DNA of 64,000 nucleotides from Camelus dromedarius (taxonomy: Eukaryota), in contig NC_087436.1 of NCBI RefSeq assembly GCF_036321535.1, positions 121,706,001 to 121,770,000 of the forward strand, written 5' to 3'. The translations under genes and the position numbers were made by a program. Every line of letters starts with the position of its first letter. The first letter of the stretch is position 1. The notes under the pieces were generated by a model that did not search any database, had not been told where the DNA came from, and saw nothing but the letters and a program-made list of their open reading frames with translations. Below are positions 1-64,000 of this stretch, one piece after another.

Positions 1-400
1 GCTCGCGGGCTGCGTGCCTGCGTCAGGTTCCGAGGGGTGTGTGCGCCTGCGGTGGGCCTGAGCGGGGTGCGACCGCGGAGCGTTCTTGGCGGGGTGTGCG
101 TCTGTGTGCGCGCGTCGGCCCTGAGGGGTGTGTCTGTGCGCTGGGCCCTGAGGGCTGCGTGTGCCCGTGCGGGGGTGGGGCTTGTTTGCCGCCGCTGCTC
201 CCGAGGCTGCACCTGCCCGTCCGGGCTCCGAAGGCCGCGTGTGTCCGTGCTGCCCCCAGGGGGTGCGCCCCGGCGCGCGGCTCGGGAAGGGGCGTGTGCC
301 CGTCCCGGTTCTTGGGGTTGGTGGGCCTCTGCTGAGGCTAAGGGTCTTACCAGGTCGCGTGTGGGTCGCCGTGGGTGCGTCACTCAGGTTTCTGAGGGAG
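1..400. promoter_or_regulatory. 3' flank of the TNIP2 promoter/exon-1 CpG island (start of intron 1)
   Basis: Very high CpG density in bases 1-400 that falls off by ~600. TNIP2 exon 2 at 11699 needs an upstream exon 1, which is not in the window. Confidence 0.65.
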
Positions 401-990
401 CTGCTCGTGTGTGGGATCTGAGGGCTGTGTCTGTCTGCGTTCAGTTGTGAGGGAGGCGCGTGGGTCTGAGTGTGGGTTCTGAAAGGTGCGTGTCTGTGCT
501 GACTCTGGGTGTGTTTACCCCTGTTGGGTCTGCGGGGTGTGCGTGTCCCTGTAGAGCCCGGGGATGCAGAGTCTGGCGGGTTCTGAAGGGTGCGTTTCCC
601 CAGGTGCATGTGTTGGTTCCGAGGGTTCCGTGCTCACTTCAGTTCTGAGCGCTGTGTGCCCGAGGGTTGTGTGTGCCATGTTGGTTCACAGGGGCATGTG
701 TTCCTGCGGGTTGTGGGGTGTCTGTGTGTGCGTATTGGTGTCTGAGGGGTGTGTGTGTTTTGACTAGGGTCTGTAGGTTGTGGGTCTGTGTTGGTTCTGA
801 AGGTGTGTCCATGTTGGTTCTGATAGGTGTGTGTTTGTTCACAGTGGGTCTGAGGGATGTGTGTCTCTGGGTTGGGTTGATGAGCGTGTGCCTGTGTTGA
901 GTCTGAGGGTACTTCGCACATACTGAATCTGAGGTTTATGTGTCTGTGTTGGGTTGAGGAAAGTGTGCCCGTGTTGGCTCTGAGGAGTGG
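24..990 (+). repeat. Degenerate GT-rich minisatellite-like array, recurring motif ~GG(T/C)(T/C)C(C/T)GAGGG-(TG)n
   Basis: About 20 imperfect copies, e.g. ggttccgaggggtgtgtg, ggccctgaggggtgtgtctgtg, ggatctgagggctgtgtctg, ggtgtctgaggggtgtgtgtg, gggtctgagggatgtgtg. Confidence 0.7.
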
Positions 991-1312
991 AGTCCTTGTG
1001 GGTTCATGCTGTCTCTGCAGTTTTGCTTAATATCATGTCAGTGTGTTCTTACCCGCATCATTTTAAATGCCTTCAGAAGCCAGATGGCTCCCTCACTCCA
1101 GCTCTTTCCCTCTTCCTGGGAAAGGTGATTATAACTCATCAGGGCAGAAGGAAGTCACCTGGTCTACACCACTGCTCTTAGTGCAGAGTGGCGATCAGAG
1201 CACATCGTACCCAGAGCAGCACTCTACTTGCAGTCTGGTAGCAGCTGGTTCTCAGCTGACATGTGTCCCCAGTATCCCTTGGCCCCACAGCCTCTAACCA
1301 GAACCCAGAGAG

Positions 1313-1550
1313 AATTCTGACACATGCTACAACACGGATGAACCTTAAGGACATTATGTTAAGTCACAAAAAGACAAATGCTGTATTATTCCATTTATAG
1401 GAATAATCTAGAATAGTCCAAATCACAGAGACAGAAGGTAAAATGGTGGTTGCTAGAGAAGGGGCAGGGCAGAGTGGGGAGATGGGGAGTAGTTGTTTAA
1501 TGGGTATAGTTTCAGTCATACAAGATCAAGAGAGGTACAGAGATAGATGG
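1313..1550 (+). mobile_element. Old L1 3'-UTR fragment (L1MB-like)
   Basis: gacacatgctacaacacggatgaaccttaaggacattatgttaag...cacagagacagaaggtaaaatggtggttgc matches the typical L1M 3' end as I recall it. Confidence 0.8.
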
Positions 1551-2759
1551 TAAAAACAAACAAAAAAAACAAAAACACAATACACACACACAAGGAGCCT
1601 CATGCAGCCTACTATAAAGGGTGTATACTATTCCACTCATTAGAGAGCATGGCAGAACAAGGAAAGAAAAGCTGCAAGCTGATGTATCAGGGCGAGGCAG
1701 GACCCGTGAAGCTAGTACCCAGGGCAGGGATAAGATGGGGTTGATGTATGTATTACATTGGTCAATTTCCTTTCCTTTCTCCCTTCCTTCCTTCCTTCCT
1801 GTCTTTCATTTTTTTGATGAAATATGTTTGTGGTCTTAACCACAGAATAATGTATTACCTAAATCTATGTGTAACAAATCTGGTGAAAAATTATCTTATT
1901 GGAAAAATTTAATGATATCATTTTGTTCATTTTGAGGGATTAATCCCGAGTCCTAGATAGAAAACAAACATCAAACACATAATTATGCTTCATGTCCCCC
2001 CAAAGACTTCATTCTCATGCCATTACTGTTTACTAAATATTTATCAGGAATTGTCTGATTGTCTTCAGGTATTATAAGTGAGACCCTAACGATAAAGTTA
2101 CCTATGTCAAGACCATGATCAGTTTGCAACATGTAGAAAGTAGAACTAAAGTGCAAATGGAAATAATTCATATATATATATATGGCATAATCTCTTGCAC
2201 ATAGTTGATGCCCAGATGTGAATGTCATCTGTAATTGCCACTTAGGTCTTTATTTACTGAGCTTGCATTTACTGAGCATTTAATATATGGGAGTGGACTA
2301 TGTATAAGCAGGCATCATGGGTTATGTTTTTCTATTTTTCCCAAAACTAAGTATAGTACATTCATTTCACAAAAATGTTTACAGTATCAGAGTTGTGCCA
2401 GTAGTAGTGTTAATCTGTAGCAGTGTTAATTCAGTATAATTATAGTGAAGAGTGTTTAGAGAATAAAATAGGAAGTGGCTGTAAAATTAGATTGGGCCAA
2501 ATTATGATGGCTTTACTACGTTATAAAGTTGTTAATTGCACATTCTGTTAACCACTAGGCTAGATGATCAAAGATGATCAATTGCCAATTCTTGCCCTCA
2601 AATTGTGGAATCAAACATGCATATAAATGCTCACTCCTTTAAGCAAGTTGTAAAAGTGATGGAGGGATGTGTAGTGGGGAAGTACTGAACATAGTTTAAA
2701 TAGGAAACTAAGCTAACCTAAGTTTCCAAACCAGAACACTGGTATTATAGTGTCAATAG

Positions 2760-5700
2760 CTTTTTTTTTTCCTTTGGGTATAATTGACATACTAGTTTTT
2801 CAGGAGTGCAACATAATGATTTAATATTTGTATATATTATGAAATGACTATCACAGTAAGTCTAGTTAACATCCACTAATCAATTTTTGTATGTTTCATC
2901 ATCCTTGCATTCCACAAAAAAAAAAATCCCACTTGGTCATGGTGTATAATCCTTTTAATATGTGCTGAATTTTGTCTACTACTATTTTGTTGAGAATTTT
3001 TGCATCAGTGTACATAAGGGATGTTGGTNNNNNNNNNNNNNNNNNNNNNNNNNNNNNNNNNNNNNNNNNNNNNNNNNNNNNNNNNNNNNNNNNNNNNNNN
3101 NNNNNNNNNNNNNNNNNNNNNNNNNNNNNNNNNNNNNNNNNNNNNNNNNNNNNNNNNNNNNNNNNNNNNNNNNNNNNNNNNNNNNNNNNNNCAGTTCTAG
3201 AGCTTTTTTTTGTTGGGAGATTTTTGATTACTGATTCAATCTCCTTACTAGTTAGAGATCTATTCAGTTTTTCTATTTCTCTGTGATTTGGTCTTGGTAG
3301 GTGTTGTGTTTCTGAGAATTTGTTTCATCTAGATTATCCAATTTGCTGGTGTACAATTGTTCATAGTATTCTTTTTATAACACTTTTTATTTTTGTAGAA
3401 TTGGTAGTAGTGGGTCTATTTGTATTTCTGATTTCAGTAATTTGAGTATTCTGTCTTTCCTTTCATAGTCTACCTAGCTAGAGGTTTATCAATTTTGCTG
3501 ATCTTTTTGAAGAACCAATTTTTGGTTTCATTGATTTCTGTAGTAATTTTTCTGTTCTTTTTCATTTATGTCTGCTCTGATACTTATTTTTCCTTCCTTC
3601 TGCTAGCCTTGGGTTAGGTTGTTCTTGTTTCTCATTCTTTAAGTTGGAAGTTAAGTTGTTGATTGGAGATCTTTCTTATTTTTTAACGTGTTTATAGCTA
3701 TAGATTTTCTCCTTAACATTGCTTTCACTGGATCCTGTAAGTTTTGGTACATTTTTCACTTTTCTCTTAAGTATTTTCTAATTACCTTGTGATTTCATTT
3801 ATCTCTTAAGTATTTTCTAATTACCTTGTGATTTCTTTGATCCTTTGGTTAAAGAGTATGTTTTTAAATTTCCACAATTTTGTGAATTTTCCAGTTTTAC
3901 TTCTGTTGTTGATTTCTGACTTCATCCTGTTATAGTTGGAGGAAATACTTTGTATGATGTTGACCTTTTAAAATCTGTTGAGACTTACTCTGTAACCTAA
4001 CATATGGTCTATCCTGGAAAATGTTCCATGTACACTTGAGAAGAATGTGTATGTTGTTGGATAGAGTATTCTGTACATGTCTGTTAGATCTAGTTGATTA
4101 ATTGTGTTGTTCAGGTCCTCTATTTCCTTACTTATAGTCTGTTTGGTTGTTCTATCTATAATAGTGAGGTTTTGAAGTCTCCAGCTATTATTGTAGGGTT
4201 GTCTCTTTCTCCCTTCAATTCTGTCAGTTTTTGCTTCATATATTTTGCTGGTCTGTTATCAGGTGCATCAGTGTTTATAATTGTTATATTTTCTTGATAT
4301 ATTAAATACATCAATATATAATGTGTAATATATTCTTTGTTTCTTGTAACTTTTTTTGAATTAACCTTTTTTGAATTAAAGTTTATTTTGTCTGATATTA
4401 ATATAGCTCCTCCTGTTCTCTTTTGGTTATTAGTTGCATGGAATATGTCTTTCATCCTTTTACTTTGAATCTATATATGTCTTTGGATCTAAAGTGAGTC
4501 TGTTGTTAGACAGCATATGGTTGAATCATATGCTTTTATCCATTCTGCCAATCTCTGTCTTTTAATTGGAGATTTTAATCTATTGACATTTAAAGTAGTT
4601 ACTGATAAGGATGAAATACTTACGTTATTTTGCTATCTGTTTTCTGTATGCCTTATACCATTTTTTTATTCCTTATTTTCTGCTTTACTGTCTTTTGTGT
4701 TTGGTTTTTTATATGAAATATTTGAATTCTTTTCTCATTTCCTTTTCTGTATATTCTGTACCTGTTTGTGTGTGTGTGTGATTACCGTGGGAATTACATC
4801 TAACATCCTAAAGTTACAGCACTAATTTGAATTTATGCCAGCTTAACTTCAATAACATACAGCCCTGAACCATCCCTACCCCTTTTGGTTGTTGATGTTA
4901 ATTCACAGAATTAAATCTTCATATATTGTGTGCCCTCAAATATAAACTAATCTTTTAAATGTATTAGTCTCCTAAATCATGTGGGAAATAACAGGTGGAA
5001 CTACAAACCAAAATTACAATAATACCAACTTTTAGACTAGTAATTTTTGAAAAGTATTTTAGCCTCATATCATGTAGAAAAGAAAAAAAATTGAGTTATA
5101 AAATGTTGTTGCAGTGATTCCAGCTTTTATCATTGGCCATGCCTTTACCTTTATTGGCATCTTCATTTCCTCATGTAGCTTTGAGGTGTGGTCCTTTGAG
5201 TTAGTGTCATTTCATTTCACCCTACAGGACTCCCCTGAGTGCTTCTTGTACGGCAGGTCCGGTGGTAACAAACTCTCTCAGCTTTTGTTTATCTGGGAAT
5301 GCCTTACTTTCTCCCTCACTTTAAAGGACAGTTCTGTCTTCTTGGTTGACAGTTTTTTTTCTTTAAACACTTTGAATGTATGGGCCCACTGCCTTCTGGC
5401 CTCCAGAGTGTCTGATGAGGCTGCTGATAATCCTGTTAAGGATCCCTTGTCTGTGACCTGTTGCTCCTCTTGCTTTTTTCAAGATTCCTCTTTTCATCTT
5501 TGGCTTTCTGAAGTTTGATTATTATGTGTCTTGGTATTGGTCTTTTGGGATTCCTCTTAGAGTTTATTGAGCTTCTTGGATGTTTATTCTCATGTCTTTC
5601 ATCTAATTTGGAAGTTTTCAGCCATTGTTTCTTCAAATACTCTTTCTGCCCCTTTCTCTCTTCTCCTCAGGCTCCCGCAGCGCGTGTGTCGCTCTTCTTG

Positions 5701-6900
5701 ATGGTGTCCCAAGGGTCCCTTAGGCTCTATTTACTCTTCTTCAATCTTTTTTTTATTCTTTCTCTTTAGCCTTGATAATTTCCATTGTCCTATCTTCATG
5801 TTTGCTGACTCTTCTGCCTGAACAAATCTGCCTTTGAATCTCTTCAGTGAATGTTTCAATTTCAGTTATTGTACTTTTCAGCTCCAGAATTTCTTTTTGT
5901 TTTTTTTCTAGGTTTTCTACCTCTTTATTCATATTTCTATTTTATTCATATATTGCTTTCTGACTTTCTCCACATCTTCTTTTAGTTCTTTGAGTGTCTT
6001 TAAGATGGTTGTTTTAATGTCTTTGTCTAGAAGATCTAGCAGAAGTTCTTTTCAAGGGGCATTGTCTGTTAATTTATTTTTCCCTGTGAATGGGCCATAT
6101 TTTTCTGTGTCTTTGAATGCCCTGTGCTTTTTTTTTAAGATTAAAAACTGGACATTTGTAATAATGTGGTATTTCTGGAAATCAGATTACCCTTCTTCCC
6201 CATGATTTGCTATTTTTTTTATTATTGTTTTTGTTTTTCTTTGGTTCTTGTAGGTTTTCTCTGTACCAGGGATCAGTCTAAGGCATAACTTAAGGTTTCT
6301 CAGGTCTTTTCTGAGCCTGCACCTTTCCCTGGGAATGTGTGATCACTTTTGAATTTTCCCCTTTTGTGTAGTTCTTTGAATGTCCTAGTCTTTAGTGTCT
6401 GGCTCCCAAAAGGGGAAGAAGAAAAATGAAAGGGGGAAGAAAAGGGCACTAGGTTTTTAAATCCCTTGGAAGTCACTTCAGCTGGAGAGGGAGGGTCTTA
6501 CTACAGTAGGAGGAGGTGCCACAAGTCTGTCTGCCTGTTTGCACCTCTGTAATCAGAAGCAGCAAAAAGCAATCAGAGCACAGATACCCAGTATTTGGAG
6601 AACAGGGTCTTTTTTGCCCACCTGGGCTCCTGCAAGCTGTATGCAGGCTGCTCCAGAAACAGGTGCATGGCCTCCAGTGGCACGGCTGTGGGTGGGATGG
6701 GTAGCTGCTACTGTACTAAGAGCTGAAATTGACAGATTTATTGTCCGAGTCCTCCTATGGAGGTAGCAAGTCTTCAGGACTCCAGAGTTCCAAAATAGCT
6801 GCAGTAGACAGATCCTGCCAGTGAACTGTTTTTTAGGTGGGGAGACAGATTCCTGGTGCTGCCTCCTCTGTCCTGTTCTCAGAATCTTCCAGGCCATGTT
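2760..6900 (-). mobile_element. Antisense L1 relic: 3' tail fragment 2760-2880, then ORF2 RT/EN, ORF1 and 5' region
   Basis: Poly-T plus an L1 3' end at 2760. T-rich antisense ORF2 follows; minus-strand ORF 4156..4455 reads as endonuclease-like (HATNNQKRTGGAILISDKINF). ORF1-like KRNPKRPIPRHIIIKL lies at 5436..5636. Confidence 0.85.
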
Positions 6901-7149
6901 TGGATTTGTCCTTACCTATTTGCCTGATCCCCTACTGGACTCTTACAGTGCTTGGTGCTTGTGGTAAAGGCTCAGTGAATTGGCCTTCCGTAAAATCCAC
7001 GTTTGCTCCTGTCCTCTCACGGTCCCATCAGCTGCTGGTTACAGGGATAGCCATGGGTGGGGCTGTAACCTGCGTGTGGGCACCCACTGAGGGCTGCCCA
7101 GGAGAGACAGAGAAATGGGACTGTCCTGGCTTGGACAGTGTCTCCTCCT

Positions 7150-7480
7150 AATTCCTCTCCACCTGGAGACTGTGACTGTGACGTTGTTGGGAAGTAGGGT
7201 CATTGCAGGTGTAATAAGTTAAAATGAGATCATACTGGATTAGGGTGGACCTAACAAGACAGCCAAGTGAAGATGGAGGCAGAGACTGGAGGGACGCATC
7301 CCCAGGCAGAGGAGCAGAGGCCACCACCAGAAGCTGGATAGACAAGGAAGCCCCTGGAATGCACATGGCCCACTAATACCGCATTTTGGACCTCTGGCCT
7401 CCAGAACTATGAGAGGATAAGCTTCTGTTGTTTCAGGTTACCCTGTCTGTGGACTTTGTCATGGCCAAGCAGATTAATAA
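7150..7480 (+). mobile_element. MLT1 (MaLR) solo LTR
   Basis: gtcattgcaggtgtaataagttaaaatgagatcatactggattagggtgg...tggacctctggcctccagaactatgagaggataagcttctgttgtttcag is characteristic MLT1B/C text. Confidence 0.8.
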
Positions 7481-10429
7481 AGGGACGAGGGCCAAGAGGC
7501 TGTGCCTCTTGTTTTAAAGGCCAGTCCACCAGACTACTACAAGAATTCCTGACACTTCTGTGTCTGAGAGTGGAGCCATGGGACTTCTAGGTCCCAGCAA
7601 CGGGCTGTCCCAGGGGACATCAGCCATTTGCTGACTTCGTGCATCACGGCGGTGTGTTTAAGCCAGGATTCTGGGACAGGCCTCGCTGTGTGGCACCAGT
7701 GCCTGTGTTCTGTATCCTCAGAGCTGTTACTGATTGGACAGTGGCACTTAGTCAGACGAGCCATATGCGTCTCTCCCACTTCAGAGCAAGCAGCAAGCGT
7801 CTAGAGCCTGGGGGCCTGAGGGAGCCTGGGGCCTCTCGCACTGTGCGGGGAGGACAGGTCAGGCAGCCCTCTGTGGGGGTCGCCCGTCTGTGCAGCGTGT
7901 GACCTCCCCGTGGTCTTACCTGTTTCTCCAGCTCTGGCAGGTTCCCAGCAGCGAGGGAAAAAGCAGCCCCAAGGAAGGTGTATGTTGTCACCTGGCTAGT
8001 CTCCATGAGAGCCAGGTTATTTCTAAACTGATGTTTCAAAGAGGATTTTGAAGACAAAAAATAAGGCCAGTGAGTCCTTCAGGTTCAACCAAGCTCACCC
8101 CTCAAGTCAGCCTTGTGTTTGGGAGTTTTCCACGTCTGTGTGGTAAACAGTTTGAGCAGAGGGCCCTGCTCATTGTATTACCCGGTCTTATTCCCAGACA
8201 TTGATCGGGCATCCACACGGGGCCCGGGCTAGTGCCCATGGCTGGGGTGTGGGGACGAGAGAGAGCGTGTCCTTGGGGAGCTCCCTGAGCCGGGAGGTGC
8301 TGCTCTGTTGCTTATTTTACTGTCTCCATTTGACCAGCAAGGAAAGATGCTTAGAAATCTGGTGCTGCCTGAAGTCCTCCAGCCTCAGAGAAGATGTGAG
8401 GGAGCTGTGGTAGGTGGGAGCAGTGAGGCTGGAGTGGCCGGTACTGCTGCCTCCTTGCCCGGTCACTCCAGAAGCTCCCTGGGCCCCATGAGCCTCAGTT
8501 TGCCCGCCTGTGGAATGGGAGATGACGGAAGCTGTCTCATAGGAGGCGTGGAGGCTGCACAGCTGGAGCAGAGTAGGGGCCTAGAGAGCACCTGCTGTTG
8601 CTGCTGTCACCGTGGGTGTCACAGGGGCTTAGGAGTTTGTTAACTTTATGGTTCCATGGGAGACTAGCCTTCACTGGTATTGTCTATAGACTTTCTATCT
8701 GTGCTTGTATTATCTGTGTTTGTGTGTATACTGATAGCGGTTTTGTATGAATAGCATGTATTTATGCTGAATGCATTTCAGCGTCAGGTGGGGACAGGAT
8801 AGACATTTCTCTGTTGTGCTGCTGAAATCACGGCTTTTCATTCGAGTAACTTTAGAGTGTAACGAGGTGCCCTCTCATTGCAGAACTCTCGGTGCGCCGT
8901 TGGTGTTTATACCACGCTGTGGAGGATAGCTAGGTCTAGCTTGGGAGAATGTGACAAGAAAGGCCCATGCTCTCGGACACTTCCATCCCACCAGGAGTGA
9001 CAGGGCAGCACTGGAGCTGTGATGCTGGTGGAGAGAAGCAACCCAGGTGCGGGGTGGGCCGTGGCTGGCCTGGCGTCAGGGACACTGTGGAGGGAGGGGC
9101 TCTAGCTGCACTGTCCACAGAGTAAGAATGTGGGACAGGGCCTGAAACAGCTGATCATGCCTTCAAAACTGGTCAGAGTTTAAAGAAAACAAACAAATCC
9201 AAGACCAAGAAACAGGCCTGGGTTTTTTTTTAGGTTCAGAAGTGATCAGCAGTGAGAACCTGAGCTTCTATTGGGATTTAGCATTCTTTTTCCTGTTTAT
9301 AGTGTTTTACATTAAGGCATAGTTGGTTCTCACTTGTGTAAATAAATGCCCCATCGCACTCACCCAGACCAAGTGACTTGGCACCAGCTGGCAGCCCACA
9401 GCTGTGTGGACGGGCTCAGAAGGCCATGGGTAGTGGCCCCCAACGCCCCCTTCCCAGTCCTGCAGGTTCAGCGTGGTGCTGAAGGGCCGTCTGCTGGGAG
9501 GAGGTGCCGACTGGCCGGCTTTCAGAGAAAGGCCTCTATTTCTCTTTCAGTCCAGAAAGGCATGGACTCTACTCAGGGCTGAGGTCGTCAGGGCCATGAG
9601 ATGGAAAACTAAGGTGTTGACTGTACAAGAATGGGTCTCACCAGGCTGAGCGACAGGTACCGCTGAGATTGTGACTCCTGTGAAGTCAGAGGGCAGTGAG
9701 ATGTGAAGGAGTGATGTGGCACCTCTGGGCAAAAATCGCAGTTTCTGGGCTCATTGCCAGTGAGCTGTTCCCTTTTACACTTTGTCACACCCGCCGTCAC
9801 CAGTTCTGCTAATTCTGCACTTGCCAGGGCCTGACCCCTCACCGTCTTCCCAAGCCTCTGCTCTGTCCTCTTTTGAGTCCCTGCTGTGGAATGCAGATCT
9901 AGAACAGCCTCTCCTTCTAAGCCTTCACCAAGAGAGCCAGCCGAGCACCCTAAGTGGAGGTTTTCTTCTTTTCTGTCTTTTTGTTCACTTCTGGAGTGAA
10001 GTCCAAGGAAAACAGGAAGGGGAAGACTCAAAAATTCCCTGTCGGAGAGAGGGCAAGGTTTCCAGCATGTTCCCTGGGTTATCTGGCTGGAGCGGTGTGG
10101 TCACGTGCGCTTCTCCGCGGAGGAGGTTACACAGATGCACCAGCTGTTTGGGTGGAGGAGCTGGGGGCAGCCCTTGCCTTGTGGATGTGGTGTGGGACCC
10201 AGGTCTGGCTGTGTGCCCGAGTTCCACCAGTTATTTCTTAACCCCGGTCTTAAAGCAATCCCAGCCCTGCGACCTCTGGACATTTGTCCCATGGCCCTAT
10301 TTGCATGAGTACGAGGAAGCGGCCGCCTGTCGGAAGCTCCAGGCTGTGGTTAAAGTGTAAGGCAGGTCCTGTGCTGCTGTGGAATAAGGTTTATTACGAA
10401 GGAGGGAAGAAGTAGGTGAAGAACGGTGT

Positions 10430-10630
10430 TGTAGGTCCATTTGTATAAAAATACACGTGTTATAGAAGCTTATAAACGCTCCAGAAAGATGCTTGGCCAA
10501 ATAGTGAATAGTTGCCTCTAGAGGGTGAAGCTGGGGGCCAAGGGGCTGGTGGGAAAAAAGGAATTTAAGTTTCCATTTTATTTCCTTCTGTTTGTTTGAA
10601 TTTTTTGTAACCATGCACACATTTTTGTTT
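10430..10630 (+). mobile_element. Old L1ME-type 3' end fragment
   Basis: atagtgaatagttgcctctagaggg...tttgtttgaattttttgtaaccatgcac resembles L1ME 3' termini. Confidence 0.5.
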
Positions 10631-10977
10631 TTGTTTTAAAGCAGTTAAGAGAATAATGTTCAGGGTTCCATTAGTAATCTGGCCCCGTATTTCGTTCCAC
10701 TGTGGTATGAAGGTTCTGGGTTCCTGGTGTCACCCCTCCTTGCGCGGAGCCCAGACCCTTCTCTTAACCGCCTCCTCCCTGGGGAGCTCAGGCTCGTCCT
10801 GACTTTGCTGAAGCTGTTTCTTCCTTCGTAGGGAGGACTGGCTTATCCTGCTTTACCTCCCTCATGTACTGTTTATGCTGGAAAGTTCTTTGAAAATGGG
10901 AAAGCACAAAGTTAAGGCTGGGTTTAAAGGAAATTGTAATTTCTAGGACTTCTTAAAAAAATTAATTGGGGTCAGGA

Positions 10978-11430
10978 ATACCAGTTTCCTAGAGCCTCTG
11001 TAACAAAGGGCCTTAAGCTGAGTGGCCTAAAACAGCAGGAATTTAATCCTTCAGCATTTTGGAGGCCAGAAACCCGAAATCAAGGTGTTGTCAGCAGAGC
11101 TGCACTCCCTCTGAGGCTCGGGGTGGTGCTGGTGGGCCCCTTCTTTTCCTCTTTCAGCTTCTGGTGGCCGCCGGCATCCTTGGTGTTCTTCGGCTTGTGG
11201 ACACGTCACTCTGGTCCCTGCCTCTGTCATCACGTGGCCTTCTCTGTGCTGTGTCCAAATTTCCTTCTTATAAGGACACTAGTCATTGGATTAGGGTCCA
11301 TTCTAATACAGTTGGACTTCATTTTAACTGATTGTATCTTCAAAGACTGTATTTCTAAATAAAACACATTCCCAGGTACCGGGGGTTAGGACGTGGGCAT
11401 AACATTTGGGGAGTGGAGTTTCTACCCTCC
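10978..11430 (-). mobile_element. MLT1 (MaLR) solo LTR
   Basis: Reverse-strand MLT1: ccagtttcctagagcctctgtaacaaa...ggaggccagaaacccgaaatcaaggtg...cttataaggacactagtcattggattagggtcc. Confidence 0.85.
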
Positions 11431-11698
11431 TATTACGGGGCGTTTGGAATTGCCACACTTAGTAATTTGATGATGTAAAATCTAAAATTACGAATTTGCT
11501 CATGGAAAGAGAATTTTAGACGGTGTTTCAGATAGATTATAGGCTGAAATCCCCGAGGTTAATTATTAGATCAGAAGCCAGCCCCCAGGTGAGCGTGTGT
11601 GTTAGCTGCTGATGGGTGCCTTTCTTTTGCTTTATGAACATTTATTTCTGACATTGCTCTTTTTAATCAAATAAACTCTGCTTTTAAATTCTGCCTAG

Positions 11699-11986
11699 GA
11701 AATCGAGCGACTTTCTGAGCAACTAGAAGAAAAAGAGAGGGAGACACAGCAGCTGATGAACCAGCCAGAGTGTGAGCGAGAGAGGGAAGTGGCCCTGCTG
11801 AGGAGAAGCGTGGAGGAGAAGGAACGGGCCCGGGCCGCCAGCGACATTCTGTGCCGCTCCTTGGCGGATGAGACCCATCAGCTGCGAAGAACTCTGGCTG
11901 CTACTGCCCACATGTGCCAGCATCTGGCCAAGTGTCTGGATGAACGCCAGCGCGCACAGGGGGACGCGGGAGAGAGGAGCCCTGAG
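11699..11986 (+). CDS. TNIP2: TNIP2 (ABIN-2) coding exon 2
   Basis: ctag|GAA ATC GAG...CCT GAG|gtaggc, 288 nt, phase 0/0. Translates [96 protein letters not shown], recognisably human TNIP2. Confidence 0.97.
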
Positions 11987-13980
11987 GTAGGCCGTGGTGG
12001 AAGCAAACTGCAGTGAAGACCTGGGTGTGGCGGGAGGCCTTGCCTTGCACTTTGGGACCCCTGGGCTGTCACGGAGGTCAGGGCACCCAGAGCCCACTTG
12101 TGTTCTTGATAGTGAGGGTCAGCTGTTGGGGCAAAGCCTGCCCACCCAGGGATTTCTTCTAGAATGGCGGAATGTGCAGAGGTGACAGGAAAGCAGATGG
12201 CTTGTGTCACCAGCTGCCCCACCCAGACCCGTAGCTGATCCTGGGCCCAGGTGGGAAGACGCAGCTGAGGACGACGCAGGCAGACTGGGGCAGGAGGGGC
12301 TGTGCTGAGTGTGGGGGGGGGGCAGGTGGGGAGACCACAGACTGAGGCGCGGGGTGGTGCCTCCAGGTGCTGCCCAGGCAGGGGCTGAGCCCCAAGCGTC
12401 TTGAGATCTGTGAGCACCAGACATCGGGGGCACCACGTGTCTGAGCAGAGCAGGGCTGGCGTAGCTGGGGCTCTGCCACGGGGCTGACACTGGCATCTCT
12501 GCAGCTGGCGCTTGGGTACGTCCTCGCAGCAGCACGGCCTGCCGCTGTCGGGCGACCTGGTCATCCTCATCAGTGACATGAGGACAGAGAGCCCCTCCAT
12601 GCATCTGTGACCCCTGGCCAGGTGCTGCGCAGGGGCAGGGGACAGTGGGGCCAGGTGTCAGGTGGGCCTCCACCACAGGTTGGATCTGGGCTGTGGCTTG
12701 TGTGGGGGCTGGTGGGGGAGGGGACAGTGTGGGTTTCAACGTCAGGAATCCCATTCCTGAGAAACCAGGGGCTCCTGGGCGGCAGGGTGGCGAGAACAAC
12801 TGGGCTGAGGCCACCTTCCCTGCCTATCTTCTTCCACCCGACCCCAGCCTGTGCCCGTGGGACAGACAGGGAGACAGGCATGTGGTGCACTCCCCTCCCA
12901 GGCTACCCTCCTGCAGGTCCTTTCCAGGCAGTTCTCTGAGGCTACGCCAGGGTTGACACAGAAATGTCCTCTGCGACGTCGGGGGCGGATGGGCCACCCA
13001 GCCCGTTAGCAGCAGCTTTGCTGGGGAGCCCGCTGGGGAGAACCTTGGTCTGAGAACCACCTGTCTCAGCTGGGTGGATTCCACGAAAAGGGAACCTCAG
13101 AAAGAACATAGCATATTTCAGAAACCAAAGTGCTTTCTGGGAGGAGGCGGTGTTCTTGTCCGATTTTGAGTCACTGTGTCATTTCCCTCTGCAGATTTGA
13201 AAGCAGTCACACGTCACGGCTGGCCTGGGCAGGCTTGGGGCCGGAGGCTCTTAGTAGTCTCCAAATCAGCGTCACTTCTCAGCCCTGGGCTGGCTGAGTC
13301 ACCCGGGGTTTCCCGGGGCCTGCTGGGTAGGATGTGTAGTTCCTTTGTCATTAGAGGGGAATTCTCAAAAATAATGTCACCAACGTACAGCCCACTGTAC
13401 TGTTAAATGCACTGAATTTCTAGGGTTCAGATGGACTTTTCAGAAGATCTTGGGTTAGTTCTGCCCACCAGATAGGGTTGGTTTGGCTTGCGGCTTTCTA
13501 GGCTGAATCCCCGGCCCTGTGTGAGGCACAGGTCAGAATTGCTGAATTTGACCCTGATGGTCTGCAGCTTGATGGAGTCGTGGGTTCAGAGGGAGTGAGC
13601 TGGGTCCACGGCCAGGCCTGCTCCTGGCGGTTTTGTGGCCCTGTGTTGGGATGTTCTCTGGTGTATAATGGGATTAGGCTTCTGCCCGCCTGCCCCCTCT
13701 GAGGATGGAAGATCTCAGGTGATGGGAAGACTGTGTGGCCTGGCCCCAGTGTAGTGTGGGCTGGGCCAGGGCGAGGGCGATGACCCCTCCCTCTTACTTT
13801 CAGGAAGCTGCAGGTCCTTTCCTGTCTCCATCTTACTTCTCTGTGGAATGAACGGCTGCCATCTGCCACGTTGCAGTGCCTGTCTGCCACCTCGATGTCC
13901 AGTTGTGACTTCCACCTCTCTTGCTGCAGCACGTGACAGTCATGTTTGCTGACTCGCTGTCTGGTCTTTGTCCCTTTCTT

Positions 13981-16900
13981 TTTTTAGCTCTCTTTATTCT
14001 TTTTCATTATAGGGACTACAAGCCATTGAATATAGTTCCCTGCTATACAGTAGGGCTTTATTGTTCATCTATTCTGTACACAGTAGTTTGTATCTGCCAA
14101 TCCCAAACTCCCAATTTGTCCCTCCCTCCCCCTTTTCTCCCCTGGTAATCCTAGGTTTGTTTTCTATGTCTGTGAGACCCTCTCTTTTGTAAATAAGTTC
14201 ATTTGTGTAATTTTTTTTAAAGATTCTACATATAAGTGATATCATATGACATTTGTCTTTCTTTGACTTACTTCACTTAGTATGATAATTTCTAGGTCCA
14301 TCCATGTTGCTGCAAGTGGCATTCTCTCATCCCTTTTTATGGCTGAGTAGTGTTCTATTGTATATATACCACAACTTCTTTATCCAGTCATCTGTCGATA
14401 GATATTTAGGTGGCTTCCATGTCTTGGCTACTGTAAATAGTGCTGCTGTGAACACTGGAGTGCATGTATCTTTTTGAATTAGTGTTTNNNNNNNNNNNNN
14501 NNNNNNNNNNNNNNNNNNNNNNNNNNNNNNNNNNNNNNNNNNNNNNNNNNNNNNNNNNNNNNNNNNNNNNNNNNNNNNNNNNNNNNNNNNNNNNNNNNNN
14601 NNNNNNNNNNNNNNNNNNNNNNNNNNNNNNNNNNNNNNNNNNNNNNNNNNNNNNNNNNNAGNNNNNNNNNNNNNNNNNNNNNNNNNNNNNNNNNNNNNNN
14701 NNNNNNNNNNNNNNNNNNNNNNNNNNNNNNNNNNNNNNNNNNNNNNNNNNNNNNNNNNNNNNNNNNNNNNNNNNNNNNNNNNNNNNNNNNNNNNNNNNNN
14801 NNNNNNNNNNNNNNNNNNNNNNTGATTGGGTTTTTGTCTTTTTGATATTGANNNNNNNNNNNNNNNNNNNNNNNNNNNNNNNNNNNNNNNNNNNNNNNNN
14901 NNNNNNNNNNNNNNNNNNNNNNNNNNNNNNNNNNNNNNNNNNNNNNNNNNNNNNNNNNNNNNNNNNNNNNNNNNNNNNNNNNNNNNNNNNNNNNNNNNNN
15001 NNNNNNNNNNNNNNNNNNNNNNNNNNNNNNNAGAAGGCACGTCCAAAAAAAATATTGCTGAGATATATTTCAAAGAGTGTTCTGCCTATGTTTTCCTTAG
15101 GAGTTTTATAGTATCCAATTTTACATTTAGTTCTTTAATCCATTTTGATCTATTTTTGTATATGCTGTTAGAGAATGTTCTAATTTTATTCTTTTACATG
15201 TAGCTGTCCAAGTTTCCCAGCACCACTTTTTGAAGAGACTGTCTTTTCTCCAACATATATTCTTGCCTCCTTTGTCANNNNNNNNNNNNNNNNNNNNNNN
15301 NNNNNNNNNNNNNNNNNNNNNNNNNNNNNNNNNNNNNNNNNNNNNNNNNNNNNNNNNNNNNNNNNNNNNNNNNNNNNNNNNNNNNNNNNNNNNNNNNNNN
15401 NNNNNNNNNNNNNNNNNNNNNNCCTGGTTCCATTCTTCTTTCTCAAGATTGTTTTGGCTATTCAGGGTCTTTTGTGTTTCTATACAAATTTAACAGNNNN
15501 NNNNNNNNNNNNNNNNNNNNNNNNNNNNNNNNNNNNNNNNNNNNNNNNNNNNNNNNNNNNNNNNNNNNNNNNNNNNNNNNNNNNNNNNNNNNNNNNNNNN
15601 NNNNNNNNNNNNNNNNNNNNNNNNNNNNNNNNNTCCATTTGTGTTGTCTTCAGTTTCTCTCATCAGTGTCTTACAGTTTTTGTAGTACAGATCTTTTGCC
15701 TCCCTAGGTGGGTTTATTCCTGGGTATTTTATTCATTTTGATGCAGTAGTAAATAGGATTGCTTCCTTAATTTCTCTTTCTGATATTTCATTGTTGGTGT
15801 ATGGAAATGCAGCAGATTTCTGTGTATTAATTTTGTATCCTGCAACTTTACCAAATGCATCAATGAGCTCTGGTAGTTTTCTGGTAGCATCTGTAGGATT
15901 TTCTGTGTAGGATTTCTCATGTCATCAGCAAACAGTGCCAGTTTTACTACCTCTTTTCTGGTTTGGATTCCTTTTCTTTCTTTTTCTTCTCTGATTGCAG
16001 TGGCTAGGACGTCAAAGACTATGTTGAGTAAAGGTGGTGAGAGAGGCATCCTTGTCTTGTTCCTGATCTTAGAGGAGATATTTTCAGTTCTTCACCGTTG
16101 AGTATGATGTTCGTTGTGGGTTTGTCATATGTGGCGTTTATTATGATGAGGTGTGCTCCCTTTATGNNNNNNNNNNNNNNNNNNNNNNNNNNNNNNNNNN
16201 NNNNNNNNNNNNNNNNNNNNNNNNNNNNNNNNNNNNNNNNNNNNNNNNNNNNNNNNNNNNNNNNNNNNNNNNNNNNNNNNNNNNNNNNNNNNNNNNNNNN
16301 NNNNNNNNNNNNATCCTTGCATGCCGGGAATAAATCCCACTTATAGTATATGATTCTNNNNNNNNNNNNNNNNNNNNNNNNNNNNNNNNNNNNNNNNNNN
16401 NNNNNNNNNNNNNNNNNNNNNNNNNNNNNNNNNNNNNNNNNNNNNNNNNNNNNNNNNNNNNNNNNNNNNNNNNNNNNNNNNNNNNNNNNNNNNNNNNNNN
16501 NNNNNNNNNNNNNNNNNNNNNNNNNNNNNNATTTTTAGAATAGTTTCAGAAGGACAGGTGTTATTGACTCTTCTCTAAATATTTGGTAGAATTCGCCTGT
16601 GCCATCTCATCCTGTCNNNNNNNNNNNNNNNNNNNNNNNNNNNNNNNNNNNNNNNNNNNNNNNNNNNNNNNNNNNNNNNNNNNNNNNNNNNNNNNNNNNN
16701 NNNNNNNNNNNNNNNNNNNNNNNNNNNNNNNNNNNNNNNNNNNNNNNNNNNNNNNNNNNNNNNNNNGTATAGTTGCTGATAATTGTCTCTTATGGTCCTT
16801 TGTATTTCTGTGGTGGCAGTTGTAATTTTTTTTTTTTTTCATTTATGGTTTTATTGGTTTGGGTCTTCTCTCNNNNNNNNNNNNNNNNNNNNNNNNNNNN

Positions 16901-19900
16901 NNNNNNNNNNNNNNNNNNNNNNNNNNNNNNNNNNNNNNNNNNNNNNNNNNNNNNNNNNNNNNNNNNNNNNNNNNNNNNNNNNNNNNNNNNNNNNNNNNNN
17001 NNNNNNNNNNNNNNNNNNNNNNNNNNNTATTAACTTTGGGTTTTGTTCTTTCTTTAGTTGCTTTAGGTGTAAGGTTAGGTTGTTTGAGATTTTTCTTATT
17101 TCCTGAGATAAGCTTGCATCACGATAAACTCCCCTCTTAGAACTGCTGTTGCTGCATCCCATAGGTTTTGGATTTTCATTTTCGTTTGTCACTATGTCTT
17201 TGATTTCCTCTTTGATTTCTTCAGCGATCCATTGGTTGTTCAGTAGCATATTGTTTAGCCTCCACATGTTTGTGTTTTTTTGCAGGTTTTTTTTGCTAGT
17301 TGATTTCTAGTCTCATAACATTGTGGTCAGAAAAGATGCTTGATATGATTTCAGTTTTCTTAAGTTTACCAAGGCTTGCTTTGTGGCCCAACATGTGATC
17401 TATCTAGAGAATGTTCCTTGTGCCCTAGAGAAGAATATGTATTCTGCTGCTTTAGGATAGAATGCTCTATAAATATTAAGTCCATCTGGTCTAGTGTGTC
17501 ATTTAGGGCCTGTATTTTCTTATTAATTTTCTGTCTGGATGATTTGTCCATTGATGTAAGTGGGGTATTAAGGTCCCCCAGTATTACTGTGTTACTGTCA
17601 ATTTCTCATTTTATGTCTGTTAACAGCTGCCGTATATACTGAAGTGCTCCTATGTCAGGTGCATATATATTTACAATTGTTATATCTTCTTCTTGGATTG
17701 ATTCCTTGATCATTATGTAGTGTCCTTCATCTCTTGTAACAGTGTTTATTTTAAAGTCTATTTTGTATGATACAAGTATTGCTACTTCAGCTTTCTTTTG
17801 GTTTATGTTTGCACAGAATACCTTTTTCTATCCCCTCACTTTCAGTCTGTATGTGNNNNNNNNNNNNNNNNNNNNNNNNNNNNNNNNNNNNNNNNNNNNN
17901 NNNNNNNNNNNNNNNNNNNNNNNNNNNNNNNNNNNNNNNNNNNNNNNNNNNNNNNNNNNNNNNNNNNNNNNNNNNNNNNNNNNNNNNNNNNAATGACATT
18001 TTGTTAATTGTTTTGCATTTGTTTTTGTAGGTCTTTTTTTCCTTTCCTTTTTTGTTCTCTTGTGATTTGATGACTGTCTTTAGTGTTATGTCTGGAGCCC
18101 TCTTTCCTTTTTGTGTGTATCTACTATAGAGTTTTGGTTTGTGGATACCATGAGGTATTTGCGTAGCAGTCTGTATATATACATGCTTGTTTTAAGTTGC
18201 TGATCTCTTCATTTTAAATGCATTACAAATAGTGTGTTCATACTTTCCTCCCCTCACAATGACTGGCTTTGATATTATATTTTACATCGAGTTGTTTTGT
18301 GTATCCCTTAACTGCTTCTTGTAAATACAGATGATTGTACTCTTTTTGTCTTTTAACTTCCCTATTAGTTTGTATGTGGATGATTTCCTTTGTTTACCGT
18401 ATGTTTGCCTTTACTGCTGAGCTTTTCCATTTAGTAATTTTCTTGTTTCTAGTTGTGGTCTTGCCTTTTCCACCTAGAGAAGTTCCTTTAGCATTTGTTG
18501 TAAAGCTGGTTTGGTGGTGCTGAATTCTTTGAGCTTTTGCTTGTCTGTAAAGCTTTTGATTTCTCCCTGGAATCTGAACGAGAGCCTTGCTGGATAGAGT
18601 ATTCTTGGTTGTAGGTTTTTCCTTTCATCATTTTAAATATATCTTGCCACTCCCTTCTGGCCTGCAGAGTTTCTGCTGAAAAATCAGCTGATAACCTTAT
18701 GGAAGTTCCCTTGTATGTTATTTGTTGCTTTTCTCTTGCTAATTTTAATATTTTCTCCTTATCTTTTAATTTTTTGTCAGTCTGATTACCATGTGCCTTG
18801 GTGTGCTCCTCTTTGGATTAATCCTGTGTAAGACTCTCTACACGTCCTGGACTTGGCTGTTTCCTTTCCCAGGTTAGGGACGTTTTCAGCTATTATCTCT
18901 TCAAATATTTTCTCAGGCCCTTTCCTCTCTCTCCCCTCCCTCTGGGACCCCTACAATGTGAGTATTAGTGCACTTGATATTGTCCTAGAGTTCTCTTAAA
19001 CTGTCCTCATTTCTTTTCATTCTTTTTCTTTTTTCTGTTTTGTGGTGGTGACTTCCACTGCTCTGTCTTCCGGCTCACTCATCTGTTCTTCTGCCTCATT
19101 TATTCTACTGTTGATTCCTTCTAGTGTGTTTTTTCATTTCAGGTATGACAGTCTTCAGGTCTCTTTGGTGGTTCTTTATATTTTCTAACTCCTTGTTAAA
19201 AACTTCTAACTTCTTGCTCTGTGCGTCCATTCTTCCCCTGAGTTCGTGGACCGTCCTCGTGATCATTACTCTGAACTCCTTCTTGGGTGGATTTGCCCAT
19301 CTCCACGTCACTTAGTTCTACGGGGGTGGCATCTTGTTCTTTCGTCTGGAACACACTCCTCTGCCACCTCACTTTGTCTAAATTTCTATTTGTATTTTTA
19401 TCACCTGATGGGTTAAGTACATTTCTTGACCTTGGAGAAGTGGCCCTCTGTAGGGGACGTCCTATGCGTCCCAGCAGTACACTCTGCCCTCTTGTCACCT
19501 GAGGGCCAGGAAGCCGGCTGATGCCAGGGTAGGGGTCTGCCCTGCATTTGCAGATTCGGTTTTGCAGGCTGTGGGGTCACAGTTTTCTTACTTCTGGTGT
19601 CTGCCCCCTGGTGGATGAGGCTGGACTAGAGGCTTGTGCAGGCTTCTTGGTGGCAGGGGCCAGTGCCTGCCCACTGGTGGGCAGAGCTGGGTCCTGGTCC
19701 TTTGGTGGGCAGGGCTGTGTCCAGGGCTGTGCCTTGAGGTGGCTGTGGGCCCAGGAAGTCTTTAGGCAGCCTGTCTGCTGACGGGTGGGGCTGTGTTCCC
19801 GCCTGGTTAGCTGTTTGGCCTGAGGCTTCCCAGCACTTAAGCCCACAGGCTGTTGGGTGCGGCAGGTCTTGGTGCTAATGACCCAAGCAAGATGTCAGCC

Positions 19901-20462
19901 AATGAACACTCCCTGATCTGTCCACCGCCAGCTTTTACATCCCCAGGGTGAGCATCAGCTGCCCCCCACCTCCTCAGGAGACCCTCCAAGACCAGCAGCC
20001 AGGCCTGGCCCAGGCTCTTATGCATCACTGCTTTGGCCCTTGACCCTGGTCCGTGTGAGGCTGTGTGCTCTTTCAGAGCACACTCTGTCTCCTCCAGTCC
20101 TGTGGTGCTCCTGCAAGTAAGCCCCGCTGGCCGTCAAAGCCAGATGCTCGGGGGGCCTGCCGGAGCCCTGGGCTGGAGCAGCTGGTACGGAGCTGAGAGC
20201 TCTCGGTGCCGTGGGAGGACCTCCACAGTGCCATTATTCCCCAGCTGCAGTCGCCCACCCAGGGGTGTGGGACCCGATCATATCGTGAGCGCACCTCTCC
20301 TTCCACCCGCTTTGGTTCCCGCTTTATGTCTCCAGTTGTAGAAGAGTTTTTTTTGGTAGGTTCCATCTTTTTTAGTGATGGTTGTCCAGCAGTCAGTTGT
20401 GGTTTTATTGTATTTGTGAGAGGAGTTGAGCTCAAGTTCCTTCTCCTCCACTAGCTTGACAA
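13981..20462 (-). mobile_element. Near-full-length, degenerate L1 (3'UTR, ORF2, ORF1, 5'UTR) antisense in TNIP2 intron 2, bounded by a 16-18 bp TSD
   Basis: ORF2 C-terminus IQKDTCTPVFTAALFTVAKTWK (~14400-14480); [21 protein letters not shown]...LALFADDM (15729..16049) and MGFIPGMQG; EN fragments at 17366-17999; ORF1 fragments at 19105-19498; 5' end near 20460. TSD ggtctttgtccctttctt (13963-13980) versus gatctttgtcccttcctt (20463-20480). Confidence 0.93.
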
Positions 20463-20486
20463 GATCTTTGTCCCTTCCTTAAGCAG

Positions 20487-20576
20487 CCGAAGTGTGCAGG
20501 TGGGGATGCCTCTGTCCACGCTGTTGTTGAGAAGTTACGGGAAGAAAATCGACTGTTAAAGCAGAAAGTGACTCAC
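20487..20576 (+). CDS. TNIP2: TNIP2 coding exon 3 (alternative NAGNAG start at 20484)
   Basis: ttaagcag|CCG AAG...ACT CAC|gtgagt, 90 nt. Translates PKCAGGDASVHAVVEKLREENRLLKQKVTH (human SEHTDGHTSVQSVIEKLQEENRLLKQKVTH). Confidence 0.95.
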
Positions 20577-21056
20577 GTGAGTGTCTGTAATACTTAACAC
20601 GGGAAGAGCCTCCCCGTATGAACCGCAGGTGCGGGCCCTCTCCTCGGCTGTGCCAGGGTTCCCGCTGCCCTCGGGCCAACTTGGCTGATACACATAGTCC
20701 CCAGAGATCCGATTTTTGCTAAAAGGATGCACACAACACGCCTGGCCATCCTCCACCCCTCCATGATAGTTCACATGTTGATAAATGAGGTACAAGAATT
20801 ACCATCAAGGATAGCCTTTAAGGCAGAAAAATTGCTGCAGGTTTACTTCTGCTTAAGGTGGTTGCTGGTGGCCATCGTCACCGTGTCTCAGGTTTGTCTG
20901 GCGGTCTCAGTGGCCCCTCTGCACAGAGCAAAGGCAACTTTAATTTAAAGGGAAAACTCACCCAGCTCATTATTGCTAATAAATAGCCCCGGGGTGAGCA
21001 CTGGCTTAGAGCAAATGTCTCAGCCGCCTTCACCAGGAGCTTGTCGGCCTCTTCAG

Positions 21057-21323
21057 GTGGAAGACCTCAATGCCAAGTGGCAGCGCTACGACGCCAGCAG
21101 GGACGAGTACGTGAGGGGCCTCCATGCGCAGCTGCAGGGGCTGCAGGCCCCCCACGAGCCTGAGACACCCTCTCCGCCCGAGCTGATGAGGAAGGAGATC
21201 TCCCGGCTCAACAGACAGTTGGAGGAGAAAATAAACGACTGTGCAGAAGTGAAGCAGGAGCTGGCGGCCGCGAGGCGGGTGCGGGATGCTGCGCTGGAGC
21301 GCGTGCAGATGCTGGAGCAGCAG
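21057..21323 (+). CDS. TNIP2: TNIP2 coding exon 4 (coiled coil; CEP55/EABR-like WQRY segment leading toward AHD1/UBAN)
   Basis: cttcag|GTG GAA GAC...CAG CAG|gtgccg, 267 nt. Translates [89 protein letters not shown]. Confidence 0.97.
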
Positions 21324-21487
21324 GTGCCGCCCCTTGGGCTCGGGAGCCCCGCCGTGAGATCGCCCCGTGTCGGGCAGTCTGAGCCGAGGTCTGGGAGGCG
21401 CTGGGAGGCTGGAGAAGTCTGGCGGGGACTTTTCCTTCCTTGAGCAGAAACAGCAGCGTGGTGACAGCTAAGTGTGTCTCCTCTCAG

Positions 21488-21607
21488 ATTCTCGCGTACA
21501 AGGATGACTTCACATCAGAGAGGGCCGATCGGGAGCGGGCTCAAAGCAGGATTGAGGAGCTGGAGGAACAGCTGGCCTCCCTGCAGCCCCGGGCGTCCTG
21601 GAGGCAG
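21488..21607 (+). CDS. TNIP2: TNIP2 coding exon 5 (UBAN ubiquitin-binding core, DFxxER motif)
   Basis: ctctcag|ATT CTC...AGG CAG|gtagag, 120 nt. Translates ILAYKDDFTSERADRERAQSRIEELEEQLASLQPRASWRQ. Confidence 0.97.
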
Positions 21608-23064
21608 GTAGAGCAGGCGGCGCGTCTCCTCCCGCCCAGACTGAGCGCTTCTTTTCTTTTCCTTTCGTGAACTTCAAGCTCTTCTGCGTGTGTCTGCCCA
21701 GACCCTGCTTCCCCACTCTGGGCAGAGCCTCCTTGCCCGGGGCTTGGACTTGGTGGTGGAACCTGTCCACTTCTCCCCATGTTTGTTTGTAGATGGGGTT
21801 GGCATGATGTCATGTGACAGCAGAGGTGGCTGGCCTGGTGCATGTCCTGCACCCAGAGGGCATGTCCTGAGCTCAGGCTCCCTCCTGGGAGCTTCCCGCA
21901 TGCGTGTCTTCTTCTCGCTCTGAGGCAGGGACCCCAGTCACACTGTCACGCAGGTGTGGACACAGAGGCCCCAGGTGTCTGATAACGAGCCCCTGGGCAT
22001 GGAGATCGGCCTTGCAGGCCGGTGGGCCCTGCACCTCACTTTGGGCTCAGTGCTGTCCCCACCAGGGGGCTGCTTCTCAGGACGCCTGGCCTGAGTGGGA
22101 ACTGGAGGTTTCTCCCTGCAGAACCTGCTACCCACATGCCTCCTCTCCTCCCTGGATCTGCTTGGCGTGCTGCAGAAATCTCACGAGAGCTTTGTTTCTT
22201 TAGCTGCTCAGAGTACCGAATACATATTCTGTCCTGGAGCAAACCTTGGGCCCCCCAAAGAGCGTCTGTCCTGACACAGACGGGACGGTGGCGGTGGCCC
22301 TGGGGACCTGTGCACCCCGGTGGGGTGGGGATACTGAGCTGTCCTTGGAGCTGTCCCTCCTGCTCAGTCTCAGGGCGGTAGGAGCTGCCTGCACTGCCCC
22401 GTCCAGCAAAACTGGTGGGCCTTGTTGGTGGCCACAGGAGTGACCAGAGCCTGCTGAGGACTAGGGCATTTGCACTAAGTGGCCTCTGTGTCCCTTTCAG
22501 CTGCAGCCTGTGCCCTCGGGCATTGGGTGCCCTTGCTTAGCCCCTGATGACACCCCATGGGCGGTGGAATTGAAGGTGTGAGCTGAGAGCCATGGCCCCA
22601 GGGAAGAACCAGACTCCCGTGTGGCACAGACACCAGGCCACCTGGAATGAGGTTCCCAAACAAGCAGTGATGAGCACTGGGGCCGCGGTGCTTCGTGACT
22701 GACGTCTGGGCGCGGGTGCCGGCTGGGCCAGAGGCACGTCCTGCTGTCTCTGGAGGCGCCTGGGCCCGCAGACGAGGGCAGTTTGCCGGGCTCTCTGTCC
22801 TGAGCTGTGCCTCCCACTCTCCATGGAGGCGTGTGGGGTGGGTCTCTCAGGCTGATGGGTCCACACACTTCCACCCACTCAGGCCTAACCCTCATGAGCA
22901 CAGGCAGGAGCTCTGTGGCTCCTCAGTCGTTCACTAAGCATGTCCTTGTTTGGGCTGCGGCACCACGCCAGGGAAGGTGCCAGTCCCACTCGGCGACGGA
23001 TATGTCTGCTTGCTGGAGCCCAGGACCAGCCATGTAAGTGGACCCTTCCTTGCCTTTTTTCTAG

Positions 23065-23328
23065 GACTCTCGAGAGACAGGCTCCTGCTGGATTCACGCC
23101 GGGAGCAAAACGCCCAGGCGCTTAGACGCCGGTGCTTCGGAGCTGGCAGCACCTGGTGGCCGGAGGCCTGGGACAGGGTCCCAGCGGCGGGGACTCCCTG
23201 CGGAGCACGGGCACCCCGGAGCGAACCAGAGAGGCCAGGGGGACCTCCAGTGCCCTCACTGCCTGCAGTGCTTCAGCGATGAGCAGGGCGACGAGCTCTT
23301 CAGGCACGTGGCCGAGTGCTGCCAGTGA
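23065..23328 (+). CDS. TNIP2: TNIP2 coding exon 6 (last), C-terminal NEMO-like CCHC zinc finger, stop TGA
   Basis: ttttctag|GAC TCT CGA...TGC CAG TGA. Ends RGQGDLQCPHCLQCFSDEQGDELFRHVAECCQ*; stop at 23326-23328. Confidence 0.97.
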   Translation, partial: DSRETGSCWIHAGSKTPRRLDAGASELAAPGGRRPGTGSQRRGLPAEHGHPGANQRGQGDLQCPHCLQCFSDEQGDELFRHVAECCQ

Positions 23329-23784
23329 GGACCCCAGAACAGGCCGGAGGTGCTTTGGAGCCTTCACCTCGGCCCTCCTCGGCCAGAGGGAACTTCCGGT
23401 GGGGCTGGAGGCAGAGGGGAGGGTGTGAGCGTGTGTGCCTGGGAAGGCCCAGCTTCGCTTCTGATGTGGGGCTCGGTCTCCCAAGCCATCAGGCCAAGAC
23501 CGTGACAGTCTGTGCAGGAACGCCCACAGGCCAGCACGCCAGCCCTGCCCAGCTGTGCCTGGGGGTGCTGCAGCTTGCTGGGAAGAGGTGGGCTGCCGTG
23601 GGGCCACGTGTGTGGTCCCCAGGGTGGAAGCCCCGCCCCCACCAGGAGGCGTGTGTAGCCCAGCACCGTGACGGCACGTCGGCCACCGCAGAGCCCTGTG
23701 TCTGCACTGAAAGACATTGCATTGCAGTGTTTGTTGTGTATCCGGAAGATACAACTCATTTATTTCACATTTACTTATTTTTAT

Positions 23785-23790
23785 AATAAA
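23785..23790 (+). terminator. TNIP2: TNIP2 polyadenylation signal AATAAA
   Basis: First AATAAA after the stop (~460 nt of 3'UTR), preceded by a U/A-rich stretch. Confidence 0.8.
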
Positions 23791-24149
23791 CGTACTTGCT
23801 ACAGTGTCTGCTCTGAGACCATGTTGGGGGCTGGGTGCAGGGACCTGGCAGCATTTCCATCTGGGCAGGGGCTGGACCAGTGCGAGAAGAAACACTCCTA
23901 CTGTTTGACACCTGCTGGTGCCCTCAAAAGAGGGTCGGTGGTGGGTCCAGTCACTTCGCCTCTGTGGTTGGCCTGCTTTAGCCCTGCCCAGGGTGTGAAG
24001 TTGCGGGCTGGAAACGAGGCGGGAGGAAGCAGCCTTGCAGGTGGCGGACTGCTCGCGGCGTCCCATGGGGTCAGGTTGCTGGGGCAGCTGTGTTGACGCA
24101 GTTAACCCTCACAGCCATTCCAAGAGGGAGGTACTGCTGTCATCTCAGC

Positions 24150-24215
24150 ATGGGTGTGGATGATGAGGCACAGAGGGATAAGGTCACTTGCCCAAAGTCA
24201 CACAGTAGCTAGGTG
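24150..24215 (-). mobile_element. MIR core fragment
   Basis: tgaggcacagagggataaggtcacttgcccaaagtcacacagtagctag is the reverse complement of the MIR core. Confidence 0.7.
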
Positions 24216-26711
24216 ACAAAGCTGGCTCCCAAGCGCACGTTCGTCGCTGCACGGTCTGCACGTCCTGTGTGGAGTCAGCATGAAGGGCTAACGCTGGGAG
24301 CACCTGCTGCCTCGGCCTGCACCGCTCTCGCAGCCTTTCCGTTTACTCCAGCCTCCTCCAGCTGCAGTTCGGGTGTCCCCTCCTCTGTGGGATTCCCCGA
24401 GCACCCGTCTTGCCAGGAAACCAACTGGAAGCGATCAGGCTGTGTTGTGAGGTGCTATCACTGCCACAGAAAGCCTCCGTCTCACTGCCCTGAGGAGCTG
24501 GAGGAGTTTGCAGAACCCTCGGCACTGGAAATAGCTGGGAGCATCGGAGAGAAGGGAGCCGCAGGAAGGCCGCCCTCATATCCGTGGCCGGCCTCCAGTC
24601 GCGCAGGTTTGGAGTAAGACTGAAAATTCTGGGGCGAGAACAGCAGCTGGAAAGCAGGCCGAGCAGAGCAGGGCTCCCCACGGCTGCGCACTGCCGGGGG
24701 ACGGCTCGAAGCCGAGTCCCGGGAGGTCAGAGTGGCTGCTAAACGCCTGGATTCTCCTCTCAGACCCTCAAAAGGCCGCATTTTAGGGGTAGAGTGGATA
24801 TCCTGGGACAAAATGGAAACAGGCAACCAGCCAGTAATTCACTGCCCTGTTGGAACAAAATCTGGTTTTCTTCAGAAACAGGTAGTGGAATCCAGGACCT
24901 TACACCACATGAACTGCAAGTCCAGGGTACAGTTAAAAAAAAACCCAAAAAACTAGACGTAAGAAATGAAGGATGACGATGCAGACATACACGAGCTAAC
25001 AAAATTCATACCCAGCAGACTGTACTACAAGAAGTAAGTATACAGTGGAAATATTTTAGGTTAAAGGGAAGTGATTCTATAGAAAGGCAAACGAAGGAAG
25101 AGCATGGGAATGGGCAGGTGTGCATGACTCGTGGCCGTTCCGGCAGTAACGTCTTGCGGGTTTAAAGCGTTGCAGACGTGGCTGCAAGAGCTTTCTAGGT
25201 GGGTGTGGGGAGTGTTTCATGAACTTACACAGTTATAAGGGTTTTGCACTGACTTACAGCAGACCGTAATGAATTAAGGAGACAATCTCTAGGGTAACCA
25301 CTGAAATAATAATGAAACTACTGAATTAAAAAGCTAATAGAACAGAAAAATAATGTTTTTATTAATTCAAAGCAAGACAAGTTAGGAGAACTAAAGGAAG
25401 GAGGAAGAGGTGAGAGACAGAAGATAGTTGGCAAGACTGTAGCCTTAAACCCAGCTATGTCATAATTACATTAAAAGTAAACAGACCAAACATTCTGATT
25501 GAAGGACAATGATTGTCACACCAGACGAAAATATGTCTCACCTGTATGCTCATCGCAAAAGATACACTTTAAACGTGGGAACCCGACTGGAACAGATAGA
25601 AGAGGCACACCACACCCACGGTAAACAAGAACACGAGCATGAGCATCAGACAAAGTGGACTTTAAGTCAAAAAATACTACCCGAAGCAGAGCGGCACTGC
25701 ATCATGATACAAGGGCAAGTGTGTCAGGAATACACAACATTCCTAACCTTGTGTAGAGGTAATAATACAAAGCAGAAGAACTGACAAATGTGTAACCATG
25801 GAGGCTTTAACGTACCTAGCTCAGTGACTGATACACAAGCAGGGGAAAAGCCAGGATACAGAAGATTTAACCAACACTATTAATCTACTTGGTCTGATTT
25901 CAAATTTAGAACATTACATCCAACAAAAGCTAACTATAATTTTTTTCAGGTATACACAGAATGCTTATTACCAAAAGAGAGAAGTTTGGTGAACCATAAA
26001 ACAAGTCACAGCGTATTCCAAAAAACAGAATCACTGAATTTATGATCTCTGACTATAGTGAAATTAAACCATATCTCAATAACAGAAAGATAACTACTAA
26101 ATTTCCAACATATTTCTAAACGGTCCATGGGAAAAATAATCACAACGGAGATTAGAAAATATTTTGAGCTGAATGAAAATAAAAATACAACTTGCTAAGA
26201 AGTATGGAACACAGCTAAAGAGATGATTAAGGGAAGTTTCATAGCGCGAAAGGCATGTGTTAGAAATGAAGAGAGGGTAAACTTCAGTGATCCAAGTGCT
26301 CATCGCAGGAAGCTGGGAAAAGGCCTGCAAATTAAACCCAAGTAAGACGGAAGGAAATAGTAAAAGTGAAAGTCAATGAAATAGAAAGCAGAGGAAAAAC
26401 CAACAATGTCAAGAATTAGTTCTTTTACATAGTAATAGAACTGATATACCCATAGCATGACCGATAAGAAAAAAAGAGAAAACAAATGGTTAATGTCAGG
26501 AATGAAAAGGGAGGGACATCACTAGCGATCACTTAGATATTAACAAGATACTTAGAGGATAGTATGAACAATTTATAAAGCTGATAAATCTCACAGCTTT
26601 GATGAAATGGATAAAGTCCTTGAAAAACACAACTTACTAAAACTGGCACAAGAAGAAATAGAAATCCTGAATAGCCCTATTTCCATTAAATAGATTGTAG
26701 GTAAAAATCTC

Positions 26712-27715
26712 CAATCCAAAAATGAGCAGAAGANNNNNNNNNNNNNNNNNNNNNNNNNNNNNNNNNNNNNNNNNNNNNNNNNNNNNNNNNNNNNNNNNNN
26801 NNNNNNNNNNNNNNNNNNNNNNNNNNNNNNNNNNNNNNNNNNNNNNNNNNNNNNNNNNNNNNNNNNNNNNNNNNNNNNNNNNNNNNNNNNNNNNNNNNNN
26901 NNNNNNNNNNNNNNNNNNNNNNNNNNNNNNNNNNNGTTGGTGGGAATGTAGTTTGGTGCAGCCATTATGGAAAACAGTATGGAGATTTTTAAAAAAACTG
27001 TAAATACTTACCTTTTGATCCAGCAATCCCACTCCTGGGTATATAGCCGAAGGGAACTCTAATTTGAAAAGATACATGCACCCCAGTGTTCATAGCAGCA
27101 CTGTTTACAATAGTCAGGACATAGAAGCAACCTAATGTCCACTGACGGATGACTGGATAAANNNNNNNNNNNNNNNNNNNNNNNNNNNNNNNNNNNNNNN
27201 NNNNNNNNNNNNNNNNNNNNNNNNNNNNNNNNNNNNNNNNNNNNNNNNNNNNNNNNNNNNNNNNNNNNNNNNNNNNNNNNNNNNNNNNNNNNNNNNNNNN
27301 NNNNNNNNNNNNNNNNNNNNNNNNNNNNNNNNNNNNNNNNNNNNNNCAATAATGAACCCATCTACAAAACAGAAACAGAGTTGCAGACAGTAAATTTTAT
27401 GGTTGTGAGGGGGAAAAGGGTGGGAAGAGATAAATTTGGGAGTTTGAGATTTGCAAAGGTTAACCACTGTATATAAAAATAGATTAAAAAAATTTCTTTT
27501 GTACAGCACAGGGAACTATATTCAGTATCTTGTAATAACCTTTAATGAAAAAGAATATGAATAGGAATATATGTATAGATATGCATGACTGGGACATTAT
27601 GCTGTATGCCAAAGATCGACACATTGTAACTGACTGTACTTCAATAAATAATTTAAAAATCCACCTATTTAATAATGAGTTTCTAAACTCATTATTAAAA
27701 AAAGAAAAAAAAAAA
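26712..27715 (+). mobile_element. Young 5'-truncated L1 (camelid-like 3' end) with A-tail
   Basis: ORF2 C-terminus WWECSLVQPLWKTVWRFLKKL. The 3'UTR reads gataaatttgggagtttgagatttgc...gcatgactgggacattatgctg...gtaactgactgtacttcaat. A-tail at 27697-27715; possible short TSD aaaaatctc/aaaaacctc. Confidence 0.85.
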
Positions 27716-28542
27716 CCTCTCTTCACAAAGAAAATTATAGGCCCAGATGACTTCAGTGGTGAATTTTTCCTAACGTCTAAGAAAGATATACCAATCCTAC
27801 AGACACTCAGGGAATAGAAAGTGGGAATGTTTCCCAGCTCATTTTATGACACTAAAACGTGAGAGAGAAGGCAAGAAAGAAAGAGACAGACCACTATCTC
27901 ATGAACATAGACGCAAAAATCCTAAAGAAGATGTTAAATTGAATTCAGCAATGTAAAAAAGGATAATACATTATAACCAAGTGAAATGTTTACTATAGGA
28001 TACAAAATTGTTTGCTATAAAATCCCCCACTAATTCACTATTATAATAGAGGAGAAACCATATGGTCATCTCAGAAGCAGCAGAAAAAGCATATGACAAA
28101 ATTCAGTACCCACTCATGGTAACAACACTCAGCAAATTAGGAACAGAAGAATTTCCTCAATCTGATCAAGGTGTGTGTCCCCCAAACCTGTAGCTGACTT
28201 TATACCTGACGGTGGAGTGCTGACCGCTGTCCTCGTTGTGGTTCTCATCAAGGCAAAGTGTTCACGCTCCTCGCTGCAATCCCATATTGTACACGAGGTC
28301 CTACGTAGCACAGTAAGGGGAAAAAAAGAGTGAAAGAATAAAAAATCAGAAAAGGAGAAATAAAACTGTCCCCATTCAGATGACAAGATTATGTATGTAG
28401 AACATCCTAGGGGATCTTAAGAAAAAAGTTTAGAATAATTAAGTCAAATTGACCAACTCAAGATACAAAGTCAGTGTATGAAAAATCTACTGTATTTCTT
28501 ATTATATATTTGCAACAACTGGAAAAGCAAATTAAAAAAACT

Positions 28543-28989
28543 TGTTCTGGGTTGAATTGTGTCTCGCCAAAGGATACTCTGACCAGAAGACGTTGAAGTG
28601 CTAACTCCAGAACCTGTGAATGTGACCTCATTTGGAAATAGAGTCTTTGCAGATCTAACCTAAGGTGACGTCATGCTGGATTAGGGCGGGTCCTAAATCC
28701 CATGACTGGTGTCCTTACAGGAAAAGGGCAGAGACACGCCCAGGGGAGAAGCCCACATGAGGCCTGAGGCAGGGCTGGAGAGGGGCGTCTGTCGGCCAAG
28801 GAGCACCGAGGATCGCCGGTGACCGCCAGACGCTGGGATTGCGGCATGGAGCGGACGGTTCCTCGCAGCCTCTGGAAGGAACCAATCCTGGAATTTCGAT
28901 TCATATCCTGTAGGACTGTGAGAGAGTAAATTTGTTCTCAGCACCTAGTTTGTGGCACTTTGTTAAGGGAGCCCCAGGAAGCTAATGCG
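28543..28989 (+). mobile_element. MLT1 (MaLR) solo LTR nested in L1
   Basis: Starts tgttctgggttgaattgtgtc, contains cctgtgaatgtgacctcatttggaaatagagtctttgcagat, ends tttgtggcactttgttaagggagccccaggaagctaatg. Confidence 0.9.
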
Positions 28990-29375
28990 TGACTCTGCTT
29001 ATGAATGTCAGAAACATTAAATGCTTAGAAAAAAATGTATCAAAAGTGTGCAAAACCTTTAATAAAAGCTACAAAATATTGCTGAGAGAAATTCAAGAGC
29101 AGCTAACTCTGAACAGACCCCACGTTCACAGCCTGGGAGCTCAGGAGTCTCCTGATGTCGTTTCTTCCCCAGCGGGTCTGTAGACTCAGCACAGCCTCAG
29201 TCACGGCCCCGGCAGGCTTTTATGATGAACTGATTTTAGAATTGGTGCCTTCTGTTCCCTCCTCTCCCAGGACCCCAGTCTCATGTCTGTCAGAATGCTC
29301 GACGAAGCCCAACGGGCCATGTCCCCACTGCTGGTGGCTTCTGTTTCCATGCCATGAAGTTCACAGGCATTTTCT

Positions 29376-30480
29376 TGTGAGGTTTCTAATCTGCTGTTAA
29401 TTGTATCCAGGGTATTTTTCACTTCAGATTTTTTCTTTTGGGTCTTTTCTGTATCATCCATTTCTTCATCTTGTTCATGTTTGCCTTTATATTTATGAGC
29501 AGATTTGTGAGATCTGTAATAGCCCTTTTTAAGGATTTCGTCTGCAGATGCACCATCTTTAGGTCTGTTTCTGTTTGATATTTCTCCTGATTAAGGTTTA
29601 TGTTTTCCTTCTTTGCATGGCCTGCTAATTTTTGCCTGGACTCCGTCATCGTGTGTCTTACTTAGTTTGTCACTCAGGGTAGTTTGTATTTCTTTTTAAA
29701 GAATGTTGGACTTTGTTCTTGCTAGCAGTTCAGTTGCTCAGGACCTGTTTGATCCTTCTGAGGCTAAATTTAGATCCCACACTAGGGCTAACGCAGCCCC
29801 ACTGCCGAGGTGATTCCGCCCGCGTGTCAGCAGGTCTCTCCGCAGCTGCTGGAAACTCAGTCTGTTTCAGCGCTACTGCTCTCTGGTGGTTTCCCCCTGG
29901 ACTGATGGAATTTTATGCCACACAAGCACAGATCCGTACACTTGAGGGGATGCTCTGCAGATCCGTGTGCGGCCCCGTCCTGGCTGGAACGCTGCCCCGC
30001 AGACGCCAGCCAGCCTGCTGGCCCCTGCCTCCGCTACGCAGCAGTCCCGCGGGGCTCCCCCGAGGCCGGGGCCTGGAACCTGCCTGCAGGCGGGAAGCTG
30101 GAGCCCTTGAGGGCTCCACCTGTTCCCTGCCCGTCCCCCAGGAAACATGCCATGGGCTAGCTCTTCCAGCATCCAAAAGCACCGTTAAGAAAATGCCCTC
30201 GGTTTTACAGTCGTTTACAGCAGGACGGTTTCCACGGCACTTCGCCCTTCCCAGGCACTGCCGTCCGCAGGCCCGTCCAGGCGCAGCCCCAGCCGGGCGC
30301 CGGCGCGCGCCCCTCGCCTTGACCGACGCCGCTCCGCACGGCTCCCAGGCACACGGCGCCCCCCCACGCAGCTCGGGGGCTGTTGTGAGGGTGCGCTCTT
30401 CACTTCACACTTCAGAACCGTCTGCAGCTTCCCGCCGTGCTGTGTCGCGCCCCATGGCGCTGCTCACTCTTACTGTGACG
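29376..30480 (-). mobile_element. Old L1ME/L1M5-type ORF1 and 5' region, GC-shifted
   Basis: Antisense ORF1-like text at 29400-29750, and cacaagcacagatccgtacacttgaggggatgctctgcagatcc, which resembles L1ME 5' regions. Confidence 0.55.
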
Positions 30481-32622
30481 GTGGATCCGAACAGTCAGGA
30501 ACTGCCTGGGGTGTAGTTACTCCCACCCGTCACTCTGTCTTTGAGACAGTAAAACAGTACGAGCTGTGGGAAGTTCTTTCATCTCCTTTAAAACAACGTA
30601 CTAATGAAACTAAGCGCTAACCCTCGCTGCCGTGATATGGTTTTTAACGGATGCGTGTGTAGGCGGAGTTCAGTAAAAGGACATTTGAACTGCTTCTCTT
30701 CTAGCTGTTACTTTATTTCATCTGAAGATGACTCAGCATCGTGACCTGCGTGAGGTTCCCCCGGAGGCGGACCCCCAGGAGCAGGACTCGGACGTCCCGC
30801 AGGCACAGCTGGGCCGCAGGCACAAGTCCCCAGCTCGGCTGTGCTGAGGCCTGGGCCCGCCCCCGCGGACCGAGAAGGGCTGAGCTTGGGCGTCTCCCTC
30901 TGCCCTCCACCCACCTCGAACCCCTCAGCGGTCCTGAGCCCATCCTGATAACTGGACTGGTCCAGGGACGTGCCCTTGAGGAAAGATCCAGAACGCTAGG
31001 GCTGGGGCTTGCACGATTGGTGGGGCTTGCAGGAATCTGGGTCCGAGGGGCCAAGAGTCCAGGTGGGCCAGCAGGCCTGGGCGCTGGGCAGAGCAGGGCC
31101 GTGGAAATGGCAGGTGGGGCCCCCCAGGGGGCTGAGTGGGGGGCGCCCAGGGACCCTTCACCACTCGGGGCTCTGAAAGTCCCTGCTCACAACACCGCTG
31201 GGGGCCTGCGGTTCTCCTCAGCAGCCAGAGTGGCCCCACAGACAGGGGAGCCAAGGCCCGAGGTGGGCTGAGCCCTGGCAGGACCTGGACTGTCCATGGG
31301 GAGAACAGGCCCCACCCGGGAACCCCACCCTTGCTCTCACCACGAGGCCCGGCTTCAGGGTCCTGGGGGACGCGGCAGGGTCTCTGCCACTCCGCGTGGT
31401 CGTGGCGTGGTCTCAGCTTCTCCCTTTGCAGATCACTCTCCCACCCAGAGAAAACAGAACAAGCAAGCCAGCCTCTCGACCCCACTTCCCCTCTGCCTAC
31501 TGGTCCCTTCCCTGCTCCCTGCAGACCAGCTTCCTTGGGCTCCGGTCAAGGTCACCTCAGCACTGGAGCCCCATGGCCAGTCCCTGGGCCTCAACTTGAC
31601 CCCAGCAGCCCCATCCCGGCCATTCTCTCCCTGTTCCTCCACCTCCAGGATGCCCTCAACCATACCTGCCTCTGACGCCTGGTTCTGGGGCTCGGAACTG
31701 TCCTGTCTGCATTGCGGGCTGGTGAGCTGAGGCTTTCTGTCCCAGGGGCCAGACACTTCACCCGGGTGTGTGATGGGCGCCCCAGACTCCCCCCTTCCAG
31801 GGTGCACACCCCGTCCGCCAGGGAGCCCTGTGGCTCCAACTGCCAGGATGTCTCCAGAGGCCAGACCTTTGCACCCTCTCTCTGGCTAAGAGCTGGGCCA
31901 GGCACATCTCCACTCACCAATGGGCCCTCACACGTGCACAGAGGCAGGTTTACAAGAGGCTGGGGCAGTGGGAGCTACGGAGTGTTCTAGGGGCTGAGTG
32001 GGAGCCAGACCACAAACTGCCAACAGCTCAGAAGGGGCCACGCTGGGGTTCCTTTTTCACTTTAGGTACCATTCACCTTATTGCTAATTTATACCTAGTT
32101 AAATATTTGTAGTTTCTCACTGTTTTATTAGGGGTCATGAACCCCCCAAAACTGGATGGGCACCTGCCTACAGGCCCCTACATAAGCCCAGCCCATGACC
32201 CACTCCCCTCTTTGCACTGCCACCCTCAGCTCCCGAGGTCTGAATGCAGTGCTCCCCGCTAGGCCTTCCTCGACCACCCCGGAGGGACTGCCTCCCGGGC
32301 CCCCCACCCCACTGTGCTCTCGGCCCTCCCCACTGCAGCCCGCTGAGGCTCTGGTGGGGCCTGGGCCTGTGTGGCTCGCCAGGGCCCCAGACAACCTGCT
32401 GAATATGGAGGACAGTGAGGGCACCGGGAACCCCAAGCCACTGCTGGGGTGACCCGGGGATGCTCCGGGGCTGGTGGCCTGGGTTCCCCTTGGGGGCACA
32501 GCCGCCAGCCTGCCCGCCCGCCCCCTCCCTGCCACACTCCCCGGCGCCCCCAGCAGAAAGCAACCAGACGAAGTCTGCTGCTTGTACTAATGTATTCCAT
32601 CTTTCAAAAAGAAAGACATGAT

Positions 32623-32628
32623 TTTAAT
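32623..32628 (-). terminator. FAM193A: Likely FAM193A polyadenylation signal ATTAAA (a more distal AATAAA lies at 32124-32129)
   Basis: The minus strand reads ...gttaagtaatATTAAAatcatgtctttctttttg, at the end of an AT-rich block ~560 nt after the stop. Confidence 0.6.
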
Positions 32629-33186
32629 ATTACTTAACAATATGTTAAAAAAGTAGCCAGGCAGGCCTCCGTGTTAGTACAGTCGTACGCGCTCTAACAG
32701 ACTTGACGGTGTGAGCACTGGTGGCTTGGCTTCTGGACCTTCTCATCTGCAGGGGTCTTGCACAGCTGGCTACGAGTCGGGGGTCGGACACGGACAGTGT
32801 GACGTGTACACTCAAACAGTAGGTCGTGGAGGAGCGAGAGCCCTGCCCCCCGGCCGCCTCGGGTGAGACGCGCGGCCCAGAGAGCTGAGCGTGCGACGCC
32901 CCCGCGGGGATGGACGGCGGGCCAGGGCGAGATGCGGAGGCGACGGGGCTGGGTGGTGACGCAACTCGTCCAAGGCCCTGGCCTGCCTCCGAGGCCGCGG
33001 AGGTGGAAGGGCTGGCGGAGCTGCGGTTCCGATCCGACGGCACAGGGCTCGGGTCGGCGGCTCACTCAGACCACACACACAGAGCGAGGACGGGCGAGCA
33101 GCAAGTTCTCGGGCGGGGCGGGGCTCGGGGCTGCGGCCCCCCGGCCTGGCCGCCCGCCTGCGCGTCCCTCTCCAGGCCGCCCTCGT

Positions 33187-33354
<168 letters not shown>

Positions 33355-36300
33355 TCATGGCGGGGACGGGCCCCGGCCGGCACCCTGGACATCCTCTGGG
33401 GCTTTGTGTCCGTCACCCTGCGCTTCAAGGAAGGGCTGAAGGAAGCTTCCCACGAGCCCATCTGAGAATCGGAAGCTGGGGTCGAAGCCGGGCTCTGCCG
33501 GCGGCCACCACCCTACCCCCCGGGCCCCGGAGACCCCGGCCTCCCCTCGTCTGTCCTCAGGGTCACCGGTGATGTGACTCGAAACAAGCACTTCCAGGGC
33601 GAGACGCAGCCACACGCCCCCCGCCCGGCTCTGGAGCAAACGTGCTGAGCGTGCTTCCCAGGCAGTGGAGGCCAATTTCTGTGTCATATGAAGCGAAGAA
33701 CATTGTCTTTCAAAATCCTTTCCTTTGCACATTTCCTCAAGTTCTCACCCTTCCAGCACTAACTTGGGTAGCAGGAATTTGAATCAAACCTGAAAACGGT
33801 ACTGTTGTCACTTGTCCAGCAGGTAAAAGGAAGTGTTTTTGCTTAAACTGTGGCTAAATAATTTCACCACAATCGGTGGTGCGGCTTGCCTGATGGGCTC
33901 TGTCCGGGCAGAGGAAGCCCCCGCCACGCTGCCCCCCCCCCCACCCCCCGGGAAGGGCTGCGCCGTGTCGCAGAGCCCAGATTCCTTCCCTGACCACAGC
34001 TGGTCAAGCCCCAAGTCCTCGTGATGTTACCCTTTAAAACTTCTGGAAGCTCCCACCTCTGTGTCTACCGTCTCCCCTCAGCTCTGGCGACAGCCTCCCA
34101 GCGGTGTCCACTGCTGCATGTGCCTGGACCCCTTGCTCTTCACAGCAGCTGGATGCCCGGGGTCCTCGTCCGCGCCCTGCTCCCAGCCGCTCAGGGAAGT
34201 GCTCCGGGCTGACCCGGAGCAAGGCTCGCACCGGCTTCCTGCAGCACAGGGCGCCAGAGCCCAGTGTGACCTGGCTGGTGTCCCCCCCACCCCCCAGCTC
34301 CTCTCTGGACACTACCTCCCGTCAGGCCTCCGTGTTTCAACTGGGGACTATGTCATGCACACGGACGTACACACGTCCAGAACACGCAAAAGCCTGGGCG
34401 ACGGCCGCCAGGTCAGGACACCCACACTGCCAGCCCGGGAGGTGGCTGCTGCCCCAGCCCTTGGGAGGACCAGCCCCCATTGGTCTTTGTAGTTTCACGA
34501 CTCCCACAGGAGCCCCCGGCGATAACCTGCGCTGACTTTGCACCATGTTTTTTCACATTGGTTCTTTCACTCAACACTAAGTTTGTGCAACTCCCCCACG
34601 TGACTACAGTCTGTTCACTTTTGCGGTTGTAAGGACACACTGCCCCGAACGGACAGACAAGTGGACGATGCGCTCACAAGCGGTGGGGCGGCCTGAGGGC
34701 CGCCCCGGTCAGGGGGCCACCCACTCCCCAGGGCGGCCATAGTGTCGTCCGGCCGCTTGGCATCAGATCGGTCTTCCCTGAGCGGTCCTTGGCACCAGTC
34801 CTTCGTGACGTGAGGCAAGTACCGCCTTCCCACTTCCTTAAAGCAAACTGTTGACTTTAATGCGTTCAGTTTACCAATCGTTTATTTGATGGTTGATATC
34901 TCCTTAGAGACATCTTCCCCTGCTCTGAGGTCCAGAAGACACTCATTCACCTGTACCCCAAATTATAAGGTAAGCTCTGGACACAGAACCTGAACCCATC
35001 TGGAGCGGACCTCTGGGGGAGGTATGGGCGGGGACCCGACTTCAGTTTTCCTCACAGAGGCAGCACCCTCCCAGCTCCATCCACCCACCCGCCTGCACCT
35101 CCCCAGCACCTGCCCGGCCACCTCCCGGGTACACACAGGTCTCCCTGGGCACCAGGACCAACATGCCTGCCCACGGGCAGGAGAGGAGCCTCCCCCGCTC
35201 CTCCTCTTCTCCTAGGCGGGCATTAGTTGGTACTTTACAATTCCCTTCTTTTTTGGCAAATGTGACACACACAGCGGGACGTAAAAGAACCGAGTGTGAA
35301 ACACAGAGACTCACTGCAGAGCACACGCCGTGGCCACCAGGCCGAGCTGTGGGCCCCGCCTGCCGCCCTTGCCACAGCTCTCCTCACCTCGAAGCCATAA
35401 CGGCTCTGCCTTCCACATCGACTGTTCCTCTTGGTTTTCTTACAGTCTTAACACCTTCGTGTGCGCCCTGAACCGTGCACTTCGTCTCCTGAAACAGGCT
35501 CTAGTGAGGCCGAATTTATGTGCAAGGACCTGCAGTCAGTGTGGAGCCTGGGGTGCCGACAAGTCCACGCATCCAGGAAATCGTCACCTCAGAGCCACAG
35601 CACCCCCTCAACCCCCACGGCCCCCAGGCCGCCCTGCCGCCCGGCCCTGGGCCAGCACCGGCCTGTTGTCCGTCACCGTGGAGGAGTCTGTGACATCTGG
35701 AATCCTGCACCGGCAGGTCCGGCCTCCTGCGTGGGGCCCCGCTGGCCTCGGGCGGGGGAGCGCGGGCGGGCGGGCTGTTCTTCTGTGTGGACATCTGGGC
35801 TGCTCCCAGTTTGGGGCTACACATGAGACTTCCAGGAGCACGCGGGGACAAGTCTGTGCGGGTGCACACTCACTCCTCCTGGGCAGGCCCCCCGGGGCGG
35901 TGCTGCTGCGCTGAGTGGCAGGTGTGTTGAACAGCGGACTTCAGTTCTGCCTAATTTTAACTTCCTATAAATAGGGTATCATGTACATCCTTGTGTGCTC
36001 TCAACATCCAGTTTGTAAGATGCACGGAGTTGTGTCACACAATGCTCTGGTTTGTTCTCTTCTGTTGCTGTAACAGCCCACGTACGACTGTGTCACAATG
36101 TACCCATCCCAGCATGTTTCAGAAACACTGTGTGAAGGTCCACAAAACCCTCATCGGGTTTTAAATCTCGGATACATTCCGGGAAACCTGACAGTGCAGT
36201 GATTCTAACACGTCCCACGAATGAGCAGACAGACATGCTGTGCCCGGGTCCTCAACGCTCCTCCGTGAAGTTCCCCGTCTTCTGTGCACAAGTCCCGTGC

Positions 36301-36619
36301 AACTCCTGTTAGACTTGCCCACAGACACCGCACAGATTCTGGCACTGTTATAAATGCTAGCTTTATTTAAACTGCATTCCTGAATTATTGATGGTGTAGA
36401 GAAAAACAAGTCACTTCTGCACCCCTGTCCCACAGCCAGGCTCCTGCTAGACTGTCCTGGGCATGCTTCTGTGACTCCCCGTTAAGACAGTCATCCCCTT
36501 CCCAGCCCTTGTGCCATCAACTCCTTGCCGCGCCTCCCGCGCCCACGGGGAACCACGCTCAGGGCTGGGCAGAGGCAGCCACAGGGCGTCTTTGTTCTGT
36601 GCGCGCTTCCACATCTTTC

Positions 36620-39600
36620 CCGTTTTGGAAAACATTTCATGTAGATTTCTTTCTTTTTCAGTAAATTCCTTTTTAAAGATACTTCCTTCTATTGCTAGTT
36701 TATCATTTCTTTTTCAGTATTTTCGTTTTTATCAATTATAAATGGGTGGTAAGATCTTAGCAAAGATTTTTTTTTCTGAGCCCACTGAAATGATCACCTG
36801 GCTCTTCTTTAATGTATTAGTGTGCAAATAACGTGTGCATGTCCTAGTATTCGCTACTCCGTGCGTTCAGTCCTGGGATGAACCAGTTTTGTAATACGCT
36901 TTCATTACACTGTTGGATTTGGAATATGAGTATTTTCTTGATGACTTTCGCATCTAACGTTCATGAGTGAACCAAGTCTGTCATTTTCCGTTTTTCCTGG
37001 TATTGTTTCTGGGAGATTATCGTATCAAAATTTTACTTCTCTCATAGGACGAGGAGGCGCGTGCCCTGCGGTGCCAGCTGTCTGGTTTCCAGCCCCTGGT
37101 GGCGTCGGCACGACCGAGCAGCCCACAGCCGGGAGGATTCTCTGCGGCCGTTGGAACGGAGTTTTCTCGTGGGGAAGACATAACTACTGCTTTAGCTTTT
37201 TAGTTTAATTAATTTTACTGAACCATTCAGGCTATTTTTAAATTGGGTTAATTCTGTGTTTTTATTTAGGTTTTGAAATTAACTGTAAACTTGTTCCCAG
37301 TGCTCTCGCTCTGCAGTCTCCACAGTTACATCTTCCTTTTCACTCACGTATTCCCAGAATCAAAGAAGCCCCTTTTTATTGTGGAAAATTTCAAACACAC
37401 ACACAAAAGCAGATTATGGTAAAACAACCAGAGCCATCGTCCGACTTTGATAATCACCAACATCCTGTTTCTTCTTACATCTAGTCGTGGAGTTTCTGGT
37501 GGGTTTTCCTGTTTTTCTTGATCAGCCTTGCAGAGGCTTTTACGTATTTAGTTACTGTTTCCAAAGAATCAAACGCTGGCGCCGCTGACCTTCCGTTCCG
37601 TTTCCCTCTCCCTTATGCATTCTCTTTTGTTTCACTTTCCCTGAGTTTATTCTGTTGCTGTTTTCCTAATTTCTCAAGTGAAGGCCTTAATTCGGCAAGT
37701 TTCAGGTTTCTAAAACGTGACTCGCACATCTAAGGCCTCGGGGAAGTGCGCGCGAGAGCAAACGTCCCTGCACGCCGCGGTTCTCACAGGCAACATCTTT
37801 ATGCTCTTTTAGTTCTATAAAATTTTAAAATGTCCACTGTGGCTTCTTACTTGACCTGTGAGTTAATTTAAATTAAATTTAAATAATTTTAGATTTCCAA
37901 ATATTTAGGGATTTTAAAACGTACTTATTGTAAATACCCAACTTCAGCGTGCTTAGGTCAGAGAACAGTTACACACCGTTCTCTGACATTTCCGAGCCCC
38001 GTGTCCTGTGCCCCCCCCACAACCCGTGGACATTCCCCATGTGCTTAAGGACACAACTGTCTGCCTCTCGGACGCAGCTCCCGTCTGCGCCCACGAGGGG
38101 AAGCCCGCCAGCCGCGCCGGCTCGCCCCCACGTGCTCACGGACGCCAGGCTGCCCGGCGCGACAGAGCAGAGCCTGAGGCCCCCCCAAGAGGGCGGGTCT
38201 GTCTGTTTCTCTGTGCGGCCCAAATAGTTCTGCTTCTCGTATCTGGGGGCTATTTCATTAAGTACTTATGCTTAAAATGTCTGTTTTTCCTGACAAATCG
38301 AGCCGTTTGCCGTGACGAAGCAGCCGTCACCCACCCTCGTGATGGAGCACACTGGTCCGACAGTGACACGGCTGCCCCAGCCCCCTCTGCGGCCCCCTCG
38401 CGCCCGCCCTTCTTCTGCTGCGGCTGGGCCGTGTGCCCGTGAGCAGGGTGCACACACGCAGGCGCACGGTACAGACCTCGGCACGACCTGACAGGCCGCT
38501 TTCATCTCTGCCCACTCACTGCCTGTGATGGTCACTGGTACAACGGGACTTGTCGGCCATCTTTTTAAAATTTGTTCATTGTACTTTCTGTACATTTACT
38601 TTTTTTCTCTTTTTGAGTTTTTCCTTCTACTGATTAGCAACTCGTACACCCTACTTCCTCTTCTTAATACTTGCTCCTGCAGTTGTGTCATGCCCGTTTA
38701 GCTTCCGTCAGAACGCTAACTACCTGAGCAATAAGAGGGCCCGGGGACGCTCAGCTCTGACCGTCTCATGCCCGACTTAGGCGTCGCTACTGTTCAGCAC
38801 TGGGGTTCCCCCAACGCGGCGTCAGTCGGACGTGGTTATTATCCTGCTTCACAGAAGGCATGGTTGTATCTACCTGGATTTGTCAGGCGGCTTCTCATTC
38901 CTTCCTGTCTATCAGGCTGCCCTTCTGAGATCAGTTTTCTTTCTCCTGAAGTGTAATTTTAGATGCTTCCTTTTATACAGGTCTCTCCATAGCAAGCTCC
39001 TGCAGTTTTCCTCTGCTATGGGGAAAAGCGGTTTTGAGGGTCACATAATTACAGACAGTCTTCTCTCGGCCTGTGAGTACCGCTCGTGGCCTCTGCCTTC
39101 ACATGCTAGGTCTAGGAACGGATCTCTGCTTGTTTATATGCTGTGCTTTTTAACTTGCAGACTTGTATTTCCCATTAGTCCTGCTAAACCCTCAGGCGTC
39201 TTCTCTCTCCACGGCTCTCCTGCAGTCTCTCCACGCTCCCGAAGACGGGGCTCCGTCGCGCTCCCGAGCCCCTCCCGCACATTTCTGTTTCCCTGATGTG
39301 TTGGTGCATCCTGGGTGCACCACTTGGATGCAGCTTCCAGGTCACTGACTCCCTCTTCAGCAGCATCTAGTCTGTGTTCATCCAGCTACTGAGGTCTTGA
39401 TTTCAGTAAGTATATTTTTCATTTCTTCATTGATAAGATCACGCGTGATCTTTATGTGCGCGAGTCCTACAGGCTTACCGGGGGAAGTGTCCCCCGAAGT
39501 CTGGCCCGCACCCAAGAACGGCCCCTCGTCTGTCCCCTGCCCCCCGCCCCCCGGGCACAGCTTCAGCGCAAGCCATCTTTGTAAGTCAAGTAATTCACCT

Positions 39601-39760
39601 GTTGATTCTTTTGGACTTTGTACAGATTCATGGCACCTGGGAGTGACAGTTCCACTGCTTCACTCTATGCCTCACCCCTTTCTTTCTTTCTTTCTCTGTC
39701 TTCACACACAGAGGCTGCGACAATGGCCGTCCTCAGTGTTGTTATTTTTTCATCTCAGTG
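36620..39760 (-). mobile_element. Fragmented old L1M relics in the last FAM193A intron
   Basis: T-rich antisense L1 ORF2/ORF1 text, e.g. gatttccaaatatttagggg and tcttcagcagcatctagtctgtgttcatccagctactgagg; highly diverged. Confidence 0.65.
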
Positions 39761-40463
39761 GACAGCTTTCAGCGCGTCACTAAGTGTGACATTCACTGCG
39801 TTTACGGTCATGTCAGGAAGGGGCCCTTCTTGTCCTAATTAAGAGTTTCTATTGTGAATGGATGCTTAACTTCAGCAAATGCCTTACCTGCTAAGATTAA
39901 AACACACACATACACACACAAGACATATAGTTTCCAGAAACATTTAGAATTTTGTGTTTCAGGTATGAATTATGAACTCTTTGTACTGCGAGCTGCTCCT
40001 TTTGTGAGCGTGTGTGTGTTATTTGAAACAAAGAGGGTAAAGTACTTCCTAAGAAGGAACAAGGACTGTAAAGTGAAATTTTCTTGCCGTTTTTCACACA
40101 GTAGATAAAATATTCCTGAGTAAGTACGAACGAAGTCTGCTTACCAGGAAAACTGAGCAAATTATCTAAAATGTCGCCTCCCTCCTTAAAGTCACACCGC
40201 ATCACTGTGTCCCAATGCCAGCACACACGGAGACAAGCTGACGCCCGCCGGCTGCGGCACAGCGGTCCTGACACGCTCGGTGGAGAGAAGTGAGTGGGGG
40301 GGGAGAAGGCTGGTGTGTGTGCGCTCGGCGTGTGGGTGGACGTGCCAGGATGCCTCACAGTGGCCGGGCTGCGTGGCCAGTGACAAGTGGCAGTGCCACG
40401 GGAGGGTGGCCTACGGTAACCACGAGACTATCTTTGCTTCAGACACACCCTCCTGACGTTTAC

Positions 40464-40545
40464 CTTTTGAAATACTCCACCTCCCGCTCCGTCTCATCCA
40501 TATCCACGCTGTCCAGGTCGATGTCTTTGGGCAGAAAGACATCAT
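40464..40545 (-). CDS. FAM193A: FAM193A penultimate coding exon
   Basis: cttacag|AT GAT GTC...TTC AAA AG|gtaaac, 82 nt. Translates (D)DVFLPKDIDLDSVDMDETEREVEYFK(R). Confidence 0.97.
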
Positions 40546-42149
40546 CTGTAAGATGAAAGAAGGGAGGCAAGTCAGTCACCACAGCACCCGGCCAGCTCAC
40601 CACAACAGATCATATGCTTTTAATTTCAGTATCTTCACAAACTAAAAATTTTTCCTAACGTGAGATTTTGCAAACAGCCAAAGGAGGGAGGACTCTCTCA
40701 CGTGCTTGTGAACGTCCAGGTCACCTGGAATTAGTGGACTCCTGTGTGCGGAGCAGAGGAGACCCACCTGCTGGCACCCAGATGTCCCAAGGGGTCAACA
40801 TCAATCGTCGGGAGAGCCCTCGAGAAGATTCCTGAACCTCAGTGCACGCAGAGGGTGTCTGTCTTAGTCCCTGCTGGAGGGTGGGGCGGGGGGAAGGGGG
40901 GACACGACTGTCAATGGAAGTGTCCCAGAAGGCGGGCCCAGGGAGGGAAGGGCTGTGCCCAGGCCCCGACGTCAGCCTCTGGAGGAAGGCAGCTCTCCCA
41001 GGCACTCAGTTTACACAAGCAACACCCCAGACCTCATCAAAAAGCTTTCCAGGCTGTTCCCACAGGAAAGCGCAGCCACAGCAGCTGAGGAACCCTCTTC
41101 AAAAACAGGCTGGAGCAGGGGGACTACTGACTGTCCCCCAGAATCTCGGCAGCTCCGAGGTTTCAACTTCTCCCTCCTGCTCTTCCTGGGCCCTGGATGA
41201 GCCCGTGCGCCAGGGCCTCCACAGCGCACACCTGGCTGGGGTGCAGGCTGGCGAGGCGAGCACGGCGCCCGGCTCCGCCCGAGACCGAGCGAGACCCCGA
41301 CAGCGCTCTGTTAAAGGCCAGTCTCCTTCCCCGTCCCTGCCTCGGCATGGGGTGGTGTTTTGAGTCTATAGCAAGTAAAGCCCCCTCCCCTCCCCTCCCC
41401 GGGCGTCTGCACAGCAGGGTGCTTCAGGCGCGGCTGACCTGCACTGGGCGCTAACACTGTCGAGGACTCCCAGCACCGGGCAGAGCGCCTTCACACCCAT
41501 CAGCTGGCAGAAAGCCACCGGGGGAGCTTCCCCCTGAGGTCCCGCGGCCCCTGCCCCAGCCCCTCCGCCAGCTCCCCGACCCCCCAGCCTCCCTCCACTG
41601 TATCCCCGGGGTTTCCACCTGGATACCAGCACCATCAAACCTCCGCCGCCGCCCCGCCCTCCTTCCCAGCTGCCCGTCCACAAAGCCGCCTCCTCGGTGC
41701 ATCCGCCGCCAGGCATCGGACCACGCCTTTCCTGACAGTGGCCGAGAAAGCACCCTCCTGGCCCCTCCTCACTCCCGCGTCACACCTTCCATCCTGTCAG
41801 GCAAGTTCCTCGTCACCAGTGGGGGACCCTGTCTCCTTGCCAGGCTCCTGGGTCCAGGCCTGCAGGCCGCCCACTCCAGACCCCAGGAGTCACCCTCACA
41901 GCACGGTCCCCAGCCCAATCCGCTCCCCGCCCGGACCCCTACTCCCAGACATCTGTTGGTGGCTCACTGGATGAGGCCTCGGTCAAGGAAACAGTGGTGC
42001 ACGAGGAAGGGTGGGTGGGGCAGGAGGGTTTACAGATGGACAGGAAGTGAGGTCCCTGAAAGGCCAACCCAGCAGTCGCCGTCAGCAGTTCCAGAAGAGA
42101 AGGCTCTTCAGCCACAAAGCAAACCCAGAGCAGGCACGTCTGCCGGAAA

Positions 42150-45100
42150 TGCCGTCATGAAAAGCGATTTCTAATACTTGGCTTACTGACCGGAAATGAT
42201 AATCAGTATTGAGAATCTTAAGAGAAAAAAAGGACAGGACTATAACCAGATTCAGTACCAGACATTTTACACAAAAACCTGTATTGACAGAGTGAAAAGC
42301 AACTGTGACCTAAGGATTCCAGACCCTGCCAGGCTGTCTGCTCACTGTTATGACCACAGGGAACAGTCTGTTTTTCCAGAGCTCAGAGGGCACTGTGCCC
42401 TGACCCCACCTGAGGACAGGGGCCTGGGGGTGACTGGGAACCCTGTGCAGGAGGACCGACACCAGCACCCAAGGGATTCACAGGTAGACTCAAGAATGCT
42501 GTGTGTTCTGAGAAAGCAGAAAGAATGCAGCTGAGATGGGGGAAGCGAAGGGTCAGGAAGGGGAGAGCAGAGAGGAGAGGTCAGCGCTTGGCAGTCACCA
42601 GCGCTAAGTGGAGTCGGAGGCCCTCATTCTGAGCAGGGAGGCGGGGTGGGCACCAAACCACGAATGTCCCAAACACCAAAGAGCAAAGAAAACACGCCAC
42701 GTAGAAAAAGAAACAGCAAACACAAAACACACCTAGCAGTTATAAAATAACACCAGGGCTGAGACCACACCGTCGGACCAACAGTGGAAACGGGCCGCCT
42801 CACTGCAGACTGTCACTGTGTCCCCACGGCAGGACTCAGGTGTCTAAGCTGAACACGAAGAATGGCCTAAAACCAAGTAACTCAGAAACGAGGGGACGAG
42901 GACACAGCGGCCCCACCAGGCAAACAGAAAGCGCAGGAGATAATGGCAGCAACGAGCATCACTGACACAGGGGAAGGCGAGCCGAGAGCACACGCACAAC
43001 AGGAAGGACGTTTGGAAACGCTGCGAGCCACGATGCAGCACGGTGGCGCCAGGAGTGCGCACCAAGTCACAGAGAAGCCAGCTCTATAAAGCACGGCTAC
43101 AAGAGATGCAAGAAAACACAGAAACTCATAACAAGTAACAGAATACAGTTCAAGAGGACAAAAAACAAGCAAGGCTACAGAAGCCCCAGCCCCAAGTGTA
43201 AGTCATAACTAACTAAGCCAGGAACGGCGCTGTGCCATCAAGCAGAGAAAACGCACGTTTAACTCAGACGCACACAGAGCAGTCACAAAAGTATTAGGAA
43301 GTCTCATGAATCAGAAATATCACAAAAAATACCTTCTGATTACAGTGTAAAAAATCCTAGAAATTATTAACATAAAAAAGGCTCTCGTACTTCGAAATCT
43401 AAAAGCCACCGATTAAGCTAGAGGGTGAAAGGGAAAAAACCACATGGAAATTACTGAATTTCTAAAAAAGGAACCAAATGGAGACATTACGAGACACTAC
43501 GGGATATACTTAAAGGAATTATCAGAGAAAAATTCAAAGTGCTAAACACTTTGATCAATAAAAAATGGAGGAATGAAAAGAAATGAAATAAATTCCCTAA
43601 TCAAAAAGTTAGAAAAAACAGTGAAGTAACACAAAAGAAACCAAGGGGAAAAAAGATAAAAGCATAAATTAATGAGGTAGAGAAAGAAAAACAGTAAACC
43701 TAATTAATGAATCAACGGTTTGGATCTAGACAAACTAGTAACTAACTGAATCAAACAGAATAGGGAGGAAGAAAGCACAAATATACAAAATAAGAAATCA
43801 CAAGAGGAAAATAACCATTGACAAGGAATTTTTTTTAGAAGTACGTACTCTGCAGACACCTATGTAGAAATGGTGGAGAATCTAGATGAAAGGATGATTT
43901 CCTCGAGGAAGTTTACCAAAATTAACCTCATCAGAGACAGAAGTACTTCAACATCGTCAAGGAACGCGCCCACAGAAGGCCCCCGGCCCGAGGGCTGCAC
44001 AGGGCGCCCCCTCACACCATGGGAGCTAGTGGCCCCCAGGGCGGGCGGGCCGCCCCAGAGCACTGCGAGTGAGAAACAGACACAGGCCCTCCCTAATTCT
44101 TTACAATGTGTCATAGAGCTAAGAAGAAAAGCCACGTTTACTCTCCAGAGATGCTAGAAAACCTCTGACAAAATTCAGTGTCTATTCCTGGTAACACTCA
44201 AGAAAAGTAGGAATTGTTGGATATATTCTTAACACGATAAAATACATAAACCTACCCTAAAGCCAGAATTACCTTAACGTAGAAACACCAGACTTTCCTA
44301 TCAAGTTCAAGAATGACGCCATTAAACAAGAGGAAAACCGTGAAGAGGCTTAGAAATCGGAAAAGTGGAAGTAAAGCTCCTTCTATTTGCAAGGAGATGG
44401 CAGAGTACCTGGAAAACCCTCGAGAATCAACAAGAAGACTCAGACAACGAAATAATTCAGTAAGGAGAAGATACAAGGTTAACACAGAAGCTAACACTCC
44501 CACGCGTACAGCCAGCCATCAGAGCGGCACTATCCAGCGGAATTACAACGTGAGCCAACGTATAATTTAAGACTTTCTAGTGGCCACATTCATAAAATTA
44601 AAAAGAAACAGGTTATATTAATTTTAGTAATATGTATTTTATTTAATTAAATATGTCCAAAAGACAATCATTTCAACATGTAATCAATACTAAAAATTAC
44701 ACTGAAATCTCTTACATTCTTTTTTTTCATACTAGGTCTACACTCACAATACCCCTCAATCTGGACTACCCACAGGTCAGTCGCTCAGGGCTGACGGGCG
44801 GCTGTGGCTCCTGCACTGGACAGTCCAGGAGTGGAGGGCGTGGGGGCAGAGAACACTTACAGTTAAAAACAAGGAAGATTAAATACTTAGGAATAAGCTT
44901 AGTAAGAAATGTGAAAAATCTATGAGAAAAATCTATGTCCTGAAAGACATAAAGTAGACTTGAACAAATGCACAAATGCCCTTTATTCTTGGGGAGGACT
45001 ATCACAGAGACATCAACTGTCCCTAAATTAATTTATAAATTCAGTGCAATGCCAATGACAATGTCTACAAGTTTGTTTTTTTTCAGGGAGCTGGGCTCAC

Positions 45101-47460
45101 TGACACCAGAGTCCATCTGGAGTATGAACACACACAGAGCCTCTGAGAGCAGCTAACTCAGTGTGAGAAGGCACTTGAACACACAGAGGAAAACGCAAGT
45201 TTAGGGCAGTACGAGGTGGCACTATGAGTCACCAGGGAAAGGGGAAGTTTTCAGTAATTGGTGCTGGGACAACTGGTCAACCATTTCGAAAAGGATAAAA
45301 CCATTCAGGCATCACATGATACACAAGCATGAACTCCAGATAAATGTACCAAGGAGTTAAGTGGAAAAAAATGAAACCACGCTTACACAGAAGAAAACTT
45401 GGGCACATTCCTCAGAAACCTTAATGTTAGCGTAAAGCTTTCCAACAATTATTTAAAATCCAGAGGCAGTAAAAGATCAATGAACTGACTATATAGAAGT
45501 AAAAACTAAAATCTGTGCATAGCTAACAAACATCAAAAACAGAGTCAGAAGACAGCTCAGGAACTGGGAGGATGTGCCTGCAGCATGCGATGCAGTTAAA
45601 AGGCTAATAGCCCCAATTTATAAAAGACTCTTAAAAATGGAAGGAAAAGGACCAAAAACCCAATTAAAAAATGAGAAAATGACAGAATAGAGAATTCACA
45701 AAAAAAGATACAGAAACAGCCCTTAAAAACATGACCTCACTGTAATGAGAGACAAATGCAAATGGAAACCACAGGACAGGCCCGCCCAGCAGGCGGGCCC
45801 CAGGGGCAGAGCCCGACAACGCACCGTGCTGGGGAGTCTGTGGGAAAACCGCGCTCAGACGCGTGGCTTCCGAGGCCGGCGACACCAGCAAAGCCTGCCG
45901 CGCTTCCCTGCGGCCCCGCACCCCGCGTGTGCCACGGCACCGAGTGTGTTCACAGAGACCACGACGCCTGAGCGCTTGTGCGGGAGTGGGCGACTGTGCA
46001 GCGGAGCCCACGCACACCTGCACCCTGAGGAAGAGCTGCCTGGGTGGACGGGAGGGCCTTCCAGAGTCAGAAGCCGGGAGGCAAAGAGGTCTCTCTGCCA
46101 CCTCTTGCGTAAAAGAAGAAAAGCAAGTAGGAAGCCCAGTAGGAATGGGACGGGGAAAAACATCAGGGTTAAGGGAGGCAGACAAAAAACAAGAGGGAAA
46201 ACAAGCAGAACGGGAACCTGGCTGCATGTCCGAGGAGCACCCGCGACAGCACCAAACAGGCGGTAATAACGTGAAGGCCCTCTGGGGGAAAGAGCTAATC
46301 CGGGCCCCTTGACCACCTCATCCCCTCAGGCTACAGACAACGGACCGCGTACAAGCACACAGCAAGTGCGGGTGCAGGCGGGCAATCCCGAGTCCCCCCG
46401 GGATGCACCCCAGGACCGAGCAGGTCAGGAAACAATGGACAGCGGGAGCGGACAACGGGGCCCACGAGGAGCGCGGTGGTGCTGGGTCAGGGCTACGGTT
46501 GCCAGCGTTAACTCGGATTTACTACGGAAATGAGACAGAGACACAGATGTGTGCACAGTGCAAGCATGCATGCACACACACCTCCTCCTAGGCTCTGCCA
46601 GCTGAGAAGGCCTGGAAGCAACGACACACCAGTAGCACCCAGGCCTAGTCTCACCGCCGCTGTCCAGCTCGTGAGCCTGGGACACGCAGCCACCCAGAAG
46701 GACAGGAGTGCTCAAAGGATGACCGGGCGGAGCAGCCATCCTAAGGGGGCTCCCACTGATGGACTCTGGGACAGTCAGAGCATCAAATCCACAGCGTTCA
46801 TAAAGGACCACAGTCTATGGCACAAAGTAAGAATGTGTGAATCCACCCTCATGTAAATAACAGAATGAATAAAAAAAGACCACGAGGAGAAGGCAATCTT
46901 TTCGTACAGAAGCCAGATAAGAAACGTAGAAAAAATGTTGGAAAAATCACCATTTGGCCAACAACACAGCAGTACCCACTCGAGGTAAGAACCGTCTATG
47001 GATGCTTGCCCTGCGGGCACACGACCAAACACGAGACACCTCTCCCCACAAGACACTTGGGCGTCACAGGCCAAGCGCTACACTGGCAGTAGAGAGACTG
47101 GGCGGACACCCCCGTGGCCCAGGATCAGCCACCCCTGACACAGCTGTGCCCCTGACACCGCTAACGCGGGCCCACCCATCGCTGCCACGGCGCCGCCAGA
47201 CAGGGGTATCGTGTCCATGTTAACCTCCTGATTCTGACACCTGTACTGTGGTTTTCTAAGAGTGTCCTTATTTTGAGGAATCACACACTGAAGTATTTAA
47301 GGGTCAAGGGGCACCACGTCTGAAACTACTCCATCTGGTTCAGAAAGGTGACGGGAGGGGAGAGGACAGAGCGAGTGTGGGGCCGTGCCACTCGGGGCTG
47401 GGAGTGCACAGGACTCCTCGGTACTCTTTCTTGCAGCTTCTGGGACGTTTAAAATTACTC
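42150..47460 (+). mobile_element. Fragmented old L1M (L1MC-like) relic from 5' region to 3' end
   Basis: A-rich ORF2 text, e.g. aaaacctctgacaaaattcagtgtctattcc and ggtgctgggacaactggtcaaccatt, plus an L1MC-type 3' end at 47200-47460. Confidence 0.7.
44529..44828 (+). mobile_element. MER33 (hAT-Charlie) DNA transposon relic nested in L1
   Basis: ttctagtggccacatt...aaaaagaaacaggt...tcatttcaacatgtaatcaata...ttacattctttttttcatactaggtc matches the MER33 consensus as I recall it; degenerate TIR ends (ctatcca / tggacag). Confidence 0.8.
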
Positions 47461-47597
47461 CAAAATAACAAAACACAATTGACAGCGGCGATCTGTCCCC
47501 ACCGCTGGCGCACAGGCCACCAACAGCGCAAAGCGCACGCCCCCCAGGGCCGCACCCAACCTCCAGGAGGGACGGACGGGCGCCGCTCTGCATTTAC

Positions 47598-48444
47598 CGA
47601 TTGAGCTGCTGGCTCTGTCTCCCTTCTTCTTCTTGTTCTTCTTGCTCTTGCCCTTGGGCTGCGGGGAGTCTGCGGGCACCGGCTTGCCGCCCGGCGAGTG
47701 CTCGGTGGGGGCAGCGGGCTCAGCGGGGCTGGGGCTGGACTTCCCCTCCCTGACGTGGTTCAGCTGCTTCCTGTTGTTGTTGTTGCTGTTGGCTTTCCTC
47801 TCCTCCCTCTTCTGCTCCGCCAGCGGGGCCAGGTCCAGCACTTTAGCCTTGGACTCGGCCTGGGGCCGGGGCCTGGGCGGGGGCTCCAAGGCCCTGGGGG
47901 GCTCCAGGGCCTTCCTGGCCGGCTCGCCAGGGGCCTTGCTGGCCTGCTTCAGCTTCTGTCTGCCGGGCCCCTCTCTGTGCTGATGCATCACGTCGAGCAG
48001 GAAGGACAGAGGCTCCTGCCGCTTCCCGCTGGCCTCCTTCGGGAGGAGGAGCTTGGAGTCCCTGGCGTCGGCGGGGTCGCTGGTGTCCCCGCCGGCCCCC
48101 GGCCCTGGCCTGGGCTCTGTGTGGTCCGCGTGTCTGGAGGGGGAGTGGGATGAGGTCTCTGGGTCTTCGGGCGGCTCCAGGGAGCCGTTGAGGATGCTCT
48201 CAGAGGAGGGCACGGGCTCCGCGGCGGCCTGGAGACCTCCAGCAAGCATGTCCAGCTTGGGGTAGTCCTTACTCGGCCTCTCCTTCTTCTTCTTCTTCGC
48301 GGCTCTCAGCTTCTGAAGCTCCTGGAGCCGCTGAAACTCCTCCTGGAGCCGCTCCTCCTCCTCCTCCCGCCGCCGCCGCTCCTCCCGCAGGTGCAGGTGC
48401 TCCCGGGCCCGGGCCTCTGCCTCAAGGCGCGCCTTCTCCTCCAG
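47598..48444 (-). CDS. FAM193A: FAM193A large coding exon (charged coil, Lys-rich NLS-like tracts)
   Basis: cggcag|CTG GAG GAG...TCA ATC G|gtaaat, 847 nt, phase 0 to 1. Translates LEEKARLEAEARAREHLHL...KGKSKKNKKKKGDRASSSI. Confidence 0.97.
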
Positions 48445-50745
48445 CTGCCGGTGCGAAGGGAGAAGGCAACGTGAGACAACAGTAAGTGCTCTGAACACTA
48501 AGACGCACAGAAAAGCAAGGTGAATTCAAAAAATGAACCATGTAAGAATACACACTTGGAAAAGGGCTACAAAGGGGCTAAGCTTAAACGCAACTATGCC
48601 AAGTCACTCCACTCCACGGAACCGTCAGACTTGCTGTCCTCACGCCCTCCTGACAGCGGGGGCGGCAGTTCACATAAAGGCACAGGAAACAAGGTCGGGG
48701 CCGCTGCTCCGCTCTCGCCGCAGGGCTCTCCCCGTGCGAGTGCGGCGGGGGTGCCGCCCTGGACGGACAGCGGTCACACGGCCTCACAGGCGCCACCAGG
48801 GCTCCGCAGGCACCCGGGCAGGTGGTGGCCGGTGCTGACGTGCTCACAAGGGTCGGGAGGACACAGAGGAAAGGGGCACCAGAAACTTCGAAACTCCTTT
48901 TCCCACCCGCAGACAGAATTCCCAACATATTTTCGCTACTGTGACAGAGCAAGTGGCTTCCTAAAATATTCAGTACAGGAAAGGCAAACACATAATGGTT
49001 GTTCCTGCTGTCCAAATCAGCAGGAAATCAATTTTCTCCTCAAGTGCAAGTCGTGTTTTATTGGTGACAACATAGTCCAGGGGCATAAATGGAACGATTC
49101 CTTCTGTTTAGAAAACAAATAAAAAACCAGAGACTGGCTCCTCCGTCACTGAGCTCCATAAGGCTCGTGCTCCTAAGAATCTTTGGCAGAAACATTTTGC
49201 ATGGGAAAATGTAACAGTCCTTCCAAATTTAAATTTTTTTCCACAATATTTCAGTAGGCAGTCTCGAGAGAGAATTTACTTGTCTTTATGTTTAAAGACT
49301 TAAATATAAAATTAGGTTAAGATTTTAATGACAGGTTTTTAAAACACCCGATGTGACAACTCAAGTAACAATTATATGAAATCCTGCTCCGTCTGCTAGA
49401 GGGAAGCCTCTCGGGAGGCGGCACCTGACAGACAGCTCCTGCCACGTGCCTCCCACAGCACAGTCTGGGCTGAACCCGCCACAAAGGGAACCCAAAGCCC
49501 AGGTGTGCTGCCTTCATTCCAACAACCAGCCAGCCATCAAGATGTGCGCAGGTTTGCGGGTCGCTCTGCAAGTGCCGTGCAAGGAGAGAGCACCCGGGGG
49601 CGCGTGGAAGCGGGGGGGGGGGGGGGGATGTGGCAAGGCTGTCGGGGCTGCTGTAGCATCATTTGGATCAGACGGCCTGAAGGACAAAGGACAGGAGTCC
49701 AGTGGAGGGCAGTCCCGAAATGCGTCCTGAGTCTCCAACCAATCCCAGAGGGAAGTCTCCAGGGCCTTGGGCCCCCTGGGACCCCGATGCTGAAGGTCCC
49801 CCCGCCCCGGGCCAGCAGGGCTTGGCAAACCCAGATGTCCTGGGGCAGAAGCAGGCCTCTCCTTCGAAGCCCCCTAATTAGACCTGAGAGCAGGTCCAGA
49901 CCTCCCTCAGGGCTGTGAGGTACAAGCAGGCCTCCTGACGGCTACTCCACTCAGTACAACAAACACAACTAGTTTTCAACCACAAAGAGCTAAGTTGGAA
50001 GCAACACATGCAGCCTGACCTCCAGCCCACTGTGGGCATGCCACCTCCTCCTCTGACCTCTGACTTGGCAAGGGCCTCACCTCCACCCAGAGCAACCCAT
50101 CCTACTGCCAGAACCCCCGTGACCCTCCGAGTCCCCCCCAGGCACCCCCAGGCCTGCCCGCTGAGGCGGCTCTTGCAGCCTGGCGTCTTTAATCTTTCCG
50201 TGGCTGAAACGGGAAGCTCTCCGATACTGCTCCACTGCAGGGGCCCGTGGAAGCCCTCCCAGAGAACTCTAGCGGAGCCACCTCTCCCGACACTCTCGAC
50301 GCCTTCAGGAACGACACGTGCGCTCACTAGCCACAGGCCCAGCTGCGGTCCAGCGCCGGGCCAACCTGGCTCGTGCCGGTAGCTCTTTGCTTTGGGGACT
50401 TCCCACGCCCTCTGGCGAGGTGGGAACGGCCCACGAGAGCTGGTCATTGCACTCCCTCACCCTCGACATCAACGCACGTGCAGGTCCTCTTCTGGAACAG
50501 CACTGCCTGATCCTCCTCTGCCAACAGGGGCCACCCAGGCCAGGGTCCAGGGGAAGCCAAGGGCCGGGTCCCAGCTGGGCTCAGAGTCAATCCTCCACCC
50601 AGTCTCTGGAAACCCACACCGCCCCCGACCTCAACAACCGAGGGCTCCTTCCTCTACCTCCCTGGGGAAGAAAGTCCTTCCAAGACCGAGTGGAGGCCCT
50701 GCCGCCTCCCCGGCCAGCAGCACACGGCCCCGGCAGCTTGTTTCA

Positions 50746-51093
<348 letters not shown>

Positions 51094-52217
51094 CTAAGAC
51101 AATTAAACAAAAATGTAACTAAGTTAAGTTTCAAGTTTTAATGATTTTGAATACAACAAATCTCAGAGCATAAAATTAAAAATGAATTTTTCTTATTATT
51201 CAAGTAATACCTGTTCATCATGAAAAGTAAATAAATAAGAAACAAACGGCAGGAAAAAGAAAAACCTGCCACCAAGTTGCCCAGAGGCAGTAAGTATTCC
51301 GGCAGTAATCTGTCAAGCTTCTATGTTCATGAAAGATCTGAACACAGACCCTCCACGAACATAGATCTTTAATGCAGGGCGTGTACAACTGTGTACACAA
51401 CGGCTATTTTTAAACTGAGAAAGGAGCAATTACAAGCACTAGTGAACGCATTTCCCACGTCTTTTCACGCCAACAAGCACCTGCAGTGTCTTTCCACCCA
51501 CTTGCAGGTTTCCTATCAGTGCCGAGAAGAAACAATCAGCCCTGATCCCACTGCCAAAGCTTCTCACCGACTACTACCAGCAAGTGCACGTGTCCATCAG
51601 GAAGCACAGACAGAACCAAAGTAGAGAAAGAACCCCGCCACCAGCCCTGGCTCTGCCCGCCGCCCGCCCCGGCACTGGGGCTGACACCTGCTTGCACGGG
51701 TGGCGTGACCGCCCCGGGGGGAGGCGCAGGCAGCGGCGCGTCCCCACACACTCTGGTCAAGCTCGCTAGACCACGGGCCCAGCCCTATCCGCACGGCTGT
51801 CCACCGCAGAGCTCAACTACTTCTGCGCCCAGAGAGCTAGTAGGCCCCTCCCTCAACGATTTAAAAAAATCACAAACACATGCAAAAATGCAGTGATGAG
51901 ACCCTTATAACGGAACCTTTGGGCAAACATTTTTCATTATTTCTTTAGGGTCAGTACAAGCTAGGAGTGGAGCCGCTGCTTTCGACCGTATCTTGATTTT
52001 AACCACAATGCAAACACAGCTTCACACACGATACAACCAGACCCTGAATTCAACCTGTGTATTATTCTTGCCAAGAGGCTTGCATGCCTTACAATTCTAA
52101 CGTAAACTTAGATAACTGTAAACCCTGCAGTTTACAAGCAGCCACCGCGTGCATCTAGGCACGAGCGCGGTGCCCCGGGACCCGCCGAGGCCCCGCGGCG
52201 CCGAGGCCGGCACTTAC

Positions 52218-52401
52218 CCCGCCGTGCCCGAAGAACTCACAGTAGCAGCAGTCGCAGTACTTGCCCTCCTTCTGGTTGGTGGAGGTCGAGGTGCTGGAGC
52301 TGTGCTCGGAGCAGCTGTCCTCGTCCGCGCTCTCGTCCCCGTCGTCCTGCTGCGGGTCGTAGACACCGTTCTCGCAGCGGTGCCCCTCGCAGTCGGGGTC
52401 A
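52218..52401 (-). CDS. FAM193A: FAM193A coding exon (acidic tract and CDCCYC motif)
   Basis: ttttgcag|T GAC CCC...GGC GGG|gtaagt, 184 nt. Translates (S)DPDCEGHRCENGVYDPQQDDGDESADEDSCSEHSSSTSTSTNQKEGKYCDCCYCEFFGHGG. Confidence 0.97.
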
Positions 52402-52846
52402 CTGCAAAAGAGCACACCGCGCAGGCACCATCAGCAAGCAGCCCCCCACCCGGGGTGACACGTCCTCCCAACCGGCCCCCCGGCGACCGCGAGCAGACCT
52501 GGGGGCTGTCAGCACGCGGTCCCTCCACTGTCCCTCCCACTGCCGCTCCATCCTGGGGGCTCCTAAGAGGGAGTCCCAAAGTAACAAAAACTGCCTTTAA
52601 AAAAAAACCCTGCTGAGTGCTCACTGTGTTGCTTTTTGATCAAGGTAAAACAAATACGACTCCAAACACCCAGGCCCGCCCCCGACTGACGCGGCTGGCG
52701 GTCCGGTGGTGGTCAGAATGCGGTCCGCAGTGGCCTGGCTCCGCAGAGCTGGGGCCGAGACTGGAGCCCCCGCCCCGCTGCACGGACCCGGGCGCGGCGC
52801 CCACACCCACAGTGCTCCCAGCTTTCCCCAGCAGGGCCCGGCTCAC

Positions 52847-53129
52847 CTGCAGACGCTGGGAGGTGCGCTCATGGAGCTGTCTGTGGTGGGGGGCGGGGGT
52901 GCCACAGGAGCAGGACAGAAGCTCTTGCGCGAATCCACAAACCCGGGAGAGGTGGTGGCAGTTTTGGGGAAGGATGGGGCTGCAAGATTTGCAAGGTGAG
53001 GCGTGGAGGCTGGCGGGAGGGCGGCGGGGGTGAGAGCGGGCAGCGGTGCCAAACCGGTGGGGCTGTTCCTGGGGGCGGCTGGCACCCCGTGCCTGTGGTC
53101 CTCCTTGTTGACGCCGTGGAAGACCTCAC
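52847..53129 (-). CDS. FAM193A: FAM193A coding exon (Pro/Ala-rich)
   Basis: gatgcag|GT GAG GTC...TGC AG|gtgagc, 283 nt. Translates (G)EVFHGVNKEDHRHGVPAAPRNSPTGLAPLP...SAPPSVC(S). Confidence 0.96.
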
Positions 53130-53199
53130 CTGCATCAGACACACGGGAGTCACCGCAACAGCCCAGGCAGGAGACTTTCGCGCTCCCGACTTAAAACTC

Positions 53200-53750
53200 T
53201 TTTACCAGCTCGTGGTCTGAAAATGTTCGAATCTCAGAAAACCTGAAGGTATCGTACCAAGAACACGCACGCACCCTTCACCTGGATTCATCCCGATTTC
53301 ATATTCATTACATTTACTTTATTTCTCTCTCACACTCACACTTGTTTTTGGCTCAACATTTGGAAGCTAGCTACACTCACTCACTCCTAAACGCTCCAGC
53401 CTGGACTCCTAGGATGCGCACACTTTGCTGTTTTCGCCACACGGGACATTAACGTTGATGTGGTGTCTCGGCTGGTGCACTCCTCCTGTCTCCCCACGTG
53501 TCCTGTGCAGCTTTCCCCCCCAACCCACCTCTTCTAAACTTTCTTTTTTCCTTCCACAACCCTGACATTTTGTCACCCGAGGCCAGCTGTCCACAATTTT
53601 GGATTTACAGTCTCGGGTTAGATTTGTCTGTGATGTTTCAGGCACGAACTTTGCAGAGCTGCAGTTCTGCGGGCTCTTCCCACCCGACTGCACAGGAGGC
53701 ACCGAACATGCCTGCTCCTGTCGGTGAGGCTACATGTGGCCAGCTGTGCA
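53200..53750 (-). mobile_element. Old L1MC/L1MD-type 3' end fragment
   Basis: gtaccaagaacacgcacgcacccttcacctggattca...gatttgtctgtgatgttt resembles an antisense L1MC 3'UTR. Confidence 0.5.
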
Positions 53751-54440
53751 GGGGCGGCTGGCCAGACGCCTGCAGTGACGGGCACCTTATCTTCCGTGGT
53801 CATCTGCCGGCCGACCAGGGGTGCCGCACTCCCTGAACTGGCACCCAGTGTCCCCACCCCCACTGACGACACTGCCTGGCCGTGGTCCCTGCAAACGTGT
53901 GGCAGCGGCCAGCGTCTCTGGAGAAGAGCTCTCCCGCCCCACCTCGAGCGCCTCGGGGACCCTGACTGGGCTGTGTGCCACAACCCACTCTGTCACCTCT
54001 GATGCTCACACTGGCCTAACCTTGGCTGGCGAGGCCTCTTGGATCCCGTTCCCAGATCCCCTGCCATCTGTCACTGGTCTCTGACTGCTCCCTGAGCTCT
54101 GACCAGTGGGACAGTGACGTCACCCACACACAAGGGTCCGAGTGGCAGCAGGGCCACATCCAGGCCAGGCAGCAGCCCCATCAGCCCCTCTCCACGTGCC
54201 CACAGAGCAATGGCCTCTTCCCATCACAGAACAGCAAGTGCAGAGAGCAAAGGCAGGACAGTGTGACAAGGCCCCGGAGAGAGTGATGTGACACAGGAAA
54301 ACCCTAACAGAGCCCTGAGGACACGCTCGTGGTGTGTGAGCACTCCCGGCTGTTCAGCTGCACTGACGTCTCTGGCCAGGAAGCAGCAGCAGATACCCAG
54401 AGCCAGCCGATCCTGGGGGTCCTGCGAGCTGGGGCCTTAC

Positions 54441-54713
54441 CTAGGGAAGGCGGTCTCTTGGATGACACCTTGAACTGGCTGTTGCTGGACTGCACCGTGG
54501 TGGCCGTGCAGGACACGGAGGAGGTGGCTGACGAGGTGGCCATCACAACTTTGTTCGCTTCCATAAAAGCATCTTGGAAATTGTACAAACACTTCTTTTT
54601 TGCAGCATTTTTTTTCTCCTTACTCTCGGAAACTGCAGGTGTTTCACCACTAGATGGAGGTGGAAGGGCTTCAGGTCTTGTTTCTGAGAGTGCTGGCCCT
54701 AACATATCACTCC
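54441..54713 (-). CDS. FAM193A: FAM193A coding exon
   Basis: tctgaag|GG AGT GAT...CTA G|gtaagg, 273 nt. Translates (G)SDMLGPALSETRPEALPPPSSGETPAVSESKEKKNAAKKKCLYNFQDAFMEANKVVMATSS...SKRPPSL. Confidence 0.97.
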
Positions 54714-54850
54714 CTTCAGAGAAGAATGGGAAAATTAAGCTTCTCAAAGACATAGCTAGCATTCAGCTAAAACCTAAAGGACACCCGCTGCCTGGACTAT
54801 GAACCCTGGGGCTGGGACCATGTGAGTTGGCTGGTTCTCATCCAGGAAAA

Positions 54851-55025
54851 AATGTACTGAGCACCTACTGTGTGCTAATTCCTGTGCTGGGTGCTCTCCA
54901 AAAGTCATTTGATTTAATGTCTTAACACTACTTTCTGAGCTTAGTACTATTATTCGTATGCTAAAGATGAAGAAACTGAGGCTCAGAGAGGCTAAGCAAC
55001 TTGCCCAAGGTCACACAGCTAGAAA
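54851..55025 (-). mobile_element. MIR
   Basis: gatgaagaaactgaggctcagagaggctaagcaacttgcccaaggtcacacagctag is the reverse complement of the MIR core. Confidence 0.9.
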
Positions 55026-55669
55026 CTCTTTCCAAGCACAGACCAGATGTCAAGTCTAGCTTGCTGTTCTGAGCACATGCAGGGGTGGGTGTGGGGCCCT
55101 CAGGGGCTCTAATCACATGAAACAGAGAAGAGGCACAAGTACCAGCCCCTTTTCAGGTGTGCCCTACCCTGCTACTGAAGAGACAGCCACATCTCAGCAG
55201 CGGAGGCAGCTGGGAGGAAGGTGCTTGTTAGAGGGGACAGATCCCATTGTGGGGTGGGGGGGTCAGTCAATACAGAAAGAGAGAAAAGGAGCATTAAGTC
55301 ACAGTGTTCAGGCCGCGCCACCCCAGTGCCCCAGGCTGAGGTCCAGTTGCTACCGCTGCTCGAGGACCAAAGGCCGAACGCCAACCCTGGAGACAAGACG
55401 CTCAGCAGCCCTGGGACGGGAGGGACCCAGCGTCCATAGGCCTGGCTGGCCAGCAGCTGCACTCGCTCTGCTGGTCGGTGCAGTGGGGCCTGACTGGCGG
55501 CAGATGAGAGGGGGCGGGCCCGGGGTCCCCCACCAGAGGCGGGGCAAGGGGAAGCAGCAGCCTAGGCTCGGCCACTCCAGGGCCCCTCCCAGAAAGGACA
55601 GGGACGGGGACGCAATCCACACAGCTCAGGCCAGTTTAAACTTTAAGAAAGTGTTAACAAGTTCCTTAC

Positions 55670-55868
55670 CAGAAACTGTATCTGGCAAGAACGCGCCAGG
55701 GTTCCAGTTCTTATCATTCATCACTTCTGATCCCCAAAGACTTATAAATTTAGAACTATTCCACTCTGGAGCACTCCCAAAACAGCTCGGGTAAATATGG
55801 TCTTGAAGAGATGCACTGAATACCTGATGCTTATTTGTGTGATTCTGAACAGGTGCTGGCGGTAAAGC
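55670..55868 (-). CDS. FAM193A: FAM193A coding exon (most 5' exon within the window)
   Basis: ttttgtag|GCT TTA CCG...TCT G|gtaagg, 199 nt. Translates ALPPAPVQNHTNKHQVFSASLQDHIYPSCFGSAPEWNSSKFISLWGSEVMNDKNWNPGAFLPDTVS. Confidence 0.96.
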
Positions 55869-56559
55869 CTACAAAAAAAAAGTTCTAATCACATATCAAA
55901 ATTTATATTCTGTTTACCTGAGCAGTTAAACTAGAAACAGACAAGTCATTGCTGAAACCTTGTGGGGTAGGCTTGCCGCAAACCAGCGTCGCGGCTGAAC
56001 ACATCTCGAGGAGCGCTCCCTGGGTCACCTGCGAGGCTGCACGCGGCGCGGCAGACGTGAACCAGACGTAGGTCTTAAACGCAATTGGTGCTCGTGGAAT
56101 CGATCCAACAGACTTCAGACAACTCGGTCACTTCTAACACTCCTCCCTGGTCACACTGCACACGAGGCCCGTTTGCATGAGACCTGTTCCTACGGCTGGT
56201 TCTCACCTGACATTTTCAAGATCGCTGCTAAAAAGACAACTTCGGTATCACTGATAAAAATGGCAAACTCTTACACTGTTCTCTCACACTTGGGCAAAGT
56301 GCAGTACAGGCCTGAAGAAGGATGGATTTTACGCTGAGCTCTGAACCACTCCCCTCCCGCCCCGGGGCAGACCCTTGTCTGAAGTTGCGGTCCACATATT
56401 CGTGAAGTGACTAGCTGTCGGCTGCTCCCTGCACACATCCGGGCACCTTCGGCCCGCCCTCCCTCAGCCCCACCTCACAGCCCCCTGCCTCCGCCCTGAT
56501 TCCTGATGCCATCTCCCCCTGTAGCACCGGGGTGGCTTTCTGGGTGTAAGTGAGGGTGT

Positions 56560-57560
56560 GTCACTCCCCTGCTTAGGCTGTGCCAGTGGCTCCCGCTGCT
56601 CTGACATAAAATCCAAAGTCCTGCACGTGGCCCGGCCTGTCCATGACCCTCCTGCCCGCCACGCCCCAGGATACACGGGTCCTCCCTTGGTCCTCAGACT
56701 TCGGGCTACTTCTTGACCCACGACATGCCCACGCTGTGTCCACACTCCAGAACATCCTAACCTCAGCCCCTGACCTTGCTGACCTGGGTTATCCTCCCGG
56801 CCACAGCCTAGATAGCACTTCCTTGGAAAAACCATCACTGCCTTTGCTCTCACCACCCAACACCCGAGACCCAGGTGGGCCCTCCCATCAAACACACTAA
56901 AATCCGTAATTGTCCCTCTCAGCCCTCACCACAGTTGTAACTGAAGACCCACTTGTAACCTATGGGTTTCACTCTGCCTTCCTCACGTTACGCAAGCTTC
57001 ACGAGGGCGGGGCTGCCTGGATCCCGGCCCTGCTGCCCCAGCACCTGCTGATGCTGGCCCACAGCTTTCCCACTCAGGTCTGCACACCGGGAGGATGGGC
57101 CCACCCACGGGAGCAAAGGTCTGCCTGGGAACATCCTCAGGGACACAGAAATGTGCAGTGAGGCTGTGTGCTCAAGTGGGAGGGTCTGGGGAGGATTCCC
57201 AAGGGCAGCTGATGGTCTGGCAGAACACTGAGGGCCCAACTGGGGCAAAGGGGGAAGGGACAGGACAGAGCACAGGTGGCCAACCCGACAGGCTGCAGGG
57301 CCACGTCTCCATGTGACTCCTGTCCTGAAGGGGCTAGGGAGCCACAGAGGGTTCTAAGCAGCAGGAAGAGATGATCTCCTCAGTTTACTAGAAGGACCCA
57401 GTGGCGACAATCTGCCGAGTGAGCCAGAAGGGGCAAGGATGACACTGAAAGCGGTTAGTACGGGGTGAGGAGTCAGGAAGCAATGGCGGGAAGACGGACA
57501 GGAGAGAAAGGGCTCTGAACTGTCCGGGCAACGTCTGAGTCTGTGGCCACCCTCGAGTCA
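56560..57560. mobile_element. L2 fragments (about 56560-57050 on +, about 57140-57560 on -)
   Basis: ccagtggctcccgctgctctgacataaaatccaaagtcctg (+) and ggttctaagcagcaggaagagatgatc (-) resemble L2 3' regions; old and diverged. Confidence 0.55.
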
Positions 57561-57654
57561 GAACTGCCATCTTTGGCTCCATCCCTGGGACGCATGGACC
57601 GTGACGGAGCTGGATGTGAACTCTCGTCCCATTCGCAGCCTTGGGCCGCACAGG

Positions 57655-57800
57655 CTGAGGGTTCAGACGCCAGCTCTCCCTTTTACTAGCTGTGTGACCT
57701 CAGGCAAATTGCTCAATCTTCTTGTGCTTTAGTTTTCTCATCTCTAATTTGGAAATACCTACCTCCAGGGGACGTGGTAAGAATTAAACCAGTGTCAGGT
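57655..57800 (+). mobile_element. MIR
   Basis: ttactagctgtgtgacctcaggcaaattgctcaatcttcttgtgctttagttttctcatct. Confidence 0.85.
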
Positions 57801-58569
57801 GTGCAGTGCTTCATCTGGCCCACGGGAAGCCCTTCGGGAGAGCTAAGGTGGGTCTCGCTGGGCAAAGAGCAGCCCCCACCCCGTCCCAGCCCCGCTGCCC
57901 ACAGTGCAGGGAGGGGTGGGCCGCCACGCTACCCGGGCAGCTGGACAGCTCCGCACGTCTACTGACCCGACCGGGCTCAGAGCAACGAAGGTGGAGGGTG
58001 AGGCTGGGGCGGACATTCAGGATGTGAAGGTGGGAAGACACGGGTCTGGACTGGATCCAAGGTCAAAGCAGGAACCTGATCTGGGAGTTGCTGGCGGGGA
58101 AGCCCCACCCGGGGCAGGAGTGAGGAAGGGATAAAACTGCACTCCCACGGATGCCAGTTTCCACAAAGTGTGACCAACTACGAGCTGCTTTGCTGAGAAG
58201 GGACTGAGGAAAAGTAACAGTCAAATGGAAGGTTTCTCAGTCTTGAGGACCTCCTGCTAAAAGGCAAACGCCTGATGGGGGGGGGGGGGCAGCCAGCCGC
58301 TGGGGGGCAGTGTCACCTCGCTCGCCCAGCTGTCAGCCCGCGACAGCAGCAGCTGATTCAGGGCTCAGAAGCTACTCAAGGAGTTCCTGACCACCCCCCC
58401 CCCCCACCGCCGCCCCGTCTCCCCAGGGCGTGTCCTTTGAAGCCCGACTCCAGCCTCACCACTCTGCAGAATCACCCACCGGCCGGACAGCCCCCCGGTG
58501 TTACTGCTCTACTTCGCACCTACAATTTCTGAAAAGGTACATCACGGTGGTTTGATTTTTCAAGTTTAT

Positions 58570-58690
58570 GATTTCATCTTCTCTTTAGACTGTGGGATCT
58601 CTGCAAACAGGGCCCGCGAAGAGCTGGTTTTCATTGTCCTGGTGGGCAGCACAGGGCCTGGTACACACTGGATGTTCAACAAGTGCCGAA
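58570..58690 (+). mobile_element. L2 3' end fragment
   Basis: tagactgtgggatctctgcaaacaggg...cagcacagggcctggtacacactggatgttcaacaagtg. Confidence 0.6.
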
Positions 58691-60639
58691 CAGAGGCTCG
58701 CTCAGAGGAAGAAGGGGCCACAACCATGACCCGGACCCACTGGAGACGTGCATGCGATTCACTTCCTCAGAAGCCCGTCCACTGGAAATGGGTCCATTTG
58801 TAGAGACCATGGGGACAGAGGGTCTGGAACAAACGAGCCCTGTTTGCAGGAGTGCTCCTGCACAAGCCACCGCGGGTTTCCGTCAGAAAAAAAGCAGCCC
58901 CGTCACTAGAGCACCCCAGGGCCGTGCCTCCAGAGTCCCTGGTGACGTGTCAACAAGTCTCTCAACACGTGGACAGTGCATTAAACTACACCGCTGATTT
59001 CAGCCTTTACACAAATCCACAGTGCCAATTACCTAAGTGTCGGCTGCTCTCCACCTTGATAGCAAAGTGATTCACAAGAAAGCGGACTCTGCTTTAAACG
59101 GAAGCTCTGACACACACTGACTGCCTTCACCATGCGCTCCTCTTGAGTCCAAGCAGGAGCCCTAAGGCCCAGCCTGTCTCGCTCCCCAACATGTCACCCC
59201 AGATGCCACGGACACGGAGGCAAGAGGCTGCCCCGCCGAGTCCTCAGACAGGAGGGGCCCAGTCGCCCCACGGGGAGGCCCTCGGCCCTGCGTTTCTCTC
59301 ACCAAGGCTCGTCAGCATGCTGCCACGGCTGGTGAAGGGCTCGGGCAGCACCTCTGTGCTGCTATTACTTGGGTCAGAAGAGCTGAATACTGCCTCTGAG
59401 GTACAACACAAATCAAAGTCACAGCATGACCCAAGGGCAATCTATTTACGTCTCAACTTTCACACAGCTCTCTTCTCCCTCAAGTGCCCCCTGAACTTAC
59501 AGCTGTGCCATGTTTCACTCTATGAGACACACTTGCAGTGGTTGCTCATAATAACCCAGCGTCGGAGGTGACAGGTGCACACGCCCAGAGCCATGTGGGA
59601 ACCATGTCACCAGGCTCCACTCGATGCACTGAGCTCCCTGACTATTCCCCAACATTCCTCATGCTCCTCTGGAGACTTCAGGACACGTCTCCGCCTTCAT
59701 TTATAGGCCCTTGTCAGTGTAGCAGTGGCTTCATCACACGTCTTCCAGGTGGAAAAGACACAGGATATAAAGTTGGAAGCCTCGAGCACTGCTCCTGGGC
59801 CGTGGCAGCTGAGGCTGCGCTGTGAAGGAGCAGAACGGGCAGCCCTCCCTGCTCTTCCCTTGAGGGTCAGAGTTCTCCCTCCACTTGGGTTTTGTCCAGT
59901 AAGGGGTGGGGGGCACTTCACTCTATGTCCCAGATGAAGGCACCAAATACCTTTGTAACAAAGTGCTGAGCTACAGAGAGCAAGCAAGGGAAACCTCTCC
60001 TGAAGAAGCGGTAAGAAGACAGCACGAAGAACAGGGTCAAGCAGACAAGAGCATGAAGGCGAATGTGTGCATGTCCGTGTGTGACTGGAGCATTACACCG
60101 CGCACCAGAAACTGACACAACGTTGTAAACTGACTGCCCTTCAATAAAAACAGATACACAAAAAAGCAATACTGCTCTTTTAGAAATACTTGTCTAAAAG
60201 GGATTTTCAATTTTTCATTAAAATATGTACATAATCAGAAACTGACAACTGAACAAAATATTTACTTCACTCTATGAATTAAGGCAAAAGAACTATAAAT
60301 TATTCATAATTTACCTCCTGCCTCTTCAATGAAGAATCTTGCCTCATTTTGTAAAAAAACAAAACAAAAAAACAAAAACCAAAAAAAAAACCCAGGAACA
60401 AGCAGAGGCGGGGAGGGGCGGCTGCCCTGAAGGCTTGCGCACTATCGGACAGCGACGGAGTCAAGTCTGCGGTCCCACGAGAGACCGGCGATCTGGAGAC
60501 TGTCGAGAGGAGCTGGAGGCCCAGGGTCAGAGCCCTGCTGGCACCTTTGCAGCAACAGAGGGAAGCCCTCTCTTGAGGAAGCAGCCCTACTCAGGGCCCC
60601 AGGGTTCTCGCAGAGCGAACTGACGGAACATGACCTCAT

Positions 60640-61286
60640 AATAAAAACATTTAGATCCTCCAGGTTTCATTCAAACACAGAACAACTATGTGAAAAATGC
60701 TTAAAGAAAGGAAAGATGAAAGAAAAAGTGATCAAGGAACAAGAGAATATAAAAAGTTGCTAACATATATGAAAAATAAAGCTTAGAAATACGAATTACA
60801 GGTGGGATTAAAAATTCAAACTTAAGTGGCAGATCAGACACAGTTAAGAGAATCACTTAAATAGAAGACTGATCCAAAGAAGTTCTCTGAATAGAATGTA
60901 AGACAAGGAGACAAGCTCCAGGTGAGAAGGGCAGAAGCTCAGAGAGACAGCACAACAGGGAAGCGGGGATACAAAAATTAGACGGCTGGGAACTATCAGA
61001 CAAGGCATTTAAAATCACTAAAATGCTCCGGGTTCTAACGGAAAAAGTATCCAACATGCAGGAACAAATGAGAAACAGAAGCAGAGAGTGTAAGATAGAA
61101 TCAAAAAGAAATGCTAGAAATTAAAAACGCCGTAATGGAAACGAAGAGTCAGCAGACTGGACACAGCCAAGGAAGGAACCGGCGCACTGAGCGTCGAGGC
61201 ATGTCATGAGAAACTTCTCAAACTGAGATGCAAAGAGAAACAAGAATTCAAACAAACAAAAACCAAAAATCACCCCACCAACGACC

Positions 61287-61318
<32 letters not shown>

Positions 61319-62990
61319 AAGAACGACGGTGCAATTTCAGGAGATGTTTACCTCGCGTAATAGGTTAGGACAGGAGAGAGGACAGGCAGCAGAAATATTT
61401 GAAGTAGTAACAGCCGATAACTTTCCAAAACTAACGACAGACACCAAAGTACAGATTCAGGAGGCCTGGAGAACACCAAACAGAACAGAGAGCCCCAAAC
61501 CTACCCCAGGCATGCCACACTCCAGCTGCAGAAACCCAAAGACAAAAGAATCCTTGGAAGCAGCAGAGGGCGGGAGGACGGGAGAGCAACCCCTGTGCCT
61601 ACAGAGCAAGGAACACAGAGCACAGCTCATCCAAAACCATGCAAGCAAGAAAAGAGTGGAATTAACTATGCTTTAAGTGGGGAAAGAAAAAACCCCACCA
61701 ACCTAGAATTCTGTATCCAGTGAAATCATCCTTCAAAAGTGAAGGAGAAGCCAAGACCTCCTCAGACAGACGAAGACTGAGGGAGTGCGCCTCCAGCAGG
61801 CCTGCCCTGCAAGAAACAACGGAGGACTTTCTCCAGGCAGAAGGAAAATGACGTAGGTCAGACGCGTGGATCCACATGAAGACAGGGAGAGCAACGGAGA
61901 AGGGACAAGCACAAGTGAAAGGGAGTCTCTTCCTCTTCTCATCACTAATTGATCTGAAACGTAACTGTTTAATGTAGTAACAGCAACGTACCGGGTGATT
62001 AACATTCAGATAAATGAGGATCATGACGGCACTGTCACGGGGGTGGGAGGGAGGGACTGGGGACAATCGGTTAAAAAGCACCTACACTGCACATGACGTC
62101 GAATGGTGGTATCTGGAGGATTTAGGTCAGTTAAAATGTATATTCTAATACAACTGCTAAAATTAAACAAAAAAAGGTACAACTGATATGCTGAGGAAGG
62201 AGAAAAAATGGAGTCAGAAGACGTTCAATTAAAAGCAGAGAAGGCAGAAAAATAAGCCTTTGGTAATGAATAGGAAACAGTTACAAACACTTTAAACGTC
62301 AACGGTCTAAACATACCAATGAAAATACAGAGATTATCACAGTATATTAAAAAGCAAGACCCATTCCATCTGTCTACAAGAAACCTACAAAATACAAAGC
62401 TCTCTTTAAGTTAAAAGTAAGAGAATGCAGAAGATATACCATGTAACACTAATCAAAAGCTGGAGCAGCCACACCAACTTCAGACAGATCCGACTTCAGA
62501 GCAAGGAAATTATCAAGGATAAGAGGGGTGTTGACAATGAAAGGGTCAATTCCCTAAGAACATGCAGCAATTCTCAACACGTAAGCATCTAGCAAAAGAG
62601 CATCAAACCACGTGGGGGAAAAGCTAATAGAACTTCAAGGAGAGATGTCGCAGTTGGTGTCGTCCACTTCCCTCTGTCAGGAATAAACAGGCCCGGCAGG
62701 CAGAGGTCAGCAGGGACACAACCGAACCCAGAGGCACCACCTATCAACTCACGTAACGGACAGCTACAGGCTACTTCACCCCAGACCAGCAGCCGCGCAT
62801 TCCTCTTAAGGAACACGGAACATTCACCAAGAGAGACCACATTTGGGGCCATAGAGCACACGTTTACAAATTCAGAACAACAGAAATCATACAGTGTCTG
62901 CTCTCAGACCACAATGGAATTAAAGTAGAAATCAGTAACAGAAAGATAGCCAGGGAATTCTCAAACATTTGGGAATTAAATTCCCTGTCA
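60640..62990 (+). mobile_element. Old L1M relic (ORF1 and start of ORF2 EN)
   Basis: ORF1-like EIFEVVTADNFPKLTTDTKVQIQEAWRTPNR (61329..61676) and acctagaattctgtatccagtgaaatcatccttcaaaagtgaaggag; EN region near 62300-62950. Confidence 0.85.
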
Positions 62991-64000
62991 TTTACAGTTT
63001 CTTCCTCTAGTATTTCATCACTGTTATTTGCCTCCTGCAACTACTTCCAACTTTCAAATAACATACCTCAACGTATGAATTAAACACATCATCGGCACGA
63101 AGACCACTCTGAAAACAGAAACAGTCTTCAAGTTTTCCTAATTTCAAGAAAGTAAAATTTTCACAGTACTCATTCCAAGCATTTTAGGTACGACTATTTG
63201 CCCACGGTGGCAGAAGCATGAATGGAAAGAATCCCTACTGAAGCGACATGAAGTCTTGGAGGTGACAGCAGCTGCCATTTCACCAGAGCAGGAAATCCTA
63301 AGGGCCCGAGGACGCGGAAACAGAAGCAGGCGAGAAGCGCCCGGACAGGCGGGCGCGCGGCGCCGCAGCGGAAGGCGAGCGCGTGTCCTCCCAGCGCAGC
63401 TCGCTCCTCCGGAGAAGGAGCCCCTGCCGCCCCGGCGCTTCGCTGCAGTCGCGGCCTCGTGTTCAACTCAGTCAAACTAACTCGGATGACACAGACACGC
63501 TCGGCAAAGCCCGGTTAAGTGACGATGCAAGACTGCTAGAGAAACAAACATTTTTACACCAGGCACAAATAAAGTACTTTATCAAACATATCTCATTTTT
63601 CCAAATAAAAATGGCACCCAGCTAGTGTACATGAAGTGCGTCAGTGAACAATCTTGACGTTAACGGTAAAGTGGTTGAAATACAGCTTAACAGCTTGTCC
63701 TCTGGAGTTGCCCCTTCATCCATGAACCGTTCACATCTACTTACTGGACCAGAGTTCAGCAGGTGTCACAAAAACAGCCTTCACCCCAGGTGACGCCCTT
63801 CTCCTCTACCCCCACAGACCACTTACAACGTCCTGAGAAAAGGCCGAAAGTCATAGGGAAACATCAGCTGTCCTGAGGGTGTCCCAAAGGCCTTTGGGAA
63901 TAGTCAATTTCACTTCTTCACGTGAAGGTTTTTAGGAACTAATTCTTAAACAGCTTCTACCAGCTAGAAAGTATAAGAGAACATTCTATACTCCTTTCTC

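Follow-up and report, generated by a model that had tools for sequence, protein, structure and literature searches.

The poly-T of a retroelement lying antisense to a gene can act as the pyrimidine tract of a cryptic acceptor, as happens in Alu and L1 exonization, and tandem NAGNAG acceptors are an established type of splice site. An insertion that strikes the pyrimidine tract of an acceptor normally leads to exon skipping and disease; de novo Alu insertions into the acceptor AG or pyrimidine tract of NF1, for example, cause exon skipping (Wimmer et al., 2011; PMC3219598). In human, 7 of the 10,134 full-length intronic L1s are found no more than 20 bp from an exon, two of these 7 being at acceptors, and replacement of their branch points was not discussed (PMC3088655).

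Intron 2 of TNIP2 in the dromedary resembles each of these systems in part. Its L1 is, like the human near-acceptor elements (PMC3088655), longer than 5 kb, antisense to the gene, fixed, and less than 20 bp from an exon on the acceptor side; unlike them, it lies 3–6 nt from the exon and separates the AG from the ancestral branch point. It shares with the NF1 Alu insertions a TPRT event at a T-rich/A site in a pyrimidine tract, a target-site duplication and the same place relative to the exon, but those insertions are pathogenic, with the downstream exon skipped, whereas the camelid L1 is fixed in the whole family and the exon is kept in annotated products. The camelid acceptor itself is of the NAGNAG type, with two annotated isoforms one glutamine apart, and departs from the usual case in that the tandem is camelid-specific and stands directly at the L1 endonuclease nick. 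As in exonization, the left junction places poly-T and an AG behind the original branch point in a strong-looking acceptor; here, however, the acceptor is a predicted decoy that is followed by weak donors only.

Mammalian genomes have almost no fixed full-length L1s so near an acceptor, and the camelid TNIP2 locus is a verified survivor of an insertion of this kind. We consider it highly probable that a full-length or nearly full-length L1 inserted in antisense orientation into this acceptor on the camelid stem, duplicating the pyrimidine tract and displacing the branch point, for which the element would itself have supplied the replacement.

A decayed L1 in TNIP2 intron 2

The features discussed below are collected in Table 1; the window is the whole 64-kb stretch of dromedary DNA that was analysed. 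Orthologues of TNIP2 were found by phmmer, and exon 2 is 100% identical to residues 94–189 of the Camelus TNIP2 proteins. Exon 3 is identical between camel and alpaca at 90/90 nucleotides; every camelid TNIP2 protein in the cluster contains it, and both the AAG start and the CAG start are represented.

Table 1. Positions of the TNIP2 and L1 features within the window.
Feature	Position	Strand	Remarks
TNIP2 exon 2	11699-11986	+	96 codons; phase 0 at both ends; donor GAG/gtaggc
Ancestral branch-point-like motif CTGAC	13949-13953	+	A at 13952; aligns with conserved GGTGAC of pig, minke whale and rhino
Left target-site duplication copy	13963-13980 (core 13965-13980)	+	sequence present once only in outgroups
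Decoy 3' splice site	13965-13987	+	predicted; left duplication copy, L1 poly-T and tAG (AG 13986-13987)
Decayed near-full-length L1	13981-20462	minus	antisense within TNIP2 intron 2
L1 A-tail	13981-13985	minus	left junction, after AATAAA; read as T on the plus strand
L1 ORF2 remnant	about 14245-18000	minus	parts masked
L1 ORF1 remnant	about 18474-19300	minus	
L1 5'UTR	19301-20462	minus	~1.16 kb upstream of the ORF1 ATG
Pyrimidine run ttccttctcctcc	20437-20449	+	from the antisense L1 5' terminus
Candidate replacement branch point TTGAC	20456-20460	+	A at 20459; inside the L1 5' terminus
Right target-site duplication copy	20463-20480 (core 20465-20480)	+	present pyrimidine tract of the exon 3 acceptor
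Tandem (NAGNAG) acceptor AAG-CAG	20481-20486	+	
TNIP2 exon 3	20487-20576	+	30 codons (31 if start 20484); donor CAC/gtgagt

Between these exons the intron measures 8500 nt (11987-20486), 6482 of which belong to the L1, in agreement with the original prediction that about 6.5 kb of an 8.5-kb intron is a single element; TNIP2 intron 2 of the pig has 2134 nt. The identity of the element is evident from its protein remnants. Minus-strand pieces at 18477-18817 show ORF1p homology (Pfam Transposase_22, PF02994, and Tnp_22_dsRBD, PF17490; best E 2.4e-18), and a search of PDB sequences matched an endonuclease piece (17609-17827) to residues 60–132 of the human L1 ORF2p chain (E 6e-21) and a reverse transcriptase piece (15732-16091) to ORF2p residues 657–705 (E 1e-11), both on the minus strand and in the expected order downstream of ORF1; ORF2 pieces found nothing in Pfam at E 0.01. 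Numerous stops and frame changes break both reading frames, and this copy of L1 is dead. At its 3' end AATAAA is followed by gagagct and then by A5-7 at the left junction, a short A-tail as expected of an old copy, and its 5' end could fall at 20464 if the target-site duplication is taken as 16 nt. No second copy of the L1 5'UTR was found within the window, and a metagenome scan for other copies and for the 5' end of the family, made with a 22-mer from the L1 5' terminus, gave 0 matches. The element was compared as found.

Insertion hallmarks, empty site and age

Both junctions carry all the hallmarks of an insertion by L1 endonuclease and TPRT. The two copies of the target-site duplication are identical at 16/18 positions (15/16 in the 16-nt core), with the coordinates that had originally been given for them, and the right copy directly adjoins aagcag and then exon 3. 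The plus-strand nick site, CCTTYCTT/AAGCAG, falls between 20480 and 20481 and is a Y-rich/AA variant of TTTT/AA; its T-rich 3' end runs on into poly-T and then into the antisense L1 body, as expected of TPRT. The YCTT/AA nick that had been proposed from the letters is borne out by the junction. The distance from insertion to exon, put at 6 nt in the original prediction, is right for the CAG acceptor; for the proximal AAG acceptor, which corresponds to camelid RefSeq isoform X1, it is 3 nt.

Comparison of orthologues, which had been proposed as the way to find the empty site, located it in pig, goat, minke whale and rhino, where the site is uninterrupted, and found it filled in alpaca. In these outgroups the counterpart of 13940-13980 is contiguous with that of 20481-20490 at the exon 3 acceptor, and the left and right flanks of the camel overlap by exactly 16 nt at the empty site (rhino 47167-47182, minke whale 30671-30686). 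The reconstructed empty site is colinear with all four, including a branch-point-like GTGAC and the pyrimidine tract. Together with the L1 domains and the duplication, this upholds the reading of the insert as a near-full-length antisense L1 in the polypyrimidine tract of exon 3. Alpaca carries the same element with the same junctions at 95–97% identity, and because it shares the insertion at these junctions, the event is placed on the camelid stem, after the split from other artiodactyls and before that of camel and llama, as part of the explanation that we regard as highly probable.

Two other explanations of the junctions were weighed. With ten N runs in the element, and repeats being liable to mis-assembly, an artefact might be suspected, with the L1 misplaced beside exon 3 or a mis-join concealed by the N runs; an independent assembly from another genus (alpaca, GCA_048564905.1) has the identical two junctions, however, and all unmasked camel blocks fall in order on the alpaca orthologue with the offset shifting by 0–6 nt per N run. 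This comparison used coordinates and unmasked blocks, the letters beneath the N runs being neither read nor filled, and since the shift is so small we conclude that the N runs are masks with their true length and that the element is continuous; an artefact is very improbable. Still less credible is that the flanking repeats are a chance likeness of two pyrimidine tracts, around an L1 that predates the artiodactyl radiation and was lost in the outgroups. Both copies are indeed low-complexity and pyrimidine-rich, but composition-preserving shuffles of the flanks, allowed 5 nt of slack either way at each junction, reached a 16/18 match in 0/200,000 trials, and a single uninterrupted copy with colinear flanks in four outgroup lineages would call for four precise excisions.

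Antisense retrotransposition of an L1 into the 3' splice site of intron 2 would then have proceeded as follows. The L1 endonuclease would have nicked the sense strand of the gene at CTT/AAGCAG, at a point that precedes the AAG by one base and the CAG by four, and a staggered second cut would have produced the 16–18 nt duplication of the pyrimidine tract. The acceptor AG would thereby have kept a pyrimidine tract, namely the right copy, and the conserved branch point would have been left with the left copy, 6.5 kb upstream.

A candidate L1-derived 3' splice site

The GGTGAC of pig, minke whale and rhino stands 32–34 nt upstream of the exon 3 AG, and its camel counterpart CTGAC is now 6.5 kb from that acceptor. 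It had been suggested that the insertion was tolerated through recreation of the pyrimidine tract; the tract is indeed recreated, but the duplication restores nothing else, and it cannot by itself account for the tolerance because the ancestral branch point lies outside it and a replacement from the L1 5' terminus is needed. With exon 3 still in the annotated product and the ancestral motif displaced, the sequence points to a working branch point that must now be L1-derived.

A single motif of the form yUnAy occurs within 75 nt upstream of the acceptor in camel and alpaca, and it is identical in both. This is TTGAC, the A of which, judged by motif prediction, is most likely the branch point used; its distance is 24 nt to the AAG and 27 nt to the CAG, and the L1-derived pyrimidine run precedes it. 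Counting from more than 4 nt past TTGAC, the AAG is the first AG to be met and the CAG the second, which fits the use of both acceptors. RefSeq predicts isoforms of 436 and 435 aa in three camelid species, the sole difference being one Gln at the exon 2/3 junction, and the outgroup acceptors read atgcag, ctgcag, gtgcag or aactcag, so that the AAG-CAG tandem, as far as these sequences go, is confined to camelids. From the RefSeq predicted isoforms and sequence conservation we infer that exon 3 is efficiently included and which acceptor is chosen; the constitutive status attributed to the exon likewise rests on annotation and conservation. Among Logan-derived proteins, no camelid transcript fragments spanning exons 2-3 were found, the best identity being 88%.

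On balance we favour the view that a deeply conserved exon of this NF-kB regulator has for more than 17 million years relied, for its splicing, on a branch point and some of the pyrimidine tract from the antisense 5' terminus of a full-length L1, the ancestral branch point having been replaced outright, and that the shorter distance from branch point to AG may have activated the camelid-only AAG with its additional glutamine. A competing possibility, which we think unlikely though deserving of weight, accepts the insertion and supposes either a branch point other than TTGAC (a non-consensus A such as that at 20450, or one deeper in the antisense L1) or partial skipping of exon 3, altering TNIP2 isoform output rather than being neutral. 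Branch points are degenerate, and with a pyrimidine fraction of 0.75 and AGs at positions -23 and -32 the present acceptor looks weaker than either its ancestral form or the decoy. Skipping of exon 3 would preserve the reading frame and so escape nonsense-mediated decay, and de novo insertions at such places do give skipping (PMC3219598). On the other hand, for any branch point farther upstream than about 20443 the first AG in line would be that at 20453-20454, TTGAC is the sole consensus motif in range, and exon 3 is both perfectly conserved between camel and alpaca and included in every camelid isoform recovered. As to nucleotide divergence, the 36 intronic nt before the exon hold 0 camel-alpaca differences against about 1.3 expected from the divergence of ~3.7% over the L1, which is not significant as a sign that the new 3' splice site is under added constraint, and the profile near the acceptor, with 1 difference per 100 nt, does not stand out from the 0–12 of other L1 bins.

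Tolerance of the insertion and the decoy acceptor

Events of this kind are rare but ordinary, and the locus calls for no new class of biology. If the L1-derived branch point is real, it would offer a clean natural case of a transposon rebuilding the whole 3' splice site of a pre-existing exon, as opposed to creating an exon. Both states are in hand, filled in camel and alpaca and empty in pig, goat, whale and rhino, and they make a ready minigene pair for finding the minimal sequence with which a 3' splice site can withstand an insertion of 6.5 kb; the pair brings together a duplicated pyrimidine tract, a putative transposon-borne branch point and, built in, a decoy acceptor still provided with the original branch point.

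Several further circumstances probably aided tolerance: exon 3 is an in-frame exon of 90 nt with a good donor, the L1 runs antisense to TNIP2, and no good donor follows the decoy at the left junction. In this decoy the branch point displaced by the insertion is followed by the left duplication copy and by the poly-T of the L1, an arrangement with the look of a strong acceptor. Its AG lies 35 nt downstream of the ancestral CTGAC, and in the next 500 nt there are in-frame stops and only weak (6/9) donor-like sites. The pyrimidine fraction of the decoy is 0.95, the preceding 48 nt hold no AG, and the same arrangement is found in alpaca.

Structure of the insertion

The L1 insertion at the TNIP2 exon 3 acceptor is confirmed, and its earlier interpretation is supported with refinements. 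On the minus strand, 13981-20462 reads as L1, in the order ~1.16 kb of 5'UTR, an ORF1 remnant from 19300, an ORF2 remnant and a short 3' end with AATAAA and 5-7 A. The ORF1 pieces match Pfam Transposase_22 and Tnp_22_dsRBD, and two ORF2 pieces match the solved human ORF2p (endonuclease residues 60-132 and reverse transcriptase residues 657-705); stops and frame changes are frequent in both ORFs, and the element is a dead copy.

The predicted flanking repeats, 13963-13980 and 20463-20480, held up in letters and coordinates at 16/18 identity (15/16 in the 16-nt core), a match attained in 0/200,000 shuffles of both flanks (slack +/-5 nt), and aagcag directly follows the right copy, as claimed. 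Because the left copy runs on the plus strand directly into poly-T, then the antisense L1 3' end, and the right copy precedes aagcag, the sense strand must have been nicked at ...CTT/AAG; such T-rich/AA sites are the type preferred by L1 endonuclease. The element has the orientation that TPRT predicts, and duplication, nick site, poly-T and orientation all fit the proposed L1 endonuclease insertion with a target-site duplication (TSD).

All unmasked intron 2 blocks map in order onto the alpaca orthologue, and the camel-alpaca offset shifts across successive N runs by just 0, +1, -6, 0, +1, +1, -2, 0 and 0 nt; given this colinearity, the N runs mask conserved ORF2 parts at their true length and are not gaps of undefined size, and the element is continuous. 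Two other, older L1 fragments lie in the window at 26650-27620 (+) and 3981-5668 (-), with N masks at 3029-3191, 26734-26935 and 27162-27346 in or near them. The intron 2 element stops early, at an internal AATAAA, and its 3' end is shorter than that of the fragment at ~26.7-27.6 kb.

Phylogenetic distribution and date

TNIP2 lies on the plus strand of the window, with exon 1 just beyond its edge. Orthologues were recovered with exon 2 as query (phmmer), this exon being 100% identical to Camelus TNIP2 proteins and one residue different from alpaca, and the orthologous loci of rhino, minke whale, pig, goat and alpaca were retrieved via annotated proteins; DNA identity between the camel window and the alpaca locus is 95-97%.

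Features of TNIP2 in the window, state of the insertion site in orthologous loci, and further N runs
Feature	Position or state	Strand	Remark
TNIP2 exon 2	11699-11986	+	exon coordinates
TNIP2 exon 3	20487-20576	+	exon coordinates
TNIP2 exon 4	inside 20949-21440	+	enclosing open frame only
TNIP2 exon 5	inside 21383-21667	+	enclosing open frame only
TNIP2 last exon	inside 23065-23325	+	enclosing open frame only
Rhino locus (L006)	empty		camel left flank ends 47182; right flank begins 47167
Minke whale locus (L005)	empty		left flank ends 30686; right flank begins 30671
Pig locus (L002)	empty		intron 2 just 2134 nt
Goat locus (L004)	empty		colinear with reconstructed site
Alpaca locus (L001)	filled		left junction 15787/15788; right junction 22209/22210
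Further N runs in same L1	17856-17991, 16873-17027, 16617-16766, 16358-16530		colinear with alpaca, offset shifts 0 to 2 nt

In rhino and whale, exactly 16 nt are common to the two aligned camel flanks, which marks the target as present in one copy. When 13980 is joined directly to 20481 to reconstruct the empty site, the resulting sequence is colinear with pig, goat, whale and rhino from the pyrimidine tract into exon 3, and the outgroup sequence at the acceptor, expected to be uninterrupted, is contiguous in all four. Since these outgroups are empty and alpaca is filled, the comparison places the insertion on the camelid stem, between the split from other artiodactyls (~60 million years) and the divergence of camels from llamas (~17-25 million years). 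In the duplication copies, camel and alpaca share 1-2 substitutions and each species has one change of its own, numbers that agree with this date and are far too few to refine it.

Splice signals at the exon 3 acceptor

The outgroups share a conserved GGTGAC 32-34 nt upstream of the AG, within an AG-free zone of 42-47 nt, which is likely the ancestral branch point. Recreation of the pyrimidine tract by the TSD had been proposed as a possible reason for tolerance; the tract was indeed restored, but the ancestral branch point was not included. In camelids the orthologous CTGAC (13949-13953) precedes the left duplication copy and is separated from the acceptor by 6.5 kb, and the 16-18 nt duplication contains the pyrimidine tract only, so that, judging from the sequence, any branch point used by the present acceptor must be in L1-derived sequence. 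Here TTGAC (20456-20460, A at 20459), which falls in the terminal seven bases at the element's 5' end and is preceded by an L1-derived pyrimidine run (20437-20449), is the only yUnAy that camel and alpaca have in the 75 nt before the acceptor, and on this motif it is our candidate replacement, at distances of 24 nt from the proximal (AAG) and 27 nt from the distal (CAG) acceptor. By the usual scanning rule, the AG at 20462-20463, just 3-4 nt past TTGAC, is too close to be used; for a branch point upstream of ~20443, the first AG reached would be the one at 20453-20454.

The acceptor itself is AAG-CAG (20481-20486) in camelids, and atgcag, ctgcag, gtgcag or aactcag in the outgroups; the second AG is absent in pig, goat, whale and rhino, making the tandem camelid-only among the species compared. 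For C. dromedarius, C. bactrianus/ferus and V. pacos, RefSeq has a 436-residue and a 435-residue TNIP2 isoform whose only difference is a single Gln, present or absent between ...RSPE and PKCAGG..., the difference expected if AAG (exon start 20484) and CAG (exon start 20487) were both used. Exon 3 begins with Pro in non-primate orthologues, like the CAG form. The original prediction that the L1 lies 6 nt from exon 3 is true for the distal acceptor; as the AAG form is also among the RefSeq isoforms, the distance to the proximal one is only 3 nt.

Exon 3 retains an open frame, with 90/90 identity between camel and alpaca against ~4% divergence nearby, 20451-20589 holds no camel-alpaca differences where ~5 were expected, and the exon is found in 10/10 camelid proteins of the cluster. 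No camelid TNIP2 transcript fragments were found among Logan-derived proteins. RNA-labelled runs hold 20487-23400 with intron words included, and are thus uninformative on splicing; eight 'reproductive system metagenome' runs so labelled hold 85-87% of these words, introns included, which suggests that the libraries contain host DNA or pre-mRNA of closely related Camelus.

Tolerance of the insertion

Fixed transposable elements are depleted near exons, where fixed L1s are mostly antisense; of 10,134 full-length intronic L1s in human, just seven come within 20 bp of an exon, two of them at acceptors (PMC3088655). The TNIP2 case is a rare one. When Alu elements inserted de novo into NF1 acceptors, in the AG or the pyrimidine tract, the next exon was skipped (PMC3219598); mechanism and place are the same in TNIP2, but the outcome is the opposite. 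Several factors probably contributed to tolerance: the duplication restored the pyrimidine tract; the antisense L1 5' terminus happened to supply a branch motif and extra pyrimidines at a workable distance; exon 3 is in frame with a good donor (8/9); and a decoy acceptor at the left junction would have no partner donor.

This decoy (13949-13987), present in alpaca too, combines the displaced CTGAC, the left duplication copy, the L1 poly-T and a tAG (13986-13987), and looks stronger than the real acceptor (pyrimidine fraction 0.95 vs 0.75, with its branch motif at -35). Donor-like sites within 500 nt past it are all weak, scoring 6/9 in a crude count that gives the real exon 2 donor an equal value. 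Any exon from the decoy would contain in-frame stops, and a 157-nt candidate cryptic exon with stops, ending at the weak donor 14144, is a possible poison exon.
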